Shown here: positions 1 to 64,000 of the stretch, piece after piece
How positions within the stretch are numbered: the stretch's first letter is position 1
Layout of the letters: each line of letters opens with the position of its first letter
Translations under genes and position numbers: made by a program
DNA from: an uncultured Actinomycetes bacterium
GTDB lineage: Bacteria; Actinomycetota; Thermoleophilia; Gaiellales; JAICJC01
Assembly (NCBI GenBank): GCA_963727235.1
Contig: CAVSFZ010000026.1
Span: 65,286-129,285, forward strand
Direction: 5' to 3'
Length of the DNA stretch: 64,000 nt
The notes under the pieces: model-generated
Databases searched by the model: none
What the model saw: the letters and a program-made list of their open reading frames with translations, nothing else
Told to the model about the DNA's origin: nothing

Positions 1-602
1 TCGCACAGAACGCTGTAGACATCCTCGTAGTAGAGCTCGCGGCGGCCGGTAGCTCGCTCACCCGCGACCCGCTCCAGATAGCGGGCACGGGCACCCTGGG
101 ATAGCACCGAGACACCGACGAACTCGCCGGCGCTGGTGAGCGGATCGAGCCCCTTACCCAGCCGCACCACCCGGCCCTCACGGGTCTCGACCCGCAGCGC
201 CTCCTCATCGGTCTCGCCGAAGCAGACGCCGAGCGCGAGCTCAGCGGGCTCGGCCAGCACCGCCTGCAGCACTCCGTCGGCCACGATCACATCGCCGTTG
301 AGCACCAGTACCCGACCTGGGGGGGCCGCCTCTAAACCCACGGCCAGGCTGACGAAGTTCTCGTACTCCCGCGACAGCGGGTTGTGCACCGAACCGGCTC
401 GCCCGTCCAGCTGACGGTCGAGGTCGCCGGCGTGCGCGCCGGTGACCACCAGTGCCCGGCCGACACCTGCGGCGCCCAGCCGCTCCAGAGCCCATTCGAT
501 CAGCGGTCGACCGCAGACGTTCTGGAGCGCCTTGGGACGCCCGCCCAACCGGCGTCCCGCACCGGCGGCCAGGATCACCGCGACCACCGGGTCAGCCGGC
601 AT
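1..602 (-). CDS. NTP-transferase domain protein (MobA/MocA-like nucleotidyltransferase). Partial: the 3' end runs off the window
   Basis: Reverse translation from CAT at 600-602 gives MPADPVVAVILAAGAGRRLGGRPKALQNVCGRPLIEW..., the LAAGxGxRLG..PK N-terminus of MobA/GlmU-type nucleotidyltransferases. No stop lies inside the window, so it is absent from the ORF track. Its start overlaps the stop of the upstream gene by 11 nt. Confidence 0.6.
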   Translation of the reverse strand, partial: MPADPVVAVILAAGAGRRLGGRPKALQNVCGRPLIEWALERLGAAGVGRALVVTGAHAGDLDRQLDGRAGSVHNPLSREYENFVSLAVGLEAAPPGRVLVLNGDVIVADGVLQAVLAEPAELALGVCFGETDEEALRVETREGRVVRLGKGLDPLTSAGEFVGVSVLSQGARARYLERVAGERATGRRELYYEDVYSVLC

Positions 603-1818
603 CGATCACCTCCCGAGCGACCCGCTCGCCCGCCATCACCGCGCCTTCCATGAAACTGGGCAGCGCCGACGTCTCCGCCCCGGCGTAGTGCACACAACCG
701 TCGGGGAGCGCGAGCCGGGGCCACCATCCGGTCAGCTGTCCGGGCGCCAGGATCAGGTAGCTGCGGGGATAGACGACCCGGGTGACGCGGGCCACACCGA
801 CCCCGAACATGGTGCGCACCGGCTCGTTCAAATCACGCAGCGCAGCCGCGTCCGAGAGTGCCGCCAGCCGGCGTGCCGGAGTCGACCCGACGAAGGCGCC
901 CAGCGTCCGCTGGTCGCGCCGGTACGCGTACCCCAGCACGGTGTCGGTGACCGCCGAGGTGGGTGCGTCCGGGGGCAGGTCGCGTTCCAGCTCGATCAGC
1001 GACTTGACCGCGACACCGTAGGTTGCGCCGGCCGGTATCGGGCGTAGCCCACCGAGGGGTTCGTGGGCGTACAACGGTATCGCCACCACCGCGCGGGGAG
1101 CATTGACCACCTCGCCGCCGGCCAGGGAGACCTCCACCCCGGAAGCAGCATTCCGCAGCGCCAGCACTGATGACTGCAGGCGCACTCGAGCTCCCAGCCC
1201 CGCCGCGATCCGCTCAGCGAATCCTCCCGCTCCCTCGCCAAAGCGAAACTCCGAGTCAGAACGGGCGCCGCCCCGGGCGGCGTCCTTGAGGGCCAGTGCA
1301 TGCAGTGACATGCGCTCCAGCGGGACGGTTGCGGCCACCACCGAGATCATCGTCTCGGCCACCGCCCGGTCGAATGGGGCTGCCTCGCGGGAGCGCAGCC
1401 AGCCGCCCACGCTGACCGCGTCGGTGGAAGGGTCGGGGTGCTGCCCCAACCGCTCGATCTCATCCAGCAGCGCGACGTATCCCGGCGGCGACTCGAACCC
1501 GCGTCGCCCCGCCACCCACGCGGCGGACGGTGTCGGCCCGTGATCGCCCCAACCGACGGCGGAACGCACGATCGCCGCGCCCACCTCGTCGGCCAGCCCT
1601 CGCAGATGCGCGTTGGTGGCGTCGATCGCCTCGCCCCCGGCCTCCCACGGCCGGCCGTCCGCGTGGCGCGTCCACACTCTGCCCCCAACTCGGTCGGAAG
1701 CCTCCAGCACCGTCACATCCGCGCCCGCCTGCGCCAGCCGGTGCGCGGCTGTCAGCCCCGACAGGCCGGCGCCGATCACGACCACGTCAGGCATTGCGGA
1801 GGGCCTCGAGCTCGTCAC
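592..1818 (-). CDS. FAD-dependent oxidoreductase, flavin amine-oxidase-like
   Basis: N-terminal dinucleotide-binding motif VVVIGAGLSGLTAAHRLAQAGADVTVLEASDRVGGRV. 408 aa, the length of amine oxidase / protoporphyrinogen-oxidase-type flavoenzymes. Confidence 0.75.
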   Translation of the reverse strand: MTSSRPSAMPDVVVIGAGLSGLTAAHRLAQAGADVTVLEASDRVGGRVWTRHADGRPWEAGGEAIDATNAHLRGLADEVGAAIVRSAVGWGDHGPTPSAAWVAGRRGFESPPGYVALLDEIERLGQHPDPSTDAVSVGGWLRSREAAPFDRAVAETMISVVAATVPLERMSLHALALKDAARGGARSDSEFRFGEGAGGFAERIAAGLGARVRLQSSVLALRNAASGVEVSLAGGEVVNAPRAVVAIPLYAHEPLGGLRPIPAGATYGVAVKSLIELERDLPPDAPTSAVTDTVLGYAYRRDQRTLGAFVGSTPARRLAALSDAAALRDLNEPVRTMFGVGVARVTRVVYPRSYLILAPGQLTGWWPRLALPDGCVHYAGAETSALPSFMEGAVMAGERVAREVIDAG

Positions 1819-2476
1819 CGGTAACGGCCCGCCACGCCCCCGGCGCCAGCCCGTCCACCGTCAGCGGCCCGTAGCGACTGCGATGCAGCGTCTGCACCGG
1901 ATGGCCGATCGCTGCGCACATGCGCCGCACCTGCCGGTTTCGACCCTCGTGGATGGTGATCTCCACAAGCCCGGGACGGACACTTCGCACCGCAGCCGGG
2001 TGGGTCATGCCGTCCTCGAGCTCCACACCGCCGCGCAGCCGCCCGAGGGCGTCCTCGGAGGGCACCCCATCGACCTCCACCAGATAGGTTTTCTCGACGC
2101 CGTGCTTGGGGTGCATCAACCGGTGGGCCAGATCGCCGTCGTTGGTGAGGACGAGCGCACCGGTGGTGGCCCGATCGAGGCGTCCGACCGGAAACACGCG
2201 GACGTCGGTGGTGACCGCGTCGGTCACCGTCGGCCGCCCGCGGGGATCACCGACGCTGGTGATCATCCCGGCGGGCTTGTTCAGCAGCACCACCACGACC
2301 TCTTGCGCCGTTACCGGATCGCCGTCGAGGCGAACGTCGTCGCCGTCCGACACGCGAGTACCGAGATCGGCCACCTCCCCGTTGACCGTCACCCTGCCGT
2401 CGCGGATGTACACCTCGGCCGCTCGGCGGGAAGCCAGCCCGGTTGAGGCCAGAAACCGGTTAAGCCGCTCCGGCAC
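1787..2476 (-). CDS. rluB: rRNA pseudouridine synthase, RsuA/RluB family
   Basis: S4-like N-terminus MPERLNRFLASTGLASRRAAEVYIRDGRVTVNG followed by a PVGRLD catalytic-Asp motif. Sits directly downstream of scpB, as in many bacteria. Confidence 0.8.
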   Translation of the reverse strand: MPERLNRFLASTGLASRRAAEVYIRDGRVTVNGEVADLGTRVSDGDDVRLDGDPVTAQEVVVVLLNKPAGMITSVGDPRGRPTVTDAVTTDVRVFPVGRLDRATTGALVLTNDGDLAHRLMHPKHGVEKTYLVEVDGVPSEDALGRLRGGVELEDGMTHPAAVRSVRPGLVEITIHEGRNRQVRRMCAAIGHPVQTLHRSRYGPLTVDGLAPGAWRAVTGDELEALRNA

Positions 2477-3044
2477 GCTGATCAGCCACCAGGTGAAGCC
2501 GTGCCCGCAGCGCCTCGTGATCGGCGTCAGTCAGGTCGAACTCCGACAGGGCGGGCAGGCTCGCCGTCCCCTCCTCCAGCCCGAACATGCGGGCGAAGGC
2601 AGTGGTGACCCGGTACAGCACGGGTTGGCCGATCGTGTCAGCCCGCCCCGCCTCTTCGACAAGCCCCCGCTCCAGCAGTCCGGCGACGCCGGCATCGGCC
2701 GACACTCCGCGGATGCGGGCGATGTCGGGCCGCGAGACCGGGCCGAGGTAGGCCACGATCGCAAGCGTCTCCAACCCGGCCTGGCTGATACCGCGCGTCT
2801 GCGGCCGGTTCAGCAGCCGGGCGCAGGCCGGGGCAGTCTCACGCGAGGCGCGAAATCCCCAGCCGCCGGCGGCCTTCTCCAGCACCACTCCCGACCGTCC
2901 CTCGCCGTAGCGGTCACCCAGCGCGTCCAAAGCGCGCTCGATCCGCTCGGGGGCGGCCTCGGTCAGCGCCGCCAACTCACGCACCGACAGCGGTTCTGAG
3001 GCCACGAACAGCAGCGCCTCCACGGTGTGGGTCAGCTCACTCAC
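2460..3044 (-). CDS. scpB: segregation and condensation protein B
   Basis: VEALLFVASEPLSVRELA N-terminus. GTGA overlap with the scpA stop at 3041-3044. Confidence 0.9.
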   Translation of the reverse strand: MSELTHTVEALLFVASEPLSVRELAALTEAAPERIERALDALGDRYGEGRSGVVLEKAAGGWGFRASRETAPACARLLNRPQTRGISQAGLETLAIVAYLGPVSRPDIARIRGVSADAGVAGLLERGLVEEAGRADTIGQPVLYRVTTAFARMFGLEEGTASLPALSEFDLTDADHEALRARLHLVADQRAGAA

Positions 3045-3823
3045 GCGATCGCCCGCTCCGACACGGCTTCGTCGGCCGCCGGCATCTGGGGCTGGTCGCG
3101 CCGCACCGCGCCGCGGGCAACCCGGATCGGCCCGAACAGCTCGGCCTGCACCGGATCGGCCTCGCCGGTCTTGTACAGCTCCAGCACCGCCAGGAATGCG
3201 GCCGCCTGGGACAGTCGATCGAGGCCGGCCACCGCCGCCTCGAATGCGAAGCCACGGCGCTCACCCAGGAGCGCGCGGAACCGATCGAGGAACTCGCTGA
3301 CCGGAACCAGCTTGCGGCGCACCACGCTGATGTCGATCTCCGGCGGAGAGGTGAGCAGCGTGGCCATGGCCGCGTGGAGCTGCCACGGATCCTCACTGAA
3401 CTCCTCGATTACCGGCTCGGGGCGCGGCTGGAGCGGTGCCGGGCCGGCGCGGAACATCCGCGGTGTGGCCTCGGCTCGGTCGTGGAGCCAGCGGGCAGCG
3501 GCGGCGTAGCGGCGGTACTCGATCAGACGCTCGATCAGCTCCTGCTCGGCCTCCTCGACGGTGATGTCCTCGTCGTCGGAGTCCTCAATCCCGAACAGCA
3601 GCCGCACCTTGATCTCGAGCAGCGCAGCGATCAGCACCACGAACTCGGTCGCTGACTCCAGGTCGATCTCGCCCCGCTCCTCCATCCGCTCGACGTAGGC
3701 GACCACGATCTCGGCGATCGGCAGCTCCGCCAGCTCGATCTCCTCCCGCAGGACGAGCGCGAGCAGCAGATCGAACGGGCCCTGGAACACGTCCAGGTCG
3801 AGGTCGAACTCCGCCACGGTCAT
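3041..3823 (-). CDS. scpA: segregation and condensation protein A (kleisin)
   Basis: FQGPFDLLLALV... N-terminal ScpA signature, 260 aa, upstream partner of scpB. Confidence 0.9.
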   Translation of the reverse strand: MTVAEFDLDLDVFQGPFDLLLALVLREEIELAELPIAEIVVAYVERMEERGEIDLESATEFVVLIAALLEIKVRLLFGIEDSDDEDITVEEAEQELIERLIEYRRYAAAARWLHDRAEATPRMFRAGPAPLQPRPEPVIEEFSEDPWQLHAAMATLLTSPPEIDISVVRRKLVPVSEFLDRFRALLGERRGFAFEAAVAGLDRLSQAAAFLAVLELYKTGEADPVQAELFGPIRVARGAVRRDQPQMPAADEAVSERAIA

Positions 3824-3868
3824 GGTCGGGACATTCTAGGGCGGCCGGCGGATGGGACTGTCAGCTCG

Positions 3869-4369
3869 TCACAGTTCCAGCAGCATCCGGGTGTTGCCCA
3901 GCGTGTTGGGCTTCACCCGCGGCAGGTCGAGGAACTCCGCCACACCCTCGTCGTAGGAGCGGCGCAGCTCGGCGTACACCTCCGGCGCCACCGGTGTGCC
4001 CTCGATCTGGCGAAAGCCGTGGCGGGCGAAGAACCGGTGCTCGAAGGTCAGTACGAACACCCGCCGCACACCCAGCTCTCGCGCGGTGTTGACCAGCTCC
4101 GCGACCACAGCGTGCCCCACCCCCCGGCCGACGAACGCCGGATCGACAGCGACCGTGCGCACCTCGGCCAGATCCTCCCACATCACGTGCACCGCCCCGC
4201 AGCCCACCACCGCGCCGTCAAGCTCTGCCACCCGGAAATCCTGGACGTCCTCGTACAGCGTCACGAGCTGCTTGCCCAAGAGCACACCCCGGTCGACGTA
4301 CCCACTGACGATCCGGTGGATGTCGCGGATATCGCCCGTGCGGGCGCGGCGAATGATCGGATCGGTCAC
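3869..4369 (-). CDS. GNAT N-acetyltransferase, short-form N-acetylglutamate-synthase (ArgA)-like
   Basis: 166 aa single GNAT domain. It carries the acetyl-CoA loop VGRGVGHAVV and a C-terminus VAEFLDLPRVKPNTLGNTRMLLEL, which resembles mycobacterial short ArgA as I remember it. Confidence 0.7.
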   Translation of the reverse strand: MTDPIIRRARTGDIRDIHRIVSGYVDRGVLLGKQLVTLYEDVQDFRVAELDGAVVGCGAVHVMWEDLAEVRTVAVDPAFVGRGVGHAVVAELVNTARELGVRRVFVLTFEHRFFARHGFRQIEGTPVAPEVYAELRRSYDEGVAEFLDLPRVKPNTLGNTRMLLEL

Positions 4370-4388
4370 GGGTGCACGATACGCGCGG

Positions 4389-7300
4389 TCAGGCGATGAC
4401 GGCGTCGCCCAGCAGAGCCCGTGCCTCGGCCATGAAGTCGCCGTCTGCCCGCACCCGGTAGTCGGAGCCGAAGCGGAGCACCTTGGCGCCCTCGGTGGTG
4501 TCGATGCGAAGCTCCACCGGCGCCTCGCCGGGGTACTCGCCGATCAGGCTCTTGAGCTCTTCCAGGATGGTCGCCGGCGCCTCGCGGGCATCGACCCGCA
4601 GCTTGACCACACCGGCGTCGGCGACTGCCTCGAACGGCGTTGCCTCCATCGCCATCAGCTTCACCTCGGTGTCGGACTTGCGCTCGACCCGGCCCTTGAT
4701 CAAAACGATGCTGTCGGGGCTGAGCACGTCCCGGGCGTTCTCCCAGGTCTTGGCGAACACGATCACCTCAATCGCGTCGGTGGCGTCGTCGAGCTGGACG
4801 AATGCCATCGTGTCGCCCTTCTTGGTGACCAGTTGCCGCACACCGGCGATGATCCCCCCCACGGTCACGACCTGCCCGTCGCGGAGATTGGGAAACTCCC
4901 GCAGCGGCGCGTCCACCTGGCGGGCGAGCTGCGACCGCAGCGGCGTCAGCGGATGGCTGGAGACGTACAGCCCCAGCACCTCCTTCTCGCGTCGCAGCAG
5001 ATCATCGCGATCCCACTCCAACGTCGACACCTGCGGGTGCACGCGGGTGACGGTGGCCGATCCGCCGGCGGCGTCGTCGCCCATCATGTCGAAGATCGAT
5101 CCCTGGCCGCGGCGAGCATCCTCCTGGATCTTCTGGCCGGCCGCGAGCGCCTGTTCCAACGCCTCGGCGTTGCCCCGCCGGGTTGCACCGGAGCAGTCGA
5201 ACGCCCCCGCTGCGATCAGGCTCTCCAGCATGCGCTTGTTCAGCACCGTCGCGTCGACCCGTTCGCAGAAGTCCCAGATCGACTCGAACGGGCGCTCGGA
5301 GCGGGCCTCGACGATCATCCGCACCGCTCCCTCGCCGACGTTTTTGACAGCCGTCAGACCGAACCGGATCTTGCCGTCCACCACTGCGAAGTCGGACTGG
5401 CTCTCGTTCACATCCGGCGGCAGCACCTCGATACCCATGTCGGCGCACTCACCGACGTAGAACGGCACCCGGTCCTTGGTCGACATCACCGAGGAGATCA
5501 GAGCAGCCATGTACTCGGCCGGATGGTTGGCGCGCAGGTACGCGGTCTGGTACGAGATCAGCGCATAGCAGGCCGCATGCGACTTGTTGAACGAGTAGTC
5601 GGCGCTGCGCTCGTTGTCCTCCCACAGCTGCTGGGCCAGCGCCGCGCCGACGCCGTTGGCGGCACAGCCTTTCAGGAACTTGTCCTTGAGCGAGGCCATC
5701 AGCGATGCGATCTTCTTGCCGACCGCCTTGCGGAGATCGTCCGCCTCGGCCGGTGTGAACCCTGCCAGTTCCCGGGCGATCAGCATCAGCTGCTCCTGAT
5801 AGATCGAGATCCCCGCCGACTCCGACAGGATCGGCTCAAGCCGCGGATCGGGGTAGGAGAACTGTTCCCGGCCGTTGAGGCGCGCTGCGTAGCGCGGGAT
5901 GTTCTGCATCGGGCCGGGCCGGTACAAGGCCACCAGCGCAATCAGATCCTCGAACCGGGTGGGCCTCACCTGGCGCAGCGCGTCGCGCATGCCGCTGGAT
6001 TCGAACTGGAACACCCCGGTGGCATCGCCGCGGGCCATCATCTCGTAGGTCTTGGTGTCGTCCAACGGCAGCGAGTGGACGTCCACGGTGACCCCGCTGG
6101 ACTCCTCGATCAGCTCCACGGCGCGGTCGATCACGTCCAGGTTGCGCAGGCCCAGGAAGTCCATCTTGAGCAGCCCCAGCGCCTCCACATCGTTCATCGA
6201 GAACTGGGTGACGACCTCGGAGTCGGTGCCCTTCTGCTGCAGCGGCAGGTACTCGGTCAGCGGCCGGTCGCCGATCACCACTGCCGCGGCATGAATCGAG
6301 TCGTTGCGCACGACCCCTTCCAGCGGCATGGCCATGTCCACCACCTTGCGGGTGGTCTCGTCGATGTCGTAGCTCTTGCGCAGCTCCGCGCCGGCCTTCA
6401 TGCACATGTCGAACGAGATCTTGGGGCCGTCGGGGACGAACTTGGCGATCCGGTCGACCACGCCGTAGGGCAGCCCCATCACCCGGCCGGCATCCTTGAT
6501 GGCTGCCTTGGGCTGCATCTTGCCGAAGGTGATGATCTGCGCGACGTTGCGGCGACCGTACTTCTCGGCCACGTAGTTGATCACGCGCTCGCGCCCGGCC
6601 ACGGCAAAATCGACGTCCACGTCGGGCATCGACTTGCGGCCGGGATTCAGGAACCGCTCGAACAGCAGCGAGTAGCGCATCGGATCGAGGTCGGTGATGC
6701 GCAGGCAGTACGCGACCAGGGATCCCGCGGCCGACCCACGGCCGGGTCCGACCGAGATGCCCTCGGCGCGGGCGAACCGGATGAAGTCCCACACGATCAG
6801 GAAGTAGTCGGGGAAGCCCATCTCCTCGATCGTCTTGAGCTCGAACTCCAGCCGCTGGCGCAGCTCAGGGGTCTCGCTGCCGTACCGCTCGCGCAGCCCG
6901 TCTTCAGCCAGCTTGCGCAGGTACGCGATGGCGGTCTCACCGCCGGGCAGATCGAAATGCGGCAGATGCGTTGCCTCGAAGTCGAGCGTGGCGGAGCAGC
7001 GATCGGCGATCTCGACCGTGGCCCGCAGCATCTCCTCGCCGAACCGCGGTGCGAACAGGTCGTACATCTCCTGCGGCGAGCGCAGGTAGAAGCCGTGGTT
7101 GGAGAACTTGAAGCGGTTCGGGTTGTCGAGCGTGTCTCCGGTCTGAATGCACAGCATGGCCTCGTGCGGGATTGCATCGGCGGCGGTCAGGTAGTGGACG
7201 TCGCCGGTACCCACCAGCGGCAGCCCGGCATCTCCCGCCATCGCCACCAGCTGCGGCGTGATCTGCGTCTGGATGTCGATACCGCCGTCCTGGATCTCCA

Positions 7301-7817
7301 CGTACACGTCGTCGCGGCCGAAGATCTGCACCAGCGTGTCCAGCTCCTGCCGCGCGCGGGCCTCGTCGCCGTCCACCAGCGCCTTGCTGACCCGGCCCGA
7401 GAGGCAACCCGACAGGGCGATGATGCCGTCGGCGTGCGCGGCCAGCTGCTCGAGGTCGACCCGCGGCTTGTACCAGTACCCGTCCAGGAACCCGGCCGAC
7501 ACCAGCCGCACCAGGTTGTGGTAGCCCTCGCGCGTCTCGGCCAGGAGCGTCAGGTGGCCGCGGCGTTCGCGCTGAGGCCGCGCGGCGTGGTCGTCGACCA
7601 CGTAGATCTCACAGCCCAGTATCGGCTTGATGCCGGCCTTGGCGCCGGCCTTGCAAAACTCCACCGAGCCCGCCATCGACCCGTGGTCGGTGAGCCCGAT
7701 GGCCGGCATCCCGAACTCTGCGGCGCGATTGACGAGAGGGCCGATCCGACACGCCCCATCGAGGATCGAGTACTCGCTGTGGACGTGGAGATGGGCGTAG
7801 CGCGGTTGGTTCGGCAC
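4389..7817 (-). CDS. dnaE: DNA polymerase III alpha subunit (replicative)
   Basis: 1142 aa. N-terminal PHP domain (YAHLHVHSEYSILDGA), the FLGLRNL motif in the fingers/palm region, and a C-terminal OB-fold region. GTG start at 7817. Confidence 0.97.
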   Translation of the reverse strand: MPNQPRYAHLHVHSEYSILDGACRIGPLVNRAAEFGMPAIGLTDHGSMAGSVEFCKAGAKAGIKPILGCEIYVVDDHAARPQRERRGHLTLLAETREGYHNLVRLVSAGFLDGYWYKPRVDLEQLAAHADGIIALSGCLSGRVSKALVDGDEARARQELDTLVQIFGRDDVYVEIQDGGIDIQTQITPQLVAMAGDAGLPLVGTGDVHYLTAADAIPHEAMLCIQTGDTLDNPNRFKFSNHGFYLRSPQEMYDLFAPRFGEEMLRATVEIADRCSATLDFEATHLPHFDLPGGETAIAYLRKLAEDGLRERYGSETPELRQRLEFELKTIEEMGFPDYFLIVWDFIRFARAEGISVGPGRGSAAGSLVAYCLRITDLDPMRYSLLFERFLNPGRKSMPDVDVDFAVAGRERVINYVAEKYGRRNVAQIITFGKMQPKAAIKDAGRVMGLPYGVVDRIAKFVPDGPKISFDMCMKAGAELRKSYDIDETTRKVVDMAMPLEGVVRNDSIHAAAVVIGDRPLTEYLPLQQKGTDSEVVTQFSMNDVEALGLLKMDFLGLRNLDVIDRAVELIEESSGVTVDVHSLPLDDTKTYEMMARGDATGVFQFESSGMRDALRQVRPTRFEDLIALVALYRPGPMQNIPRYAARLNGREQFSYPDPRLEPILSESAGISIYQEQLMLIARELAGFTPAEADDLRKAVGKKIASLMASLKDKFLKGCAANGVGAALAQQLWEDNERSADYSFNKSHAACYALISYQTAYLRANHPAEYMAALISSVMSTKDRVPFYVGECADMGIEVLPPDVNESQSDFAVVDGKIRFGLTAVKNVGEGAVRMIVEARSERPFESIWDFCERVDATVLNKRMLESLIAAGAFDCSGATRRGNAEALEQALAAGQKIQEDARRGQGSIFDMMGDDAAGGSATVTRVHPQVSTLEWDRDDLLRREKEVLGLYVSSHPLTPLRSQLARQVDAPLREFPNLRDGQVVTVGGIIAGVRQLVTKKGDTMAFVQLDDATDAIEVIVFAKTWENARDVLSPDSIVLIKGRVERKSDTEVKLMAMEATPFEAVADAGVVKLRVDAREAPATILEELKSLIGEYPGEAPVELRIDTTEGAKVLRFGSDYRVRADGDFMAEARALLGDAVIA

Positions 7818-7833
7818 GGGTTCCTGAGTCTAC

Positions 7834-7864
7834 CGAGCGGGGGCGACGGAGCCGCCCCCGCTCG
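7834..7864 (-). terminator. GC-rich hairpin downstream of the small ORF 7870-8112 (putative terminator, no U-tract)
   Basis: Perfect 11-bp stem, CGAGCGGGGGC (7834-7844) with GCCCCCGCTCG (7854-7864), and a 9-nt loop. It lies between a gene end and the dnaE start. Confidence 0.35.
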
Positions 7865-7869
7865 ACAAG

Positions 7870-8112
7870 TTACTGACCCGCCATGCGATGGCGGAGAACC
7901 AGCCCGGCCGAGGTGATGACGGCGGCCGTCGTAAAGGCTGCAGCCCCTCCAATCACGGCCGTGCGCCGGCGCTTGCGGCGGCGCTCCTGAGAGCCTCGCA
8001 GCGTGCGATCGACGACCCGCTGGGCCTTGCGACTGATGCCCACGTTCCGCCAGGTGCGCACCGTCGCGACCGAGGTCGCGTACCCGATTGCTGCTTTCCG
8101 TGAATTGAACAT
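7870..8112 (-). CDS. hypothetical small protein with a basic segment and a C-terminal hydrophobic helix
   Basis: An internal ATG at 8112 gives MFNSRKAAIGY...RRRKRRRTAVIGGAAAFTTAAVITSAGLVL. The longest ORF reaches 8172. No recognisable family. Confidence 0.35.
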   Translation of the reverse strand: MFNSRKAAIGYATSVATVRTWRNVGISRKAQRVVDRTLRGSQERRRKRRRTAVIGGAAAFTTAAVITSAGLVLRHRMAGQ

Positions 8113-8178
8113 GCGGCCTACTGTAGCCGAGGCCGCGGGCGGTGGCAGGTTACCGCTTTCCGAGTTCGCCAATACCTC

Positions 8179-8376
8179 ATGTCGGTGATCGGCAGAAGCC
8201 CTCCGAAGGGCGACATCCCTCCCATGGACGCGAACCCCGACACCACATCAGAGATCGAGATCGACGACCGCTTCATCGGTGACTGGATCGAGTACGGGAT
8301 GGCCGAGATCAACTCGTACCTGGCCAAGCATCTGCGATTCGCACGCTGGTGCGACGAGCACCGGGCGGCTGAGTAG
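8179..8376 (+). CDS. hypothetical small acidic protein
   Basis: 65-aa ORF (alternative ATG at 8224) ending ...FIGDWIEYGMAEINSYLAKHLRFARWCDEHRAAE. Non-repetitive composition, but no family recognised. Confidence 0.3.
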   Translation: MSVIGRSPPKGDIPPMDANPDTTSEIEIDDRFIGDWIEYGMAEINSYLAKHLRFARWCDEHRAAE

Positions 8377-8385
8377 CAACGCAGA

Positions 8386-9495
8386 TTAGGCGCTGACGAC
8401 CGGAAGCGTCAGCTTCCGGGTCTTGCGCTCAGGTCGCACCATGCCGCCGGCGATCCATGCGTCGACCTCGCTGAACAGCTCTTCCACCAGCGCCGCCTGG
8501 GGCACCTTGCGCAGCACCTCGCCGTGGGCATAGATGAAGCCGGCATCCCTCCCGCCGGCGATGCCGAAGTCGGCGTCGCCGGCCTCGCCCGGGCCGTTCA
8601 CGGCGCAGCCCATGACCGCCACCTCGAACACCTCGTCGTAGTCCTCCAAGCGCCGCTCGACCCGTTCGGCCAGGTCGAGCACATCGACGTTGGTGCGCCC
8701 GCACGACGGACAGGCGATCATGACCGGGCCCTTGTGCCGCAGACCGAGCACCCGCAGCATCTCCCAGGCAACTTTGACCTCCTCCACCGGGTCGGCGGTG
8801 AGGGACACCCTGATGGTGTCACCGATGCCCATGGCGAGCAGGCTGCCGATCCCAATCGAGCTCTTGACGGTGCCGGTAAAGACCGGGCCGGCCTCGGTCA
8901 CGCCGAGGTGCAGCGGGTAGGGCACCTTGTCGGCCAGCCGTCGGTAGGCGTCGATCATGACCGGTACGGACGAGCTCTTGACCGAGATCTTGAAGTCGTG
9001 GTAGCCGAGCCGCTCCAGCAGCCGCACCTCCTCCAGCGCAGCCTCGACCAGCGCCCCTGCGGGGTCGTTGGTTGCAAACTGGCGGAGATGGTCGGGAAGA
9101 GATCCGGAGTTGGCTCCGATCCGCATGGGAATGCCGGCGGCCCGAGCTGCCGTGACAACCTGTTCGACCTTGTCGTCCCCGCCGATGTTTCCGGGGTTGA
9201 TGCGCACAGCGGCGACCCCTGCCGCGATCGCTCGCAGCGCCAGTGAGGCGTTGAAGTGGATATCGGCGATCACCGGCAGCGGCGAGCCGGCCACGATCTC
9301 CGGAAGCGCGTCGGCGTCCGCGCGGCCGGGCACCGCGACCCGGGCGATATCGCAGCCTGCCTCCGCCAGGCGCGTGATCTGGGCGACGGTCGCAGCGGCG
9401 TCGCTGGTGTCGGTCAGCGTCATCGACTGCACCGCCACCGGCGCACCTGCGCCGATCAGCACCCCACCAACGGAGATTTGGCGTTCGGAAGCCAT
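8386..9495 (-). CDS. ispG: 4-hydroxy-3-methylbut-2-en-1-yl diphosphate synthase
   Basis: 369 aa with RINPGNIG, CPSCGR and MGCAVNGPGE motifs typical of IspG/GcpE. Confidence 0.95.
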   Translation of the reverse strand: MASERQISVGGVLIGAGAPVAVQSMTLTDTSDAAATVAQITRLAEAGCDIARVAVPGRADADALPEIVAGSPLPVIADIHFNASLALRAIAAGVAAVRINPGNIGGDDKVEQVVTAARAAGIPMRIGANSGSLPDHLRQFATNDPAGALVEAALEEVRLLERLGYHDFKISVKSSSVPVMIDAYRRLADKVPYPLHLGVTEAGPVFTGTVKSSIGIGSLLAMGIGDTIRVSLTADPVEEVKVAWEMLRVLGLRHKGPVMIACPSCGRTNVDVLDLAERVERRLEDYDEVFEVAVMGCAVNGPGEAGDADFGIAGGRDAGFIYAHGEVLRKVPQAALVEELFSEVDAWIAGGMVRPERKTRKLTLPVVSA

Positions 9496-9526
9496 TTCGC
9501 AGAGGATACCGTCTGCCGCCCGCCGA

Positions 9527-10783
9527 TCAGCGGGGTTGCGTGTTGATCAACCCGCCGAGGTCGTTCTGAAGGCCGATCGCAAACGCCATCAGCATCAAAG
9601 CGATCCCGACCGCCGAGATCCGCCCGAAGGTGGCCTGTGAGACCGCGCGGCCTCGGATCTTCTCGAGCACGATCATGAGCACGTGCCCCCCGTCCAAAGG
9701 CAGGAACGGCAGCAGGTTGAAGATCGCCAGCGACAACGAGATGAACGCAAGGATGCTGAGGTAGCTCGAGATGCCGTAGTCGACCGCATCGGCCGAGTAG
9801 CGGGTGATCCCCACCACGCTGTGGAGCTGCGCCCGCCCCTGCGGGGTGACCACATTGCCCAGTGCCCCGATCGTCCCGGTGGTCAGCGCCCACATCTGCG
9901 AGCCCGCCATCTGCGGCGCCGACAGCACCGAGTGCGACACCGGCGCCACACCGAACGAGAACCCGAGCCGGTAGACGCCGTCGATCTTCTTGGTGTGGGT
10001 GGGCGGCAGCGCGATCACGCGGCCGTTGCGGTCGACCGTGATCCGCACCACCCCACCGTTGCTGGCGACGATCACGTTGTGGGCCTGGTCGGGCGTGAGG
10101 TGGCGGCCGTTGACCGTCACGATCTTGTCGCCCGGCTTCAGGCCGGCGGACGCCGCGGGGCTCGGTGAGACCACGGTCGCCACCGTCTTGGTGGCCTCGG
10201 GTACGCCGGTGATGAACAGGCCGACCAGGATCACGAAGCAGGCCAGCACGTTCATGGCCGGCCCTGCCAGGATCACGATCAGCCGGTTGGTACGGGTCGA
10301 CCGCCAGTAGGAGCGCGGATCGAGAGCCTCCTCCACCCGGGCGATGTTCTTCGTCACCCTGCGCCGGTCGGTCGCGGTCAGGGAGTGGTCGCAGACGGCC
10401 ACAGCGGCCCGCACACGTTCCAGCGCAACGGCTGCAGCATCGTGCTGATTTCGGTTGATGCACAGCCGGAACTCGTCGACGGCATTGGACAGCTCCAACC
10501 CCTCGGCCGGGTCGAGCTGGTCGGGCCGCTCCAGCAGGTCGTCGATCGCATACAGATCGTCGGCCTCCGGCCGCAGCATGCCCGGAATCTTGACGTACCC
10601 ACCCAGCGGGATCGCCCCGATCCGGTACTCGGTGTCTCCGTACTGCTTGCCGGCGATGATCGGCGGGAAACCGATGGTGAAGTTGAGCGCGCGCATGCCG
10701 ACCGCCTTGGCTGCGGCAAAGTGGCCCAGCTCGTGGATGAAGATCAGCACCAGCAGGCCGAGAATCGCGATCGCATAGCTCAT
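9527..10783 (-). CDS. rseP: M50 site-2 zinc metalloprotease (RseP/Rip1 type)
   Basis: HELGHF zinc motif in TM1, a central PDZ-like region, and the C-terminal NLLPFLPLDGGH motif. ATGA overlap with the dxr stop. Confidence 0.9.
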   Translation of the reverse strand: MSYAIAILGLLVLIFIHELGHFAAAKAVGMRALNFTIGFPPIIAGKQYGDTEYRIGAIPLGGYVKIPGMLRPEADDLYAIDDLLERPDQLDPAEGLELSNAVDEFRLCINRNQHDAAAVALERVRAAVAVCDHSLTATDRRRVTKNIARVEEALDPRSYWRSTRTNRLIVILAGPAMNVLACFVILVGLFITGVPEATKTVATVVSPSPAASAGLKPGDKIVTVNGRHLTPDQAHNVIVASNGGVVRITVDRNGRVIALPPTHTKKIDGVYRLGFSFGVAPVSHSVLSAPQMAGSQMWALTTGTIGALGNVVTPQGRAQLHSVVGITRYSADAVDYGISSYLSILAFISLSLAIFNLLPFLPLDGGHVLMIVLEKIRGRAVSQATFGRISAVGIALMLMAFAIGLQNDLGGLINTQPR

Positions 10784-11925
10784 GCGGCCACCGCCACCAG
10801 CTCACCCGCGATCACGCGGGCACGGGCGTCGGCCTCGAGCACCTGCTCGAGCGAAACCAGCGGCGCCACATCGATGCGCTCCAACGTCTGTTCCACCACA
10901 CCCGCTATATCGGCAAAGCCGACTCCGCCCGCGAGGAATGCCGCCACGGCCACCTCGTTGGCCGCGTTCAGGGCGCACGGCGCGGTGCCACCCGCCCGGC
11001 CGGCGTCACGTGCCAGCTGCAGGCACCGAAACACGTCCACCGCCGGCGGCTCGAACGCGAGCGTGAAGGCCGTCCCCAGGTCGAGCCTCGGGGCGGCAGT
11101 GGCGGCCCGCTGCGGGTAGGTGAGCGCCCAGGAGATGGGAACGCGCATGTCGGGCAGCCCCAGGTGGGCGATCAGCGCCCCGTCGCGAAAGCGAACCATC
11201 CCGTGCACGATCGATTGGGGATGTACCACCACTTCGATGGCGTCATAGTCGGTCCCGAACAGGTGGTGGGCCTCGATCAGCTCCAGCCCCTTGTTCATCA
11301 GGGTGGCCGAATCGACGGTGATCTTGGCACCCATCTTCCAGGTCGGATGGTTGAGCGCCTGCTCCCGGGTGACGCTCGCCAGCTGCTCCTGCGTGTAGCC
11401 GCGGAAGGGGCCGCCCGAAGCGGTGATCACCAGACCCGAGACCGAGCCGTCGGCTGCGCCCTCCAGACATTGGGCCAGAGCAGAATGCTCGCTGTCGACC
11501 GGCAGCAGGCGACGCTGAGCGCGGTCACGGGCTTCCAGCACCAGCGCTCCGCCGGCAACCAGACTCTCCTTGTTGGCCAAGGCGACGTCGGCGCCGCTCT
11601 CGAACGCCGCCAGCGTGGCCGCCAGGCCGGCCGACCCCACAACACCGTTCAGCACCACGTCGGCGCCGCATTCACGCACCAGCTGGGCGGCCGAATCGGG
11701 GCCCTCCAGGACGCTGCCTCCAAATCGCGCTTTGGCGGCCGCAGCGGCGGCCGGATCGGTCAGAGCGATGGTGGACGCCCCATGGGCCTCGGCGGCAGCG
11801 ACCAGCTGATCGGCACTGGTGGCAGCAGCCAGGCCGCAGACCGTCAGGTCGGGGTTTTCGGCGACGATCTCGAGCGCCTGTAGGCCGATCGATCCGGTTG
11901 CTCCGAGAATGGCGACAGATCTCAT
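10780..11925 (-). CDS. dxr: 1-deoxy-D-xylulose-5-phosphate reductoisomerase
   Basis: MRSVAILGATGSIGLQALEIV NADPH-binding N-terminus starts at the ATG at 11925. The 102-codon upstream extension in the ORF track is Arg/Ser/Thr-rich junk. Confidence 0.95.
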   Translation of the reverse strand: MRSVAILGATGSIGLQALEIVAENPDLTVCGLAAATSADQLVAAAEAHGASTIALTDPAAAAAAKARFGGSVLEGPDSAAQLVRECGADVVLNGVVGSAGLAATLAAFESGADVALANKESLVAGGALVLEARDRAQRRLLPVDSEHSALAQCLEGAADGSVSGLVITASGGPFRGYTQEQLASVTREQALNHPTWKMGAKITVDSATLMNKGLELIEAHHLFGTDYDAIEVVVHPQSIVHGMVRFRDGALIAHLGLPDMRVPISWALTYPQRAATAAPRLDLGTAFTLAFEPPAVDVFRCLQLARDAGRAGGTAPCALNAANEVAVAAFLAGGVGFADIAGVVEQTLERIDVAPLVSLEQVLEADARARVIAGELVAVAA

Positions 11926-11962
11926 CCTGCGATCAGTGTAACCAGCGCAGGTTGGGATCCGA

Positions 11963-12262
11963 TCAGCGGGCGATGGCTGCCAGCGACCGCGGCAGCTCGG
12001 CCTCACCGGCGATCTCGCTCGCCCACAGGATGTGCCCCGACACCGCGTCGACCACGAACCCGCGGTGATCGCAGCCGACCGCTGCGTATCGCGGCGGGTG
12101 GTGGTCGTCGAGCTCCCACCCGAACCATGCAGACCGCTCCGCCGCCGCCAGTTCGGGGTGTCGCTCGCACACCGCCGCCACCGCCCGGCCGAGCAGGTCG
12201 CGATCGGAGCTGAGCGCCTCCAGCCGGCCACGGAATCCGAGCTTGCTGCGCCGCCGGATCAC
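11963..12262 (-). CDS. hypothetical 99-aa protein
   Basis: The C-terminal part of track ORF 11963..13180 reads like real protein (VIRRRSKLGFRGRLEALSSDRDLLGRAVAAVCERHPELAAAERSAWFGWELDDHHPP...). A GTG at 12262 forms a GTGA overlap with the cdsA stop. Confidence 0.45.
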   Translation of the reverse strand: MIRRRSKLGFRGRLEALSSDRDLLGRAVAAVCERHPELAAAERSAWFGWELDDHHPPRYAAVGCDHRGFVVDAVSGHILWASEIAGEAELPRSLAAIAR

Positions 12263-13074
12263 GCCCGTCCAATCGCCAGCGCCACGAAATACGCAGCCGC
12301 CCCGGCAAACAGCAGCGCGTCGATGCGATCCAGCACGCCGCCGTGCCCGCCCAGGATGCGGCCGGTGTCCTTTACGCCCATGTCGCGCTTGAGGTAGGAC
12401 TCGAACAGGTCGCCGACCGGCCCTGCGATCGTGATCGCAAGCGCGAACTCGGTGGCGTGGATCGGCGACAACGGCTGTGAGGACGGCTGGTGGTACACCG
12501 TGAAGAAGACTGCCAGAAAACCGCAGACCAAGCCGGCGACCAGCCCCTCCACCGTCTTGTTGGGCGAGATCTGACCGGCCAGCCGGCGGTGTCCGAACAT
12601 GCGCCCGAAGAGGTACGCAGCGGTATCCGAGAGCCACACTCCCAGGAACACCGCCAGCAGCAGCACCCGCCCCCACTCGCCCGGTCCGGGGATGTCGCGA
12701 ATCGCGACCAGCAGGCCCAGGCCGAGACCCACCCACACCACGCCCAAGAGCGTCACGGCCAGCTGCACCACCGCATGCTGGCGAACGTCGCCCACGGCCG
12801 AGAGCCAGAACGCCAGGAGCAGCGCCCCGAACAGCGGTGCGGTCGCCCACGCCAGTCCGCCCTGGTGAATCGCGATCGGTATCAGGATCACGCCCAGCAT
12901 GCCGGCCGGAATCAGCGGCCGGAACTCGCGGGTCATCACATACAGCTCGTGCACCGCCACGACCGCGGTTACGACCGCCGCCGCGGTCATCACCCAGCCA
13001 CCGACGTACACCGCGTACACCGCGAAGATCAGCAGCGGAATCGCAATCACCACGCGCGAGATCAGTGCGTTCAC
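12259..13074 (-). CDS. cdsA: phosphatidate cytidylyltransferase
   Basis: Polytopic membrane protein with the C-terminal CdsA signature SYLKRDMGVKDTGRILGGHGGVLDRID. The GTG at 13074 overlaps the uppS stop (GTGA). Confidence 0.85.
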   Translation of the reverse strand: MNALISRVVIAIPLLIFAVYAVYVGGWVMTAAAVVTAVVAVHELYVMTREFRPLIPAGMLGVILIPIAIHQGGLAWATAPLFGALLLAFWLSAVGDVRQHAVVQLAVTLLGVVWVGLGLGLLVAIRDIPGPGEWGRVLLLAVFLGVWLSDTAAYLFGRMFGHRRLAGQISPNKTVEGLVAGLVCGFLAVFFTVYHQPSSQPLSPIHATEFALAITIAGPVGDLFESYLKRDMGVKDTGRILGGHGGVLDRIDALLFAGAAAYFVALAIGRA

Positions 13075-13841
13075 CGACGCCCGAATCTGCGCCTGCGCCC
13101 GGCGTAGGCCTCGAGCGCCTCGCGCAGATCCCCGCTGTCGAAATCCGGCCACAGGGTGGGCGTGAAATGAAACTCGGCATACGCGGCCTGCCACAGCAGG
13201 AAGTTCGACACGCGCAACTCGCCGGACGTACGGATCACGAGGTCGGGATCGGGCATATCGGGAGCGTACAGACGGGCCGCGACGGCCCGCTCGTCGATCG
13301 CGTCGGGTTGAAGTCCGTCGGAGACCAATTGTCGTGCCGCGGCCACGATCTCGTCGCGCGCGCCGTAGTCGAACGCCACCCACAGATCCAGGCGGGTGTT
13401 GTCGGCTGTACGCTGCTCCATATCCTGCATCAGCTCGCGCAGGCTGTCTGGGCAGCGGTCGCGGCGTCCGATGAAGTGGATGCGCACGCCCTGGCGGTGC
13501 AGATCGGGGAACTGCTCACGGATGGTCTCCTCGAACAGGACCATCAGATCCGCCACCTCGTCGTCCGGCCGGCCCCAGTTTTCGGTGGAGAATGCAAACA
13601 CCGCCAGGCTGCGGACACCCAGGTCGGGAGCCGCCTCAACCGTACGCCGCAGCGCCTTGGTGCCGGCTCGGTGCCCGGCCAAGAGCGGGAGGTTGCGTGA
13701 CTTCGCCCACCGTCCGTTGCCGTCCATGATCACCGCCACGTTCTCGGCGTGATCGGCGATCGGGCGCTCCGGCGTCTCTGAGCGCGCCAGTCTCAGCGCG
13801 CGCAGCAGCCGCCGCTGCTTCCGCAGAAGCGCCGCGGTCAC
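13071..13841 (-). CDS. uppS: isoprenyl transferase (undecaprenyl-diphosphate synthase family)
   Basis: IMDGNGRWA, the NWGRP region, and the RTSGELRVSNFLLWQAAYAEF motif. Confidence 0.95.
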   Translation of the reverse strand: MTAALLRKQRRLLRALRLARSETPERPIADHAENVAVIMDGNGRWAKSRNLPLLAGHRAGTKALRRTVEAAPDLGVRSLAVFAFSTENWGRPDDEVADLMVLFEETIREQFPDLHRQGVRIHFIGRRDRCPDSLRELMQDMEQRTADNTRLDLWVAFDYGARDEIVAAARQLVSDGLQPDAIDERAVAARLYAPDMPDPDLVIRTSGELRVSNFLLWQAAYAEFHFTPTLWPDFDSGDLREALEAYAGRRRRFGRR

Positions 13842-14395
13842 ACTTCCATGATCTCGGCCTCTTTGCCCTTGAGCGCCGAGTCGATGGCCGCCGTGTGAGC
13901 GTCCGTGAGCTTCTGCAACCGGTCCTCCGCGCGATGCACATCATCGGAGCCGACGTCGCCGCCCTTCTCGAGCTCCTTGAGGTGGTGAATGGCGTCGCGG
14001 CGGATGTTGCGGGCAGCCACCCGCCCCTCCTCGGCCATGTGCCGCACCTGCTTCACCAGCTCCTTGCGGCGCTCCTCGGTGAGCTGAGGGATCGGCAGCC
14101 GGATCAGCTGGCCGTCGTTGGCGGGCGTGAGACCAAGGTCGGACTCCAGGATCGCCCGCTCGATGTCCTTCATGGTGCCCTTGTCGAACGGCGTGATCGT
14201 GAGCATGCGGGGCTCCGGCACGCTGATCGTGGCGAGCTGATTGACGGGCATCTGGCTGCCGTAGGCGTTCACCTGGATGCGATCCAGCAGCGCCGCCGAG
14301 GCGCGTCCGGTGCGGATCGTGGTGAACTCGTGCTTGGCCGCTTCGACGCTCTTGTCCATCCGCCGTGACGCGTCGGACAGCACATCCTCGATCAT
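13838..14395 (-). CDS. frr: ribosome recycling factor
   Basis: 185 aa with the ...[25 protein letters not shown]... pattern. Sits in the canonical frr-pyrH-tsf-rpsB cluster. Confidence 0.97.
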
Positions 14396-15132
14396 GATGA
14401 AACCTCCACGGGAACCTTGTGAGCCGAGATCACGGTGCCGACCCGTTCGCCGGCAACCACCCTGCCGATGTTACGCTCGTCATCGAGGTTGAACACGTAC
14501 AGCGGCACACGATTGTCCATGCACAGCGACAGCGCCGTCGAGTCCATCACCTTGAGACCGCGCTCGATCGCCTCGATGTGCGTCAGGTCGCGCAGCAGCC
14601 GGGCATCGGGGTTGGTGCGGGGATCGTCGTCCATCACTCCCTCGACGCCGTTCTTGCCCATCAGGATCGCCTGCGCACCGATCTCCAGCGCGCGCAGCGC
14701 AGCGGCGGTGTCGGTGGTGAAGAACGGGTTGCCGGTACCGGCGGCGAAGATCACGATCCGGCCCTTCTCGAGGTGCCTGATCGCCCGCCGGCGGATGTAC
14801 GGCTCGGCCACCTCGGCCACGTCGATCGCCGACATCACCCGCGTGTGGGTGCCCAGCTGTTCCAGCGCATCCTGAACGGTCAGCGCATTCAGCACGGTGG
14901 CCAGCATGCCGGCGTAGTCCGCGGTGGCTCGATCCATCCCCTTGGCGGCCTCCTGCGTGCCTCGCAGGATGTTCCCGCCGCCGACCACGATCGCAAGCTC
15001 GACACCGCCGGCGGCGACCTCGTGAACGGCCCGGGCAATGGCGCTGATTCGATCTGGGTCCTGCCCGTAGTCGCGGTTTCCCATCAGCGCCTCACCCGAG
15101 AGCTTCAAAAGGATCCTGCGAAACTCGCTCAC
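14392..15132 (-). CDS. pyrH: UMP kinase
   Basis: [16 protein letters not shown]... begins at the GTG at 15132, which forms a GTGA overlap with the tsf stop. Carries the [10 protein letters not shown] motif. Confidence 0.95.
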
Positions 15133-15749
15133 CCGGCGCCCACCTCGAATCGCGCGAAGCGCTTGATCTCGATGTTCTCGCCGAGCGTCCCGGCCAGCTG
15201 TGCGCGCAGCGTCTCGATCGTCTTGCCGTCGTCCTCCGGCCGGATCGACGGCTGATTCGCCAGCACGTAGTCGGTCAGCGACTTCGTCCACATGCCGGCG
15301 GCGATCTTCTCCAGCATCGCCTCGGGCTTGCCCTCCGCTGCGGCCTTGGCCCGGAAGATCTCCAGCTCAGCCGCCTTGAAGTCCTCGGGAATGTCGCTCT
15401 CCGACACGAACCGCAGGTCTCGGGCAGCGGCGATCTGCAGCGCGACCTTGCGGCAGAACCCGCGGAAGTCGTCCGTGCGCGCGACAAAGTCGGTTTCGCA
15501 TCCGACTTCGACCATCGATCCGATCCGGCCGCCCGCATGCACGTAGGTCTCGATCAGGCCCTCGCCGGTGCCGCGCCCTGAGCGCTTGTTGGCCGAGGCG
15601 ATGCCCTTCTCGCGCAGCAGCTTGACCGCCGCGTCCATGTCGCCGCCGGCTTCGGCCAGCGCCCGCTTGCAGTCCATCATGCCGGCTTGAGTGGTGTCAC
15701 GCAGCGCCTTGACCTCGGCAGCCGACGGCGTATAGGTGGCGTCGCTCAC
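15129..15749 (-). CDS. tsf: elongation factor Ts (short form)
   Basis: N-terminal UBA-like domain [37 protein letters not shown]. 206 aa. Confidence 0.95.
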
Positions 15750-16672
15750 TCGGCCTCCCCACTCTCGTTCGACGGTTCGGCGGGAGTCTCCGCAGCCGGC
15801 TCGGCCTCCGGCTCCGCAGCCGCAACGGCCTCAGGCTCAGCCTCCGGGGCAGCCGCGGCGTCTGCTTCCGCCGGGGCCTCCGCCCCGGCTTCAGGAACAG
15901 CCTCACCGGCTGCCTCGGCTTCGGCAGCGGCCTCGGCGGCAGCGGCTTCGGCAGCCGCCTGGGCTGCGGCGAAGTCGGCGGCCTTGATGCCGAGGTTGCG
16001 GCCGTCGGCGACCGCATCGGCGAGCACGCGCACAATCAGGTCGGACGAGCGGATGGCGTCGTCATTGCCGGGGATCACAAAGTCGGCGTCGTCGGGATCG
16101 CAGTTGGTGTCCACCAGACCGACCACCGGGATGTGGAGCCGGCGGGCCTCGCGCACGGCCAGCGCTTCCTTCTTCATGTCGATCACGACCACCGCATCGG
16201 GAAGCTTGCGCGTGTCGGCAACCCCACCGAGGTTGGTCTCGAGCTTCTCCAGATTGGACAGCGCGACCTGGCGCTCCTTGGCCGGCAGCAGCTCCAGCTG
16301 GCCGTCGCTCTTCTGGCGGCGGAGCTCGTGCAGAGCGGCGATCCGATCCTGGATCGTGCGGTAGTTCGTCAGCAGACCACCCAGCCAGCGGTGGTTGACG
16401 TAGGGCATGCCGACCCGGCCGGCGTGCGTCTCGACGGCGTCCTGGCACTGTTTCTTGGTGCCCACGAACAGCACGCTGCCGTTGCGCTCGCCAATGTTTC
16501 GCAGATACTGGGCGGCATCGTCGAGCAGATCGGAGGTCTGCTGCAGGTCGATGATGTAGATGCCGTTTCGCTCGCCGAAGATGAATCGGCGCATCTTGGG
16601 ATTCCATCGCCGCGTCTGATGGCCGAAATGCACTCCGGCCTCGAGCAGCTCACGCATGGTCGCTGAGGGCAA
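15746..16672 (-). CDS. rpsB: 30S ribosomal protein S2 with an Ala/Glu/Pro-rich C-terminal tail
   Basis: MRELLEAGVHFGHQTRRWNPKM signature. The TTG start at 16672 sits 7 nt after AGGAG. The C-terminal ~75 aa are low-complexity A/E/P. Confidence 0.97.
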   Translation of the reverse strand: MPSATMRELLEAGVHFGHQTRRWNPKMRRFIFGERNGIYIIDLQQTSDLLDDAAQYLRNIGERNGSVLFVGTKKQCQDAVETHAGRVGMPYVNHRWLGGLLTNYRTIQDRIAALHELRRQKSDGQLELLPAKERQVALSNLEKLETNLGGVADTRKLPDAVVVIDMKKEALAVREARRLHIPVVGLVDTNCDPDDADFVIPGNDDAIRSSDLIVRVLADAVADGRNLGIKAADFAAAQAAAEAAAAEAAAEAEAAGEAVPEAGAEAPAEADAAAAPEAEPEAVAAAEPEAEPAAETPAEPSNESGEAE

Positions 16673-16810
16673 GTCACTTCTCCTGATCGGTTGGATGAAC
16701 TCAGCCGGTGGCGACTGCCGGAATCCCGCCGCAGATACAGCGAGACACCGCCGGCGCCGTGTTCCACCGGGTCGGGGACGTACAGGTCGAGCGAAAGTTT
16801 AGACGACGTG

Positions 16811-16843
16811 GTGAATAAAAGGTGCCTGGCACCTTTTATTCAC
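16811..16843. repeat. palindromic element, copy 1 (33-nt perfect palindrome); probable bidirectional terminator
   Basis: GTGAATAAAAGGTGCC-T-GGCACCTTTTATTCAC. The rluD stop TGA (16840-16842) lies inside it. An A-tract and a T-tract flank the GC core. Confidence 0.85.
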
Positions 16844-17727
16844 GGCCTGGCTGCGTTGAGGGCGGTGGCCAGGTCGGGGGGCAGCGGGGAGTGGGCCAGC
16901 ACCGGCTCACCCGTCCACGGATGCTGAAACGAGAGCTCGGCGGCGTGCAGGAACTGGCGCTCCAGGCCCAGCTCGGGGCCGTGGCCGTAGACGGGATCGC
17001 CCACCACCGGATGGCCGATGGCCTGCAGGTGCACCCGGATCTGGTGGGTCCGCCCGGTCTCGAGTTCGACTCGGAGGAGTGACCGGTCGGGCAGCGCTTC
17101 GATCAGCTCAAACCGGGTCACGGCTTCCCGCGGCACGTCGGTGTCGGTCGAAACCCGTGCCGGCTGTCGCCGATCGCGGCCGATGGGCGCCTCGATCCGG
17201 CCTGTGCGCGACGGCGGGCGGCCACGCACCAGAGCCGTGTACACCCGGCTGATCTGGCGGCGGCGCAGCTGCGACTGGAGCTTTCCCAAGGTGATCTCGT
17301 CCCGGGCGACGACCAGCAGCCCCGAGGTGTCTCGATCGAGCCGGTGCACGATCCCCGCTCGATCCTCAGGGCCGCCTCCGCTGCGGCCCTGGAGCACCTC
17401 CACCAGGGTCGGCCCGGTCGCTCCCGGCGCAGCGTGCGTGAGCATCCCCGCCGGCTTGTCCACCACCATCAGTCGGTCATCCTCGAACACGACGGGGACA
17501 TCCGGCAGAGGCCCCGAGTCCAGTTCGGGCGCCGCCGTCTCGGTGATTCCGACCGACTCCCCAGCCGTGAGCCGGTAGGACTTCGACCTGACCCGGCCGT
17601 CGACCGTGACCGCCCCCGCCGCGACCAACCGCTCCGCCGCAGCGCGGGTACCGACTCCGGGCTGCGCCGCCACGAACCGATCCAGCCGGACACCCTCATG
17701 CTCGGCGGTGACCATGTGGTCGGTCAC
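16840..17727 (-). CDS. rluD: RluA-family 23S rRNA pseudouridine synthase (RluD-like)
   Basis: S4 domain followed by the HRLDRDTSGLLVVA catalytic motif. 295 aa. GTGA overlap with the lspA stop. Confidence 0.9.
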   Translation of the reverse strand: MTDHMVTAEHEGVRLDRFVAAQPGVGTRAAAERLVAAGAVTVDGRVRSKSYRLTAGESVGITETAAPELDSGPLPDVPVVFEDDRLMVVDKPAGMLTHAAPGATGPTLVEVLQGRSGGGPEDRAGIVHRLDRDTSGLLVVARDEITLGKLQSQLRRRQISRVYTALVRGRPPSRTGRIEAPIGRDRRQPARVSTDTDVPREAVTRFELIEALPDRSLLRVELETGRTHQIRVHLQAIGHPVVGDPVYGHGPELGLERQFLHAAELSFQHPWTGEPVLAHSPLPPDLATALNAARP

Positions 17728-18176
17728 ATGGTCTCGGGAGCGGCGGGAGCCTCACGATCCAGCCGCCAGAGGCCGAACACGAGCAGCGCCACGCCGATCA
17801 CGATGAAGGTATCGGCCAGGTTGAAGGTCGGCCAGTGACTCACGTCGATGAAGTCGGTCACGTGTCCGTGGGCGACCCGGTCGATCAGATTCGAGAGACT
17901 GCCGCCGACCAACAGTCCCAAAGCCACGGGAAACAGCACGTGGCGCGAGCCGCTGCGGGCAAAGTGCGCCAGCATCCAGCCCACCGCGATCACCGTCAGG
18001 ATCGACACGATCCCGATCCGGCCGGGCAGGATGCCGAAGGCGATGCCGTCGTTACGAACACGGGTGATGGCCAGTCCCGGAAACACCTGGTGCGATTGCT
18101 CGAGCGCCATCTGCTGCTCGATCGCGCGCTTGGTCACCTGGTCGGCCACGATCGCCACGACCGCAACCGCGAGCAT
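17724..18176 (-). CDS. lspA: lipoprotein signal peptidase II
   Basis: ADQVTKRAI... and the NDGIAFGI and VTDFIDV motifs. I chose the ATG at 18176; the longest ORF (to 18335) overlaps the dksA-like gene. Confidence 0.85.
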   Translation of the reverse strand: MLAVAVVAIVADQVTKRAIEQQMALEQSHQVFPGLAITRVRNDGIAFGILPGRIGIVSILTVIAVGWMLAHFARSGSRHVLFPVALGLLVGGSLSNLIDRVAHGHVTDFIDVSHWPTFNLADTFIVIGVALLVFGLWRLDREAPAAPETM

Positions 18177-18235
18177 CCCCGCCCACTGCAGCGAGCCCGC
18201 GCGAGGCGCGGGCTGCGGCGCTGCGTCTGCCCGGA

Positions 18236-18604
18236 TCAGCCCCTCTCCTCCAGACGCTTGCACTGGATGCACTGGGTCGCGTACGGCAGAGCCTCCAACC
18301 GCTCGAGATCGATCGTCTTTCCACATCGCTGACATACACCGTAGGTGCCGTCGTCGATCCGCGCCAGGGCGGCGTCGATGGCGGCCAGCAGATGGTCTGC
18401 GTTGTCCTCGATCGACAGGTCGATCTCACGATCGAGCGTGTGACTTGCGCTATCACCCAGGTGCGAGGCGGCGCCGCCGTCGTCGAAGACCTCCTCGATC
18501 GAGCGCGACGTATCGTCCAGAAGGCGCCGGCGCTCCGCGGCCACCCGCATCCGCTCTTCGGTCAGACGCTTGCGCGTGGCCTCGATATCGACACCCTCCA
18601 ACAC
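18236..18604 (-). CDS. DksA/TraR-family C4 zinc-finger protein
   Basis: C-terminal CQRCGKTIDLERLEALPYATQCIQC four-Cys finger preceded by a coiled-coil-like region. Confidence 0.8.
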   Translation of the reverse strand: MLEGVDIEATRKRLTEERMRVAAERRRLLDDTSRSIEEVFDDGGAASHLGDSASHTLDREIDLSIEDNADHLLAAIDAALARIDDGTYGVCQRCGKTIDLERLEALPYATQCIQCKRLEERG

Positions 18605-18611
18605 GAGAGTG

Positions 18612-18617
18612 AGTATA
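18612..18617 (-). promoter_or_regulatory. candidate -10 box (TATACT) for a leaderless dksA-like transcript
   Basis: On the minus strand TATACT lies 7 nt upstream of the GTG start at 18604. The 27-nt intergenic gap leaves no room for a Shine-Dalgarno sequence. Confidence 0.3.
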
Positions 18618-18631
18618 CCCAGGCGGATATA

Positions 18632-19162
18632 TCAGGCAGGTTCGGGAGCGTCGTCGGCGTGCAGTTCGGGCTCGCTCTCGATCGCGGGCGCCACCGGCAC
18701 CGGGGCGTGCACCAGATCCTCTTCGTGGTCGCGCACGATCTGGAGCGTTGTGCCCAGGAGCGATCGCAGCCGCAGCCGGAATTCGGCTTCCTCGCCGCGC
18801 AGCCGGGCGGTCTCCTGACGGATCCGCTCGCGCTCGGCATAGGCGCTGTGAAGGATCTCCCGCGCGCGCACCTCGGCCTCGCGCACAACCAGCTCGGCGT
18901 CACGTGATGCCTGGGCTCGGCGCTCGTCGGCCACTTTCTCGGCGGTGATCAGCGCGTTTCGGAGGGCTTCTTCGGTCTCGGCCACACTCGAGAGCTTCTG
19001 CTCGAGGTAGTGCACGCGGTCGTCCAGGTCAGCGCGTTCGCGCCAGACCGTCTCGTACGCGTCGGTGGCGTCGCCGATCAACTGGTCGACGTCGGCGCGG
19101 CTGTATCCGATCAGGCGGACAGCGGGTCGTTCATGTCTGAGTTCCACAGGTGAGATAGCCAT
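18632..19162 (-). CDS. divIVA: DivIVA-domain cell-division protein
   Basis: MAISPVELRHERPAVRLIGYSRADVDQLI N-terminal DivIVA motif plus a coiled coil. Confidence 0.85.
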   Translation of the reverse strand: MAISPVELRHERPAVRLIGYSRADVDQLIGDATDAYETVWRERADLDDRVHYLEQKLSSVAETEEALRNALITAEKVADERRAQASRDAELVVREAEVRAREILHSAYAERERIRQETARLRGEEAEFRLRLRSLLGTTLQIVRDHEEDLVHAPVPVAPAIESEPELHADDAPEPA

Positions 19163-19204
19163 GCCGCTCGGTTCGGGGCGTCTGAGCGGAGTCCTTCATC
19201 GAAG

Positions 19205-19486
19205 TCACTGGAAGGAGTTGATGATCACCTGGGTGATCTGGGCGCCGATCAGCACCGCAAACGACGCCACCATGGGGCTGAGATCGAGCCCGCCCATCGG
19301 CGGCAGCACCCGCCGGAACACCTGCAGGAACGGTTCGACGGTGTCGTAGGTCAGGCCTCGCAGCCGGCCCAGCCAGGGGCTGTAGCTGGTCTGGAGCATG
19401 CCCAGGATCACATGCAGAAAGATGAACCCGATGTAGATCAGGCTGAGGGATTGGATGAACTGATCGATCCAATCGATCGTGGTCAC
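19205..19486 (-). CDS. yggT: YggT-family membrane protein
   Basis: 93 aa with two TM segments and a PFLQVFRRVLPPMGGLDLSP motif. Conserved neighbour of sepF and divIVA. Confidence 0.85.
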   Translation of the reverse strand: MTTIDWIDQFIQSLSLIYIGFIFLHVILGMLQTSYSPWLGRLRGLTYDTVEPFLQVFRRVLPPMGGLDLSPMVASFAVLIGAQITQVIINSFQ

Positions 19487-19488
19487 GC

Positions 19489-20301
19489 CTACCCCAGCTC
19501 TCCGGCGCGGCGCATCGCGGCGGTGACACCGTCGATCACCGCGCCGCGCACACCGTGGCGCTCCATCTCGGCCAACCCCGCCGCCGCGGTACCCCCGGGA
19601 GAGGTCACCATTCGCCGAAGCGCGCTGCAGGAGAGCTCCTCGGCTCGCAGCAACTCCGCGGTGCCGGCCACGGTCGAGAGCAGCAACCGGCGGGCGTCGT
19701 CGTAGGTCAGGCCGCTGACGATGCCGGCATCCTCGAAGGCCTCCAGGATCAGACCCAGGAATGCCGGCCCCGAACCCGACAGCGCGGTGGCCGCGTCGAA
19801 CAGCCGCTCGTCCAGCGGCACCACCTCGCCCAGCAGCGAGAACAGCTCGAGCACCGCCTCCTCCGCGGCGGTGTCGGTGAACCGGCCAGACGAGAAGGCC
19901 AGCGTCCCCGCCCCCACTCGCACTCCGACGTTCGGCATCAACCGAAACACCGGCGCGTCCACGTCCAGGATGGTCTCCAAGGTGGCGATGCGCACACCTG
20001 CGGCCACCGAGGCAATCGCCTTGGTGGGTGTGATCAGGTCGGAGATCTCGCGCAGCACCCGCTCGACATCCACCGGCTTCACCGCCAGCACGACCATCGT
20101 GGACGCCTCGACCAGATCATGGTTGCCGGCCACGTGACGCACGCCGTGCTTCAATGCGAGCGCGTCAGCCCTGCCGGACCCCCGATCGGTGACCAAGATC
20201 CGGCCGGCCATCTCGGGATCTGCCTTGACCCACCCGCTGACCATGGCGGAGGCCATGTTGCCGGAGCCGATCAGACCGATGGTGGAGGCGACGTTGGTCA
20301 T
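19489..20301 (-). CDS. proC: pyrroline-5-carboxylate reductase
   Basis: IGLIGSGNMASAM Rossmann N-terminus and a C-terminal VTSPGGTAAAGL motif. Confidence 0.9.
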   Translation of the reverse strand: MTNVASTIGLIGSGNMASAMVSGWVKADPEMAGRILVTDRGSGRADALALKHGVRHVAGNHDLVEASTMVVLAVKPVDVERVLREISDLITPTKAIASVAAGVRIATLETILDVDAPVFRLMPNVGVRVGAGTLAFSSGRFTDTAAEEAVLELFSLLGEVVPLDERLFDAATALSGSGPAFLGLILEAFEDAGIVSGLTYDDARRLLLSTVAGTAELLRAEELSCSALRRMVTSPGGTAAAGLAEMERHGVRGAVIDGVTAAMRRAGELG

Positions 20302-20334
20302 GTCAGGCCAGAGCGTACCGCCACCACCGGCCCG

Positions 20335-20883
20335 CTAGTACTGGTTGAAGAAGCCGCGCTCCATCAGCAGCGCCTTGTCCTCTGCCGAAACCTTGACCGC
20401 GTGCGGCGTCAGCAGGAACACGCGATCGGCCACCCGCTGCATCGAACCGTCCAGTGCATAGGTGAGGCCGCTGGCGAAGTCGATCAGCCGTCGGGTGAGA
20501 TCGGCATCGGCGGTCTGGAGGTTGATGATCACCGGCACTTCGGCCTTGAGCTTGTCCGCCACAGTCTGGGCGTCGTTGAACGTCTTTGGGACGACCAGCG
20601 ACACCTGCGGCGCCTCGCGATGCCCGTTCTGCGGCGGAGCCGGAGCGGCGGCCCGGGTCGAGCGGCTGGGGGCGCGTACGGGCGGCTCGTCGCTGAAGAT
20701 CTCGTCAAACTCCGAGCCCGACCGGCGTCTCGGCGAAAGCCGGCGCACATTGGGCCGCTCGGAGTAGCCGCGCTCGAGGTCTTCGTTGGCGGCGGTACCG
20801 TCCTCGTAATACTCGTCACCCCACTCCTCTTCGCGCACGCCGAAGTAGACCAGGGTCGAATTCCACATGTCCTTGATGGCCAT
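20335..20883 (-). CDS. sepF: cell-division protein SepF
   Basis: The ATG at 20883 gives MAIKDMWNSTLVYFGV.... The C-terminal domain reads VPVIINLQTADADLTRRLIDFASGLTYALDGSMQRV. The upstream extension in the track is compositional junk. Confidence 0.9.
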   Translation of the reverse strand: MAIKDMWNSTLVYFGVREEEWGDEYYEDGTAANEDLERGYSERPNVRRLSPRRRSGSEFDEIFSDEPPVRAPSRSTRAAAPAPPQNGHREAPQVSLVVPKTFNDAQTVADKLKAEVPVIINLQTADADLTRRLIDFASGLTYALDGSMQRVADRVFLLTPHAVKVSAEDKALLMERGFFNQY

Positions 20884-20894
20884 CTCCAAAGACT

Positions 20895-21557
20895 CTACCG
20901 CTTGAGCAGGACACTTCCTAGCCGCACGATGGTAGCGCCTTCCTGCGCTGCCACGGCGTAATCCTGGCTCGTGCCCATCGAAAGCTGCGTCAGTTCGTGC
21001 CGACCGGCCCAGTTCGGAGCGAGTGCATCGCGCAGATCGCGAAGTGCCGCGAACCACGGGGCGGCCTCGCTCGGCTGCTCCGCCAGCGGCGGCATCGTCA
21101 TCAATCCGCAGAACCGCACGCTCCCGAACTCGGATGCCTGCTCCAAGAACCGGTCGGCCTGATCGGGCGCAACGCCGGCCTTGGACTCCTCGCCGGCGAC
21201 GTTCACCTGCAGCAGGCAGTCGACCGGCTGTGATGACCGCGACTGGATCTGGGCGCACACAGACGGCGAGTCGATCGCATGGATCAGCCGCACCCGCCCG
21301 ACCACGTCACGCACCTTGCGGCTCTGCAGGTGACCGATGAAGTCCCAGGTGAAGCTGTCGGCAAACAGCTCCTGCTTGGCGGCCAACGCATCGCTTCGGT
21401 TCTCCCCGACCAGTGTCACACCGCCCGCCCGGAGCGCCTCCATGCCGTCCACGTCGACGTACTTGGTGGCGGCCAGGATCTCGACCTCGGGCCCGATCTC
21501 AGATCGGATTCGGGCCAGGTTCGCAGCGATCACGGCGGGATCAGGAACCACGTACAC
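20895..21557 (-). CDS. yggS: YggS-family pyridoxal-phosphate homeostasis protein
   Basis: ILAATKYV (PLP-binding Lys), GENRSDAL, and WDFIGHLQSRKV motifs. The start (GTG at 21557 or 21551) is uncertain. Confidence 0.85.
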   Translation of the reverse strand: MYVVPDPAVIAANLARIRSEIGPEVEILAATKYVDVDGMEALRAGGVTLVGENRSDALAAKQELFADSFTWDFIGHLQSRKVRDVVGRVRLIHAIDSPSVCAQIQSRSSQPVDCLLQVNVAGEESKAGVAPDQADRFLEQASEFGSVRFCGLMTMPPLAEQPSEAAPWFAALRDLRDALAPNWAGRHELTQLSMGTSQDYAVAAQEGATIVRLGSVLLKR

Positions 21558-22278
21558 CGACCACCCCCTGACGGCCGGTGCGGCCGCGATCACGCCGGTG
21601 GGAGAAGTACTCCTGGGGACGACAGATCGTGCATCGACCTGCCACCTCGACGTGCTCGACCCCGGCCCGCTCCAAGGCGGTGCGGGCGGCGTACCACAGG
21701 TCGGCACAGCCGTCGCGTACGACCGGTTCGCCGAAGGCCGCCCGGAGCGGCTTGCCGACGTCGTCCTTGACCTCGTAACAGCATGGTCCCGCCCCCGGGC
21801 CGACCATCGCCACCGCGCCGGGGCCGACCTGGGCGACTCCCCGCTCGCAGATGCCCGCCAGCAGTCCCTGCCAGCCGGCGTGCAGCACGGCCAACCGCGA
21901 TCCGTCGGTGCGGGCGATCGCAATCGGAAGGCAATCGGCTGCCAGCAACACCAGCGGCTTTCCCGGGAGCGAGGTCACCAGGCCGTCCGACTTGGGGAAC
22001 GGCTCCCGCCCCGGCTGCATGAAGCGACCCGAGCCGGGCGTCGCGGTCACCTCCCGCACCTCCGCCCCCGCCACCTGCCACGCCATGGTGGCATCGTTGG
22101 GATCAGCGCCGACCGCCTCGACCGCGCGGCGACGATTCTCGCGTACCGCGTCGGGGTCGTCATCGGTCAACGCACCCAGGTTGAGGCTGGCAAACGGCCC
22201 CTCGCTGACGCCGCCGGTGCGGCCTGTGAACGCCACCGTCACCCCAGCCGGCGCTGAGTCCCAGCGGAGGGTCGTCAC
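21541..22278 (-). CDS. pgeF: laccase-domain / purine-nucleoside-phosphorylase-like protein (YfiH/PgeF)
   Basis: AFTGRTGGVSEGPFASLNLG N-terminus, an ADCLPI motif, and a C-terminal CT.C....FSHRRD motif. Confidence 0.85.
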   Translation of the reverse strand: MTTLRWDSAPAGVTVAFTGRTGGVSEGPFASLNLGALTDDDPDAVRENRRRAVEAVGADPNDATMAWQVAGAEVREVTATPGSGRFMQPGREPFPKSDGLVTSLPGKPLVLLAADCLPIAIARTDGSRLAVLHAGWQGLLAGICERGVAQVGPGAVAMVGPGAGPCCYEVKDDVGKPLRAAFGEPVVRDGCADLWYAARTALERAGVEHVEVAGRCTICRPQEYFSHRRDRGRTGRQGVVGVRGS

Positions 22279-24866
22279 GCGTCCTCCGCCAGGATCAACC
22301 GGGCGGCCTCGAGCTCCTGCTCGCGACCGTCGATCTGCCCGTTTCGCTTGCGCCGCAGCAGCTCCGCCAGCACCGCCCCCACCTTGGGCGACGGGACGAG
22401 GCCAAACTCACGCTGGAGCGAAGTCCCATCCAGCTCGAGGGTGACCACGGCACCGGCGTCGAGATACGCCTGCGCGGCGGCCGAGCCGAGCGCCGCAGTC
22501 ACGATCGCCACCTCGACCGGTTGGGGCGCCAGCAGCTCGGCGACGTCGGCAGGAGTCGCGGCCTGCTCCAACGGCCCCAACAGCCGCGGAGGCAGCGCTG
22601 CCGCCAGCGAAATTGTGTGGGCATCCCGCCGCCGAATCCGCAGCCACTCCAGCCACGGCTCCAGCTGATCCGGCTCGACACCGCGGGCGACGGCGGCGAA
22701 CCTCGCCCGCCAGGGAGCGAGCTCGGGCTGGTGGGAGAGGCGCAATGCGTCGATCCGCTCGATCAGCTGGATTGTCTCGGGAGAGCAGTCGAGCGCCGGG
22801 TGCAGGGCGCGGGCGAGGCCGAGCTGATCCATCCGCGTCAGCGCCGCCGGGGCGCGGGGGTCCTCCAGGATGGCGAGCAGCTCATCGCGCAGGCGGGCGC
22901 CGGATACCTCGCTCACCAGCCCCATGGCCACCGTGTTTCGGGCCAGCTCGAGAGTGTGCGGCTCCATCGCAAAGCCGTACCGGGTCTCGTAACGCACCGC
23001 CCGGAACATCCGCGTGGGATCCTCGATGAACGACAGGTTGTGGAGCACCCGCAACGCGCCGGCCTCCAGATCGGCGCGGCCCCCGAAAGGGTCGAGCAGC
23101 AGCCCGAAGGTGGCCGCATCCACGGCGATCGCCATCGAGTTGATGGTGAAGTCGCGGCGGTGGAGGTCGCGCCGGATCGAGCTGTGTTCGACCACGGGCA
23201 GCGCAGCCGGATACTCGTAGTGCTCCGTGCGCGCGGTGGCCACGTCGATCCGCAGCTCACCCGCGATCACAACCGCAGTGTGAAAGCGCTCGTGCGGGTG
23301 CATGCGCCCTCCGAGCTCGGCGGCGAGCGCCTCGGCGAACGCGATCCCATCTCCCTCCACAGCCATATCGATGTCGAAGCTGGGTGCTCCCAGGAGCAGG
23401 TCGCGCACCGCTCCACCGACCAGGTAGACGCCGTCCACAACGGCGGATGCAACCCGCACCGCCGCCCACAGCGGGGCGAGCTCCCGGCGGCCTCGCAAGG
23501 CCTCGCCCACCTCGGTCTCCGGCGTCTCGGGCGGCTCCGGCGGGCGCGGGCTGAGAGCGCCCAGAAGATCGGTGCGAGTGACCACTCCCAAGACATCCGC
23601 CGCAGCCGGATGGCCGCCGTCGACATCCGTGACCACCGCCACACGTCCGGCCCGCGCCTTCACGATCGCGTGCTGCACCTCGGTCAGGGTTGCGTCGGGA
23701 GCGATGGTGGCGACCTCCAAGGACATCACCGCCCGAACCGGCGCATGGCCAAGCCGGTGACCCAGCGCGCGGTCGAGATCCTCACGGGCAACCGCACCCA
23801 CCAGCACGCCGTCGGCCTCCACCTGCACCCCGGAGGTCTGTCGCCGGCGGCACTCGGCCATGGCCTGCTCCACGGTCACCTCGTGGTTGATGAACCAGGC
23901 GGGCGCGGACATGATGTCGCGGGCGCGGGCACCGGCGGTGACGCCGGCCGGAAGCTCCGCCAGCACCGCCGCGCGGACCTGCTCGAGGTCACGATCGCGG
24001 ACGATCGCGGATGCAGCGGGAGCGTGACCGCCGCCGCCGAGGCCTTCCAGCACCGCGCACACGTCCATCACCGGAGTGCGGCTGCGGCCGACGACGAATA
24101 CCCGCCCGTCCATCTCGACCAGCATCACCAGCACGCGCACGTCGGTGAGCTCCACGATCTTGGAGGCCAGGGTCGACACCGCCGCGATGTGGTGAGGCCA
24201 GCGGGCGGCGGCGATCAGCACCGGAATGCCGGCGACCTGATGTGTCTCGGCGGACTCCATCAATACGGTCAGCAACTCGCGCTGGTCGCCCGAGAGCGGC
24301 GTTCGCAGAAACTCCGCGATCAGTTCCTGGGCCGCACCGTGGCGGACGCACCACGCCAGCGCCTCGATGTCGCGCTCGGTGGTGGTCAGATGGGTCAGCG
24401 AGCCGGTGTCCTCGTGGATTCCCAGCGCCAGCGCGGTCGCCTCGGTCGGGGTGGGATCGAGCCCGCGCTCGGCCAGGATCCCGACCATGGTGGAGCACAG
24501 CGCACCGTCCTCCGAGACCACGCGCGAGCCCGGCGTCACCCATGCCGGTTCGGCGTGCCGGTCGTGGTGATCGAACAGCGCCACCTCGACCCCGTCGCGT
24601 TCGATCACATCGGCGAGATCGCCCAGGCGGCTCAGCCGTCCTGCCTCGATCACGATCACCCGCTCTACGGCGTCCAGCTCGATTCTGGCCGGATCGGGAA
24701 TCGCGAGCTCGTCGGCGTGCAGGGCGATGAAAGCCCGCACATTGCGGTTGACCCCGCCGGGAAGCCGGATCACGGCGCCGGGATACAGCCTGCGCGCCGC
24801 CAGAGCGGAGCCGAACGCGTCGAAGTCGGCGTTGGCGTGCGTGACGATCAGTTCGGTTGGCCGCAT
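22275..24866 (-). CDS. multidomain protein: DHH/DHHA1 phosphoesterase + CBS pair + CCA-adding / poly(A)-polymerase-type nucleotidyltransferase
   Basis: THANADFDAFGS (DHH) and GGGGHAPAASA (DHHA1), followed by two CBS-like segments, then YLVGGAVRDLLLGAPSFDIDMAV (Pol-beta NTase head) and an HD-less tail. 863 aa. Confidence 0.8.
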   Translation of the reverse strand: MRPTELIVTHANADFDAFGSALAARRLYPGAVIRLPGGVNRNVRAFIALHADELAIPDPARIELDAVERVIVIEAGRLSRLGDLADVIERDGVEVALFDHHDRHAEPAWVTPGSRVVSEDGALCSTMVGILAERGLDPTPTEATALALGIHEDTGSLTHLTTTERDIEALAWCVRHGAAQELIAEFLRTPLSGDQRELLTVLMESAETHQVAGIPVLIAAARWPHHIAAVSTLASKIVELTDVRVLVMLVEMDGRVFVVGRSRTPVMDVCAVLEGLGGGGHAPAASAIVRDRDLEQVRAAVLAELPAGVTAGARARDIMSAPAWFINHEVTVEQAMAECRRRQTSGVQVEADGVLVGAVAREDLDRALGHRLGHAPVRAVMSLEVATIAPDATLTEVQHAIVKARAGRVAVVTDVDGGHPAAADVLGVVTRTDLLGALSPRPPEPPETPETEVGEALRGRRELAPLWAAVRVASAVVDGVYLVGGAVRDLLLGAPSFDIDMAVEGDGIAFAEALAAELGGRMHPHERFHTAVVIAGELRIDVATARTEHYEYPAALPVVEHSSIRRDLHRRDFTINSMAIAVDAATFGLLLDPFGGRADLEAGALRVLHNLSFIEDPTRMFRAVRYETRYGFAMEPHTLELARNTVAMGLVSEVSGARLRDELLAILEDPRAPAALTRMDQLGLARALHPALDCSPETIQLIERIDALRLSHQPELAPWRARFAAVARGVEPDQLEPWLEWLRIRRRDAHTISLAAALPPRLLGPLEQAATPADVAELLAPQPVEVAIVTAALGSAAAQAYLDAGAVVTLELDGTSLQREFGLVPSPKVGAVLAELLRRKRNGQIDGREQELEAARLILAEDA

Positions 24867-24907
24867 ACCCGAATCCTACGGCGCGGCGGGGGCAACCCGA
24901 CGGTTGG

Positions 24908-25300
24908 TCAGTCGGCCGCGACCACCTCGATCTCAACGGCCGCCCCGGCCGGCAGCGCCGCCACCTGAACGGTCGAGCGAGCCGGCGGATCGTGCGTGAA
25001 GTACTCGGCGTAGATCGCGTTGACGGCGGCAAAGTCCCCCAGATCGGCGACGAACACCGTGGTCTTGACGACATGCGCAGGGGTCAGGCCGGCGCCCGCC
25101 AGCACCGCCACGACGTTGTCCAGCACCCGCCGCGTCTGAGCTTCGATGCCGCCCTCGACCAACGCGCCCGTGTCCGGGTCGAGGCCCACCTGGCCCGCGC
25201 AGAACACGAAGTTCCCGGCCCGGATGGCCTGGTTGTAGGGAGCACCCGCGAACGGCTTGGGGGCGCCGTCGGCCGCGATCACCTCACGATTGAGCTGCAT
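24908..25300 (-). CDS. ridA: RidA/YjgF-family reactive-intermediate deaminase
   Basis: APKPFAGAPYNQAIRAGNFVFCAGQVGLDP... and ARSTVQVAALP motifs. The ATG at 25300 overlaps the hisD stop (TGATG). Confidence 0.9.
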   Translation of the reverse strand: MQLNREVIAADGAPKPFAGAPYNQAIRAGNFVFCAGQVGLDPDTGALVEGGIEAQTRRVLDNVVAVLAGAGLTPAHVVKTTVFVADLGDFAAVNAIYAEYFTHDPPARSTVQVAALPAGAAVEIEVVAAD

Positions 25301-26565
25301 CAACTGGGAAGTCCTTTCGAGGGTTTGGTGAGCCGTTCGGCTCGGATGGAGGCCGAGCGGGCGTGATTGGGAAGTCCCTCAGCGAGGGCCAGCGCGACCA
25401 GCGGCGGTTCCAGAGCGGCCACGGCGGACTCGGGAATCTCGACGATCTCCTGGGCGCGCAGGTACACCACCGGCCCCAGCCCCGACGCGAAGCGTGCGTT
25501 TCCGGCGGTCGGCAGGATGTGATTCGAGCCGGCCACATAGTCGCCGAAGGCCGCCCCCGAGTGAGGCCCCAGGAAGATCGCTCCGGCGTGCACGATCTGT
25601 TCCAGCACAGCGGCCGGATCGGCCACGGCCAGCTGCAGGTGCTCAGGGGCGTACTCGTTCACGAAGGCGATCGCCGTCTCCCAAGAGTCGGTCTCGATCA
25701 GCGTCACGTCGCCCTCCGCCAGGTGCTCGGCCACGGCGGCGATCACGTCCGGGTCGGGGCTGACCAGCACCGACTGGGCGCCCGAACCGTGCTCGGCCTG
25801 CGCCATCAGGTCCCATGCCAGGTGCTCAGCCGGGGCGGTGGCGTCGGCCAGGATGATCAGCTCGCTGGGCCCGGCCAGCGATTCGATTCCGACCTCGCCG
25901 AACAGGCGCCGTTTGGCCTCCTCCACGTAGGCGTTTCCGGGACCGACGACGACGTCCACTGCCGGGATCGCCTCGGTACCGAGCGCCATCGCCGCCACCG
26001 CCTGGGCACCGCCCGCGGCATACACCTCGGTCACTCCCAGAAGCGCACAGACGGCCAGGATGGCGGAATGCACGCGGCCGTCGGCTGCCGGCGGAGAGCA
26101 GACGCAGATCTGGGGCACACCCGCGACCTGAGCCGGGACGATCGCCATCACCGCACTGGACGGATATGCGGCACCGCCACCGGGCACGTACAGGCCGGCC
26201 CGCTGCACCGGCACGTGGCGAGTCGAGACGATCTGGCCCTGGGGAAGCTCCACCCGCGTGGGCGGCGGCAGCAGCTCGGTCGCGACCGTCCGCAGATTGG
26301 CTGCCAGGAGCTCGATCGCTTCCTTGACCGCCGGATCGATTCCATCCAGCGCGCGCGAGAGTTCGCCGGCCTTGACCCGGCTCTGCGCCAGATCGGCGCC
26401 GTCCAGCCGCGAGGTCAGGCGACGCAGTGCGTCATCGCCGCCACGCCGGACCATGTCGATGATGTCGGCCACGGTGCGACGCACATCCTCGCGCGCCTCG
26501 AGTGTCGGTCGCAGGCCCACAGCTGCGGCGACCACCCTGTCCCGGGTGATGCTCAGACGCTCCAT
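25300..26565 (-). CDS. hisD: histidinol dehydrogenase
   Basis: 421 aa with the AQAEHG motif and the SNHILPTAGNARF segment. Confidence 0.95.
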   Translation of the reverse strand: MERLSITRDRVVAAAVGLRPTLEAREDVRRTVADIIDMVRRGGDDALRRLTSRLDGADLAQSRVKAGELSRALDGIDPAVKEAIELLAANLRTVATELLPPPTRVELPQGQIVSTRHVPVQRAGLYVPGGGAAYPSSAVMAIVPAQVAGVPQICVCSPPAADGRVHSAILAVCALLGVTEVYAAGGAQAVAAMALGTEAIPAVDVVVGPGNAYVEEAKRRLFGEVGIESLAGPSELIILADATAPAEHLAWDLMAQAEHGSGAQSVLVSPDPDVIAAVAEHLAEGDVTLIETDSWETAIAFVNEYAPEHLQLAVADPAAVLEQIVHAGAIFLGPHSGAAFGDYVAGSNHILPTAGNARFASGLGPVVYLRAQEIVEIPESAVAALEPPLVALALAEGLPNHARSASIRAERLTKPSKGLPS

Positions 26566-26622
26566 CGGCGGATCGTATCCGGCTCGGCGTTCAACGCGCC
26601 GAAAGTTCAGCGAGGAGCGGCT

Positions 26623-27933
26623 CTACACTTGGGTGCGCTCGATGCGAGCACCCAGCGCGCGCAGGCGCTCGTCGATCCGCTCGTAGCCGCGATCGATCTC
26701 GCCCACGTTCCCGATCCGGCTGGTGCCTTCGGCGCACAACGCGGCGATCAGCATGGCCATGCCGGCGCGGATGTCGGGACTGGCCATCCGCTCGCCGTAC
26801 AGCTGAGCCGGGCCGGTGATGACCGCGCGATGGGGGTCGCACAACACGATCCGCGCGCCCATCGACACCAGCTTGTCGGTGAAGAACAGCCGGTTCTCGA
26901 ACATCTTCTCGAAGATCAGCACGGTGCCGGTGGCCTGGGTCGCGACCGCCACCGCGATCGACGTCAGGTCGGCCGGGAACATCGGCCACGGCCCGTCCTC
27001 GAGCTTCGGGATCTGGGCGTGCACGTCATCGACGATCGTCAGCGACTGGCCCGGCGAGATATGCGCGTCGGGACCGTGCGTCTCGATCTCCACGCCCAGC
27101 CGTGAGAAGGCGTGACGGATCGAGCGGAGATGCTCGACCGCGGCATCCTCGATCACCAGGTCGCCGCCGGTGACGGCCGCCAGTCCGATGAACGATGCCA
27201 CCTCGATGTGGTCCGGTCCGACTCGGTGGCGACAGCCGTGCAGCGTCTGCACACCGTGGATCGTCAGCATGTTCGAGCCGATGCCCTCGATCCCGGCGCC
27301 CATCGCGTTCAAGAGGTGACAAAGATCCTGCACATGTGGTTCGCAGGCGGCGTTGTAGATGCTCGTCGTGCCGCCCGCCAGCACCGCGGCCATGATGGCA
27401 TTCTCGGTGCCGGTCACCGACGCCTCGTCCAGGTACAGGTCGCCGCCGACCAGTCCGCGGGGCGCACGGAGATGGTATTCGCGGTTGACGTCCACATCGG
27501 CTCCGAGCGCTGAGAACGCCATCAGGTGGGTATCGACCCGACGGCGCCCGATCACATCGCCGCCGGGTGGCGGGACATCGGCAGAGCCAAAGCGGGCCAG
27601 CAACGGCCCCGCCAGCAGGATCGATGCGCGGATGCGGGTGCACAGCTCAGGATCGAGAGTGGTCGACGTGATCTCGGCCGCCCACACCCGCAAGGTGTTG
27701 TCTTCGCCCCACTCGACCTCGGCGCCGATGTCGACCAGAAGTTCGATCATCGCCTCGACGTCACGGATCCGGGGGACGTTCTCCAGCGTGACCGGATCGG
27801 CGGTCAGCAGACATGCGGCGAGGATCGGCAGTGCCGCGTTCTTGTTTCCGGCCGGGCGCACTCGACCGGAGAGCGGGACACCACCCTCGATTACGAATGT
27901 CTCCACGGTACCTTCTCGGGTTGCAATCGCCAT
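26623..27933 (-). CDS. murA: UDP-N-acetylglucosamine 1-carboxyvinyltransferase
   Basis: [28 protein letters not shown] and [14 protein letters not shown] motifs. I chose the ATG at 27933; the longest ORF reaches 27978. Confidence 0.93.
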
Positions 27934-28029
27934 CAGCGGACGCGCCTCCAACGTCGTCAAGGGTGAGGGTAGCCGCATTCGCGCTCACCCCGGTTGGTTC
28001 CTGCCACTTCGTTGGTACACTCGCTCGCC

Positions 28030-28602
28030 ATGACAGTCAATGTCGCAGCCGATCGGGACGCAGCGTGGGCGCTTCTGACCGAGTGGACAACCACGGAGGC
28101 GCTGCTGCGCCACGCGCTGGCGGTCGAGGCCGCCACCCGGGCGTACGCCGTCAAGTTCGGTGAGAACGAGGCCGAGTGGGGCAATGTCGCGCTGCTCCAC
28201 GACTTCGACTACGAGCGACACCCCACGCTCGATCAGCATCCCCAGGACGGGGCTCCGGTGCTGCGTGAGCACGGCTACCCCGAGTGGTTCGTGCGGGCGG
28301 TGCTCTCGCACGGCAGCCACACCGGCGTCGCCCGCGAGTCGCTGCTGGAGCGCACGCTGTTTGCCTGTGACGAGATCTCGGGGTTCGTGCACGCCTGCGG
28401 CCTGGTGCGCCCCGAGGGGATCTCCACGCTGACGGTGAAGTCGGTCAAGAAGAAGCTGAAGACGCCCGGCTTTGCCCGCGGCGTCAATCGCGACGACGTG
28501 GTCGAGGGCGCGGCCGAGCTGGGCGTCGACCTGGACGAGCACATCGCTTTCGTGATCACCGCGCTCCAGCCGATCGCGGTCGAGCTGGGGCTGCCCGCCT
28601 AG
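28030..28602 (+). CDS. HD-domain phosphohydrolase
   Basis: LLRHALAVE...LLHDFDYERHP gives the H..HD signature. The ATG at 28030 removes a palindrome-independent N-terminal extension. Confidence 0.75.
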   Translation: MTVNVAADRDAAWALLTEWTTTEALLRHALAVEAATRAYAVKFGENEAEWGNVALLHDFDYERHPTLDQHPQDGAPVLREHGYPEWFVRAVLSHGSHTGVARESLLERTLFACDEISGFVHACGLVRPEGISTLTVKSVKKKLKTPGFARGVNRDDVVEGAAELGVDLDEHIAFVITALQPIAVELGLPA

Positions 28603-29711
28603 TAGTCACCTCGCAGGCCGGCGATCAGCGCATCGATGTCTTCGGGTGCGGTCCACGCCCCGATCGATGCGCGGATGTAGTTGGTGCCGGGAATCGATCG
28701 CACCAGCACGGAGCGCTCGGCCAGGTCGGCCACGAGCCGCTCGGGGTCGGCCACCGTCGGTCCGGTCAGCGCGAGCAGGCCGCTGTCGCTGGGGGCGACC
28801 TCGAGCCCGTCGACGCGTTCCAGGCGGTCGCGAGCAGCAGCCGCCTTGGCGGCGGCGGTCGCGGTCCAGGTCGCGCGGCCACCGGGAAGCGACTCGACCC
28901 ATTCCACCGCCGCGGCGAACCCTGCCAGGGTCGCGGGGTCGATCATGCCGGCGTCCAGGCGCAGCGCACCGGGCCGGTAGTTTCCCGACCCGTCGTGCTC
29001 GATTGACAGATAGCTGGGCATCGGCGGGTGCATGTCTTCGGCGACATCGGCCCGCACCCACAGGGCGCCTGAGCCCATCGGCCCGAGCAGCCACTTCTGC
29101 CCCGAGAAGGCGTAGTAGTCGGCACCCGACGCGGTCACGTCCACGGTGATGTTTCCGGCCGACTGGGCGCCGTCCACGAGCAACCGCGCGCCGACCCCAT
29201 GTGCAGCCTGAGCAATCGCAGGCAGGTCGAGTTCGGCTCCGGTGGTCCAGAGAACGTGGGACAGCGCGACCAGCCTGGCACCCTCGACCACCGCAGGGAT
29301 CACTTCCGCGGGTGGGACTTCGATCACCTCGACCCCGTACCGGACGGCGGCGGTGGCCAGCGGGGCGGTGATGCCGGGATGCTCGTCGGTGGTGGTGACC
29401 ACCCGGTCGCCCGCCTGCCAGTCGATGGCGCCGACGACCGTGGCGACGCCCTGCGAGGTCGAGTTGGTCAGCGCCACATCCTCCGTGCGAGCGCCCACCG
29501 ACCGGGCCGCGGCCGCCCGCGCCCGTTCGCGTCCCTCCATCACCCGATCGAATACCTTGCGAGTGATCCGCGGGTTCCCTACCTGAAACTCGGCTTCTGA
29601 TTGCATGGCTTCGAGCGCGGCCCGGGGCATCGGCCCGCAGGTGCCTGCGTTGAGGAACGAGACTCCCGCCAGGGAGGGCAGCTGATCAAGCACTGAACAC
29701 CACCCTCGCAT
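28599..29711 (-). CDS. class-V aminotransferase (cysteine-desulfurase / epimerase-like, PLP-dependent)
   Basis: FSGQKWLLGPMGSGAL PLP-lysine motif. 370 aa. Its stop overlaps the stop of the convergent HD gene as CTAG. Confidence 0.8.
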   Translation of the reverse strand: MRGWCSVLDQLPSLAGVSFLNAGTCGPMPRAALEAMQSEAEFQVGNPRITRKVFDRVMEGRERARAAAARSVGARTEDVALTNSTSQGVATVVGAIDWQAGDRVVTTTDEHPGITAPLATAAVRYGVEVIEVPPAEVIPAVVEGARLVALSHVLWTTGAELDLPAIAQAAHGVGARLLVDGAQSAGNITVDVTASGADYYAFSGQKWLLGPMGSGALWVRADVAEDMHPPMPSYLSIEHDGSGNYRPGALRLDAGMIDPATLAGFAAAVEWVESLPGGRATWTATAAAKAAAARDRLERVDGLEVAPSDSGLLALTGPTVADPERLVADLAERSVLVRSIPGTNYIRASIGAWTAPEDIDALIAGLRGDY

Positions 29712-30489
29712 CCACCGGACTGTGGTCGGAGAGCCTGAGCGGGCGGCCGCCGTTGAGCTGCAGATCCCGCCGCTTGGGGGGCCAGCGGGCGGCCGGACCG
29801 GCCAATGTCAGACCGCGCACGAACAGGTGGTCGACGCCGACGCCGGCCGGCCCGTCCCCCCAGCCGCGCGCGGCCAACCGCCGCAGCGCCAGGGAGCCGG
29901 CATGTACGTTGAGATCGCCCCCGAACACCATCGGCGCACCCCGGGCAAACTGCTCCAGCGCCCAGCTGGCGGCCTCGATCTGAGGGTCGGCATCGTGTGC
30001 GTCGGCATGCACGTTGCCGACCACGAACTCGGCGCCGCTGCGACGATGCCGCAGGCGCACGAGCTGCGCCACGCGGGGCTCACCACGCAGATGGCGGCGG
30101 GAGTTGACCTGCACCCTGCGGGCCGACACCAACACCAGCTCGGGGCCGTACAGGACGGCCTGGGCCTGCCCCTCGAACTGCGTCTTGACCATGTCGGGCA
30201 GCGCGTTTCCCAGCCACTCGCCCGCCGCCAACGGCAGCGGGATGTGCACGAACGGTATGTGGGCGCCGTAGGTGTGGGCCAGGGTCACTCCCATGTCGGT
30301 GCGCTTGCGCAGCAGCGAGGCGGCCCACACCGGCACCTCCTGCAGCATCACCACGTCGGGCCGGTCGGCAGTGATCAGATCGGCCATCTCCCCCAGCAGC
30401 TTGCGGTGGGCATGCCCGTACTCCGGGCCGGGGGGCACGTCACGTCCGTGGGCAATGTTCCAGGTGCGCACCAGCAACGGGTCGGTCAT
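29686..30489 (-). CDS. endonuclease/exonuclease/phosphatase (EEP) family protein
   Basis: WNIAHGRD..., VVMLQEV, GDLN, and a C-terminal SDHSPV motif. Confidence 0.75.
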   Translation of the reverse strand: MTDPLLVRTWNIAHGRDVPPGPEYGHAHRKLLGEMADLITADRPDVVMLQEVPVWAASLLRKRTDMGVTLAHTYGAHIPFVHIPLPLAAGEWLGNALPDMVKTQFEGQAQAVLYGPELVLVSARRVQVNSRRHLRGEPRVAQLVRLRHRRSGAEFVVGNVHADAHDADPQIEAASWALEQFARGAPMVFGGDLNVHAGSLALRRLAARGWGDGPAGVGVDHLFVRGLTLAGPAARWPPKRRDLQLNGGRPLRLSDHSPVDARVVFSA

Positions 30490-30533
30490 AGGCGCCCAAG
30501 CCTAGCGAACCGGCCCGGCGGCCCCGATAGGAT

Positions 30534-30887
30534 TTGCGCGTGTGGTTCCTCCGGCCCAAGCCCCAGTTTGCCGACCTGATCCAGGTGCAGCTCGAGCTGT
30601 TCGAGCGTGAGCACCATCAGCTGCTCGAGCAGGTGGCCGCTGCCGAGCAGCAGTACCGCCGTGCCCGAGGCCCCGAATCCGAGGAGCTGTACGGCGACTA
30701 CATGGATCTGGTGGAAGCAGCCGAAGACGATCTCTTGGCGCTGCGCGACCGGTACGCCGAGACGATGGCGGCCCGCGAGCGCCGCCGGTATGAACGGGAG
30801 TTCACGCGCACGGCGGAGCGGACGCTGCCCACTCTGGTGGCACGCCGCCACTACCTGCGGGCGATCGACCCCGACAACGATCTGTGA
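30534..30887 (+). CDS. hypothetical helical, charged protein
   Basis: 117-aa ORF (TTG at 30534, or GTG at 30540) with coiled-coil-like composition. GTGA-coupled to dedA. Confidence 0.45.
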   Translation: MRVWFLRPKPQFADLIQVQLELFEREHHQLLEQVAAAEQQYRRARGPESEELYGDYMDLVEAAEDDLLALRDRYAETMAARERRRYEREFTRTAERTLPTLVARRHYLRAIDPDNDL

Positions 30888-31474
30888 ACACCGTTCTCGA
30901 GTGGTTCGGCCGCTACGGGTACTACGCGGTCTTCTTCCCGGTGCTGCTGGAACCGGTCGGGATCCCGTTTCCGGCGGAGACGATCCTGCTGGCGGGAGGG
31001 GCGACTGCCAAGCTGGGACATCTGGACCTGGTGCTGGTGATGGGAGTCGGCTTTGCCGCAGCCGTGATCGGCGGCACCCTGGGGTTCGAGATCGGTCACC
31101 GGGGAGGCAAGCCCCTGATCGACTGGGCTGTGCAGCGGCATCTGGTGAAGCAGGTGCATGTCGATCGGGTGGTGGCGTTCTTCGATCGCCACGGCGGCAA
31201 GACGCTGGTGTTCATCCGATTCGTGCCCGGTGTCCGCATCCCCACCTTCTGGATGGCCGGCGCCAGCGGTATGCAGCTGCGCGTCTTCATGTTCTGGAAT
31301 GTGCTCGGTGCGGCGCTGTGGACGACCGTCATCATCCTGATCGGGTACGTCTTCGCAAGCTCTGTGGATGCGATCTCGCAGCTCCTGGGCCGAGATGTGG
31401 CCGTGGCCGGGATCGTGATTGTGGCGATCGCCGTCGGTGTCTATGAGGTGCGTCGCCGGCTCCGCCCCAAATGA
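30884..31474 (+). CDS. dedA: DedA-family membrane protein
   Basis: YGYYAVFFPVLLEPVGIPFPAETILLAGG and FIRFVPGVR motifs. 196 aa. Confidence 0.85.
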   Translation: MNTVLEWFGRYGYYAVFFPVLLEPVGIPFPAETILLAGGATAKLGHLDLVLVMGVGFAAAVIGGTLGFEIGHRGGKPLIDWAVQRHLVKQVHVDRVVAFFDRHGGKTLVFIRFVPGVRIPTFWMAGASGMQLRVFMFWNVLGAALWTTVIILIGYVFASSVDAISQLLGRDVAVAGIVIVAIAVGVYEVRRRLRPK

Positions 31475-31483
31475 CAGAAGGGC

Positions 31484-31512
31484 TTGATTATCGAACGTAT
31501 GTTCGATAGTGT
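31484..31512 (+). promoter_or_regulatory. candidate imuB promoter: TTGATT-N17-TAGTGT
   Basis: -35 TTGATT (31484-31489), a 17-nt spacer, and -10 TAGTGT (31507-31512). The ATG is at 31525. Confidence 0.5.
31489..31508. promoter_or_regulatory. LexA SOS box (Gram-positive / actinobacterial type)
   Basis: Perfect palindrome TATCGAAC-GTAT-GTTCGATA. The core TCGAACGTATGTTCGA matches TCGAAC-N4-GTTCGA. It fills the spacer of the candidate promoter, 17 nt upstream of the imuB ATG. Confidence 0.85.
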
Positions 31513-31524
31513 GGGGAGCCCTCT

Positions 31525-32721
31525 ATGCCTCGGAATCACCGCACAATTGTCTGCACAATCGTCCCCCGCTTCGCCTTGCGGGTGGCCGCCGGCAACGAGG
31601 GTCGCCTGGCCGATCAGCCGCTCGCACTGGGCCCCGAGCCCGGCGGCCCTCCCCACATCGGCGAGGCCAGTGCAGCCGCTGCTGCCCACGGAGTCCGCGC
31701 CGGCATGCGGGTGGGCGAAGCGATCGCCCGCTGCCCCCAGCTGCAGCTGGTAACGCCCGATCCTGGAGCGGTGGCCATCGCCAACGAGGAGTTGCTCAGC
31801 CGGCTGGAACACCTCGGCGCGGCGGTGGAACCACTCGCACCCGGCGCCTCATTGTTTGCCGCCGACGGTCTTACGCGGCTGCATCACGGCACCATGCGGC
31901 TCTTGCACACGGTCTCCGCCGCGCTGCCCACGGGAGGTCGTGTCGGAGCCGGGCCGGGCCGCTTCATCGCCCGGGCGGCGGCGGCCAAGGCCCGCCACCG
32001 GCAACCGTTCACCGTTGAGCCCGGTGCCGCCGCCGGCTTTCTCGCCCCGTTGGCCGTTGCCCAACTCGACCTCGAGCCGTCACTCTGTGCCCAGCTGACC
32101 ACGCTCGGAATCGCCACCATCGGCGATTTGGCGGCGCTGCCGCTGCCGGCGGTGGCCGATCGCTTCGGCCGGAGTGGAATCGAGGCTTGGCGCCTGGCAC
32201 GCGGCGAGGACGAAGCTCACGTGATCCCCCGGATGCCGCCCGAGCCGCTGCGCGAGATGATCGAGTTCCCCGACCCCGTCGGTGATGAGCTGACGCTGCG
32301 CGGCGCCATCGCCGTCCTGGTCGATCGGCTGCTGGCCAACCCCGCCCGCAGAGGCCGACCGGCTCGCTCGGTCACGATCTCTGCCAGGTTGGCGGCGGGG
32401 GGATCGTGGCGACGACCGATCGCACTTCGTGACGCCACTGCCGAGCCGCGCCGGCTGCGGGATGCCGTCAGCCCGCGGCTGACGGAACTGCCCGCGGCGG
32501 TCATCCAGCTCGAGCTGGAGCTGACTGAGCTGGCCCAAAGCGGGGCCCAGCAGCTGTCGCTGCTGCATCCGCCCGAAGAGCTCTTGCGCGAGCGGGCGGC
32601 CGAGGCGGCCAAGCAGGTGCGCGCCGGCGTGGGTGAGGGCAGCCTGTGGCGAGTGGTCGAAGTCGCACCGTGGTCACGGGTCCCCGAGGGGCGCGACCTG
32701 CTGATCCCGTTTGACGGTTGA
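31525..32721 (+). CDS. imuB: ImuB-like catalytically inactive Y-family DNA polymerase
   Basis: Overall Y-family layout, but the N-terminus IVCTIVPRFALRVAAG lacks the catalytic D.D/E acidic residues. It is SOS-boxed, and dnaE2 is nearby. At 398 aa it is short for ImuB. Confidence 0.75.
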   Translation: MPRNHRTIVCTIVPRFALRVAAGNEGRLADQPLALGPEPGGPPHIGEASAAAAAHGVRAGMRVGEAIARCPQLQLVTPDPGAVAIANEELLSRLEHLGAAVEPLAPGASLFAADGLTRLHHGTMRLLHTVSAALPTGGRVGAGPGRFIARAAAAKARHRQPFTVEPGAAAGFLAPLAVAQLDLEPSLCAQLTTLGIATIGDLAALPLPAVADRFGRSGIEAWRLARGEDEAHVIPRMPPEPLREMIEFPDPVGDELTLRGAIAVLVDRLLANPARRGRPARSVTISARLAAGGSWRRPIALRDATAEPRRLRDAVSPRLTELPAAVIQLELELTELAQSGAQQLSLLHPPEELLRERAAEAAKQVRAGVGEGSLWRVVEVAPWSRVPEGRDLLIPFDG

Positions 32722-33648
32722 CGGCTCCCACACGAAGCTTGCGACCGCCACCACCACCATCAGCAGCGTGGCGGCCAGCGCGACGTGCACTGCCACCAAC
32801 TGCCACGGGAGGCCGTTGCGGTACTGCACCTCCCCCACGATTGCCTGACAACCGAGCAGCACAACCGCTGCCAGCGCCAGCCGTGCCGGCACCGTATGCG
32901 CCGCGCGGCGCCACAGCCACACGGCCAGCACCACCAGCAGGACAGTGAAGATGGTCGCGATGCGGACATGCAGCCAGGTCGACCGGTAGAAGTTCCACAG
33001 CCGCTCGATGGGGGTGTCGGTGCTGCCCGGATGAGGGCCGGAGGCGGTCACGAACGCCCCGGTGGTGACCAGCGCGAGACCGCCGATCGCGGTCACCCAG
33101 GCCAGTCCACCCATGCGCCGATCGCCGAGCAGCGCCGGGCCTCCCCGGTCGAGTCGGACAGCCCGCACGGTCACCCACGTCCACACTGCCACCACCACCA
33201 TCGCCAGCAGGAAATGCGACATCACCAGGAACGGATTGAGATCGAGCGCCACGGTGAGCGCTCCCAGGGGCACCTGGGCGATCGTTCCCAACGCCGCGGC
33301 CGCGGCGGCCAGCCTGACACCGCGACCGAGCCCAGCGGTGCGTCGAGCCATCACGGCCGCGATCACCGTCACGACCATCGCGATCCCCGAGATCACACGG
33401 TTGGAGAACTCGATCAACGCGTGGCCGGACGCCTGAGGTACAAGGCTGTTGGCCTCGCAGGTGGGCCAGTGCGGGCAGCCGAGGCCCGAGGCGGTCAGCC
33501 GCACCAGAGCACCCGTTGTGACCACCAGCCACAGCAGCCCGAGCGAGATCGCGGCGACGTACATGAACGTGTGGGCCGACACCCCGCGGCGTGCGGTCAA
33601 CCCGATCGGAGGGCGAGGGATGTCGGCGTCGTCGACTGAGTGGGACAT
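32674..33648 (-). CDS. ctaA: heme A synthase (COX15/CtaA)
   Basis: LVRLTASGLGCPHWPTC motif and a multi-TM protein rich in His. I preferred the ATG at 33648 over the TTG at 33708. Confidence 0.85.
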   Translation of the reverse strand: MSHSVDDADIPRPPIGLTARRGVSAHTFMYVAAISLGLLWLVVTTGALVRLTASGLGCPHWPTCEANSLVPQASGHALIEFSNRVISGIAMVVTVIAAVMARRTAGLGRGVRLAAAAAALGTIAQVPLGALTVALDLNPFLVMSHFLLAMVVVAVWTWVTVRAVRLDRGGPALLGDRRMGGLAWVTAIGGLALVTTGAFVTASGPHPGSTDTPIERLWNFYRSTWLHVRIATIFTVLLVVLAVWLWRRAAHTVPARLALAAVVLLGCQAIVGEVQYRNGLPWQLVAVHVALAATLLMVVVAVASFVWEPSTVKRDQQVAPLGDP

Positions 33649-33720
33649 GCCTGACCGGAGCGTATCGCCGATCGCCGAACCGTTCGTCCATCCCCCTTTG
33701 CAGGACAAATTTACAGTTTA

Positions 33721-33749
33721 TTGACCAGGTGACTTGAGTAACCTACTCT
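33721..33749 (+). promoter_or_regulatory. candidate sigma70-type promoter: TTGACC-N17-TACTCT
   Basis: Lies in a stretch that is ~47% GC by hand count (33701-33780). It is followed by the GGAGGGAGAGG ribosome-binding site and the GTG at 33785. Confidence 0.5.
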
Positions 33750-33784
33750 TCCCCGGTTAGTCCTTTCAGGGAGGGAGAGGTCGA

Positions 33785-34939
33785 GTGAAGCTCCGGGCAT
33801 TACGGGGGGCGCTGCCCCTGCTGGTACTCATGGCCGCGCTGATGATTGCGGCGGTCGCCGACGCCGCGACGGTGGCCAACAAGCCGCTGGGATCGGTTCA
33901 GGCCAACGGCAAGGTGAACGTGATCGTGATCAGCGGGAACACGGCGTACCTGGGTGGCGCATTCACTGCGATGCGACCGGCGGGATCGACCACCGGCGGC
34001 ACCACGCGTAATCACGCCGCTGCGGTTGATCTCAGCACGGGTGCGCTGCTTCCGTGGAATCCAAACGTCAACAGCGCCGTCAACTCACTGGCCGTGTCGG
34101 GAAGCACGGTCTACATCGGCGGCGTGTTCTCGACGGTGGGGAGCTCGAGCCGTAAGAACATCGCGGCCGTCAACGCGAGCACCGGCGCCGTCATCACCGG
34201 GTTCAAGACCGCCAACGTGAACCACGGCGTGTATGCCATCGCGCCGTCGGGCTCGCACCTGTACATCGGTGGAGCGTTCACAACCATCGGCGGAGCTCCG
34301 CGGGCATACGCGGCCGACGTCAGCCCCACCTCGGGAGCGCTCAATCCGGGATTCGCCCCGGTGCTCGACAACCAGGTGCGTGCGATCACACTGACATCGG
34401 ATGGGATCGTGCTGGGCGGAAACTTCACCACTCTCAACGGGGCGTCGAGCGTCTCGATCGGCAAGGTCAACTCGTCCGGTGGATCGATGACGTGGAACTG
34501 GCACGGCCCGCCGGGCGGCGGCACCCATCCGTTCCAGGTGGACGCGATCACACAGGACTCCACCGGAATCTATGCCGCAGGCACCGGCAACGGCGGCTCG
34601 TTCATGAAGTTCAACTCACAGGGCGACCTGCAGTTCATCGGCGGCACCAACGGCAACGTCACCGCGCTGGGACTGGACGGCGGCTACCTGTACGTGGGCG
34701 GCCACTTCCAGGGCTACTGCGGTCTGATCATGGGCAACAACTTCTGCACCGTGGCTGCGACCCGCCACAAGCTGCTGGCTGTCAGCACCAGCGACGGCAG
34801 CCTGCAGAGCTGGAACCCGACGGCCAACATGGCGCTGGGCGTGTTCGCGATGGATGCGGGTGGCGGTCACGTCGCGGTTGGTGGTGACTTCACCAAGATC
34901 GGCGGCGTCACCCAGCAGGGATTCGCCCGGTTCGGCTGA
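33785..34939 (+). CDS. secreted protein with a 7-bladed beta-propeller-like repeat
   Basis: Signal peptide MKLRALRGALPLLVLMAALMIAAVADA, then about 7 repeats of the V.A[IL]A.SGS.[LV]YIGG.F[TS]..GG..R...A.V....G pattern. The family is not verified. Confidence 0.7.
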   Translation: MKLRALRGALPLLVLMAALMIAAVADAATVANKPLGSVQANGKVNVIVISGNTAYLGGAFTAMRPAGSTTGGTTRNHAAAVDLSTGALLPWNPNVNSAVNSLAVSGSTVYIGGVFSTVGSSSRKNIAAVNASTGAVITGFKTANVNHGVYAIAPSGSHLYIGGAFTTIGGAPRAYAADVSPTSGALNPGFAPVLDNQVRAITLTSDGIVLGGNFTTLNGASSVSIGKVNSSGGSMTWNWHGPPGGGTHPFQVDAITQDSTGIYAAGTGNGGSFMKFNSQGDLQFIGGTNGNVTALGLDGGYLYVGGHFQGYCGLIMGNNFCTVAATRHKLLAVSTSDGSLQSWNPTANMALGVFAMDAGGGHVAVGGDFTKIGGVTQQGFARFG

Positions 34940-34947
34940 GCGTGATC

Positions 34948-34976
34948 GGGGGTGGCGGGGCGGGCCCGTCACCCCC
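34948..34976 (+). terminator. GC-rich hairpin after the propeller gene
   Basis: GGGGGTG (34948-34954) pairs with CACCCCC (34970-34976), beginning 9 nt after the stop. There is no clear U-tract. Confidence 0.3.
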
Positions 34977-35035
34977 CTTCGTCCGACGCAATCGGTGTCA
35001 TACTTCGACGAGCGGTTTTGCCACACCGCGGAAGG

Positions 35036-35218
35036 ATGGCTCGGGCTCCAGTGTCGGAAAAAGAATTGATCCTGTGTACGACGTGCCGGAAAGAGACTCC
35101 GCACGTCGTCGGCATGGTCATGGGCGGAGAGCCGCTCAAGCTCGTGCTCACCTGCGAGGTCTGCGGCAAGCGGCTCGAGAGCATCCCGCCGCCACCCAGC
35201 CCCAAACCCGGGGCATGA
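35036..35218 (+). CDS. small zinc-ribbon protein (60 aa)
   Basis: The ATG at 35036 follows GGAAGG. Two CxxC pairs: CTTC...CEVC. Pro-rich tail. Confidence 0.45.
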   Translation: MARAPVSEKELILCTTCRKETPHVVGMVMGGEPLKLVLTCEVCGKRLESIPPPPSPKPGA

Positions 35219-35234
35219 TTGCCAGACCCAAGGG

Positions 35235-35855
35235 TCAGTAACCCCGGAAGGGTTCCCACAGTACGATTGCCTGCTTGGCCGCGTCGCAGACAGGGGTCAC
35301 GTCGACCGTGAGGCGCGTCTCGGGGATGCTCAGGCCGGGCCACTCACACACGAACGTGAGCTCGCCCGGCGGTGGGAGGGGCCACAGCCAGTATCGCCAC
35401 TCCCAGCTGCCTCCACCGCCGCCGCCACCGTGCTCCGACAACAAGGGGCCATCGGGCGGAGTTTTCTCCTCAGTGGCCCCGTGTGCCACGATCCTGCCGG
35501 GAGCGCCGCCGTAGGTTGCGGCGGACGATCCATCCGCCAAGATCACACCGAGCCACAACCCCCGCTCGGCCAGGTTGCGACGCATCACCCGAGGAGTCAG
35601 GTGCATCTCCTCGTCGAACTGCTCTGCGACCTGCCTGCTTCCAGCGCGAGTCTCAACCTGAAACGACACCCCCGTCGGGTAGGCGACAACCCGCGTCACC
35701 ACCACCACCAAGTCAGCGCGCTGTACCAAGACCGCCCTCAGCGCGACCGGCATTCCCAGCACGTTCGTAGGCTCCGCGAACCACTCCGGCGGCGCCCACC
35801 AATCCGGGTCATCCGGCGGCTCGTCGGGCGGTGGTGGGGGATCGAAGAATCCCAC
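35235..35855 (-). CDS. hypothetical Pro/Trp-rich protein (206 aa)
   Basis: MGFFDPPPPPDEPPDDPDWWAPPEWF... followed by a Gly7 run, then WEWRYWLWPLPPPGELTFVCEWPG. Coherent ORF, no family recognised. Confidence 0.5.
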   Translation of the reverse strand: MGFFDPPPPPDEPPDDPDWWAPPEWFAEPTNVLGMPVALRAVLVQRADLVVVVTRVVAYPTGVSFQVETRAGSRQVAEQFDEEMHLTPRVMRRNLAERGLWLGVILADGSSAATYGGAPGRIVAHGATEEKTPPDGPLLSEHGGGGGGGSWEWRYWLWPLPPPGELTFVCEWPGLSIPETRLTVDVTPVCDAAKQAIVLWEPFRGY

Positions 35856-35916
35856 ACTTCCAACTTACCCCACGAGCAGCGTAAACTGTGCGTATCGTTA
35901 CTTCGGGGGTGTCGCG

Positions 35917-36267
35917 GTGCAGTGCAGCCATTGCGGAGGTGTGGTCGATCGGGAGTTCCGATACTGCCCTTGGTGCTCGATGGCGCAGGTCGGCAAGGCC
36001 GTCGCGCAGTTCCCTCCCCACCCCGAGGTTGACACTCCCGGTCGCGGGCTGCGCGTGTCGCGCTACTTCGATCCAGAGGTCGGCCCACTGCACACCCGCT
36101 TGAGCATCTACGACGCCGAGGGACGGGTCACCAGCGTGGTCGCGCTTGACGACGAGCACACCGCGGGGCTGTCCAAGTTCCTGCACACCCTGGCGGATGA
36201 CGCACCGACCGAGCGCATCGGCGACCCGTTGAAACGGTTGGTCGAGAGGCTCGATCCTCGGGGCTGA
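35917..36267 (+). CDS. zinc-ribbon-containing hypothetical protein (116 aa)
   Basis: GTG start. The N-terminal CSHCGG...YCPWC forms a four-Cys ribbon, followed by a globular C-terminal region. Confidence 0.5.
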   Translation: MQCSHCGGVVDREFRYCPWCSMAQVGKAVAQFPPHPEVDTPGRGLRVSRYFDPEVGPLHTRLSIYDAEGRVTSVVALDDEHTAGLSKFLHTLADDAPTERIGDPLKRLVERLDPRG

Positions 36268-36299
36268 CGCGCCGGCGGCCGCTTGGGTATCCTGCGGGA

Positions 36300-36554
36300 A
36301 TGGCGAAGCGAACGTCTGTTCGACAGATCGGCCTCCCCCGCAAGGTCAGGGTGATCTGCGACCGCGACGGCATCCCCACCGCCGTCGCCGATCGCTCGGT
36401 GGAGCATGTGCGCGACGAGTGGCGGGTGGATGAGGGCTGGTGGACGGGGAACAGGACGCATCGCCGCTATTTCGACCTGGTGCTTGAAGACGGCCGCAAC
36501 GTGGTGGTCTTCTGGGATCACCGCGGCCACCAGTGGTTCGGCCAGCGGGTGTGA
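36300..36554 (+). CDS. 84-aa protein resembling a stand-alone ImuB C-terminal module
   Basis: The segment EWRVDEGWWTGNRTHRRYFDLVLEDGRNVVVFWDHRGHQWFGQRV matches the GWW-x(n)-R[DR]Y[FY]-x(n)-G-x(n)-W pattern I recall at the C-terminus of long ImuB proteins. The stop TGA lies inside palindrome copy 2. Confidence 0.5.
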   Translation: MAKRTSVRQIGLPRKVRVICDRDGIPTAVADRSVEHVRDEWRVDEGWWTGNRTHRRYFDLVLEDGRNVVVFWDHRGHQWFGQRV

Positions 36555-36586
36555 ATAATTGGTGCCTGGCACCAATTATTCACACC
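36548..36586. repeat. palindromic element, copy 2 (39-nt perfect palindrome)
   Basis: GGTGTGAATAATTGGTGCC-T-GGCACCAATTATTCACACC. Contains the stop codon of ORF 36300-36554. Confidence 0.85.
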
Positions 36587-36935
36587 TCGGATCAATCACG
36601 GCTGGCGCGGCGGGCGGAGCGGAGGCGTGGCAAAGCCACGTTGAGCACCGCACCACCGCGTGGGACGCCGCCAGAACCGGCGCGGACCAGCCTCAGAGTA
36701 GGTGTGGCCGGCGCCTCAGTGAGACGCCGGCCACAGGGAGGGCCTGACGAAGACGACCGGGGTTGTCACTCCTGCTGGGGAGGCGTGATCGTCATCGCCA
36801 GACAAGGTGAATACTACGGGGTATTTGCCAAGATTTCACGGGTAGAAGTGTTACAGATCAGTCACAAAACACTCGCTAACCCCATTGCAAACGAATAATG
36901 GACAGACCGAAATAGGGCAGTTTCCAGATCCTGGC

Positions 36936-36965
36936 TTGACCGATTACGGCCACGTCTGGCATACT
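36936..36965 (+). promoter_or_regulatory. candidate promoter: TTGACC-N18-CATACT (TGg extended -10)
   Basis: Lies in a stretch that is ~49% GC by hand count (36841-36960). It is followed by the GGAGGGGG ribosome-binding site and ATGATG at 37010. Confidence 0.5.
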
Positions 36966-37009
36966 CGATCGTCCGACGCGTGTGCTTGGCTATCGCGTCG
37001 GAGGGGGTA

Positions 37010-37312
37010 ATGATGAGCGAGCCGGCAGCGTCCGTGGAGCACACAGTCATCACGTCCGAGGACGTCCTCGAGGATGTCGTGGCTGCGCCGCGCGCGTACA
37101 TGTATCAGGTGCATGTGCGCCGCCGGAGGGGATTCTGGAAGCGCTGGCAAGGACGGGTCGTAACCCGCGACCTGCAGGGCACCCGCAGGTTCTGGCCGTG
37201 GCGCATGAGCCATGATCGCGATCGCCTGGTGCAGCAGCTGTGGGAAGAGACGATGCGCGATATCCAGTGGCGAAACAGCGACACGCCGGTGGAGATCGTC
37301 GAGGTTTCCTAG
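37010..37312 (+). CDS. hypothetical 100-aa Arg/Trp-rich protein immediately upstream of dnaE2
   Basis: Good ribosome-binding site (GGAGGGGG-taATG). Sequence runs MMSEPAAS...VHVRRRRGFWKRWQGRVVTRDLQGTRRFWPWRMSHDRDRLVQQLWEE.... No family recognised. Confidence 0.5.
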   Translation: MMSEPAASVEHTVITSEDVLEDVVAAPRAYMYQVHVRRRRGFWKRWQGRVVTRDLQGTRRFWPWRMSHDRDRLVQQLWEETMRDIQWRNSDTPVEIVEVS

Positions 37313-37327
37313 AAGCGCTATGCTGAC

Positions 37328-37351
37328 CTGATCGAACACATGTTCGGTCAG
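37328..37351. promoter_or_regulatory. LexA SOS box upstream of dnaE2
   Basis: CTGATCGAAC-ACAT-GTTCGGTCAG is a 10+4+10 palindrome with one mismatch. The core TCGAACACATGTTCGG is at 37332-37347 and ends 7 nt before the dnaE2 ATG. Confidence 0.85.
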
Positions 37352-37353
37352 TC

Positions 37354-40300
37354 ATGCAGTACCCAGAACTCCACGCCCACTCCTGCTACTCGTTTCTCGA
37401 CGGCGCCTCACAGCCTGAGGAGATGGCGATGCGCGCCGCCAAGCTGGGCTACTCGACGCTTGCGCTGACCGACCACGACAGCCTGTCGGGATCCCTGGAG
37501 TTCGCCAACGCCGCCCACGACGCCGGGCTGCGCCCCATCACCGGCTGCGAGCTGACCCTGGTCGACGGCTCCCACCTGACCCTGCTGGTCGAGAACGAGC
37601 ATGGCTACCGGAATCTGTGCCGGCTGATCACCGTCGCTCACCGCGACGATCGCCGAGCACCCAGTACCACGCTCGACCAGGTCGCCCGCCACGCCGAGGG
37701 GCTGCACTGCCTCTCCGGTTGTGCCCGCTTGGGCGCAGTGGCTCGGCCGATGGGCCGGGGGCAGGTGCGTGAGGCGGAGCGCATCGCCCGGAAGCTGCGA
37801 GGAATCTTCGGCCGTGACCGCTTCGCCATCGAGATCAACCGGCCCTACTGGCGCGGTGACGCTCGCCGCAACCGGCTTTTGACCGAGCTGGCCGGCGCTC
37901 TGCGAGTGCGCCTGGCCGGCACCGGCGACGTGCACGCCCACTCTCCCCGCCGGGCCTTTCTCCAAGACGCGCTGGTCGCGATCCGGTGCAACTCCACGCT
38001 GGACGCGAGCGAAGCAGAGCGACGGGGAAACCACGAGTCGGTGCTGCGCACGCCGGACGACGCTGCCCACCTGTTTTCAGCCGAGGCCACCCGCGGCGCG
38101 ATCGAGGTGGCCGATCGCTGTCGATTCGACCTGACCCGCGATCTGGGGTATCGCTATCCCGACTTCTCGGACACCGGAGAACCGGCGCAGGCCGTATTGG
38201 AGCAGCTGTGCCGAGCCGAGCTCGACCGCCGCTACGCCGGCACCGGCATGGTCGCCGAAGCACGTCAGCGACTCGAGCAGGAGCTGGGCTTGATTGCCCA
38301 TCACCAGCTGGCAGGGTTCTTCCTGCTCCACCGAGACATCCTCGAGATGGCGCGGGCGGTGGCGGTGCGCGTGCGCGGTCGCAGCGCCGGGCGCAGACTC
38401 CTCCCCCCCGGCCGCGGTCGCGGCTCCAGCGTGGGATCGATTGTGTGCTATCTGATCGGGCTGTCTCATGTCGATCCGGTGGAGACGCGCCTGTTCCTGG
38501 GCCGGTTCCTCTCCAAGGATCTGGCCAGCGTCCCCGACATCGACCTCGACTTCCCCCGAGACGTGCGCGAGGGGTTGATGCTGGACGTGATCGAGCGATA
38601 CGGATCCGACCACGCCGCGTTGGTGGCGGCGTTCCCCACCTACAAGACCCGGGGCGCGATCCGCGATCTCGGCAAGGCGCTGGCACTCCCGCAGGGCGAG
38701 ATCGAGCGGATGGCCCGGCTGGCCGACTCATGGGGCCGGATCGAGCCCGAGCAGGTGGAGGAGCTGCGCGGCCGTCTGGACGCGCCCCGCTGGAAGGCGT
38801 TCTCGTTTCTGATGGAGGAGATCAGCGGCCTGCCCCGCCACCTCTCCCAGCACTCCGGCGGAATGGTGATCTCGACCACCCCGCTGGTGGAGCTGGTGCC
38901 GGTGATCCCGGCAGCCATGCAGGGGCGCCAGATCTGCCAGTGGGACAAGGACTCGTGCGCGGATGCCGGATTTCTCAAGATCGACCTGCTCGGTCTGGGG
39001 ATGCTCTCTGCAGTGGAGGAGTGTGTGGATCTGATCGCCCAGTCACGCGGCGCGCCGATCGATCTCAGCCGAGTCGGATTCGATGATGCCGACGTTTTTG
39101 CCGAGATCCGCGCGGCCGACACGGTGGGCGTGTTCCAGATCGAGAGCCGCGCCCAGATGCAGTCGCTGGTACAGACCAAACCGGAGAATCTCGCCGACCT
39201 GACGGTGCAGGTGGCGCTGGTGCGACCCGGCCCGATCGTGGGCGATGCGGTCAACCCGTACATCAAGCACCGGCGCGCCCGGCGGGATGACCCATTCTTC
39301 GAGCCCCCCTATGACCACCGGCTGCTGGAGCCGGTGCTGAACGACACGCTGGGCGTGGTGGTGTTTCAGGATCAGGTGCTCGAGGTCGCGATCGCACTGG
39401 CCGGATTCACCACCGGCGAGGCCGAGAGCCTGCGCCGGGCGATGAGCCGCAAGCGCAGCCGTGAGGCACTCGAGAGCCACTGGATCCGATTCCGCGATGG
39501 ATCCGCCGAGAACGGGGTGTCCGAAGAGACCGCCCGCACGGTGTTCGACAAAGTGGTCGCCTTCTCGGAATTCGGCTTCCCCAAGAGCCACGCCGCCGCC
39601 TTCGCAATCCTCGCCTACCAGTCGGCATGGCTCCACCGCGCCTACCCCGCGGAGTTTCTCTGCTCACTCCTGAACGCACAGCCGATGGGCTTCTACCCTC
39701 CGGCAACGCTCTTGCGCGACGGTGAGCGGCGCCAGGTCGAAACCCGCCCGCCGGACGTCAACCTCAGCCTGGCCGCCTGCTCGGTGGAGGATCACGGCGC
39801 GGCCATCCGGATCGGGCTGGGCTACGTCAAAGGTGTCGGTACCCGCTCCGAGCTGCTGGTCTCCGAGCGCGACCGAAACGGGCCCTTCACCGATCTGGGC
39901 GACCTGGTGCGGCGCTCACCGCTTGCAATCGACCTGCTGGAGTCGCTGGTCAAAGCCGGCGCCTGCGATCGGTTCGGCGACCGCCGGCAGCTGCTGTGGG
40001 AGCTACGGCTGCACCGCGCCCCCGCGGGCCCCGAGCACGCTCGCCAGCTGGCACTGGCACTCGACTCCGCCCCCACCCCGAAGCTTCGGCCGATGAGTGA
40101 TTGGGAGCGGATGGTGGCAGACCACGAGACCATGAGTCTCACCACCGGCCCCCATCCGATGGCGCTGCTGCGACCCAACATCGCGGAGGAGATCCGCTCT
40201 GCTGCATCACTTCGCGACGGTACCGGCGGCCATGTGACGATCGCAGGGGTGATGGTTGCCCGGCAGCGGCCCTCGACGGCCAAGGGCATCGTGTTCCTCT

Positions 40301-40617
40301 TGGTGGAGGACGAGTCCGGCATGGTCAACGTGGTGGTGCCGGCAAAGATCTACGAGCGTGATCGGATCGCGATCCGATCAGAGCCGCTGGTGCAGATATG
40401 GGGTCGGCTGGAGCGTCGCAACGACACCCTCAACGTGATCGCCGAACGGGTCGCGGCGCTGTCACATGTGGCCAGGCCGGAGATCCGCGCCCAGGCGGAG
40501 CGGGCCGCCGCCCGAGCGGCAGGTACCGGGGCCGGGCAGGGCGGCCGGGTGGCCGACATGCGGGCGCTGAAGGCTGCGGTGCCACGCGGTAACAGCTGGG
40601 GCCAGGGACGGCGTTAG
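37354..40617 (+). CDS. dnaE2: error-prone DNA polymerase DnaE2 (ImuC)
   Basis: 1087 aa. PHP N-terminus MQYPELHAHSCYSFLDGAS. Second C-family alpha subunit in the window, SOS-boxed, with no tau/beta-binding C-terminal extension like that of dnaE. Confidence 0.93.
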   Translation: MQYPELHAHSCYSFLDGASQPEEMAMRAAKLGYSTLALTDHDSLSGSLEFANAAHDAGLRPITGCELTLVDGSHLTLLVENEHGYRNLCRLITVAHRDDRRAPSTTLDQVARHAEGLHCLSGCARLGAVARPMGRGQVREAERIARKLRGIFGRDRFAIEINRPYWRGDARRNRLLTELAGALRVRLAGTGDVHAHSPRRAFLQDALVAIRCNSTLDASEAERRGNHESVLRTPDDAAHLFSAEATRGAIEVADRCRFDLTRDLGYRYPDFSDTGEPAQAVLEQLCRAELDRRYAGTGMVAEARQRLEQELGLIAHHQLAGFFLLHRDILEMARAVAVRVRGRSAGRRLLPPGRGRGSSVGSIVCYLIGLSHVDPVETRLFLGRFLSKDLASVPDIDLDFPRDVREGLMLDVIERYGSDHAALVAAFPTYKTRGAIRDLGKALALPQGEIERMARLADSWGRIEPEQVEELRGRLDAPRWKAFSFLMEEISGLPRHLSQHSGGMVISTTPLVELVPVIPAAMQGRQICQWDKDSCADAGFLKIDLLGLGMLSAVEECVDLIAQSRGAPIDLSRVGFDDADVFAEIRAADTVGVFQIESRAQMQSLVQTKPENLADLTVQVALVRPGPIVGDAVNPYIKHRRARRDDPFFEPPYDHRLLEPVLNDTLGVVVFQDQVLEVAIALAGFTTGEAESLRRAMSRKRSREALESHWIRFRDGSAENGVSEETARTVFDKVVAFSEFGFPKSHAAAFAILAYQSAWLHRAYPAEFLCSLLNAQPMGFYPPATLLRDGERRQVETRPPDVNLSLAACSVEDHGAAIRIGLGYVKGVGTRSELLVSERDRNGPFTDLGDLVRRSPLAIDLLESLVKAGACDRFGDRRQLLWELRLHRAPAGPEHARQLALALDSAPTPKLRPMSDWERMVADHETMSLTTGPHPMALLRPNIAEEIRSAASLRDGTGGHVTIAGVMVARQRPSTAKGIVFLLVEDESGMVNVVVPAKIYERDRIAIRSEPLVQIWGRLERRNDTLNVIAERVAALSHVARPEIRAQAERAAARAAGTGAGQGGRVADMRALKAAVPRGNSWGQGRR

Positions 40618-41150
40618 AACGGGACGGTGGCTCGCAGCGCGGGCAGCTTGCTGCAGCGGTTGCCGCCGTCGCTCGGCCTGATGGCCGTCCATCGCACCAG
40701 CCGGATGAACACACACTCGGTCGCCCCGGCGGTGGCTCTGGCGCACGCCCAGTGGGCGCTGCTGCCGGGCACCTTGGCGCAGGTGAAGCGGGTATCGCCG
40801 CCCACGTGCCGGGTGACGTCGGCGGCGACCGCCTGCGCGTCGACGGTGGTGGGCAGCATCTTCTCCAGAGCCGGCAGATCGCAGCGCGTGGGGTTGGGAG
40901 TGCCGGCTGCCACATGACCGGTGACTGACACGCCCACGACCACGCATTCCGACTCGGCCGGGTACACCACTGCACACGCCCACAGTGACCCGTTGGCCTT
41001 GAGTTCGCTGCATCCGATCGTCGATCCCGGATTCCGCAGCGCGATGTGGTCCTGGACCGTGGCCGCGTCGGCCCGCTGCCGGAGCTTGGCGTACCACAGT
41101 CCGCCGGCGAGGAGCACGATCACCAGCGAAACGGCAATGGGCCATTTCAT
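40614..41150 (-). CDS. membrane-anchored protein with an internally duplicated 4-Cys domain
   Basis: N-terminal TM segment MKWPIAVSLVIVLLAGGLWY, then two ~66-aa repeats that share the pattern C..[x]..WAC..[x]..EC..[x]..RC..LPAL. Confidence 0.6.
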   Translation of the reverse strand: MKWPIAVSLVIVLLAGGLWYAKLRQRADAATVQDHIALRNPGSTIGCSELKANGSLWACAVVYPAESECVVVGVSVTGHVAAGTPNPTRCDLPALEKMLPTTVDAQAVAADVTRHVGGDTRFTCAKVPGSSAHWACARATAGATECVFIRLVRWTAIRPSDGGNRCSKLPALRATVPF

Positions 41151-41194
41151 TGGGCGAGCATACCGCGCTCACGGCAGGGGATTGGCGAGTCGCG

Positions 41195-41431
41195 CTAGAC
41201 GAACAGATCTACAACGAGGGTAATCAGGAAGACGACTGCGAACCAGGCGAAGGCCGCCGCAACGATCGCAAGCACCACGTGTGCCTGCGCCCATTCCAGC
41301 AATCCACCGCGGCTCTCGTACTCCCACGAATCCTCGCTGGAGACGCCGACGCGTTCGAACAGAGATTCCTTCATTCCCTGAGCATACGGGCGGCGCCGCC
41401 GATCGCCAAGCCCATGTTCGGGGGGCTCCAT
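41195..41431 (-). CDS. small tail-anchored membrane protein, paralog B
   Basis: ...SEDSWEYESRGGLLEWAQAHVVLAIVAAAFAWFAVVFLITLVVDLFV. The ATG at 41431 overlaps the stop of paralog A (TGATG); an alternative ATG lies at 41374. Confidence 0.5.
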   Translation of the reverse strand: MEPPEHGLGDRRRRPYAQGMKESLFERVGVSSEDSWEYESRGGLLEWAQAHVVLAIVAAAFAWFAVVFLITLVVDLFV

Positions 41432-41616
41432 CACATCACCAAATCGATGATCAGGGTGAGCGTGTAGAGGATCGCAAACCACGTCAGCGCGGCCGCGACC
41501 GTTGCCACCACGACGTGTCTCACCGTCCAGTGGTGCAACCCATCGTCGTCCGTGTACTCCCACGCCTCATCGGCGTCGACTTGGTGGCGCATCGAGACCC
41601 CCTCCACGCGATTCAC
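41431..41616 (-). CDS. small tail-anchored membrane protein, paralog A
   Basis: ...DADEAWEYTDDDGLHHWTVRHVVVATVAAALTWFAILYTLTLIIDLVM. Colinear with paralog B. Confidence 0.5.
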   Translation of the reverse strand: MNRVEGVSMRHQVDADEAWEYTDDDGLHHWTVRHVVVATVAAALTWFAILYTLTLIIDLVM

Positions 41617-41736
41617 AATCTCTCATCGGCACTCAGGGGCGCAAAGTCGGACACCCGGGAGGGTGATCCCCCGGTGCGGGCCAAACGAAATGCTTACAGG
41701 ACGTTCACCGGGTACTGCAGGTGCGGGTGCCAGGGT

Positions 41737-42660
41737 GTGCGTATCCGCGCTCCGCTCCGAACAGTTGCTCTCGCGTTTCTCGTATGCACCGCGCTCGGTG
41801 TCACCGCCGCACCGGCGCTGGCCAGCCAGATGGTGGCTTTCGGTGTGCACAAGCCCGGGCTGATCGTCAACCGCCACGGCGTCGCACGAGTCTCGTACAC
41901 CACGTCCGCCGGTGTGCGGAAGCATGTGCTTGCCTGGGGTGCGATCAACGCGCTCACGCCCCGCCAGGGCGCCCGCCAGGTGCACTTCAAGTTTGACTAC
42001 TCGGGCGGACATGCGTCGTTCGGGAACGGCTACTGGAAGCGGATGCACAACTACTGCCGCCGCTACACAGGGCCCCGACTGACTCATCTGGTGGTTGCCT
42101 GCGATGCGCCCGACGGGTCGCACTGGGCGCTGCAATCGTGGCGTCGCGAGCTCAAGGACGGCGGCTGGGTGGGCACCGCCCGGCAGCAGGCGCCGGAGAT
42201 GCACCTCTCGCATTGGACCGGCAAGATGGCTCAGCTGTTCATGGACACCTCGTGGCTCCAGAGCGGCCGGTTCGATCGAGTGTTCGGCTACCTGCACTAC
42301 GACTCCAAGGGCGTGTACGGCTTCTCCGCCACGGCGGTGGGTGCGCCGACCGACAGCTTTGGCCGCAACATGTACATCGACACCCACAATCCGGCCTGGG
42401 GCAAAGGCTGGTTCCGCTTCAACTCCGGTCTGACCCATCGCACCGCCGGCAACTTCTGCCTCGGGCTCTATAGGCTCTACGGCCGTACCAATCCCGCCCG
42501 CGGCGACGCCTATCGCCTGACCGTGATGGGCCCCGGCGTGACGCCGATCGTCTCGCGGACGCACAAGGCGCCGGGTAGGTATTCCGCGGCGGTCGCCAAG
42601 CGCAAGCAGGCCGAGCTCAACTCGTTCACGCCCGCCAGCGACTCCTGCCGCAACGGCTAG
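41737..42660 (+). CDS. secreted hypothetical protein (307 aa), rich in aromatic residues and Gly
   Basis: The only in-frame start before the signal peptide is the GTG at 41737 (VRIRAPLRTVALAFLVCTALGVTAAPALA). The mature part is rich in W, Y, H and G. No family recognised. Confidence 0.55.
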   Translation: MRIRAPLRTVALAFLVCTALGVTAAPALASQMVAFGVHKPGLIVNRHGVARVSYTTSAGVRKHVLAWGAINALTPRQGARQVHFKFDYSGGHASFGNGYWKRMHNYCRRYTGPRLTHLVVACDAPDGSHWALQSWRRELKDGGWVGTARQQAPEMHLSHWTGKMAQLFMDTSWLQSGRFDRVFGYLHYDSKGVYGFSATAVGAPTDSFGRNMYIDTHNPAWGKGWFRFNSGLTHRTAGNFCLGLYRLYGRTNPARGDAYRLTVMGPGVTPIVSRTHKAPGRYSAAVAKRKQAELNSFTPASDSCRNG

Positions 42661-42682
42661 AGGATCACGCGCTAGAGGATCA
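42656..42682. repeat. 12-nt direct repeat (GCTAGAGGATCA x2, 15-nt period) at a convergent gene junction
   Basis: Copies at 42656-42667 and 42671-42682. The first contains the TAG stop of the plus-strand gene; the second contains the CTA (TAG) stop of comB. Confidence 0.6.
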
Positions 42683-43397
42683 GCGCAATGCCGGCGTCGA
42701 CGTGATCTACCCGTGGCACGATCTCCAGCACGCTCTCGGCCGCACACACGCGCACGTCGTCGTACAGGTCTGCCGCCTGCAGGTTGCGGGCGCTCTGTGA
42801 CGCCGCCAATCCCTCGAGCGAGCTTGGAAATCCCTCGGCAATCACCTCGGCGGCCCGGGCGGCGTCAGTCTGCTCCCAGCCGGGCAAGAGCGCCGTCAGT
42901 TCCGACACGAACCTGCCGGCCGTGTAGGCGTCGTCCATCGTCAGCGCTCCCTTGACCCCGGCGCACTGAACCAGCACCGGCCCCCGCTGCTCCATCGCAA
43001 TCCGGGCGGCGGCGCCGGCACACGCGCGCAGGTTCATCAGACAGCCGATCAGGATCGTGTCGGCGTGCGCGTCGGCGGCCACGATCGCACGCGTGCCGTT
43101 GGTGGTGGTCAGCACCAGATTTGACCCACCCGGGGACCCGCCCTCGAACTCGCGCGGCGAGTTGCCCAGATCGAATCCCTCCGGCCGTACGCACTTGCGT
43201 TCTCCGGCCAGCATGGTTCCCGGCCCCAGCCTGCCGGCCAGCTCGCGGGCCTGGTCCAGCTCGCCACAGGCCAGCACCCGCTCGTATCCCTGGTGCAGCG
43301 CGCAGGTGATGGTGGTCGTGGCCCGCAGCACGTCGATCACGATCGCAACGGTGGTGTCGGCGGCCTCGGCCGGCACGAACGCCGCGTCGATCTTCAC
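42672..43397 (-). CDS. comB: 2-phosphosulfolactate phosphatase family protein (ComB-like)
   Basis: The GTG at 43397 (GTGA overlap with the ppdK stop) gives VKIDAAFVPAE...VIDVLRATTTI, the ComB family motif. Confidence 0.8.
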   Translation of the reverse strand: MKIDAAFVPAEAADTTVAIVIDVLRATTTITCALHQGYERVLACGELDQARELAGRLGPGTMLAGERKCVRPEGFDLGNSPREFEGGSPGGSNLVLTTTNGTRAIVAADAHADTILIGCLMNLRACAGAAARIAMEQRGPVLVQCAGVKGALTMDDAYTAGRFVSELTALLPGWEQTDAARAAEVIAEGFPSSLEGLAASQSARNLQAADLYDDVRVCAAESVLEIVPRVDHVDAGIALIL

Positions 43398-45934
43398 GTG
43401 GCGGCCGCCAGCGAGGCCTGCGCGGCGGCCAGCCGAGCGGTCGGAACGCGATTCGGCGAGCAGGACACGTAATCGAGGCCGGCCCGCTCGAAGAACTCGA
43501 TCGAGGCGGGGTCGCCCCCGTGCTCTCCGCACACACCCAGCTTTATCCCAGGGTTGGAGCCACGGGCGGCAGTGGTCGCGAGCTCGATCAGACGCCCCAC
43601 TCCCGACCGGTCAAGCGTCTCGAACGGACTCTGCGGCAGCAACCGGGTTTCCAGATAGTGCGGCAGGAATCCGTTCTCGGCATCGTCCCGCGAGAACGCC
43701 AGCGTCATCTGGGTGAGGTCGTTGGTTCCGAACGAGCAGAAGTCGGCCACGTCTGCGATCTCGTCGGCGGTCAGCGCCGCACGCGGCACCTCGATCATGG
43801 TGCCGATGATGATGCCGAGCCGCTCGCCGCCCTCCTCGGAGATGATCGCCTCGGTCATCACCCGCAGCCGTCGCAGCTCCTCGGCAAATCCCACCAGCGG
43901 GTGCATGATCTCCACTCCGGTGGCCTCGGTCGCGAGCGCCGCACGCACGATCGCCCGCACCTGCATCTCGTAGATCTCAGGGTGCACCAGCCCCACCCGG
44001 CAGCCGCGGGTGCCCAGCATGGGGTTGACCTCGTGCAGCTCGGTCGCGTCGGGGACGAACTCGTGCAGAGGCGGATCGAGCAGGCGGATCGTCACCGGCA
44101 ACCCGCGCATGGCCTCGAAGATGCCCTCGAAGTCGGCCTGGTGCGGCGGCAGCAGCCGGTTGACGGCATCAATCCGGGTGTCCAGATCACGGGCCAGGAT
44201 CACCTCGCGCATGACAGGCAGCCAGCGCTCTGAGAAGAACATGTGCTCGGTGCGGCAGAGCCCGATGCCCTCGGCCCCCAGCTCGCGGGCAGCGGCCGCG
44301 TCGGCCGGGGTATCAGCGTTTGCGCGCACCCGCATCCGCCGGATCTCGTCCGCCCAGCCTGTGACCGTGCGCAGCCCCTCGAGCGTGGTCGACGCCGGCG
44401 GCACCAGCTCCGCCTCACCGAGGATCACCCGGCCCTCCTCATCGTCCACCGACACCGTGACCACATCGCCCTCGTGCACCTCGTAGCCGGCCACCCGAAA
44501 CGATCGGGCCGACTCGTCGATCTCGATCATCTCTGCGCCCACCACGCACGGCGTTCCCCAGCCTCTGACGACCACGGCCGCATGCGACGTCATGCCTCCC
44601 CTGCTGGTTACCACGCCGACCGCGCGGGCCATGCCGGGAACGTCGTCGGCCGACGTCTCGCCTCGAACCAGCACCACGGCCTCGCCGGCGTCCGCCCGCT
44701 CCACGGCGGTGGCTGCGTCGAACACGACCACCCCGACCGCCGCTCCCGCACACGCCGGCAGACCGGTCGCGATCACCGGGTGGTCGTCGCGGGGATTGAC
44801 CGTGGGCCGCAACACGTGCTCGAGCAGGTGGGCATCGACCCGGCGAACCGCCACATCTCGCTCGATCACTCCCTCGGCGACCATGTCCACAGCGATCCGC
44901 AGAGCCGCTCGCGGATCCCGCTTGCCGCTGCGCGTCTGCAGCATGTAGAGCCGGCCCTGATCGACGGTGAACTCGAGGTCCTGCATGTCGCCGTAGTGGT
45001 TCTCGAGCAGCGTCATCACCTCCAGCAGCGCGCGGTACGCCTCCGGCTCCAGCCGTCCCAGCTCTTCCAGCGGCAGGCCGGTGCGGGCACCGGAGACGAC
45101 GTCCTCGCCCTGTGCGTTTTGGAGGAACTCACCGTACGGGTGGGCCTCGCCGGTGGACGGGTTGCGGGTGAACGCCACCCCCGTCCCGGAGCGCTCGCCG
45201 GTGTTTCCGAACACCATCTGCTGCACGTTGACCGCGGTTCCCATGTCGTCGGCGATGCGTTCCCGGCGACGGTAGGCGACCGCCCGCGGCGTGTTCCACG
45301 ACTTGAACACCGCTTCGACCGCCAGGTCCAGCTGTTCCCGCGGGCCCTGGGGGAATCGATCCCCGGTCTCTGCGCGGTAGAGCTCCTGGTACTGCTGAAC
45401 CAGCTCGGCCAGCGCGTCGCCGTCCAGATCCACGTCAGCGGTGACCCCCCGCTTCAGCTTCATCCGCCCGAGCAGATCCTCGAACCGGTCGAGCGGCACA
45501 CCCATCACGACGTTTCCGAACATCTGGATCAGCCGCCGGTATGAGTCGCGGGCAAACCGGGCGTCGCCGGTGGCCTCGATCAGCGCATCCACCGACTTGT
45601 CGTTGAGTCCCAGGTTGAGGATCGTGTCCATCATCCCGGGCATCGACACCGGCGCGCCCGAACGCACCGACACCAAGAGTGGGTTGGAGGCACCGCCCAG
45701 CTCCGACCCCACGCGCTCCTCCAGCTCCTCGACCGCGGCCCCGACCTGCTCGGCGAGCCCGTCCGGCGACTGCTCCCCGGATTCGAGGAACGCCAGGCAT
45801 GCCTCGGTGGTGATCGTGAACCCATCGGGGACGGGCAGGCCGATGGCGGTCATCTCGGCGAGATTCGCGCCCTTGCCGCCGAGCAGATCGCGCATGGAAC
45901 GATCGCCTTCGGCAAACGCGTACACATAGTTCAT
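43394..45934 (-). CDS. ppdK: pyruvate, phosphate dikinase
   Basis: The ATG at 45934 gives MNYVYAFAEGDRSMRDLLGGKGANLAEM. It carries the phospho-His region GGMTSHAAVVVRGWG and the C-terminal PEP-utilising motif SFGTNDLTQ. Confidence 0.95.
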   Translation of the reverse strand: MNYVYAFAEGDRSMRDLLGGKGANLAEMTAIGLPVPDGFTITTEACLAFLESGEQSPDGLAEQVGAAVEELEERVGSELGGASNPLLVSVRSGAPVSMPGMMDTILNLGLNDKSVDALIEATGDARFARDSYRRLIQMFGNVVMGVPLDRFEDLLGRMKLKRGVTADVDLDGDALAELVQQYQELYRAETGDRFPQGPREQLDLAVEAVFKSWNTPRAVAYRRRERIADDMGTAVNVQQMVFGNTGERSGTGVAFTRNPSTGEAHPYGEFLQNAQGEDVVSGARTGLPLEELGRLEPEAYRALLEVMTLLENHYGDMQDLEFTVDQGRLYMLQTRSGKRDPRAALRIAVDMVAEGVIERDVAVRRVDAHLLEHVLRPTVNPRDDHPVIATGLPACAGAAVGVVVFDAATAVERADAGEAVVLVRGETSADDVPGMARAVGVVTSRGGMTSHAAVVVRGWGTPCVVGAEMIEIDESARSFRVAGYEVHEGDVVTVSVDDEEGRVILGEAELVPPASTTLEGLRTVTGWADEIRRMRVRANADTPADAAAARELGAEGIGLCRTEHMFFSERWLPVMREVILARDLDTRIDAVNRLLPPHQADFEGIFEAMRGLPVTIRLLDPPLHEFVPDATELHEVNPMLGTRGCRVGLVHPEIYEMQVRAIVRAALATEATGVEIMHPLVGFAEELRRLRVMTEAIISEEGGERLGIIIGTMIEVPRAALTADEIADVADFCSFGTNDLTQMTLAFSRDDAENGFLPHYLETRLLPQSPFETLDRSGVGRLIELATTAARGSNPGIKLGVCGEHGGDPASIEFFERAGLDYVSCSPNRVPTARLAAAQASLAAAT

Positions 45935-45944
45935 CACAGCTACA

Positions 45945-46781
45945 TCAGGCCCGGGTACCCTCGCGGGCCGCGCGCCGGCGCTCGCTGACCAGCTCGGCAA
46001 CGCGGGCAGCGGCCTCTTCGATCGCCAGCCCCGACACGTCGATCACCGGGCAGCCCAGCCGGCGGTGGAGCGACGAGGCCAGCTCCAGCTCGTCGTAGAT
46101 CTCCGACAGGTCGGCATACCTGGCGTTGGCTCCGGCCGCCAGCGCCCGCACTCGGCGGGCACGGATCTCGGCCAATCGCTCGGCGTCGATGGTGAGGCCC
46201 ACAACTTTCCATGGATCGACCGAGAACAGCCCGGGAGGCGGATCGATGCCGCGCACGATCGGGACGTTGGCGGCCATGTAGCCGAGGTAGCCGAGATGCA
46301 TGGAGGTGGGCGTCTTGGATGTCCTGGACACGCCCACGAGCACGATCTCGGCGTGGTTGAGATCGTCAGAGCCGCGCCCGTCGTCGTGCTTGACCGCGAA
46401 CTCGATCGCCGCGATCCGCCGGAAGTACTGGGCATCCAGCGGCGCCGTGCGGCCGGGGAGCATGGTGGCCTGGGTGCCCGACGCAGTGGTGATCGCGTGC
46501 AGCGCCGGGCTGAGCACGTCGAGTGTCACCAGCCGGTTGCGGCGCGCCAGGTCGACGATCGCCTCACGCAGCCCGGAGTCGACCAGGGTGTAGAACACCA
46601 CCGCCGGCCGGCCGGTGGCATCGTCCAGTGCCCGTGCGAGCTGCTCCTCGGTCTGCACGCGGGCGTGCCTGACCATGTCGATCTCCACGTCCTCGTACTG
46701 ATGGGTGGCCGCCCGGGCCACCCGAGCGGCGGTGTCCCCGGTCGAGTCGGAGACGATGTGAATCTCGAGCTTCTCGGGCAT
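45945..46781 (-). CDS. PPDK/PEP-synthase regulatory protein (bifunctional kinase/pyrophosphorylase, DUF299)
   Basis: IHIVSDSTGDTA N-terminus and the P-loop-like GVSRTSKTPTS. Immediately upstream of ppdK. Confidence 0.9.
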   Translation of the reverse strand: MPEKLEIHIVSDSTGDTAARVARAATHQYEDVEIDMVRHARVQTEEQLARALDDATGRPAVVFYTLVDSGLREAIVDLARRNRLVTLDVLSPALHAITTASGTQATMLPGRTAPLDAQYFRRIAAIEFAVKHDDGRGSDDLNHAEIVLVGVSRTSKTPTSMHLGYLGYMAANVPIVRGIDPPPGLFSVDPWKVVGLTIDAERLAEIRARRVRALAAGANARYADLSEIYDELELASSLHRRLGCPVIDVSGLAIEEAAARVAELVSERRRAAREGTRA

Positions 46782-46791
46782 CCTGACCAGT

Positions 46792-48729
46792 CTATCCGGG
46801 GAGTTCCTCGAAGTCGCCCAGCCTGCGCAGGCAGCTCGCCACCGCCGCTGCGAGCCCCAGGCGGTTTTGGCGGACGTCCTCGTCGGGGTCCATCACCAGC
46901 ACCTGATCGAAGAAGGTACTCACCGGCGCCACCAGCGCGGTGGCGGCGGCCAGCGCCTTGGGCGCGTCATCACGGGCTGCATCGATCCGTGCCCGCGTTT
47001 CGGTCACAGCGGCGTACAAGGCCAACTCAGCCGGCTCGGACAGCCGGTCGGGGTCGACCTGATCACGTGCATCGCCCGCAATCCGGCGGGAGCGCGAGTA
47101 CACGTCGCGCAGAGCGGCTCGATCCGGTTCCGCGGCGGAGTGCAGCGCCCGGGCGAGCGCGGCCACCGCCGCCGGCTCGGTCTCACCCGATCCGCGTGCC
47201 GCGCGCACCTCCTCCACGGTCACGCCGTCGTCGGTCAGCGCCGTCTCGATCCGGTCGAGCACGAACGGGACAGCCCGTGGCCCGACCATCTCCTCCAGGC
47301 CGATCCTCCACCCCCGGTCGAGCGCCACCGCCACCAGCCCGGCCGCGGTCCGGCGCAGGCCGTATGGATCGCGGCTGCCGGTGGGCTCGAGTCCCAGCCC
47401 GAACGCAACCGCCAGCGTATCGGCCTTGTCGGCGATCGACACCGCCGCACCGGCGTCGCCGGCCGGTCGCGCCCCGGCAAACCCGTACGGCAGGTGATGT
47501 TCCTCGATCGCCTTTGCGGCCTGCTCGTCGACTCCCGCCCGGCGTGCGTACACCGCCCCGGCGTAGCCCTCGAGGTCAGAGAACTCGCCCACCAGGTTGG
47601 ACACCAGGTCAGCCTTGGCCAGCTCGGCCGCCCGCACCGCCGCCGCCGCGGTGGCGGAATCCAGCTGCAGCCGCTCACACAGGCCCTGCGTCAGGCTGCG
47701 CACGCGGGCGGTCTTCTCGGCGATCGATCCTGAGCCCTCCAGGAAGCTCACCCGGTCGAGCTCGGCTGCCATCGCCTCGATGCCCCGGCCGAGGTCGGCC
47801 GCAAACGCGAACTCGGCGTCGGTCAGCCGCCCGACCAGCACCGCCTCGTTTCCCCGGATCACCGTCTCGGGATCACCGCCGTTTGCGACGAAGAGGAACC
47901 GCGGCTCCAGCCGATCGCCGGATCGCACCGGGAAGTACCGCTGGTGCGACTGCATGGCGGTGATCACCACGCGTTCGGGCAACTCCAAAAAACGTTCGTC
48001 GATACGCCCGCTCAGCACCGACGGCCACTCGGCCAGGTAGACGACCTCGTCCAGCTTGCGCAGCGGGTCGACCCACTCGCCGGCGTCGCTCAGCTCTCGC
48101 TCGATCAGCTCTCGGCGTTCCACCGCCGCCACCATCACGTGGGCAGACCGCAGATCGCTGCGATAGCTGGTGGCGCTTCCCACCTCCACCGGGCCGGCCA
48201 GGAACCGATGGCCGCGCGACACGCCGGTCGCAACCAGGCCGAACAGCTCCACCGGAACCACCTGATGGTCGAGCTTGACCACCAGCCAGCGCACGGGGCG
48301 AGAGAAGCGGCCGTGGTCCCACCGCATCGACTTGGAGAAGTTGAGCGCGCCGGTGAGCTGCGCGGCCAGCTCGGGTACCAGCTCAGCCACCGGGGTCGCC
48401 GCCCCGTCGGTGATTGCCCACATCAGCCCGTCGCGCTCCACCAGGTCGTCCACCTCGAGGCCATGCTTGCGCGCAAACCCGGCGCGGGCCTGCTCGGGTG
48501 CATCGGCCTTGGGTCCGCGCACCTCGGCGCGCTTGGCGGCCCGCTCGGCGGGCAGCCCGGTCGCGATCGCTGCGATCCGGCGCGGACTCACGTGCACGCC
48601 CACGGTGTTGGCATCCAGCCCCAGCCGGTCGAGCCCGTCGGCCAGCAGTCCGGGCACCTGGCGCTCGGCCTCGCGGCACGCGACCGCGGGCAGATCCTCG
48701 CAGCCGATCTCCATCAGCAGATCAGGCAC
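46792..48729 (-). CDS. glyS: glycine--tRNA ligase beta subunit
   Basis: 645 aa with [15 protein letters not shown]-terminus. 8-nt overlap with glyQ. Confidence 0.93.
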
Positions 48730-49582
48730 CGGCCTCCTCGACCTCCAGATACATCGCCGCCACCGCCTGCGACAGGCGCCTCATCCGCAGTACGTACGCA
48801 GCCCGGTCGGTGACCGCGATCGCCCGCCGCGAATCGAGCAGGTTGAATGCGTGCGAGCACTTCAGCACGAAGTCGTACGCCGGCAGCGGCAGCCTTGCCT
48901 CGACGCAGCGGCGGGCCTCGGCCTCGAACTCGTCGAAGTGGCGCGCGTGCATCGCGGTGTCGGCCAGCTCGTAGTTGTAGGTGGACATCTGGCGCTCGTT
49001 CTGGAAGTACACGTCGGCCCAGCTGACCCCCTCCGACCAGTGCACGTCCTGCACCCGCTCCACGCCCTGGAGGTACATCGCAAGCCGCTCCAGGCCGTAG
49101 GCCAGCTCACACGAGATCGGGTCGAGCTCGATCCCCCCGGCCTGCTGGAAGTAGGTGAACTGCGTGATCTCCATGCCGTCCAGCCACACCTCCCAGCCGA
49201 GCCCCGCCGCTCCCAGGCTGGGATTTTCCCAATTGTCTTCGACAAACCGGATGTCGTGCCGGGCGACGTCGATGCCGATTCGCGCGAGCGATGCCAGGTA
49301 GATGTCCTGCATGTCGTCGGGAGCCGGCTTCAGGATCACCTGGTACTGGTAGAACTGCTGGAACCGGAAGGGGTTCTCACCGTAGCGGCCGTCGTCCGGA
49401 CGGATCGACGGCTCCACGTAGCCGGTGCGCCACGGCTTGGGGCCGAGCACCCTGAGGAAGGTCGCCGGATTCGAGGTGCCCGCGCCGACCTCCGTGTGGT
49501 ACGGCTGCATGATCGTGCAGCCCTGCTCCTCCCAGTAGCCTTGGAGGGCGCTGATCATCCCCTGGAAGGTGAGCGCGGCCAT
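48722..49582 (-). CDS. glyQ: glycine--tRNA ligase alpha subunit
   Basis: [39 protein letters not shown], a highly conserved GlyQ N-terminus. Confidence 0.96.
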
Positions 49583-49623
49583 CGGAGCGAGAAGCTATCA
49601 GGAGCGGGCCTGCGAGCGCCCCG

Positions 49624-50361
49624 TCATGCGCGCAGGGTGCGCAGCTGGAAGCCGCCGTGGTACTCGTATGTGCGCTCCAGCACACGCAGCGCGTCACGGG
49701 TCGCGCGCAGTCGGGGACGCGGCTCTCCCAGCGGCAGCGCGAGCATCTGCTCGATTGCGGTGAGACTCTCCAGCTCCACGGCAAACGTGCCCGCCTGGCC
49801 GAGGCACTCATCACAGACAGCACCGCCTGCCGCCGGCGAGTACCCGGCCAGCGGCCCGGGCGAGCCGCACGCCGCGCACGCGGTGAGGTGCGGCAGATAG
49901 CCGCTCAGCATCAGCAGTTTCAGCTGAAACCCGAGGCCGAGCGGATCCAGCGCGGGATCGGCGTCGGAGCTCGCCGTCCAGGTCTCGAGCAGCGTCAGAA
50001 ACCGGTTCAAGCCGGCGAACATCTGAGGCTGAGGCTCCGGCTCGGTATTCAGCTTCAGCACCGCCTCGGCCCCGATCTGGCCGACGGCGAGGTTGTAGGT
50101 GCGCTCACGGACGGCGGCGTGGGAGCGGATGATGTCGGCGCCGGAAACCGTGTGCAGGTCACCGCGACCCTCGTGCAGCATCAGCGCGACGTGGGTGAGC
50201 GGCTCGAGCCGCCCGCCGAACCTCGATCCGGTCTTGCGCACGCCCTTGGCGATCGCATTCACCCGGCCCCGCTCGGATGTGAACAGGTGCAGCACCCGAT
50301 CGGCCTCCGAGAACCTGATCGACCGCAGCACCACCGCCTCGGTCTTGTATGACCTCCCCAT
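49624..50361 (-). CDS. recO: DNA repair protein RecO
   Basis: The ATG at 50361 gives MGRSYKTEAVVLRSIRFSEADRVLHLFTSERGRVNAIAKG. A C-terminal Cys cluster reads CAACGS...CDEC. Confidence 0.9.
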   Translation of the reverse strand: MGRSYKTEAVVLRSIRFSEADRVLHLFTSERGRVNAIAKGVRKTGSRFGGRLEPLTHVALMLHEGRGDLHTVSGADIIRSHAAVRERTYNLAVGQIGAEAVLKLNTEPEPQPQMFAGLNRFLTLLETWTASSDADPALDPLGLGFQLKLLMLSGYLPHLTACAACGSPGPLAGYSPAAGGAVCDECLGQAGTFAVELESLTAIEQMLALPLGEPRPRLRATRDALRVLERTYEYHGGFQLRTLRA

Positions 50362-50371
50362 TCCTGGGAGC

Positions 50372-51211
50372 CTACCGGCGGGGCTGGCGGGTGCAGTTCG
50401 GGCAGTAGTAGGTTCCGCGCTGCGCCACCCGGATCTTTCGGATCGGCCGGCCGCAGCGGGGACAGGGCTCGCCCTCCCGGCCGTAGGCGTTGAACCGTTC
50501 CTGCATCGTGCCGGACTGGCCGTCGACTCCTCGGTAGTCGCGGATGCTCGCCCCCTGCGCGGCAATCCCTCGCTCGAGCACCGCAATCACCGCAGCATGC
50601 ACCCGCTTGATCTCTGCGGTTCGCAGCGACCCGGCGAGCCGCTCCGGGTGGATCCGGGCCTCCCACAGCGCCTCGTCGGCGTAGATGTTGCCCACGCCGG
50701 CGACGATCTGCTGATTCAGGAGCACCGCCTTGATCGCGGCCGTGCGGCCGGCGATGGCATCGCGCAGGTCCTGCCACCTCCAGTCGGGCGAGAGCGGTTC
50801 GGGTCCCGCCCGCCGGCTGAGGTAGCGGTCAAGGCCACCCGGTTCGATGATGCGCATGGTGCCAAACCGGCGCTGATCCGAGTACAGCAGGAGCGCGCCG
50901 TCGTCCAGCTCAACCCGGGCGCGGAGATGCCGTACGTCGACGGCCGGCGCTTCCCGAGCCTGATGGTGGAACCAGCCCGTCATGCGCAGATGCACGACCA
51001 GTGTGCGGCCGCTCTCGAGCATGATCAGGAGGTACTTGCCGCGCCGGCCGATCGAGACGACCCGGTCGCCGTCGAGCTCCATGCCGATCATGATCGGGTC
51101 GTCAGGCGCGGTCAGGCGCCCGTCCAGGATCTCTGCCCGCTCGATCACACGTCCGGCCAGCCGGGGCTCCAGCCCGCGGCGCACCGTCTCGACCTCAGGC
51201 AGCTCGGGCAT
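50372..51211 (-). CDS. mutM: formamidopyrimidine-DNA glycosylase
   Basis: MPELPEVETVRRGL N-terminus and a C-terminal zinc finger CPRCG...YYCPNC. Confidence 0.94.
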   Translation of the reverse strand: MPELPEVETVRRGLEPRLAGRVIERAEILDGRLTAPDDPIMIGMELDGDRVVSIGRRGKYLLIMLESGRTLVVHLRMTGWFHHQAREAPAVDVRHLRARVELDDGALLLYSDQRRFGTMRIIEPGGLDRYLSRRAGPEPLSPDWRWQDLRDAIAGRTAAIKAVLLNQQIVAGVGNIYADEALWEARIHPERLAGSLRTAEIKRVHAAVIAVLERGIAAQGASIRDYRGVDGQSGTMQERFNAYGREGEPCPRCGRPIRKIRVAQRGTYYCPNCTRQPRR

Positions 51212-52488
51212 CAGACGATCTCCAGCACTGTCTCGGTGGGCTGTGGCTCATGATCGCCGATTGCAAAGCAGGCCGCCGCTGAGGCGATGTCCGGCTCCGT
51301 CCGGGCGTGGATGGTTGCCAGCGGCTGCCCGGGCTCCACCCGTGTGCCGGCCTTGGCGTGCACCACCACCCCCACCGCATGGTCGATATCTGCGCCGACC
51401 TCGGTTCGGCCGGCCCCGAGTCGCATGGCGACATCTGCGATCCCACGGGCGCTGCAGCGCGTCACCCAGCCCCGCTGTGATGCGGGCACATCCACGACGA
51501 TCGGCGCGGTCGGCAGGCGTGCGTCCGGGTCTCCCCCCTGAGCGCCCACCCACCGTCGGAACGCGGCCAGACCGGCCCCGGACTCGAGCGCCCGCACCGC
51601 GGCGCCGCGATCACCGGTGAGCAGGCCGGTGGCCGTGATGCAGACCTCCACCAGATCAGCCGGCCCTCCACCTGACAGCGTGGCCACCGCCTCGGCCACC
51701 TCCAGGGAGTTCCCCACGGCGGCTCCCAGCGGCTCGTCCATTGCCGTCAGCATGCAGGTGGTGTCGACCCCGGCCGCCTCTCCGAGCCGGCGCATGGTGG
51801 CGGCAAGCTCGTGCGCATCGGCGCGCTCCTGCATGAATGCGCCCTCGCCGACCTTCACGTCCAGCACCAGACGGCGGGCCCCCGCAGCGAGCTTCTTGGA
51901 CATGATGCTGGTGGCGATCAGGGGAATCGACGGCACCGTTGCCGTGGCGTCTCTGAGAGCGTACAGCCGCCTGTCGGCGGGCACCAGATGGAGGCTCTGG
52001 CCGGCCACCGCGATACCGATGTCGCACACCTGGGATACCAGCTCGGCGGCGCTCAGCTGGGTGCGAAAGCCGGGAATCGACTCGAGCTTGTCAAGCGTCC
52101 CGCCGGTGTGCCCGAGACCGCGTCCGGAGAGCTTTGCGATCGGCACGCCGCAGGCGGCGACCAGCGGCGCCACCACCAGGGTGGCCTTGTCGCCCACGCC
52201 TCCGGTGCTGTGCTTGTCCACGACCGTGCGCCCCACCGGGGACAGGTCGAGCCGCTCGCCGGAGTCGACCATCGCCTCCAAGAGCGCCGCCGTCTCGGCG
52301 TCGCTGAGGCCGCGCCACAGCACCGCCATCAGGAACGCCGCCAACTGGTAGTCCGGAGTCTCGGGTGCAATCAGGGTGCGGATCTCGGCCGCGGTCAGCT
52401 CACGGCCGTCGCGCTTGCGCTCCAGCGCGTGCACCGCGATCGGATCGGCCTCAGACAACCGATCGTCCGGGAAGCCGATCGTCCCCAC
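51211..52488 (-). CDS. deoA: thymidine / pyrimidine-nucleoside phosphorylase
   Basis: KRDGRELTAAEI...QLAAFLMAV...VDKHSTGGVGDK motifs. The start (GTG at 52488 or TTG at 52458) is uncertain. Confidence 0.9.
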   Translation of the reverse strand: MGTIGFPDDRLSEADPIAVHALERKRDGRELTAAEIRTLIAPETPDYQLAAFLMAVLWRGLSDAETAALLEAMVDSGERLDLSPVGRTVVDKHSTGGVGDKATLVVAPLVAACGVPIAKLSGRGLGHTGGTLDKLESIPGFRTQLSAAELVSQVCDIGIAVAGQSLHLVPADRRLYALRDATATVPSIPLIATSIMSKKLAAGARRLVLDVKVGEGAFMQERADAHELAATMRRLGEAAGVDTTCMLTAMDEPLGAAVGNSLEVAEAVATLSGGGPADLVEVCITATGLLTGDRGAAVRALESGAGLAAFRRWVGAQGGDPDARLPTAPIVVDVPASQRGWVTRCSARGIADVAMRLGAGRTEVGADIDHAVGVVVHAKAGTRVEPGQPLATIHARTEPDIASAAACFAIGDHEPQPTETVLEIV

Positions 52489-53614
52489 GCCCGGTCAGCA
52501 CCCGCGCGACCGTCGCGCCCACGTCGGCGAACGTGTCGCCGTCGTGGCGGTGGCCCAGCATCGGCGCGCCCGGGACGTGCGCCAGCAGCAGGCCGTGCTC
52601 GCGCGAGTGGTCGGTCGAGGGCGTGGTCGGATCGCAGCCGTGATCCGAGGTCAGGATCAGCAGGTCGCCGTGGTGGAGCGCCGCCATCAGATCCGGCAGG
52701 GCGGCGTCGATGTCCTCCAGCGCATCGGCGAACCCTCGGGGATCGTTTCGGTGGCCCCAGAGCATGTCGGTCTCGACCAGGTTGGTGAACACGAAGCTGC
52801 CGTCGGGCACCTCTCGCAGCAGCCGTGTGGTCACCGCCATGCCCTGACCGTTGGAGCTGGTGGGCGTCGACTGATCGATGGCGGTGCCGGCGAAGATGTC
52901 GGCGATCTTGCCCACCCCGTGCACGGTCGTACCGGAGTCGCGCAGGTGATCCAGCCAGTTCGGGCTGGGCGGTGCCAGCGAGAAGTCGTGCCGGCCCGAG
53001 GTGCGTACATACTCGCCCGGCGCACCCGCGAACGGACGCGCTATCACCCGGGCGACAGCGAGGTCGCCGACCAGCAGATCGCGGGCGATCCGGCAGGCCG
53101 TGTACAGCTCTTCGACCGGCACTGTCTGTTCGTGGGCGGCGATCTGGAACACGGAGTCGGCCGACGTGTACACGATCCAGTCGCCCGTTTGCTGGTGCTG
53201 CTCTCCCAGCCGCGCGATGATCTCGGTTCCGGAGGCGGCCTCGTTTCCGATCACTCCCCGCCCGGTGGCGTCGGAAAAGCGGGCGAGCAGGTCGGCCGGG
53301 AAGCCGTCGGGGAAGGTGGGGAACGGCTGCTCGGTGAGGATTCCCATCATCTCCCAGTGGCCGGTGGTGGTATCCATCCCGCGGCTGCGCTCGATCAGGC
53401 GGCCGTACACCGCCGGGGCATCCCGGCGTGGAGGACAGCCCCGCACCGGCAGGATGTTGCCGAGGCCAAGCGCTGTCAGCGTGGGCAGCTCGAGGCCGCC
53501 GACCGCATCGGCGACATGCTGCAGGGTGCTTGAACCGGCGGTGCCGAACTCCGCCGCGTCGGGCAGGTCGCCGGCACCCACCGCATCCAACACCAGTACA
53601 CATGCTCGGGCCAT
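52451..53614 (-). CDS. deoB: phosphopentomutase
   Basis: LVLDAVGAG..., the LWGHRND motif, and the LILTSDHGCDPT motif. 387 aa. Confidence 0.93.
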   Translation of the reverse strand: MARACVLVLDAVGAGDLPDAAEFGTAGSSTLQHVADAVGGLELPTLTALGLGNILPVRGCPPRRDAPAVYGRLIERSRGMDTTTGHWEMMGILTEQPFPTFPDGFPADLLARFSDATGRGVIGNEAASGTEIIARLGEQHQQTGDWIVYTSADSVFQIAAHEQTVPVEELYTACRIARDLLVGDLAVARVIARPFAGAPGEYVRTSGRHDFSLAPPSPNWLDHLRDSGTTVHGVGKIADIFAGTAIDQSTPTSSNGQGMAVTTRLLREVPDGSFVFTNLVETDMLWGHRNDPRGFADALEDIDAALPDLMAALHHGDLLILTSDHGCDPTTPSTDHSREHGLLLAHVPGAPMLGHRHDGDTFADVGATVARVLTGRGDDRLPGRSVV

Positions 53615-53636
53615 ACGGTGAGCCTAGATGAACAAC

Positions 53637-53669
53637 GGTGAATAGCGGTGCCTGGCACCGTTATTCACC
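53637..53669. repeat. palindromic element, copy 3 (31-nt core, one G/A arm mismatch)
   Basis: G-GTGAATAGCGGTGCC-T-GGCACCGTTATTCAC-C. Each arm is one nt shorter than in the other copies. Confidence 0.8.
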
Positions 53670-53680
53670 CCGACCGCCCG

Positions 53681-53717
53681 GCGTGAATAAATGGTGCCTG
53701 GCACCATTTATTCACGC
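53681..53717. repeat. palindromic element, copy 4 (37-nt perfect palindrome)
   Basis: GCGTGAATAAATGGTGCC-T-GGCACCATTTATTCACGC. The TAA stop of the GNAT gene (53708-53710) lies inside it. Its centre is 46 bp from the centre of copy 3. Confidence 0.85.
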
Positions 53718-54511
53718 ATTTCCCACTGGGTGAGGGGTTCGAGGCGGGCGCCCAGCGCTCGGAGGAGCGCCGAGCCGTCCTCCCAGTCCTCCGGCATCAG
53801 AGCGGGCACGCTGATCCGGGTCGCCGGAAGGGCGCGGATCAGGGCGGTCGCCCGTCCCTGGCGACGGACGGCGGGATCGACGGCCAGCGCGTACAGCCAC
53901 AGCTTGCGGCCCCGCACCTTGGTCACGGCCACGGTGTCGTCCCCCAGGGCATACGCCGGCAGCTGCAGCAACGTCTCGGGCTGAAGCTGCCAGGGAGCGT
54001 CCGGCCACCCCCAGTCGCGCAGTCTGCGCACCGCCTCGGCCGGCGCAATCGCCTCCGCGCGGGAGGATCTGCGCAGCGACTGGCGTCGCAGGCTCCAACC
54101 CACCAGCTTGCGGCGAAGCTCGAAGCCGTGCTTTTGGTACAGCGCGATCGCGCCGGAGTTCTGCTCCAGCACCTCCAGCCCCACCTGCTCGGCGCCGGCC
54201 TCGCGCAATGACTCGAGTGTCCGCTCGAGCACCGCACTGCCAATCCCCCGGCGGCGGTGTGCGATCACCGTACCCTCCCCCCGGATGCTGCCCCGCGATC
54301 CCCGCACCGCTCCCAGGCAGAACGCAACCAGGGCGCCCTCCGCGTAGGCGCCCCAGGAGAGCGCCATCGAGACTCCGGTCTCCCGCAGATACACCGACAG
54401 CGCGACCTCATCAAGGGCCGCCGGAACGGGGTAGTCCGAGAAGGCATCCTGCTGGCACTCCACGATCCGAGAGAGCTGCTCACGCTCGAGCGATCGGAGC
54501 TCCACCGCCAT
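53708..54511 (-). CDS. GNAT-family N-acetyltransferase (two-domain)
   Basis: The ATG at 54511 gives MAVELRSLEREQL.... It carries the acetyl-CoA motif HRRRGIGSAVLERTLESLREAGA and YQKHGF. The upstream track extension is junk. Confidence 0.7.
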   Translation of the reverse strand: MAVELRSLEREQLSRIVECQQDAFSDYPVPAALDEVALSVYLRETGVSMALSWGAYAEGALVAFCLGAVRGSRGSIRGEGTVIAHRRRGIGSAVLERTLESLREAGAEQVGLEVLEQNSGAIALYQKHGFELRRKLVGWSLRRQSLRRSSRAEAIAPAEAVRRLRDWGWPDAPWQLQPETLLQLPAYALGDDTVAVTKVRGRKLWLYALAVDPAVRRQGRATALIRALPATRISVPALMPEDWEDGSALLRALGARLEPLTQWEMRE

Positions 54512-54516
54512 CGGGC

Positions 54517-55416
54517 TTACGCCCGCGGATGCGCCTTGAAGTACGCCTTGCGCACGTGGTCGGCGGAGACGTGCGTATACACCTGGGTGGTCTCGATGCT
54601 CGCATGCCCGAGCATCTCCTGGACGCTTCGCAGATCGCAGCCGCCCTCGATCAGATGGGTCGCGAACGAGTGCCGAAGCGTATGCGGTGTGACTTCCTTG
54701 GTCACACCGGCCGCGCGGGCGTGGTCTCGCACCAGCTGGAACACCGCCTGGCGGGTGATCCCCTGGCCGCGATGGTTGAGGAACAGCACGTCGCCACGCT
54801 GCAGTCGCCCCAGGTACGGCCGGCCGCGCTGAAGGTACAGGCGGGCGGCCTCGGTGGCGCTCTTGCCCATCGGCACCACCCGCTGCTTCGCGCCCTTGCC
54901 CATGCACCGCACCATGCCCTCGCCCAGATCCACATCTGACACCCGCAGCGACACCAGCTCCGAGACGCGCAGACCGGCGCCGTACAGGAGCTCCAGCATC
55001 GCCCGATCGCGCAGGCCCCGAGGGCTTCCGTCGGGGCGGGTCACGATCGCCTCAGCCTCGGCCTTGGTCAGGGGTTCGGGCAGACGGCGTCCGAGTCGCG
55101 GCAAGGTGACGCTGCGGCCGGCATCGGCCCGCGCCCCCTCCCGTGCACGATGCTTGAGGAATGCCCGCACTGCCGCCAGGCGCCGGCGAACCGTTGCCGG
55201 AGAAAGACCGCGATCCGACAGCGCCACCGCATAGTCGTCCAGCACCGAGACCTGCAGCGTGTCGGGATCGGCGTGCTCGGTGAAGTCGCCAAGGTCGATC
55301 AGGTCACGGCGATAAGCCTCGACCGTGTGCGGCGATGCCCCTCGCTCGAGTTGCAGGTGGGTCAGAAAGTCTTGAAGGGTGGCGTCGTACGAACTCATAC
55401 CGGGGAGGTTCGTCAC
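54517..55416 (-). CDS. xerD: tyrosine recombinase XerD
   Basis: N-terminal SAM-like core-binding domain and the C-terminal catalytic residues ...PHTLRHSFATHLIEGGCDLRSVQEMLGHASIETTQVYTHV. Confidence 0.9.
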   Translation of the reverse strand: MTNLPGMSSYDATLQDFLTHLQLERGASPHTVEAYRRDLIDLGDFTEHADPDTLQVSVLDDYAVALSDRGLSPATVRRRLAAVRAFLKHRAREGARADAGRSVTLPRLGRRLPEPLTKAEAEAIVTRPDGSPRGLRDRAMLELLYGAGLRVSELVSLRVSDVDLGEGMVRCMGKGAKQRVVPMGKSATEAARLYLQRGRPYLGRLQRGDVLFLNHRGQGITRQAVFQLVRDHARAAGVTKEVTPHTLRHSFATHLIEGGCDLRSVQEMLGHASIETTQVYTHVSADHVRKAYFKAHPRA

Positions 55417-55446
55417 TCCCCCGCGATGTCCTGCGAGCCGTTGTGA

Positions 55447-56562
55447 TCAGATCGCGACGGCCTGCTCGAGTGGCGTATACGGGAGCCCCACAGCCTCTGC
55501 CACCGGTTCACAGGTGATCGCGCCGGCAGCCACGTTGACCCCCAGCCGAAGCGCGGAGTCGTCGGCCAGCGCCCGCTCCAGCCCCTTGTTTGCGATCGCC
55601 TCCACGTACGGCAAGGTGACGTTGGTGAGCCCCCAGGTGGAGGTGATCGGCACCGCCCCGGGCATGTTTGCCACGCAGTAGTGCACGACGTCGTCGACAA
55701 CGTAGATCGGATCCGAGTGGGTGGTCGGACGCGAGGTCTCAAAACAGCCGCCCTGATCGATTGCGACATCCACCAGCACCGACCCCGGCTTCATCGCCGA
55801 GAGCATCTCGCGACTGACCAGGTGCGGCGCCTTGGCGCCGTGGATCAGCACACCGCCGATCACCAGGTCGGCCTCCGGCAGCGCCGCCTCGATGCCATGG
55901 CGGTTCGACATCTGCAACAGCACCGTGCGTCCCAGGCTCACATCCAGTTCCCGCATGCGATCGACCGAACGCTCGAACACCGTCACATCCGCCTGCATCC
56001 CCTGGGCGATCAGCGCGGCGTTGTAGCCGACGATGCCACCCCCCAGCACGAGCACCTTGGCCGGGAGCACGCCGGGAACGCCGCCCATCAGGCGACCCCT
56101 GCCGCCGAACGGCTTCATCAGGTAGTAGGCGCCCACCTGGGCCGACAGCCGTCCGGCCACCTCGCTCATCGGCGCCAGCAGCGGCAGCCGCCGGTCGGGC
56201 GTCTCCACCGTCTCATAGGCGATGCAGGTCGCTCCCGTTCCTGCCAGCCCGCGGGTCAGCTCTGCCGCCGCGGCCAGGTGCAGGTAGGTGAAAAGGATCT
56301 TCCCGGGTTGAAGCCGCTGCCATTCGCCGTCCAGCGGCTCCTTGACCTTCAGCACCATGTCGGAGTCCGACCACACGTCGTCCACCGACACGACCGTGGC
56401 ACCGGCGGCGCGATAGTCGTCGTCGCTCATCGAGCTTCCCTCGCCGGCACCCTGCTCGATCAGCACCCGGTGGCCGTGACTCACCAGCTCGACCACGCCG
56501 GCTGTGGTCAGCGCAACCCGGTACTCGTCCGGCTTGATCTCTCTCGCAACTCCGATGTTCAT
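55447..56562 (-). CDS. ald: alanine dehydrogenase
   Basis: MNIGVAREIKPDEYRVALTTAGV... and the VLVLGGGIVG NAD-binding motif. 371 aa. Confidence 0.93.
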   Translation of the reverse strand: MNIGVAREIKPDEYRVALTTAGVVELVSHGHRVLIEQGAGEGSSMSDDDYRAAGATVVSVDDVWSDSDMVLKVKEPLDGEWQRLQPGKILFTYLHLAAAAELTRGLAGTGATCIAYETVETPDRRLPLLAPMSEVAGRLSAQVGAYYLMKPFGGRGRLMGGVPGVLPAKVLVLGGGIVGYNAALIAQGMQADVTVFERSVDRMRELDVSLGRTVLLQMSNRHGIEAALPEADLVIGGVLIHGAKAPHLVSREMLSAMKPGSVLVDVAIDQGGCFETSRPTTHSDPIYVVDDVVHYCVANMPGAVPITSTWGLTNVTLPYVEAIANKGLERALADDSALRLGVNVAAGAITCEPVAEAVGLPYTPLEQAVAI

Positions 56563-56577
56563 GAACCTGCCCTCCGG

Positions 56578-57708
56578 TCAGCGCGGCTGAGGATTCTCGA
56601 GCGATCTCGCTTGGGTGATCAGCTCCAGCGTAACCGCTGTCATGGCCTCGAGGTCGGACACCGTGATGTGCTCCGATGCGGTGTGGATCTCGGCCATGCC
56701 GTTGCACAGGTTGACGCACGGCATTCCGGCGGCGTTGAAGACGTTGGCATCCGACCCGCCGCCCGACTCGAGCGACGCCGGTGTATGGCCCCGCGCTGCC
56801 AGTGCCGCCGTGGCGAGGCGCACGGCGGGATGTGAGCGCGAGAAGCGATAGCCCTCGTACTCCGACGTGATCGTGGATTCGAGTTGGCACTCGTACAGGT
56901 TGGCGGCGTGGGTGGCGACGTCGAGCATCTCCCGAGCCACGGCCGCAACCCGATCCGGGTCGCGGCTGCGGGCCTCCGCCATCACCGTGCACTCGGGCGG
57001 GACGATGTTTCCGGCAATCCCGCCGCGAATCAGCCCGACGTTGGCGGTCGTCTCCGAATCGATCCGGCCCAGCCGCATGTCGGCGACGGCGCGGGCCGCG
57101 GCGGCGATGGCACTTCTCCCCTGCTCCGGGGCGATCCCCGAATGGGCCGCCCGGCCCTGGAAGTGCAGGCGCAGGGTGCGCTGTGTGGGGGCGGCCATCA
57201 CGATGTTGCCGATCGGTGCCGCGTGGTCGTAGCAGTAGCCGAACGCGGCTCGCAGACGTGAGACATCGAACTGCTTGGCACCGCGCAGGCCCACCTCCTC
57301 CATCGGCGTCAGCACCAGCTCGATCCCCGAGTGGTCGATGCGGTCGGCCACCACCTGCTCGACGGCCGCCACCATGGCAGCGACCGCCGCCTTGTTATCA
57401 GCTCCCAGGATCGTCTCCTCGGCGTTGACCACCACGCCGTTTCGCACCTCGGGCCGGATCGGGGCGGTGGCAGGCACGGTGTCGAGGTGGGCATTCAGGA
57501 AGATCGGCGTGCCGGTGTCGACGGTGGGCGCCAGCCGGGCGTACAGATTCCCGATCTGCGAACCGATGGCCGCCCCGGCCGCGTCCTCGTCCACCTCCAC
57601 CCCGACCGCCGCCAGGCGGGCGGCGACCACATCGGCGACCGCCCGTTCCTCGCCGGGCGGGCTGGAGATCCCCGCCAACTCGAGGAACAGGTCGAGCACC
57701 GGGGTCAC
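56578..57708 (-). CDS. M20-family metallopeptidase (peptidase-T-like)
   Basis: The GTG at 57708 (GTGA overlap with the M32 stop) gives VTPVLDLFLELAGISSPPGEE. Carries HLDTV and EE.G metal-ligand motifs. Confidence 0.8.
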   Translation of the reverse strand: MTPVLDLFLELAGISSPPGEERAVADVVAARLAAVGVEVDEDAAGAAIGSQIGNLYARLAPTVDTGTPIFLNAHLDTVPATAPIRPEVRNGVVVNAEETILGADNKAAVAAMVAAVEQVVADRIDHSGIELVLTPMEEVGLRGAKQFDVSRLRAAFGYCYDHAAPIGNIVMAAPTQRTLRLHFQGRAAHSGIAPEQGRSAIAAAARAVADMRLGRIDSETTANVGLIRGGIAGNIVPPECTVMAEARSRDPDRVAAVAREMLDVATHAANLYECQLESTITSEYEGYRFSRSHPAVRLATAALAARGHTPASLESGGGSDANVFNAAGMPCVNLCNGMAEIHTASEHITVSDLEAMTAVTLELITQARSLENPQPR

Positions 57709-59213
57709 GCGGGTGCCAATCCGTACAGCGGACCGAACTTGGCCCACAGGTAGCGCATCAGCGGCCGGTGATCGAGCGCTCCCCCCGTCACTCGCTCGAT
57801 CAGCTCAGGGCCCTCGTACAGCGACCCGGGCTGATGGATGTGCTCTCGCAGCCAGCCCAACAGCGGCCCGAACTCGCCGACGGCGATCTGACCATCGACG
57901 TCAGGCAGGTCGCGACGCAGCCGCTCCCACAGCATGGCCGAGTAGATCGTTCCCAGGGTATAGGTCGGGAAGTACCCGAACGCGCCGCCCGACCAGTGGG
58001 TGTCCTGAAGCACGCCGTCGCCGTCGTGCGGCGGGCGGATCCCGAGGTGGCGCTGATACGCGTCGTTCCACGCGCCGGGGAGATCGGCGACCTCGAGCTC
58101 GCCGCGCATCAACGCCAGCTCCAGCTCGAACCGGATCAGCACGTGCAGGTTGTAGGTGACCTCGTCTGCGTCCACCCGGATCAGGGAGGCCCGCACGGTG
58201 TTGACGTGGCGGTAGACGTCCTCCGGGGAGGTGCCGGCCATCGGCGCCCCCAGGACATCACAGATCACGGGCGTGTAGTGCTGCCAGAAGCCGCGGCTGC
58301 GCCCGACCACGTTCTCCCACAACCGCGACTGCGACTCGTGCAGCCCGAGCGACGGCGGAGAGCTGACCGGGAGGTCCTCATAGGCCTGGTCCATGCCCTG
58401 CTCGTACAGCCCGTGGCCGGCCTCGTGGATCGTGCCCATCACCGATGGGAACGGGTCGTCGGCATACATCCGGGTGGTGATCCTGACGTCGCGAATGGCG
58501 ATTGCCGTCGAGAAGGGATGGGCGGAGAGATCCAGCCGCCCCGACTCCAGGTCGTATCCGAGATCCGGCAGTATCCGCAGGCTGAATCGCATCTGGGCGT
58601 CGTCGGGAAACGTTCTCCCGGCAAACGGCGGAGCCGGCAGCGGTTCCGCCGCAAGGATCTGATCCAGCAGCTCCGAGAGATCGCCCATGAGCGCCGCGAA
58701 CATCGGCTCCACCTGCGCCGTGCGCATCCCCGGCTCGTAGTCCTCGAGCAGCGCGTCGTAGCGCTCGCCGTCGTGACCGAGCAGGTCGGCCTGCTCGCGC
58801 TTGAGCGCCACCATCTCCTCCAGATGGGGCTGAAACAGCGCGAAGTCCTGCTGCGCTCGAGCCTCCTGCCACACGACGTTTCCACGCGTGGCAGTCATCC
58901 CGATCCGCCGCACCAGCTCGTCGGGCAGCCGCAGCGAACGATCGCGGTCGTGCCGCACCAGCCTCACGACCGCCGCCTGGTGGGGGTCCAGCGGTCCGCC
59001 CTCGGCCGCGTCCAGCAGCTCCCCCAGCTCGGGGGCGATCATCTGACGGTGCCGCAGCACTGCCACCGTCGACGTCGCCCGCGCTCTGGCCTCCACCCCG
59101 CCGGTGGGCATCGTCGTCTGACGATCCCACGAGAGCAGCGCCAGCACACGACCCAGCTCACCCAGCTCGCGCACGCGCTGCTCGAGCGCTTCCCAGGTCT
59201 CCTCGGCGGTCAC
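57705..59213 (-). CDS. M32 carboxypeptidase (Taq-type)
   Basis: HEAGHGLYEQG zinc motif, SAHPFS, and the HESQSRLWEN segment. 502 aa. Confidence 0.9.
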   Translation of the reverse strand: MTAEETWEALEQRVRELGELGRVLALLSWDRQTTMPTGGVEARARATSTVAVLRHRQMIAPELGELLDAAEGGPLDPHQAAVVRLVRHDRDRSLRLPDELVRRIGMTATRGNVVWQEARAQQDFALFQPHLEEMVALKREQADLLGHDGERYDALLEDYEPGMRTAQVEPMFAALMGDLSELLDQILAAEPLPAPPFAGRTFPDDAQMRFSLRILPDLGYDLESGRLDLSAHPFSTAIAIRDVRITTRMYADDPFPSVMGTIHEAGHGLYEQGMDQAYEDLPVSSPPSLGLHESQSRLWENVVGRSRGFWQHYTPVICDVLGAPMAGTSPEDVYRHVNTVRASLIRVDADEVTYNLHVLIRFELELALMRGELEVADLPGAWNDAYQRHLGIRPPHDGDGVLQDTHWSGGAFGYFPTYTLGTIYSAMLWERLRRDLPDVDGQIAVGEFGPLLGWLREHIHQPGSLYEGPELIERVTGGALDHRPLMRYLWAKFGPLYGLAPA

Positions 59214-59217
59214 CTGG

Positions 59218-60897
<1,680 letters not shown>

Positions 60898-60982
60898 TCA
60901 ACGTGTGACCGGTTACGGGATATGAATCATACGTGAGCAACGTGACGTCACCGTCCTGGGACGGCTCCCACGGCGGGTGGTT

Positions 60983-62656
60983 TCACGCACGTTGCGGGCT
61001 TTTGCGCAGCGCTTCGGCGTGCCGGCGAACGGTTTGGTCATCGTCATCGCCCCCCAGCATGCGCGCGAGCTCGTCGGTGAGAGCGTCGCCTTGGAGCAGC
61101 TGAACGGTGGTCTGGGTGGGATCGCCGGCCAGCTTCTCGACCCGGAAGTGGGCATCGGCCAGACTCGCGATCTGCGGGAGATGCGTGATCGAGATCACCT
61201 GCGCCTGCTCGGCCAGCCTTTTCAGCTTCTCGCCCACCGCCCGTGCGGTGAGCCCTCCCACACCGGCGTCGACCTCATCCAGGACGAGCGTCTCGGGTCC
61301 GCCGTGAGCACGCGCGGCCACCCGGATCGCCAGCGCGATCCGCGACAGCTCGCCGCCCGAGGCCGTGCTGGCCAGCGGGGCCGGGTCGAGCCCGGGGTTG
61401 GCGGCCAGCAGCAACTCGCAGCGATCTGCACCGCGGGCGCCCAGAGGAGCGTCGGTCAGCTCGACCACCAGCCGAGCCCCGTCCATGCCCAGGTCGGACA
61501 GCTCCTGCTCCACCGCCCGGGCGAATCCCTTGGCGGCCTTGGCGCGGGCGGCGTGGAGCTTGACCGCGGCGGCGTCGGCACGCTCTTGGGCGGCGTGCTC
61601 AGCGGCCTCGAGCTGCGCAATTGCGTCTCCCGATTGGTCGAGCAGATCAAGCGCCTCGCGGGCCTCCGCGGCGCGCGCCAGCACCTGATCGAGCGACCCG
61701 CCGAACCGGCGCTCGAGCTCTGCGAACAGCTCCAGCCGCTGCTCTATCGCCTCCAGCCGGCCGGGGTCGGCCTCGAGGTCGGCGGTGTGGCCGCGCAGCT
61801 CGGCGGTCGCCTCCTGCAGCCGCACACCGGCGTCGCGCAGCTCGGCCGAAACTGCCGCGAGGCTCGGCTCGAACCGCTCCGCGTCGGCCACCAGCTGCGA
61901 GGCCTGGGCGATCACCGTCTGGGCGCCGTCACCCTCGTCTGGCGACAGCAGTGCAATCGCACCGGTGATCGCGGCGGCCAGCTCGTCGAGGTGCCGCAGC
62001 CGCTCGCGCTCGACGGTGATCAGCTCGCGTTCTCCGGGCGCCACCTCGGCCGCGTCCACCCGCTCGACCAGATATTCGAGCTCCCCGCGGCGGCGGACGG
62101 CCTCCGCGGCGTGTTCGCGGGCGTCGGCGAGGGCAGCCCGAGCGGCCCGCAGCTCACTCCAGGCGGCGGCCATCGCGGCCAGCCGCCCGCCGTTGCCGGC
62201 GTGGCCGTCGAGCAGTGCCATCTGCACCGCGGGCTTGGCGATCCTCTGGGCCTCGTGTTGGGACGACAGCTCCAGCAGCCGCTCACCCAGCAGCTCGAGG
62301 TCGGTTCTGGCGCAGCTTCGCCCCCACACCAGTGCGCGGGTGCGGCCGGTGGCGAACACGCGCCGCGCGACCACCAGCGTGTCCTCTCCCTCGGGCCGGA
62401 GACCGGCCACCGCTTCCAGCGCCGGGTCATCCAGAAGCCCCTGGGGCAGCGCGAACTCCGCCTCCACGTAGGCCTCCTCGGCATGCGGCCCGACCGGCGC
62501 CGACCCGGGCTGGCCGCCGGCCAGCAGGCCGATCGCCTGGGCGAGCATGGTCTTGCCCGCACCGGTCTCGCCCGTGAACACCGACAGCCCCGAGGCGGGC
62601 TCGAGCTCGGCGTGCTCGATCAGGGCGAGGTTTTGAATGACCAGGCGCAGCAGCAT
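60983..62656 (-). CDS. recN: DNA repair protein RecN
   Basis: Walker A motif FTGETGAGKTML, a long coiled coil, and a C-terminal SGGELSRI...LVLDEVDAG motif. Confidence 0.95.
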   Translation of the reverse strand: MLLRLVIQNLALIEHAELEPASGLSVFTGETGAGKTMLAQAIGLLAGGQPGSAPVGPHAEEAYVEAEFALPQGLLDDPALEAVAGLRPEGEDTLVVARRVFATGRTRALVWGRSCARTDLELLGERLLELSSQHEAQRIAKPAVQMALLDGHAGNGGRLAAMAAAWSELRAARAALADAREHAAEAVRRRGELEYLVERVDAAEVAPGERELITVERERLRHLDELAAAITGAIALLSPDEGDGAQTVIAQASQLVADAERFEPSLAAVSAELRDAGVRLQEATAELRGHTADLEADPGRLEAIEQRLELFAELERRFGGSLDQVLARAAEAREALDLLDQSGDAIAQLEAAEHAAQERADAAAVKLHAARAKAAKGFARAVEQELSDLGMDGARLVVELTDAPLGARGADRCELLLAANPGLDPAPLASTASGGELSRIALAIRVAARAHGGPETLVLDEVDAGVGGLTARAVGEKLKRLAEQAQVISITHLPQIASLADAHFRVEKLAGDPTQTTVQLLQGDALTDELARMLGGDDDDQTVRRHAEALRKSPQRA

Positions 62657-62658
62657 CG

Positions 62659-63483
62659 TCAGCCCGAGAACGTCTGGCGGTAGCGGCTGAAGAACGACGT
62701 ATCCGACAATCGCCCCAACCTGGCGAATGCATCCCCCATGGTGACGGCGAATCGCCCGCCGGGCGGGACATCACCGGCGATGTGGCCATCCACGATCACC
62801 TGTACCGGCACGTCCACCGAGCGGTTGTGCAGCTCCACGCGATGGGGCCGGCCGAGCACCATCGATCGGGCGTGCAGGGAGTGCGGAGAAACGAACGACA
62901 CCACGAAGCCGTCCAGCCCCCAGGCCAGCACCGGGCCGCCCGCCGACAGGTTGTAGGCGGTCGAGCCGGTGGAGGTGGCGACGATCACGCCGTCGCAGCC
63001 GAGCTCTCCCAGCGACTGGCCGTCGACGCACCACTCCACCAGGGCCATGCGCCCCAGCAGCCCACTGGTCAGCACGATGTCGTTGATGCCGGTGAGCGTG
63101 CCCTGACCGGCGTCGCCGACGATGGTCGGCAGCCGCAGCTCCTCGAAGTCGCCCGCGAACGCACGCTCCAGTCCCTGCTCGAGATCGTCCGCGTCGATCG
63201 AGGTGAGAAAGCCGACCCGGCCGAAGTTGACGCCCAGGCACACCGCCCGGAACGGCAGCGCGGCCTGCAGCGCCCGCAGCATGGTGCCGTCGCCGCCGAG
63301 CACCACGATCATCTCGGCCCGATCGGCGTCGACCAGCCTCACGCCCAGGCGGTCGGCCAGCACCGCCACCCGCTCGGCGGCATCCCCGATCCGCTCAGGT
63401 CGCCCGTGGGTGAACAGGCTGGCCGTGCTGATCGCCCGGCCCGGTTGGGCCGAGGACGGCATCTGCGATCTGGGACTCGACAT
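62659..63483 (-). CDS. nadK: NAD kinase
   Basis: GGDGTMLRA motif and NFGRVGFL. The start is uncertain (ATG at 63483 or 63462) and overlaps the tlyA 3' end. Confidence 0.85.
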   Translation of the reverse strand: MSSPRSQMPSSAQPGRAISTASLFTHGRPERIGDAAERVAVLADRLGVRLVDADRAEMIVVLGGDGTMLRALQAALPFRAVCLGVNFGRVGFLTSIDADDLEQGLERAFAGDFEELRLPTIVGDAGQGTLTGINDIVLTSGLLGRMALVEWCVDGQSLGELGCDGVIVATSTGSTAYNLSAGGPVLAWGLDGFVVSFVSPHSLHARSMVLGRPHRVELHNRSVDVPVQVIVDGHIAGDVPPGGRFAVTMGDAFARLGRLSDTSFFSRYRQTFSG

Positions 63484-64000
63484 CGGTGGTGGGCTCCTGG
63501 GAGGTTTGAGGGGAGCACAGGGCGAGCAGATACTCACGGTTCCCCGCCGGCCCCCGCACACAAGAATCGCATATCCCAAGGACGGTGACGCCCAAGTCGG
63601 TGACAAAACCGCACATGTCGCGTAAAACCTGGCGGTGCACCTCCGGATCTCGCACCACTCCCTTGCGCACCTGGTCGCGACCTGCCTCGAACTGCGGCTT
63701 TACCAGCACCACCGCCCGCCAGGGAGCCGCCAGCACGCCGAACACGGGTGGCAGCACCAGCCGAAGTGAGATGAACGACACATCGGCGGTGGCGAACGTG
63801 GGCCGGAAGGGAAGGTCATCCGCGGTCAGCGAGCGGGCGTTGAGCCGGTCGATCACCGTCACCCGGGGATCGGCGGCCAGCCGCTCGTGCAGCTGGTTTC
63901 GACCCACGTCGACCGCGGCCACGCGAGCCGCGCCGTGGGCCAGCAGGCAGTCGGTGAAGCCCCCGGTTGAGGCGCCGACGTCCAGGCACAGCTCGCCCCG
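63395..64000 (-). CDS. tlyA: TlyA-family rRNA 2'-O-methyltransferase. Partial: the 5' end is outside the window
   Basis: The reverse frame at the window end reads ...GELCLDVGASTGGFTDCLLAHGAARVAAVDVGRNQLH (SAM-binding motif). tlyA-nadK-recN is a common gene order. Confidence 0.85.
   Translation of the reverse strand, partial: RGELCLDVGASTGGFTDCLLAHGAARVAAVDVGRNQLHERLAADPRVTVIDRLNARSLTADDLPFRPTFATADVSFISLRLVLPPVFGVLAAPWRAVVLVKPQFEAGRDQVRKGVVRDPEVHRQVLRDMCGFVTDLGVTVLGICDSCVRGPAGNREYLLALCSPQTSQEPTTDVESQIADAVLGPTGPGDQHGQPVHPRAT

Follow-up and report, generated by a model that had tools for sequence, protein, structure and literature searches.

A dispersed family of near-perfect palindromic hairpins at gene ends in uncultured Gaiellales/Thermoleophilia-like bacteria

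We confirm here a family of hairpin repeats, each about 31 bases long, that has apparently gone undescribed so far. Four copies lie in the window, i.e., the whole 64-kb stretch of DNA analyzed, and more than 100 further copies were found in uncultured Gaiellales/Thermoleophilia-like MAGs when relatives were searched more widely with the motif, as the original prediction had proposed. Judging from their anatomy and their position, termination or insulation is the most likely role of these elements. In the reading that we consider fairly probable, they make up a REP/TRIT-like family of bidirectional terminator/insulator hairpins whose uniformity is upheld by hairpin-templated change or by gene conversion.

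The window contains exactly four matches to the element pattern, at 16811-16843, 36551-36583, 53638-53668 and 53683-53715. All four coordinates had been predicted correctly, and the chance expectation is nil: the pattern has no match in 100 dinucleotide-preserving shuffles. The outer block GTGAATA occurs nine times on the two strands together, compared with 0.8 expected, and eight of these nine occurrences fall within the four copies, to which the core GGTGCCTGGCACC is entirely confined. In an independent palindrome scan, no palindrome of the window was longer than these four elements, whose arms span 15–19 bp around a 1-nt center. Copy 1 (16811..16843) reads GTGAATA-AAA-GGTGCC-T-GGCACC-TTT-TATTCAC, a perfect palindrome with 16-bp arms. 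The others keep every block of it except the two spacers, which are ATT and AAT in copy 2 (36551..36583), GC and GT in copy 3 (53638..53668) and AAT and ATT in copy 4 (53683..53715). The palindrome continues outward in copies 2 and 4, to 36548-36586 (19-bp arms) and 53681-53717 (18-bp arms) respectively. All four had been described as perfect, which is accurate for copies 1, 2 and 4 but not for copy 3, the second hairpin of a tandem pair, where GC stands opposite GT, so that the + strand has a single G:T pair and the − strand a single A:C mismatch.

Across loci and species the family follows the consensus (G)TGAATA-N1-4-GGTGCC-W-GGCACC-N1-4-TATTCA(C), a near-perfect palindrome of 29–33 bp in which 25 of about 31 positions are conserved. 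The matches listed comprise at least 97 genome blocks with at least about 95 copies, mainly from MFD soil and Gaiellales/Thermoleophilia MAGs; all of the matches listed belong to Gaiellales/Thermoleophilia-like MAGs, and none of them to Mycobacterium. No copy was present in the viral contigs, plasmids and phages searched, and we therefore place the element on chromosomes rather than on phages or plasmids. Of 80 orthologous rpsB loci taken from metagenomes as empty-site controls, all of them from more distant relatives and none from close ones, not one carries it. An exact-protein look-up of the window's RluD returned no identical protein on record. The worry that the family might be an assembly or vector artefact is dispelled because it is present in independent assemblies (ENA, JGI, TPA and Logan). 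With more than 100 copies in many genomes, and with the gains, losses and conversion-like changes at orthologous sites described below, sequence comparison supports the earlier view that the copies belong to one dispersed family rather than being terminators or other hairpins that evolved independently. That they belong to no described family is likewise consistent with Rfam searches, both at the gathering threshold and with permissive settings, which gave no match beyond noise-level microRNA hairpins, and with a literature search for the core sequence, which retrieved unrelated eukaryotic primer matches only.

Both strands of the window copies fold into hairpins of 15–19 bp, at −23 to −32 kcal/mol and with z of −5.7 to −7.8. 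For example, copy 1 as RNA folds at −26.4 kcal/mol (+ strand) and −23.5 kcal/mol (− strand), with z about −5.8, and copy 2 at −31.9 and −30.8 kcal/mol. Read on either strand, an A-rich run is followed by a GC core (GGUGC-CWG-GCACC) and then by a U-rich run: the sequence 3′ of GGCACC is UUUUAUUC, AUUUAUUC, AAUUAUUC or GUUAUUC, with four to six U in eight. In the minimum-energy fold this U-rich run is wholly paired with the A-rich run, and GC-rich sequence lies beyond the full stem; a simple terminator scan passed over copy 1, and these points weigh against a terminator. The flanks are inclined to be inverted complements, which prolongs the palindrome.

The pairing is maintained by change on both sides. 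Among 103 distinct copies, 89% of cells are paired and 124 cells are changed on both sides compared with 65 in shuffles, and none of 500 shuffles reaches the observed covariation. The spacers differ in both sequence and length (1–4 nt per arm), with compensation in the opposite arm; variation in the core is rare, and core pair 16/24 also covaries, from U-A to G-C or A-U. We found 206 arms, nine of which were scored alone, each adjoining a degenerate partner arm, and none of the 206 is a half-element on its own. Compensating spacers of varied length and the lack of single arms bear out the idea that the conserved unit is a hairpin and not a pair of protein half-sites.

When mapped against stop codons and gene orientation, as had been suggested, the copies concentrate at the 3′ ends of genes. 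Specifically, the 81 element-bearing junctions divide into 42 convergent, 34 co-directional and 5 divergent ones, compared with 77, 342 and 106, respectively, among junctions without an element in the same loci. On 48 of 128 3′-facing sides the arm encloses the stop codon (38%; 32 TGA and 16 TAA/TAG), which upholds the claim that the palindromes supply stop codons, and on 68 of the 128 the stop is inside the element or at most 10 nt away; nine of 43 convergent pairs have both stops embedded. The start of the arm offers TGA and TAA/TAG in two reading frames, and the stop codon ends 4 nt (TGA) or 8 nt (TAA/TAG) after the point where the element begins. A copy can therefore be tolerated on or in the last codons of a gene, with translation still ended. 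The enrichment at convergent and depletion at divergent junctions, together with the good folding of both strands, agree with the predicted layout of a bidirectional terminator. Against such a role, some copies fall between close co-directional genes, and one lies within an ORF extension, where the GNAT gene of two relatives (L186 and L187) reads through it.

The genes neighboring the window copies were identified by Pfam. Copy 1 lies between lspA-rluD and the promoter and leader of rpsB. Its right arm holds the TGA (16840..16842, − strand) of rluD, a pseudouridine synthase gene (16840-17727, − strand), and 9 nt downstream on the − strand is the hexamer TAAACT (16796..16801), which we take, from the TAnnnT consensus, to be the −10 element of rpsB. 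The left arm of copy 2 holds the TGA (36552..36554, + strand) of an 84-aa ORF (36300-36554), which has no Pfam match and a third-position GC of 0.82–0.87 that favors coding status. In copy 4 the right arm holds the TAA (53708..53710, − strand) of a GNAT acetyltransferase gene (53708 to about 54514, − strand), and copy 3 follows downstream of it across a gap of 14 nt (53669-53682). Copy 3 is in turn 23 nt upstream of the ATG (53614) of the next − strand gene, which encodes a metalloenzyme (phosphopentomutase-like, deoB-like; 52451-53614). The putative −10 hexamer TAGGCT (53621..53626, − strand), 6 nt before this start codon, suggests a promoter and a leaderless mRNA for the deoB-like gene. It is kept in L185-L189, at a distance from the element that varies from 8 to 31 nt, and copies 4 and 3 separate xerC-like/GNAT from the gene with this conserved hexamer. 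The claim that every copy sits at a gene 3′ end is thus correct for copies 1, 2 and 4 but not for copy 3, which ends no gene. Three copies do carry a stop codon as predicted, although in copies 1 and 4 it serves − strand genes from the right arm, and a host ORF ending within the first 8 nt on the + strand is found for copy 2 only. None of the window's five convergent gene pairs has a copy; this genome therefore does not use the family as its general terminator.

Comparison of orthologous sites reveals the presence/absence polymorphism that the original prediction had proposed to look for, both at rluD-rpsB and for the second tandem copy. In an alignment of the rluD-rpsB junction, the window differs from the empty site of its relatives by 32 additional nt, an insertion-like gain. 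In relatives without the element rluD ends three to four codons later, at a TAG within the rpsB −10 box: TAAACT aligns with their TAGAAT/TAGGAT, where the rluD stop codon sits, and with the 32 nt deleted, rluD again reads in frame to the ancestral TAA of this box. In L178, a relative with 94% identity, the same copy 1 recurs with identical flanks but with AAT instead of TTT as its right spacer.

At the GNAT site (copy 4) the element is present in all five related genomes fetched, i.e., in six including the window, and this occupancy is kept over genomes of 77–92% protein identity. The spacers there are AAT/ATT, AGTAATT/AATT, AC/GT or AAC/GTT, and one genome has the core GGAGCC/GGCTCC. The window shares copy 3, the second tandem copy, with L185 and L186; in L187 it is decaying, and L188 and L189 lack it. 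In L186 the right flank TCTCCC is now complementary to the coding left flank GGGAGA. Over 20 kb of synteny around the GNAT site no further copy has been gained. Tandem pairs 14–60 nt apart are represented by window copies 3/4 and occur in L037, L039, L062, L080 and L186; most copies are singletons. Nested or partly duplicated copies were seen in L043 and L185. The family is also patchy, with no copy in 21 kb of L179 or L180 and three in L181. Upstream of dnaE, L181 has a family member, and an unrelated GC hairpin takes its place in L179 and in the window (7834-7864); among relatives at rluD-rpsB, L143 and L172 have a classic hairpin with a T-run. From these two comparisons, some hairpin or other therefore recurs at these positions.

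We propose that the copies are mainly bidirectional intrinsic terminators or 3′-end hairpins. In this role they would bring transcription units to an end and keep read-through away from the promoters that follow, for example those of rpsB and of the putatively leaderless deoB-like gene. A copy may occupy, or insert into, the last codons of a gene without costing the gene its stop. Template-switch mutation and gene conversion between copies would alter both arms together, and such joint change would leave the copies palindromic and uniform; hairpin-templated mutation and gene conversion are probably what holds them alike. An element acting on one strand was considered and dropped: the central T or A has no link to the direction of the adjacent gene, and in co-directional contexts the G:U-tolerant imperfections favor the sense strand in three copies and the antisense strand in five (hand tally), a result that also counts against the terminator reading. 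The central base is only weakly associated with the strand that lies opposite most genes, at an odds ratio of about 2.

A different reading is that of a selfish REP- or MITE-like mobile palindrome, spread by a hairpin-recognizing enzyme encoded elsewhere in the genome, for instance a RAYT/IS200-type HUH transposase. Copies would then persist at gene ends only because insertion there is harmless, being made tolerable by the built-in stops, and any effect on transcription would be incidental. The same sequence at unrelated loci and in several species speaks for this reading, as do the patchiness among relatives (L179/L180, L181 and the 80 empty rpsB loci), the gain of 32 nt that shifts the rluD frame, the nested or partly duplicated copies and the conversion-like replacement of an arm in L178; REPs also share both the positional bias and the donation of stop codons. 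However, no RAYT-like gene turned up in the 1.17 Mb of window plus loci, where E. coli RayT gave a best tblastn E of 0.6 and no phmmer hit, and neither a recurrent gene family nor an IS with these ends lies beside copies in the fetched loci; both searches are of limited sensitivity and sampling. The GTAG/CGTC tag and a target-site duplication are absent, and the flanks tend toward inverted complements rather than direct repeats. Retention at the GNAT site points to a stable, site-specific element rather than active hopping, and genomes without the family have other kinds of hairpin at the same positions. We consider such a mobile palindrome rather unlikely, and reject membership of the MITEs, as the flanks lack direct repeats and tend to extend the palindrome, and the loci contain no IS with such ends.

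Alternatively, the hairpin could act after transcription: at the stop codon or a few nucleotides from it, it would block 3′-to-5′ exonucleases and stabilize the upstream mRNA, and perhaps also hinder the terminating ribosome and tune upstream translation. E. coli REPs less than 16 nt from a stop codon have been shown to tune translation of the upstream gene, and these precedents favor such a role together with the stops on 68 of 128 sides, the highly stable stems on both strands and the copies between co-directional, possibly co-transcribed genes. This evidence is common to termination, with which the post-transcriptional role is mutually compatible, but the convergent excess and the sites just upstream of promoters better suit insulation or termination, and an A-run, GC stem and U-run is the layout of a terminator; we find the post-transcriptional role quite improbable. 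A duplex DNA site for a dimeric protein of the global repressor, nucleoid or gyrase type, serving promoters or chromosome structure, is very improbable. Two conserved blocks with dyad symmetry would suit it, as would the location of copies 1 and 3, which are 9–12 nt upstream of putative −10 hexamers. Against it, the distance between blocks shifts by 1–3 bp per arm with a compensation that a reader of duplex DNA would not need, roughly half of the copies are at convergent junctions with no promoter nearby, and among orthologues the conserved −10 box lies anywhere from 8 to 31 nt from the element. An operator of this kind is rejected given the compensated spacers of 1–4 nt per arm and the five divergent junctions among the 81 occupied. 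Sigma-54 promoters (TGGCAC-N5-TTGC), LexA, Zur and NrdR boxes, dif/Xer sites and uptake sequences were also considered and fail by sequence mismatch, copy number or position.

The bidirectional hairpins that we favor have counterparts in several known systems. The Tuberculosis Rho-independent terminator motif, TRIT (Gardner et al., 2011), has 147 copies in M. tuberculosis; it is palindromic and mostly bidirectional, starts within the coding sequence, about 8 nt ahead of the last base of the stop codon, and is restricted to Mycobacterium, and its sequence conservation hinted at an unknown factor (PMC3152330). The present family likewise conserves both sequence and structure, is palindromic, has many copies, is bound to gene ends and keeps to one actinobacterial lineage, but this lineage is Gaiellales/Thermoleophilia-like rather than Mycobacterium. 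Set apart by lineage and description, it is TRIT-like in behavior and not a member of TRIT, in a comparison by description rather than by model score. REPs donate TAG stops and sit between convergent and unidirectional ORFs, and their superfamilies have a GTAG or CGTC tag and are tied to RAYT transposases (PMC3733652). REPs and the present family are both palindromic repeats in the range of 20–40 bp (29–33 bp here, where the window contains four and the fetched loci about 100) that have many copies, lie at convergent and co-directional junctions, donate stops and are sometimes paired, and for REPs roles in termination and mRNA stability, and evolution by gene conversion, have been proposed. 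The family differs in its symmetric ends (GTGAATA ... TATTCAC) without the GTAG/CGTC tag, and in being near-perfect around a 1-nt center, whereas REPs are imperfect and bulged. It also consists mostly of singletons rather than inverted REPIN/BIME doublets, and a palindrome has no orientation.

Canonical bidirectional intrinsic terminators resemble the copies in the order of A-rich run, GC stem-loop and U-rich run, readable on both strands, and also lie after stops and between convergent genes. Ordinary ones share no sequence between loci, however, unlike a family with 25 of about 31 positions conserved, whose U-run is moreover imperfect (4–6 U in 8); the stop codon, usually upstream of the stem in canonical terminators, lies inside it here. 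Inverted pairs of uptake sequences double as terminators, as with the DUS of Neisseria and the USS of Pasteurellaceae, and here too a conserved sequence, when inverted, gives terminator-like hairpins after genes. DUS and USS also occur singly and in large numbers inside genes, whereas single arms are essentially absent from the family; we reject uptake-sequence pairs, as the nine lone arms among 206 each have a degenerate partner.

What a pure terminator role leaves unexplained is the constancy of TGAATA and GGNGCC-W-GGCNCC across species. Further against this role, predicted terminators of all types in mycobacteria, TRITs included, overlap minimally with mapped 3′ ends (2–4% each). Czyz and colleagues reportedly found in 2014 that in mycobacteria a hairpin lacking a free U-tract brings about no termination in vitro. 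With the bases between them free to change, the constant blocks could serve recognition of the folded hairpin by a factor dedicated to this lineage, of one kind or another, which we regard as unlikely. Such a factor might be a sequence-specific termination or RNA-processing protein, making the copies factor-assisted terminators, an idea once put forward for TRIT. It might also be a nuclease or transposase with hairpin specificity, domesticated and now copying the element into stop-codon regions, and the family would then be a self-propagating cassette of terminator plus stop codon with its own maintenance system.

Terminators of high-GC actinobacteria are poorly understood, and terminator motifs with a conserved sequence have until now been known from Mycobacterium only, in the form of TRIT, whose function is disputed. 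The motif described here can be used to mark gene and operon ends in MAG annotation, including exact stop codons and C-termini, and as a lineage marker in soil metagenomes. The family is also a clean natural case of palindromes in which both arms are altered together, by template switching or conversion. As a second, apparently unrelated family in a deep-branching uncultured soil lineage, it has the same habits as TRIT: a palindrome, a bidirectional layout, overlap with the stop codon and restriction to a single lineage. These shared habits suggest a recurring solution, possibly a factor-dependent one.

A search of the window for GTGAATA-N1-4-GGTGCC-N-GGCACC-N1-4-TATTCAC returned four matches, at 16811-16843, 36551-36583, 53638-53668 and 53683-53715 (copies 1 to 4), exactly where the original prediction had placed them, and none in 100 dinucleotide-preserving shuffles. 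GTGAATA occurs nine times on the two strands, where 0.8 are expected, and eight of the nine lie within the four copies; the exact core GGTGCCTGGCACC is, within the window, restricted to them. In an independent palindrome scan of the 64 kb the same copies came out longest; their arms measure 15-19 bp and flank one central base. They had been described as perfect, which holds except for copy 3, with one G:T pair on the + strand that on the - strand becomes A:C, a mismatch.

The window is core chromosome of ~68% GC with genes mostly on the - strand. Copy 1 lies between rluD (16840-17727, -), whose stop TGA (16842-16840) is in its right arm, and rpsB (15746-16672, -). Two small + strand ORFs precede copy 2, and the second of them (36300-36554) ends at the TGA of the copy's left arm; a second DnaE-type polymerase gene (37354-40617) is found downstream. 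Copies 4 and 3 stand in tandem, with a GNAT acetyltransferase gene on one side and a gene for a phosphopentomutase-like metalloenzyme (52451-53614, -) on the other. The GNAT gene, which comes after a xerC-like gene, has its stop TAA (53710-53708) in the right arm of copy 4. Three copies do supply stop codons, as claimed, but two of the three genes so ended are on the - strand. A leaderless transcript is suggested for the metalloenzyme gene by a TAGGCT hexamer 6 nt ahead of its ATG.

Scanning 185,579 species genomes with the looser pattern AATA-N1-4-GGTGCC-N-GGCACC-N1-4-TATT gave at least 97 matching blocks of 8 kb, confirming the proposed dispersed family with copies beyond the window, one family by sequence. 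Of the 97 blocks listed, about 85 belong either to MFD-series soil MAGs classed as uncultured 'Actinomycetes' or to MAGs with the labels Gaiellales, Thermoleophilia or Actinomycetota. Among named homologues, those closest to RluD and GNAT of the window are Gaiellales proteins too. TG...CA flanks nearly every listed match, and the consensus from the listed blocks is (G)TGAATA-N1-4-GGTGCC-W-GGCACC-N1-4-TATTCA(C). In the scan loci a single arm always has a partner arm, sometimes degenerate, and 95 of 100 TGAATA...TATTCA pairs enclose the exact core, most of the other five having recognisable core variants. The viral contigs, plasmids and phages searched contained no copy. Rfam has no matching family and our literature search did not find the core, in agreement with the original view that the family is not a described one.

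The few listed matches in Bacillota, Desulfovibrio, Bryobacterales and others were set aside as look-alikes in which TGAATA is missing. Small families in Bryobacterales (L046 3474-3500 and 3669-3695, L073 5543-5569) and Desulfovibrio (L020 795-821, L086 2146-2172) have the same core in a different frame, AAAATAATT-GGTGCC-W-GGCACC-AATTATTTT and AACTTAATAAAY-GGTGCC-T-GGCACC-RTTTATTAAGTT. That unrelated phyla have this core may reflect a hairpin top that is favoured repeatedly, or chance.

The palindromes had been read as hairpins rather than protein half-sites, and covariation bears this out. In an alignment of 103 distinct copies (A2), with pairs counted over the full stem and 500 shuffles as control, 89% of cells in the stem pair, both sides have changed in 124 cells compared with 65 ± 6 after shuffling, and covariation is 0.161 compared with 0.069; neither value was reached in any of the 500 shuffles, and the covariation signal is lost if the partner is slid by one to three columns. 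Most double changes fall in three spacer pairs, and one core pair covaries as well, from U-A to G-C (L015, L181) or to A-U (L189). Spacers vary from 1 to 4 nt among copies and are matched in length in the opposite arm, while in many copies the palindrome is extended into copy-specific flanks. As RNA, the window copies fold on both strands into 15-19 bp stems with a 3-nt loop (-23 to -32 kcal/mol, z -5.7 to -7.8). We reject the alternative that the palindrome is the operator of a dimeric protein, because such an operator has no need of compensating spacers and a protein reading duplex DNA would not tolerate spacers of changing length.

When copies are oriented with T at the centre, G:T-type imperfections are seen in 13 copies and A:C-type in 3, counts that are not independent, and T-centred strands tend to lie opposite the local gene majority (odds ratio ~2). 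Neither the central base nor the G:T-type imperfections are related to the direction of the adjacent gene, any strand bias being at most weak, and the bias is possibly a subfamily effect.

Genes were called by codon-position GC in high-GC loci, and junctions were classed by the orientation of both flanking genes. Convergent junctions numbered 42 with an element and 77 without, co-directional junctions 34 and 342, and divergent junctions 5 and 106; since the loci were chosen for containing an element the absolute frequencies are biased, a bias that does not extend to the convergent-divergent contrast. Of the 128 sides facing a gene 3' end, 48 have the stop codon within the arm (32 at TGA, 16 at the TAA or TAG of TGAATAA/G), another 20 stops are at most 10 nt from the element, and 9 of 43 convergent pairs share one palindrome in which both genes terminate. 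Some copies stand between co-directional genes that are close together, or in the extended part of an ORF, and none is found at any convergent gene pair of the window.

The rluD-rpsB synteny is widely conserved. In a 94% identical relative (L178) an element with identical flanks stands where copy 1 does in the window; its right spacer is AAT rather than the TTT of the window, which looks like the replacement of one arm from another copy, and a 1-nt upstream difference shifts the frame so that rluD ends at the TAA of the same arm. At 74% RluD identity (L179, L180) there are no copies in 21 kb, and at 66% (L181/L182, a MAG also behind several scan matches) there is none at rluD-rpsB and three elsewhere, two of them with the compensated core GGGGCC-A-GGCCCC. 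Eighty metagenomic rpsB loci (~260 kb) held no copy, and at this site L143 and L172 have an ordinary hairpin followed by TTTTT. In relatives without the element, the rluD stop TAG is inside the conserved TAGAAT-like probable -10 box of rpsB (CTAGAAT). The window has this same arrangement plus 32 nt, whose removal puts the rluD frame back to the TAA in TAAACT. Copy 1 is an insertion-like gain that shortened rluD by 3-4 codons and gave it a new stop. Nearby, the rpsB leader (~16675-16795, - strand) carries GACCCGGYGG ... CCRCCGG enclosing an inner hairpin, a structure conserved in more than 20 related metagenomic loci; Rfam reported nothing for it, and it is probably the S2 autoregulatory leader.

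The copy 4 site is occupied in all five related genomes compared (L185-L189; GNAT identity 77-92%), with spacers that differ among genomes and are always compensated: AAT/ATT in the window and L188, AGTAATT/AATT in L185, AC/GT in L186 and L187, and AAC/GTT around a GGAGCC-A-GGCTCC core in L189. L185 and L186 have a counterpart of copy 3, L188 and L189 have none, and in L187 it is in decay, with its centre lost and TATTCA changed to TACTCA. The GNAT frame of L186 and L187 crosses the first palindrome via its sole stop-free frame and ends at the TGA of the second, a read-through (10788-10863) that adds 10-12 residues; in L186 the right flank TCTCCC has come to complement the left flank GGGAGA, which is coding. 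L185 (10842-10900) has three tandem units of the 10-nt right-arm sequence CCGTTATTCA. Across 20 kb of shared synteny around this site, no further copy has been gained. Other aligned orthologues (L043, L059, L072) keep the position with switched spacers and partial nested duplications, and overlap coordinates, rather than an alignment, suggest that L029/L049 and L060/L083 share a site. Upstream of dnaE (4389-7817, -), L181 has a TGAATA-family element, whereas the window (7834-7864) and L179 (19560-19590) have an unrelated GC-rich hairpin, CGAGCGGGGGCG ... CGCCCCCGCTCG, immediately next to the gene and conserved in sequence between them. Locus L006 has a ~330 bp tandem duplication (4411-4771) that includes the element with conserved flanks (...TATTCACGGCCGCAGGCCGT...) and, at 4516-4545, a copy in which the usual TGAATA/TATTCA ends enclose a different inner stem, TGAATATGCAGTGCTTGCACGGCGTATTCA; the orthologous site in L042 lacks the entire block.

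Beside copy 2 is a second repeat of ~100-125 nt (36600-36700), 84-91% identical to three loci of two other MAGs (L004 3165-3300, L041 3890-4014, L095 1671-1799) and each time 20-90 nt from a palindrome copy, on the same side of it. Its fold is a single long hairpin (L004: -95.9 kcal/mol, z -8.0), in which L095 has a compensated G/C swap; the window copy is short of the outer 5' part. Rfam returned no match for this repeat, and candidate identities are a REPIN-like doublet, a small RNA gene and an element inserting beside palindromes. Directly after it, at 36703-36735, stands a near-perfect palindrome outside the TGAATA family, TGTGGCCGGCGCCTCA-G-TGAGACGCCGGCCACA (15 of 16 arm positions paired, 1-nt centre), in whose place the loci sharing the repeat have different hairpins. 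The ~230 non-coding nt at 36750-36980, before the second DnaE-type gene, are unusually low in GC (~50%) and include the sole solitary GTGAATA of the window (36807). Just upstream of that gene, TCGAACACATGTTCGG (37332-37347) closely matches the actinobacterial LexA (SOS) box, TCGAAC-N4-GTTCGA, and the gene is probably an SOS-induced DnaE2/ImuC.

The best-supported function, and one we hold to be somewhat probable, is that of a bidirectional terminator or insulator hairpin. An A-run, GC stem and U-run can be read on both strands, copies are strongly enriched at convergent and depleted at divergent junctions, they lie just upstream of the predicted promoters of the next transcription unit, and genomes without the family have unrelated hairpins at the same sites. 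Against a terminator, the U-run is not perfect and, in the minimum-energy fold, is base-paired, and a generic terminator scan does not call the copies. The copy-free convergent pairs of the window, and the copies placed between close co-directional genes or in an ORF extension, also count against it. Nor does termination alone account for the conservation of the sequence. Conserved sequence, patchy distribution, insertion-like gain and arm replacements together show that the copies are one family by descent or conversion, not independent inventions. Copies may be changed by hairpin-templated (template-switch) mutation and gene conversion, which would fit both arms changing together, stems extended into flanks and the limited spacer palette. 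A 1.17 Mb sample revealed no transposase, no neighbouring gene common to the copies and no target-site duplication; a RAYT-like partner may lie beyond the sequence sampled. The original observation is real, and its interpretation largely right.

The closest analogue is the mycobacterial TRIT motif, with 147 conserved palindromic, mostly bidirectional copies in one genus only. Their start precedes the stop-codon end by ~8 nt, and dependence on a factor was suggested (PMC3152330). In later Term-seq, predicted terminators of every type, TRITs included, overlapped minimally with mapped 3' ends. REP elements are similar to the TGAATA family in copy number, size, positional bias and stop-codon donation, but GTAG or CGTC tags and a RAYT link define them (PMC3733652); in the TGAATA family the tags are absent, and no RAYT link was found in the 1.17 Mb sample. 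Given its likeness to TRIT and REP without REP tags or RAYT link, the family is best filed as conserved palindromic, terminator-like repeats, which would work like both and be a member of neither. What is new is the lineage and the sequence, while the principle is already known.

Follow-up and report, generated by a model that had tools for sequence, protein, structure and literature searches.

The window, meaning the whole 64,000-nucleotide stretch analysed, encodes, with a probability of roughly 0.85, a LexA-controlled translesion mutasome that lacks ImuA and belongs to the published DnaE2X-iPolY-ImuB-C-RecA type. Its gene set consists of imuB-N, imuB-C and dnaE2 (Table 1), the ImuB scaffold being encoded by two genes. 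The three proteins (ImuB-N, ImuB-C and DnaE2) are 38%, 35% and 53% identical, respectively, to those of the published system in Sphaerobacter. Linkage of the three genes recurs in nearly all of ~80 Thermoleophilia loci, many of them contiguous; in the window, unrelated genes interrupt the operon at each of its two junctions, over 3.6 kb and 0.8 kb.

The system type is already described, and the Gaiellales-like locus adds another instance. The apparent puzzle of an SOS mutasome without ImuA is likewise accounted for in the literature, as a split-ImuB/DnaE2X system with RecA replacing ImuA. What the present analysis adds is the standing of this system as the standard one across uncultured soil Thermoleophilia, a quantitative picture of predicted LexA control following each gene after operon breakage, and an orphan family (orf110) with a conserved position within the cassette.

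Table 1. Features of the mutasome region, in window coordinates
Feature	Position	Strand	Description
SOS (LexA) box 1, predicted	31491..31506		TCGAACGTATGTTCGA; 19 nt before the imuB-N ATG
imuB-N (iPolY)	31525..32721	+	398-aa catalytically inactive Y-family polymerase scaffold
ctaA	32674..33708	-	COX15/CtaA haem A synthase; Pfam PF02628, 6.8e-23; unrelated to the mutasome
Secreted repeat protein	33785..34939	+	probably a beta-propeller; weak Pfam Rax2 and DUF5122, E=0.02-0.04
Pro/Trp-rich ORF	35235..35855	-	206 aa; intervening
Zinc-ribbon ORF	35917..36267	+	116 aa; DUF7577 and DUF7575, just below cutoff
imuB-C	36300..36554	+	84-aa standalone ImuB C-terminal beta-barrel domain; third conserved cassette gene
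SOS (LexA) box 2, predicted	36308..36323		GCGAACGTCTGTTCGA; overlaps imuB-C codons 3-8
Palindrome	36548..36586	+	39 nt, near-perfect, 19-bp stem; overlaps the imuB-C stop codon
Promoter-like site for orf110	36936..36965	+	TTGACC-18-(TG)CATACT, without a LexA box; consensus scan
orf110	37010..37312	+	~100-aa Arg/Trp-rich orphan protein
SOS (LexA) box 3, predicted	37332..37347		TCGAACACATGTTCGG; orf110 stop codon 20 nt upstream, dnaE2 ATG 7 nt downstream
dnaE2 (DnaE2X type)	37354..40617	+	1087-aa error-prone C-family polymerase, catalytic subunit

The two parts of ImuB and the DnaE2 polymerase

The imuB-N product is Y-family-like (Pfam IMS at 2.7e-10, plus IMS_C) and scores far below every NCBIfam DinB cutoff. 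Its catalytic carboxylates are all lost: in the alignment, D8, D10, D103 and E104 of E. coli DinB correspond to I12, P14, G107 and A108. The protein aligns over its full length with iPolY-wE2X of Sphaerobacter (ACZ39475; 38% identity, E=1e-54) and is 39% identical to residues 13-433 of a fused ImuB (P0077). Towards its end it carries a Q-x-x-L-L clamp-type motif (QLSLL, 342-346) and, beyond it at about 350-378, a RecA-N-terminus-like motif, RERAAEAAKQVRAGVGEGSLWRVVEV, which at the sequence level is in register with RecA N-termini. The conserved terminal peptide is SRVPEGRDLLIPF. Both tail motifs, clamp-type and RecA-NT-like, are kept clade-wide in ~60 loci. On the domain map of mycobacterial ImuB (PMC11791113), which was used for placing the split, the C-terminus of ImuB-N (residue 398) falls in what corresponds to the linker between RecA-NT and ImuB-C. 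The gene upstream is dedA, as previously proposed, by its Pfam DedA/VTT assignment. At one related locus (L051) the imuB-N tail is apparently disrupted.

The first-pass annotation had regarded the genes between imuB and dnaE2 as unrelated to the mutasome, and had put forward the small ORFs next to dnaE2 as possible ImuA substitutes. The former description suits ctaA and the propeller-like, zinc-ribbon and Pro/Trp-rich ORFs but not the 84-aa ORF, and the latter idea was right in that this ORF belongs to the mutasome and wrong as to its role, which is that of ImuB-C. Judged by profile and pairwise alignment, the ORF is the detached C-terminal domain of ImuB. A profile of its family found 1155 proteins, among them the extreme C-termini of the IMS-domain ImuB proteins P0077 and P0121, the match in P0077 covering residues 448-524 of 525. 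Identity is 43% to residues 449-523 of P0077, and ImuB-N and ImuB-C together align colinearly, end to end, with this single fused 525-aa ImuB. Published ImuB-C proteins are 35% (ACZ39476) and 31% (ADJ25744) identical. The AlphaFold model of ImuB-C is all-beta (pLDDT 85), and a structure search of the PDB gave no match. In canonical fused ImuB, the ImuB-C region is the main docking site for the DnaE2 PHP domain.

In almost all of ~80 related loci the 84-aa ORF is found together with dnaE2 and the dead Y-family gene, and it adjoins dnaE2 in nearly all of them. It is a separate gene, 3.6 kb downstream of imuB-N in the window, and is never fused to iPolY in the ~60 loci with both genes. An ImuB-C relative is encoded in 428 species-level genomes, the best 80 of the 428 being all Thermoleophilia.

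The dnaE2 product matches the NCBIfam model NF004225 'error-prone DNA polymerase' at 960.7 bits (cutoff 939). Its architecture is complete (PHP / pol3-alpha / finger / HhH / OB), and the catalytic motif PDIDLDF is present at 395-401. Over the N-terminal 400 aa, identity to DnaE2X is 53% (Sphaerobacter) and 44% (Dehalogenimonas), as against 35% to DnaE2A of P. aeruginosa and M. tuberculosis; it is on this pairwise identity, with two references per group, that the protein is assigned to the DnaE2X rather than the DnaE2A subgroup.

LexA boxes and breakage of the operon

SOS boxes had been noted earlier before imuB and dnaE2, and both are present. The picture of two LexA-boxed units has to be extended to three, as a third box lies at imuB-C. 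Measured against the Actinobacterial/Gram-positive LexA consensus TCGAAC-N4-GTTCGA, the boxes match at 16/16, 15/16 and 15/16 positions and are placed at -34, +9 and -22 from the start codons. The window contains three copies of the core CGAAC-N4-GTTCG where 0.07 would be expected by chance, and none of 100 shuffles contained at least three. Across 1.37 Mb of related loci, 146 of the 158 GAAC-N4-GTTC sites mark starts of the three cassette genes.

Box positions are conserved across the clade. In 57/58 related loci imuB-N has a box at the position of box 1 (about -30). Read by eye, box 1 appears to sit in the 17-nt spacer between a -35-like TTGATT and a -10-like TAGTGT. Box 2 itself encodes the R-T-S-V-R of ImuB-C. 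A promoter-like pair, TGACGC-17-TATCCT, ends 7 nt before the imuB-C ATG, which suggests that the mRNA may be leaderless.

Placement of the boxes correlates with the breaks in the cassette. Where imuB-C is separated from imuB-N, 42 of 46 loci have a box at or just upstream of imuB-C, compared with 2 of 35 loci in which imuB-C adjoins imuB-N (kinship of loci ignored). Likewise, a box belonging to dnaE2 itself is present in 46 of the 48 loci in which it is separated from imuB-C, vs 1 of 25 in which the genes abut, again with kinship of loci ignored. These counts point to a near-perfect rule in ~80 Thermoleophilia loci whereby a cassette break carries its own predicted LexA box. If true, the rule would offer a clear case from nature of co-regulation being preserved by operator gain once an operon has fragmented. 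The ancestral Thermoleophilia layout was probably a tight imuB-N / imuB-C / dnaE2 operon with a single operator. In the present genome the two junctions have taken up unrelated genes and every detached gene carries a LexA box of its own, by which co-regulation would be kept.

The insertions at both junctions, together with the apparent disruption of the imuB-N tail at L051, might also be taken to mark functional loss, i.e. a cassette in decay with its pieces as relics. Such decay is extremely improbable given that the three ORFs are intact with a coding-type third-position GC bias, that DnaE2 keeps its catalytic motif, that the motifs of ImuB-N and ImuB-C are strongly conserved, that a near-perfect LexA box stands at every detached gene, and that the same three-box layout recurs in relatives at 72-88% protein identity (L001-3, L011).

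ImuA, RecA and related mutasomes

That the 64 kb hold no RecA-like ORF, as stated in the first-pass annotation, agrees with every search made. A Pfam scan of ~60 proteins returned no RecA- or ImuA-like ORF in the window, and queries with RecA, ImuA1, ImuA2 and a third ImuA gave no match there by tblastn, phmmer or jackhmmer. With the search widened to the window and 87 related loci (+/-10 kb neighbourhoods), phmmer and jackhmmer found no homologue of ImuA1, ImuA2, ImuA3 or RecA among 10,327 six-frame ORFs. Neither lexA nor recA is in the window.

A canonical ImuA'-ImuB-DnaE2 mutasome whose imuA' had moved elsewhere, the short ImuB and the small ORF being incidental, would also leave the window without ImuA. 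The stretch covers just 64 kb of genome sequence, the cassette clearly tends to rearrange here, and fused ImuB relatives exist at ~40% identity (P0077, P0121). Against this, ImuB is split, not fused, in all ~60 loci with both parts, DnaE2 is of the X type while the A type alone is found with ImuA (PMC12926913), and no ImuA homologue occurs in the window or the 87 neighbourhoods. An imuA' elsewhere in the genome is moreover not expected, because published surveys report no imuA in genomes of the same architecture (PMC6511836; PMC12926913). A relocated imuA' is therefore very unlikely.

The ImuA-less assignment agrees with the 'Kyrpidia tusciae-type' variant of Timinskas & Venclovas 2019 (PMC6511836), a DnaE2X-iPolY-ImuB-C-RecA set that was named and modelled as a putative mutasome in NAR 2026 (PMC12926913). 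Examples include Sphaerobacter thermophilus, Dehalogenimonas, Deinococcus deserti and Kyrpidia tusciae (PMC6511836; PMC12926913). There, iPolY plus ImuB-C is termed "a split ImuB", DnaE2X genomes are described without imuA and imuB, and RecA is the predicted partner in imuA-less genomes with DnaE2X, an inactive PolY and a standalone ImuB-C (PMC12926913; PMC6511836). Shared with this system are an inactive PolY (393-423 aa) whose end bears a clamp motif, then a RecA-NT motif and a '...VEVxPWSRIPExR...' tail, the 80-95-aa standalone ImuB-C, a DnaE2 of the X group and, as far as the window and the 87 neighbourhoods go, the lack of ImuA; similarity to the Sphaerobacter proteins runs end to end. 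Cultured Thermoleophilia (Conexibacter) had already been scored DnaE2X-positive in a published survey (PMC6511836; PMC12926913). Unlike the published examples, the present locus has both junctions broken with a LexA box for each piece and has orf110 wedged between imuB-C and dnaE2, and its host is an uncultured Gaiellales-like lineage unnamed in PMC6511836 and PMC12926913.

Canonical ImuABC, as represented by ImuA'-ImuB-DnaE2 of M. tuberculosis and the imuAB-dnaE2 operon of P. aeruginosa and Caulobacter, has in common with the locus the (here predicted) SOS control by LexA, an error-prone DnaE2, and a dead Y-family scaffold with clamp motif, RecA-NT motif and ImuB-C domain, in the same domain order as mycobacterial ImuB (PMC11791113). 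It differs in having ImuA or ImuA', seen beside none of the three genes in the window and 87 loci, in its single-chain ImuB as opposed to a separate ImuB-C polypeptide, and in its DnaE2 subgroup (35% identity to DnaE2A vs 53% to DnaE2X). The locus may also be likened to E. coli Pol V (UmuD'2C-RecA-ATP), which is LexA-regulated and whose Y-family subunit binds RecA via a RecA-NT-like motif and, by its C-terminal tail, a small beta-rich accessory subunit (PMC6511836). In Pol V, however, the Y-family subunit is an active polymerase and DnaE2 is absent; UmuD' has an SH3-like fold, and ImuB-C is reported as an unrelated beta-barrel (PMC12926913). A standalone, SOS-linked ImuB-C beside a translesion polymerase is known as well from lexA-imuB-C-polY of Geobacter sulfurreducens and actinobacterial DnaE2B-[ImuB-C] (PMC6511836; PMC12926913). 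Those systems combine ImuB-C with an active PolY without DnaE2, or with DnaE2 without PolY, whereas inactive PolY, ImuB-C and DnaE2 are all present here.

Three elements of a working scheme are inferred from the literature: binding by LexA, the part of RecA as a subunit, and the contacts between the proteins; for this locus, LexA control and RecA partnership are predicted from motif conservation and published models. After DNA damage, RecA-stimulated cleavage of LexA would derepress the three operators, and the three proteins would be made together. ImuB-N would anchor the complex at the beta clamp, and its RecA-NT motif would bind RecA itself, which would stand in for its paralogue ImuA. ImuB-C would form the bridge between ImuB-N and DnaE2, and DnaE2, as the catalytic polymerase, would carry out error-prone bypass. 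The split-ImuB/DnaE2X system has been proposed as the evolutionary precursor of ImuABC. To our knowledge, no component of this variant has been characterised experimentally, and the fragmented, individually boxed genes of the clade could be convenient handles for probing each part's role.

Intervening genes and orf110

Genes within the first gap are of narrow distribution. ctaA holds this position in the closest relatives only (L001-3, L008-L011, L058) and is not found in contiguous cassettes. The secreted repeat protein gene is present in near-identical genomes only. The Pro/Trp-rich ORF belongs to no Pfam family, and tblastn of related loci matched only the window itself. Co-occurrence with dnaE2 and imuB fails for the zinc-ribbon ORF, another of the small ORFs suggested as an ImuA substitute, since among related loci it is limited to the window and one near-identical genome (L008).

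The remaining small ORF, orf110, does recur beside dnaE2 in Gaiellales, and has no detectable similarity to ImuA, RecA or ImuB-C. It is found in 30 Gaiellales loci, in every case between imuB-C and dnaE2 and in their orientation, and as tandem duplicates in three (L013, L088, L089). Its AlphaFold model has a disordered N-terminus and a beta4-alpha-beta core with pLDDT of 80-89 in the core. None of the 56 orf110 clusters has a Pfam, NCBIfam or PDB relative, a fold search against solved structures gave nothing significant, and an own LexA box was never seen in related loci.

orf110 may be either an accessory factor or a passenger carried along by synteny. That it fills the ImuA role, instead of or alongside RecA, serving DnaE2 as an accessory subunit or regulator peculiar to the lineage, is doubtful. 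It stays beside imuB-C when other genes have been inserted, keeps strand and place in the imuB-C/dnaE2 gap throughout the 30 loci, is duplicated in tandem at the same spot, and is evidently conserved at the protein level. However, aside from the dissimilarity to ImuA, RecA and ImuB-C and the fold search without a significant match, about half of the Gaiellales cassettes lack orf110, as do all those of Solirubrobacterales and Thermoleophilaceae. The gene has no own LexA box and in the window follows a separate, conserved, box-free promoter-like site after two hairpins. One homologue lies on a contig without an adjacent dnaE2 (L090), and one ancestral insertion, vertically inherited, could account for the positional linkage. 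Also rather unlikely is the idea that the family, so far undescribed and confined to Gaiellales, supplies a fourth component of the split-ImuB/DnaE2X mutasome or regulates it. If true, a constitutive orf110 might, for example, bind ImuB-C or the DnaE2 PHP domain and gate access of the error-prone polymerase.

The two hairpins are the palindrome at the imuB-C stop codon and a second strong hairpin at about 36703-36735, with RNAfold energies of -32.5 and -31.5 kcal/mol, and together they probably terminate the imuB-C transcript. Neither matched an Rfam family. The closest genomes (window, L008, L009, L058) keep the palindrome, whereas L010 and L011 have lost it; these closest genomes keep the second hairpin too, and so does L011. 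The promoter-like site of orf110 is identical in all of the window, L008-L011 and L058, including those whose spacer has otherwise diverged. It is followed by a leader hairpin (36971-37001; fold -21.1 kcal/mol) that abuts the ribosome-binding site.

Identity of the cassette genes

The imuB-like product (ImuB-N) carries weak Y-family domains (Pfam IMS, 2.7e-10; IMS_C, 3.8e-07), and all NCBIfam DinB models score far under their cutoffs. When ImuB-N is aligned by HMMER to structures of E. coli DinB, catalytic D8, D10, D103 and E104 correspond to I12, P14, G107 and A108, so the active site is dead and ImuB-N is a catalytically inactive scaffold of the ImuB kind. The C-terminal 60 residues are conserved among the 395-413-aa ImuB-N proteins of ~60 related loci. 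This tail holds a clamp-type pentapeptide Q-x-x-L-[LMI] (QLSLL, residues 342-346, in the window), a segment, RERAAEAAKQVRAGVGEGSLWRVVEV, in register with the N-termini of RecA from E. coli and M. tuberculosis (MAFFT), and a terminal peptide S-R-x-P-E-x-R-x-L-L-x-P-[FY]. The same motif is seen in the RecA sequences of the supplement of PMC12926913. Compared with the M. smegmatis ImuB map (clamp motif 352-356, RecA-NT 360-387, linker 388-421, ImuB-C 422-525; PMC11791113), ImuB-N is colinear and stops within the linker-equivalent region.

The 84-aa ORF (ImuB-C) matches nothing in Pfam or NCBIfam, even at E<=10, and was identified only through exhaustive profile search, as belonging to a family of ~84-aa proteins with strong sequence conservation. 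The family profile finds 1155 relatives among 1.84 billion representative proteins, mostly standalone and 80-110 aa long. Several long relatives are matched at their extreme C-terminus, among them P0077 (525 aa; 448-524, E=7e-18) and P0121 (484 aa; 421-484), both full-length ImuB proteins since they contain an IMS domain. ImuB-N aligns with residues 13-433 of P0077 at 39% identity (E=5e-57) and ImuB-C with residues 449-523 at 43% (E=4e-15); read from these alignments, the two products jointly constitute one ImuB. A confident AlphaFold model of ImuB-C (pLDDT 85, pTM 0.73) is all-beta with six strands and has no significant PDB fold match. This fits the literature, where ImuB-C is described as a beta-barrel lacking close structural relatives (PMC12926913). 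A metagenome contig search for the context of P0077, and for imuA' alongside it, returned one uninformative 1.5-kb contig. The 635-aa relative P0140, in which an N-terminal ImuB-C leads into the beginning of a PHP domain, was dropped because the sequence beyond appears frameshifted. This ImuB-C/DnaE2 fusion may have arisen through faulty assembly or gene calling; if real, it would support contact between the two proteins.

The DnaE2 protein is of the error-prone type: it scores 960.7 bits with NCBIfam NF004225 (cutoff 939), keeps the PDIDLDF catalytic motif and has the complete set of PHP, pol III alpha, finger, HhH and OB domains.

The first-pass annotation saw no RecA-like ORF within the 64 kb, and this holds. 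Pfam finds no RecA, ImuA or SulA-type domain in the ~60 window proteins, among which lexA is likewise absent. Phmmer and jackhmmer queries with ImuA1 (P. aeruginosa), ImuA2 (M. tuberculosis), a third ImuA (T. terrifontis) and RecA found nothing (best E-value 0.11) among 10,327 six-frame ORFs of the window and 87 related loci. An ImuA-like gene was also sought in the imuB-C-to-dnaE2 gaps of loci lacking orf110, which hold only heterogeneous passengers (GGDEF, GNAT/HD, AlkZ, HepT etc.). The suggestion that a small ORF near dnaE2 stands in for ImuA was right in that the 84-aa ORF is the missing partner, but the profile and the P0077 alignment make it ImuB-C and no ImuA surrogate.

A 2026 survey names a class DnaE2X-iPolY-ImuB-C-RecA, in which iPolY and ImuB-C are "a split ImuB", and proposes it as a precursor of ImuABC; DnaE2X genomes are stated to be without imuA and imuB, and Conexibacter woesei, a cultured member of Thermoleophilia, and Baekduia soli are DnaE2X-positive in its supplementary table (PMC12926913). 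Against reference proteins printed in that supplement, ImuB-N shares 38% identity from end to end with Sphaerobacter iPolY-wE2X (E=1e-54), whose tail is almost identical, and ImuB-C is 35% and 31% identical to those of Sphaerobacter and Dehalogenimonas. Over the first 400 residues DnaE2 is 53% and 44% identical to DnaE2X references, but 35% to the DnaE2A of P. aeruginosa and M. tuberculosis. The window system is a further member, in uncultured Gaiellales-like bacteria, of an architecture known from publications of 2019 and 2026. The novelty is modest: a LexA box of its own for the gene after each cassette break, and an orphan gene family, orf110, inside the cassette.

Features of the window discussed in the text
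Feature	Coordinates	Strand	Remarks
dnaE1	4389-7817	-	1142 aa, replicative
orf117	30534-30887	+	117 aa
GAAC-N4-GTTC site	30792-30803		ATGAACGGGAGTTCAC
dedA			directly upstream of imuB-N
Box 1	31491-31506		TCGAACGTATGTTCGA; 19 nt before imuB-N ATG
imuB-N	31525-32721	+	398 aa
ctaA		-	between imuB-N and dnaE2
Secreted repeat protein gene		+	between imuB-N and dnaE2
Pro/Trp-rich ORF	35235-35855	-	206 aa
Zinc-ribbon ORF	35917-36267	+	between imuB-N and dnaE2
imuB-C	36300-36554	+	84 aa
Box 2	36308-36323		GCGAACGTCTGTTCGA; overlaps codons 3-8 of imuB-C
Palindrome	36548-36586		GGTGTGAATAATTGGTGCC-T-GGCACCAATTATTCACACC; 39 nt
Second hairpin	~36703-36735		GC-rich
orf110 promoter-like element and leader hairpin	36936-37012		TTGACC-18-TGgCATACT
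orf110	37010-37312	+	~100 aa
Box 3	37332-37347		TCGAACACATGTTCGG; 7 nt before dnaE2 ATG
dnaE2	37354-40617	+	error-prone type
Cys-rich ORF	40614-41150	-	178 aa
Long ORF	41281-42660	+	no family match
recN, recO, fpg	60983-62656 and 49624-51211	-

LexA boxes and breaks in the cassette

The 64 kb contain exactly three copies of the core CGAAC-N4-GTTCG, against 0.07 expected, and none of 100 shuffles reaches three. Two LexA-boxed units had been proposed at first; boxes 1 and 3 are real, but box 2 was missed and the units number three. Box 2 is inside the imuB-C coding sequence, where its own codons specify the conserved N-terminal R-T-x-V-R; other clades have the imuB-C box 24-47 nt upstream and not within the gene. 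A promoter-like pair, TGACGC-17-TATCCT, stops 7 nt short of the imuB-C ATG, which suggests a leaderless transcript. A fourth exact GAAC-N4-GTTC, 92 nt before dedA, was rejected as a LexA box: it has no TCGAAC/GTTCGA flanks, lies within the orf117 coding sequence and is probably due to chance. No exact CGAAC-N4-GTTCG box occurs near recN, recO or fpg in the window.

Scanning species-representative genomes with the ImuB-C profile matched 428 genomes. The best 80 loci of these are all from Thermoleophilia (Gaiellales, Solirubrobacterales, Thermoleophilaceae), mostly soil MAGs, and CAVRSB01 is the closest among the matches listed (96-98% protein identity to the window). In nearly all loci imuB-C is followed by dnaE2 on the same strand, and in most imuB-N lies upstream; imuB-N and imuB-C are fused in none. 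Many loci have a tight three-gene cassette whose only LexA box precedes imuB-N, a position boxed in 57/58 loci. Where a cassette junction has been opened, the downstream gene has, as a rule, its own box: imuB-C does so in 42/46 loci when separated from imuB-N and in 2/35 when adjacent (Fisher p 6e-16), and dnaE2 in 46/48 when separated from imuB-C and in 1/25 when adjacent (Fisher p 7e-16), counts and p values that ignore the shared ancestry of the loci. Across 1.37 Mb of related loci, 146 of 158 GAAC-N4-GTTC sites fall at the start of imuB-N, imuB-C or dnaE2.

The inserted genes vary by lineage (GGDEF, GNAT/HD, PGA_cap, T2SS ATPase, AlkZ, Cu/Zn SOD, HepT, ctaA and others), and this heterogeneity marks them as passengers. 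The genes between imuB and dnaE2 had been called unrelated, which is correct for ctaA, the secreted repeat protein gene, the Pro/Trp-rich ORF and the zinc-ribbon ORF but not for the 84-aa ORF, the third gene of the cassette. The window layout, with three boxes and with ctaA and others between imuB-N and imuB-C, is common to related loci L001-3 and L011, of only 72-88% protein identity. The Gaiellales loci L016, L018, L025, L026, L033-L038, L043 and L048 have imuB-C and dnaE2 but no imuB-N within 10 kb; they may be akin to the "DnaE2-[ImuB-C] only" systems of the literature, or their imuB-N could have been relocated far off.

From the literature, LexA would repress the three promoters, and damage would derepress them jointly. 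ImuB-N could then bind the beta clamp and RecA, and ImuB-C could dock on the PHP domain of DnaE2, a contact seen in published models of the M. tuberculosis and Sphaerobacter systems (PMC12926913). By analogy with UmuC-UmuD' and YqjW-YolD, ImuB-C probably docks also on the conserved terminal peptide of ImuB-N (PMC6511836). Mutagenic bypass would be carried out by DnaE2.

The orphan gene orf110 and its upstream spacer

Homologues of orf110 occur in 30 loci, all Gaiellales and always between imuB-C and dnaE2 on the same strand; the gene remains beside imuB-C where other genes are inserted. Contexts seeded from orf110 homologues again read imuB-C, orf110, dnaE2, with one short contig lacking an adjacent dnaE2. 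Co-occurrence with the cassette, proposed as a check for three small ORFs, holds for imuB-C and, within Gaiellales, for orf110 but not for the zinc-ribbon ORF. The conserved position of orf110 may reflect function, or one old insertion inherited vertically. Tandem duplicates lie between imuB-C and dnaE2 in L013, L088 (5637-6285) and L089 (4887-5636).

The family comprises 56 clusters, every one annotated as hypothetical. None has a relative in Pfam, NCBIfam or the PDB, and Pfam over 30 members gives no consistent family. It was considered as a relative of ImuB-C, and profile-profile comparison finds the two unrelated. In the orf110 model the N-terminus is disordered and the core is beta4-alpha-beta (pLDDT 80-89); a fold search with it gave no significant matches.

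In the loci examined, orf110 never has its own LexA box. Its promoter-like element and the leader hairpin, which abuts the ribosome-binding site, are invariant in six genomes although the flanking spacer has diverged, and this pattern suggests regulated, LexA-independent expression. Between imuB-C and orf110 are two strong hairpins, neither with a U-tract. The near-perfect palindrome with an AT-rich core over the imuB-C stop codon folds at -32.5 kcal/mol, and the other hairpin, ~150 nt downstream, at -31.5 kcal/mol. The palindrome is kept in the closest genomes only and may act as a terminator or bind a protein. Rfam gives no match in the AT-richer spacer (36200-37400).

Surrounding genes

Genuine genes in the window (G+C ~68%) were chosen by third-position GC. 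By Pfam on the ~60 window proteins, the surroundings are housekeeping genes: rpsB, tsf, pyrH, frr, uppS, cdsA, dxr, rseP, ispG, dnaE1, scpAB, hisD, aroA, ppdK, glyQS, recO, fpg, xerC/D-like, pyrG and recN. DnaE1, encoded ~30 kb from dnaE2, has the full pol III alpha architecture and is 35% identical to a DnaE2X reference over the first 400 aa; recN is immediately downstream of a NAD kinase gene.

The gene before imuB-N does encode a DedA/VTT protein, as first annotated. The orf117 product is helical and without a Pfam family. Throughout Gaiellales orf117 is the conserved upstream neighbour of imuB-N, dedA intervening or not, and lies outside the LexA box; this may be a functional link or mere synteny. 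Just 3' of dnaE2 are the Cys-rich ORF, with a hydrophobic N-terminal segment and no family match, and the long ORF, which probably begins further in, at a signal peptide; L003 has a 323-aa gene at the equivalent position.

Outside the window the zinc-ribbon ORF turns up in a single near-identical genome and the Pro/Trp-rich ORF in none of the related loci; both are unlinked to the cassette. In the 97%-identical genome L008, ~376 nt separate the gene for the secreted repeat (propeller) protein from the zinc-ribbon ORF, vs ~978 nt in the window, which points to a recent indel of ~600 nt.

Follow-up and report, generated by a model that had tools for sequence, protein, structure and literature searches.

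A short palindromic repeat family at gene ends of Gaiellales and its copy over the stop codon of an ImuB-C-like gene

Actinobacteria of the order Gaiellales abound in soil, but most of what is known of them comes from metagenome-assembled genomes (MAGs), and to our knowledge nothing is known of how their transcripts end. In a stretch of 64,000 nucleotides from such a genome (the window), a perfect palindrome of 19+1+19 nt, GGTGTGAATAATTGGTGCC-T-GGCACCAATTATTCACACC, occupies positions 36548-36586 and covers the stop codon of a small gene upstream of dnaE2. What this palindrome is, and whether its arrival determined where the gene ends, are the questions raised by the locus. The 39-base palindrome is a copy of a previously undescribed family of short palindromic repeats, and the model that fits it best is that it most likely folds into a hairpin marking the end of the gene.

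The 21-nt core of the palindrome, allowing up to three mismatches, was identified at two places in the 64-kb window, against none in 100 dinucleotide-preserving shuffles, and exact matches to the 13-nt centre GGTGCCNGGCACC were found at four places. Four copies of the family were identified where none was expected, all of them intergenic (Table 1), and copies 3 and 4 form a doublet with their centres 46 nt apart. This corresponds to a density of about four copies per 64 kb, or about 60 per Mb. Four of the five GTGAATA and all four TATTCAC sequences in the window lie inside elements, with no intragenic single copies. The proposal of the preliminary description that 36548-36586 is one copy of a repeated palindromic element was thereby confirmed, both by the four window copies and by the many found outside it. 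It had also been described as the longest copy (39 nt); its arms are indeed the longest of the four in the window, but elsewhere seven copies have 19-nt arms and one has 20. Similarly, the spurious reading frames attributed to the palindrome were called, at 36559..36747 (+) and 36108..36575 (-), but with TTG and not ATG as the start codon.

Table 1. Features of the palindrome locus, its repeats and its neighbours (window positions unless a locus is named)
Feature	Position	Strand	Remarks
Palindrome copy 1	16811-16843	none	AAA/TTT type, 16-nt arms; between rluD-like stop and rpsB start
84-aa gene	36300..36554	+	Free-standing ImuB C-terminal domain (putative); conserved; between imuB and dnaE2 in relatives
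Palindrome copy 2	36548-36586	none	19-nt arms; variable block ATT/AAT
Family core of copy 2	36551-36583		GTGAATA-ATT-GGTGCC-T-GGCACC-AAT-TATTCAC; GGT/ACC pairs outside it belong to the flank
TGA stop of the 84-aa ORF	36552..36554	+	Inside 5' arm of palindrome copy 2
Linker TCGGATCAATCACGGCTGGCGC	36587..36606	+	Common to the window and the palindrome-rod composite in L074
5'-truncated rod copy	36607..36704	+	Without about 40 nt of the 5' arm; keeps apical domain and 3' arm ending CCAGCCTCAG
Native GC-rich hairpin	36703..36735	+	Compensatory changes in palindrome-free L087/L088
Promoter-like TTGACC-18-CATACT	36936..36965	+	In AT-rich island; conserved in palindrome-free orthologous loci
Conserved ORF, about 100-110 aa	36980..37312	+	Upstream of dnaE2
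dnaE2-type gene	37354..40617	+	DNA polymerase III alpha subunit
Palindrome copy 3	53639-53671	none	16-nt arms, one G.T pair; short GC/GT type, arms one nt shorter; first half of doublet
Palindrome copy 4	53681-53717	none	AAT/ATT type, 18-nt arms; core 53683-53715
Full 131-nt rod	L003:3168-3298	+
Full 131-nt rod	L047:1670-1800	+
Full 131-nt rod	L063:838-968	-
Full 131-nt rod	L070:1417-1547	-
Full 131-nt rod	L074:5303-5433	-
Full 131-nt rod	L077:1740-1870	+

An exact-pattern scan of public genomes, with one genome per species, gave at least 86 loci, and all loci among the matches listed came from MAGs of uncultured Actinomycetes, Gaiellales or Thermoleophilia. The family consensus is GTGAATA-N2-3-GGTGCC-W-GGCACC-N2-3-TATTCAC, a unit of 31-33 nt in which the N2-3 blocks are complementary between the arms. 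Based on 129 core copies from these loci and the window, complementarity between the arms is 86-100% up to 15-16 nt from the centre and drops beyond that to a background of 0.2-0.37. The central base was T in 72 copies and A in 57, and never any other. Two arm lengths occur, GTGAATA-AC-GGTGCC (15 nt, usually preceded by G) and GTGAATA-NNN-GGTGCC (16 nt). The variable block reads AC, ATT, AAA, AAT, CC, ACC, TCC and others among copies, and of 102 tabulated matches to the full pattern, 84 had it mirrored on the opposite arm. In the small sample of arm mismatches, four were G.T or T.G and seven A.C or C.A, so that no sense-strand excess of G.U pairs was seen.

Since arm complementarity ends 15-16 nt from the centre, the three extra GGT/ACC pairs of copy 2 lie outside the element and are flanking bases which pair by chance; the outward extension that had been counted as part of copy 2 does not belong to it. 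A search of Rfam with the whole window, with 36400-37100 (E<=1) and with four related loci gave no real match for the palindrome or for the rod described below, the sole matches being to two unrelated eukaryotic families at chance level (E about 0.5-0.6). No tRNA or tmRNA was found, viral contigs scanned with the family pattern yielded no matches, and a full-text literature search for the palindrome sequence returned no relevant paper. Other AT-containing palindromes were noted at equivalent gene-end positions in genomes without this family. In L018, the palindrome CCCAATTGACATCC-GTGG-TGGATGTCAATTGGG lies on the reverse strand about 40 nt past the stop of the gene ending ...GGSG, and in L155 the palindrome GGTGCCAGGCAC-TTCA-GTGCCTGGCACC, with the GGTGCC/GGCACC core in a different arrangement, lies just past the stop of the small ORF.

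The small gene that ends on copy 2 looks like a detached C-terminal domain of ImuB, judged from homology. A profile of its family matched 1172 cluster representatives, mostly free-standing proteins of 80-110 aa. In P0075 (525 aa) and P0106 (484 aa) the 84-aa domain was found at the extreme C-terminus, behind an IMS (Y-family polymerase) domain, and the label "ImuB-C-like" given earlier to the ORF is justified by this homology to full-length ImuB. A PDB sequence search and NCBIfam, both with the 84-aa protein, gave no match. In L089-L091, imuB (398 aa) comes first, then the small ORF and dnaE2, with stop abutting start. The ImuB of this clade is split into a 398-aa IMS protein and a separate gene of 84-89 aa which corresponds to the C-terminal domain of the 484-525-aa ImuB. 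Based on alignment to L087, imuB of the window lies at 31526-32722, with ctaA and other ORFs inserted between it and the small ORF.

The preliminary description had proposed that insertion of the element may have set the C-terminus of this protein (..WFGQRV). This was contradicted by its relatives, in the comparison that the description itself had put forward as a test. All 19 close database homologues stop in one and the same column of the alignment, ...W[FY]xQR[VGSA]. A metagenome scan provided 80 further loci with the 84-aa ORF, of which 77 were examined (four hit an early stop in the frame-walk), and the palindrome core was absent throughout all 77. About 75 of these element-free orthologues could be compared, and nearly all end ...W[FYWL]xQR[AGSV], a few varying by a residue (...QRGA, ...AHR); many of the metagenomic orthologue stops overlap the start of dnaE2 (GC ATG A). 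A native GTG TGA ending was identified in four element-free orthologues (L094, L095, L097 and L173). Because element-free orthologues end alike, four of them in GTG TGA, the GTG TGA of the window is probably native, with the GTGA of the element overlapping it. On this comparison the element shares, or has overwritten, at most the last codon and the stop, and the 84-aa protein is unchanged in length.

The same was observed at other loci. L019 (...GGSE, in-element TAA) and its element-free orthologue L018 (...GGSG) encode proteins of the same length, as do L029 and L042 (...IIGRE) and L081 (...IIERT), and the RluD tail in the window, ALNAARP, is within the AR+0-2 range of 120 orthologues. Protein length was unchanged in every comparison made, these and the 84-aa ORF included.

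The use of the element as a stop codon was examined across the family. Incoming gene ends were defined as ORFs no shorter than 300 nt, with a GC3 of 0.8 or more and a stop within 120 nt of a copy, and 134 were scored. The TGA of the element (GTGAAT) was the stop of 35 of these ORFs, and its TAA or TAG (GTGAATAA) that of 24 (23 TAA, one TAG), of which 16 end in Gly-Glu (GGT GAA TAA). In-element stops therefore totalled 59 of 134, all inside the 5' arm; in 73 ORFs the stop lay upstream of the element, mostly within 15 nt, and only two read through it in the third frame. On a per-copy basis and with strict criteria, 43 copies lay between convergent genes, 48 had a gene end on one side and 23 had none. 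The window copies agree with this. As had been noted in advance, the TGA at 36552-36554 of ORF 36300-36554 is formed by bases 2-4 of the core GTGAAT, and the rluD-like gene at copy 1 (16840-17727 (-), PseudoU_synth_2 and S4 domains) likewise ends on the element's TGA, with the start of rpsB on the other side. Copy 4 provides the TAA stop of a GNAT-domain gene (53708-54907 (-)), and the copy 3/4 doublet precedes the start of a metalloenzyme gene.

Random insertion does not account for the 35:24:2 frame bias, nor for protein length being kept exactly. Long C-terminal extensions may be selected against, the element may be installed in a targeted or conversion-type manner, or older copies may decay in situ; bearing on the last, L081 retains TAACG...CGTTAT around its stop. 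A microhomology model, in which a native TGA or TAA pairs with that of the element, was found to be insufficient, as the TAA register accounts for 24 of the 59 in-element stops, whereas TAA makes up only 10 of the 75 stops outside elements. In near relatives, some gene calls read through or frameshift at the element: P0018 (136 aa) continues ...QRRVNHWCLAPII... and P0169, an RluD homologue of 94% identity, ends ...PGRE. These anomalies are probably long-read assembly indels near the palindrome, and illustrate how such a repeat can spoil gene annotation.

As RNA, copies of the family were predicted to fold with -21 to -31.5 kcal/mol (z = -5.8 to -9.4) on either strand, copy 2 reaching -31.5 kcal/mol (z = -8.2, either strand). 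In the 8 nt after GGCACC there were 3-6 T residues (mode 4), against a background of 15.5% T in the genome set. On each strand, stop codons (TGA and TAA) stand in two reading frames of the A-rich 5' arm. A transcript of either strand would form a hairpin of 15-18 bp, in which a U-rich stretch (UUAUU or UUUUAUU) comes after the GC-rich top and matches the A-rich stretch before it, the layout of a bidirectional terminator or 3'-end protector, and the stops in the A-rich arm would allow the element to sit directly on a gene end and supply its stop. Based on this geometry, its compensated variation and the position at gene ends, we infer an activity in termination or stabilisation, and the family is, in our estimate, a reasonably probable case of a gene-end RNA hairpin serving as bidirectional terminator or as stabiliser or protector of mRNA 3' ends.

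Several observations limit the terminator reading. By the standards of E. coli the U-tract is weak, and mycobacterial RNA polymerase, according to the title of one paper (PMC3993855), requires a U-tract at intrinsic terminators. The lack of a sense-strand G.U excess among the few arm mismatches also speaks against it. A consensus terminator scan found nothing at the palindrome site, because the full stem swallows the T-rich stretch. Since there are only about four copies per 64 kb, the family is not the general terminator of these genomes. A plain terminator needs no invariant sequence blocks, so a sequence-specific partner or a copying process is implied.

Orthologous sites were compared between genomes. 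Where flanks were at least 82% identical, the element was present in both genomes; at 81% or less, where empty and filled sites were compared, it was usually absent from the partner. Orthologous copies were far better conserved than their flanks, and where they differed, either the central base was flipped (L052/L080) or the variable block was swapped on both arms (window and L092; L029 and L042). Subtype spectra were genome-specific, with AC in 28 of the 33 copies of one MAG and AC plus AAT in another. Seventeen doublets with a centre spacing of 39-63 nt were identified, nearly always consisting of one ATT-type and one AC-type unit; a doublet can fold as one long hairpin on one strand, and each unit is itself palindromic, so that its orientation is undefined. 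The comparisons point to concerted evolution or to copying that keeps the repeat population uniform; transposition or ectopic gene conversion could be responsible.

The strongest rival, which we consider rather unlikely, is that the family is purely selfish, a miniature mobile element of REP/REPIN- or MITE-like kind, whose single-stranded DNA hairpin is moved by a RAYT-type or other transposase encoded elsewhere; its gene-end sites would then be tolerated insertions and any effect on RNA incidental. The high copy number, the genome-specific subtype spectra and the presence/absence differences at 81% identity or less would all be expected of such an element, the 17 short-spacer doublets recall REP doublets, and built-in stops would render insertions at gene ends harmless, REP ends being known to provide stops (PMC3733652). 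No transposase was seen beside the copies or between them, however, and Pfam searches of the ORFs bracketed by copies gave housekeeping domains only. The genes bracketed by two copies at other loci include those for GNAT, molybdopterin oxidoreductase, PurD, glycosyltransferase and peroxiredoxin proteins. A tblastn search with IS200 and RAYT queries gave no match at E<1, a weak test in that the queries were approximate and the search covered about 0.78 Mb of sampled genomes. The GTAG/CGTC tag is absent, orthologous sites retain their copies at identities as low as about 82%, which means that movement is rare, and the 35:24:2 phase bias with exact protein length is hard to obtain from untargeted insertion.

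Copying anchored at stop codons was considered as a further, more speculative reading, to which we give little credence: the palindrome, with or without the rod, would form "gene-end cassettes" read by a sequence-specific factor. A cassette would overwrite a gene's final one or two codons along with its stop, or do so in both members of a convergent pair, with protein length kept. Were this true, an uncultured actinobacterial order would punctuate its genes with a copy-pasted module and not with individually evolved terminators.

A duplex-DNA site for a dimeric protein (a global regulator, a nucleoid protein or similar), whose two-fold symmetry the palindrome would reflect, is very improbable. 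The GTGAATA and GGTGCC blocks are conserved across species well beyond the needs of a hairpin, which favours such a site, but the variable block is mirrored between the arms and the arm length shifts by 1 nt on both sides together, which would change the half-site spacing by 2 bp; for these reasons a hairpin is preferred. The copies are moreover at gene ends, not in promoter regions, and the adjacent genes (rluD/rpsB, GNAT, imuB-C, purD and others) are unrelated in function. Inverted pairs of DNA uptake sequences doubling as terminators, as in Neisseria or Haemophilus, share the occurrence of one sequence across many species as inverted repeats at gene ends, but this explanation is scarcely credible here, as solitary arms are essentially never found (in the window, the GTGAATA and TATTCAC counts given above) and the density of about 60 per Mb is far under that of uptake sequences. 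Readings as integron attC sites, CRISPR or operators were rejected on the grounds of no integrase or array regularity, housekeeping neighbours and mirrored arm covariation.

Copy 2 does not stand alone. Compared with L087/L088 (72% protein identity, no palindrome), the window has about 170 extra nt between the stop and the native hairpin, consisting of the palindrome, a 20-nt linker and the segment 36607-36704. This segment is 90-98% identical to stretches in other MAGs and is a truncated copy of a second repeat, a 131-nt rod, which is more unusual than the palindrome. It scored 66.6 bits with covariance model R1, against 136-154 bits for the full copies. The full copies fold as one long rod of 47 pairs, with compensatory double changes at 11 of them, and in six of six the sense strand was 7-17 kcal/mol more stable than the antisense strand. 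No Rfam match was found for the rod. It was always located 9-45 nt 3' of a palindrome copy, and in five of the six full copies and in L012 the TGA of the convergent gene is the reverse complement within the rod-terminal CCTCAG.

Collapsed or truncated rods were identified in the window, L092/L093, L012 and L056. In the close relatives L092/L093 (87-93% DNA identity) a palindrome occurs at the same site as in the window; it is of AC/GT type with a different linker, and the rod has collapsed to its outer arms and is of another stem subtype. The composite was therefore exchanged or re-acquired at this one site, as the palindrome type, linker and rod subtype all differ.

The preliminary description had placed the palindrome at the border of an AT-rich spacer, with the GC content falling steadily towards a promoter-like island. 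About 150 nt of GC-rich structured sequence, the truncated second repeat and the native hairpin, in fact lies between them. The fall is not steady, with 74-75% GC over 36600-36750 and a minimum of 42% at 36800-36900, but a promoter-like site was found at its end (Table 1). The native hairpin, GTGGCCGGCGCCTCAG-T-GAGACGCCGGCCAC, and the next 65 nt or so (CAGGGAGGGCC...CTGCTGGGGAGGCGTGATCG; together 36703-36800) are conserved with L087/L088, although identity elsewhere is 78-83%; the region could act as a leader, or as an RNA regulating the downstream ORF and dnaE2. With this hairpin already in place after it, the element at 36548-36586 may be redundant.

The AT-rich island (36780-36965, 42% GC) lies upstream of the conserved ORF of about 100 aa, for which no family match was found, and of dnaE2. 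The TTGACC/CATACT pair of -35 and -10 sequences also follows the small ORF in many metagenomic orthologues (L094, L101, L103 and L109-L111). Within the subclade, dnaE2 thus appears to have its own conserved, putative promoter. Because the promoter island is present in orthologous loci without the palindrome, it predates the insertion. At the equivalent of about position 36900, extra DNA was observed in L093 (3549-4816, about 1.27 kb) and in L092 (3553-4315, about 0.76 kb), where dnaE2 is apparently interrupted; the minus-strand ORFs of this DNA (356 and 203 aa) had no Pfam match, and neither did the extra ORFs near the site in L087. The intergenic region at this point seems to be an insertion hot spot.

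Taken as a gene-end hairpin, the palindrome would have arrived at the locus together with the truncated rod, between the ImuB-C stop and the older hairpin and promoter. The composite would have been added to an already split imuB-C/dnaE2 junction with the protein unaltered, and the spread or homogenisation of the family would have occurred by copying, either transposition or ectopic gene conversion.

Among known systems, the closest in position are the TRIT motifs, 147 palindromic, sequence-conserved and mostly bidirectional terminators in Mycobacterium whose centre lies at about -8 relative to the stop (Gardner et al. 2011, PMC3152330) and reported as restricted to that genus (PMC3152330). 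The present family shares with them the phylum Actinomycetota, a palindromic form conserved in sequence and structure, mostly bidirectional, and a narrow placement overlapping the stop or CDS end, here with 59 of 134 stops in the 5' arm and most others within about 15 nt upstream. A copy number of the order of a hundred or more per genome is a further trait in common. Unlike TRIT, which was compared by description, its consensus being given only as a figure, the family is a different, shorter and perfect palindrome in Gaiellales/Thermoleophilia that itself carries stops in two frames.

REP sequences are similar in other respects. ORFs next to GTAG REPs often take their TAG stop from the end of the repeat (Di Nocera et al. 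2013, PMC3733652), and CGTC REPs lack a known transposase (PMC3733652); Actinobacteria are not mentioned in the text of that paper. Like REP/REPIN elements, which are extragenic palindromes of 20-40 bp thought to act as RNA hairpins, the family (31-33 nt) is of high copy number, extragenic, often in doublets and provided with termini that give stops. Unlike them, it has no GTAG/CGTC tag, being a perfect palindrome tagged GTGA...TCAC at both ends, and no RAYT was found in the sampled DNA. With canonical bidirectional intrinsic terminators it shares the succession of A-rich stretch, GC-rich stem-loop and U-rich stretch on both strands and the location between convergent genes and at operon ends. 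Its U-tract, however, is short and interrupted (3-6 T in 8) where the canonical one has 7-9 nt, the whole A/U region is base-paired, and the sequence itself is conserved and repeated. The family is best read as REP-like in genomic behaviour and TRIT-like in position.

At the locus examined, the imuB-C/dnaE2 junction was already split, with a putative promoter of its own, before the repeat came, and the ImuB-C protein was left unaltered. For annotation, the motif is a landmark of true gene ends and operon boundaries, and a warning of spurious ORFs starting inside it and of frameshifted read-through calls. A sequence-conserved palindrome bearing stop codons would be the second actinobacterial case after the TRIT of Mycobacterium, and would lend weight to the view that a dedicated terminator motif, possibly assisted by a factor, is in use in some high-GC lineages.
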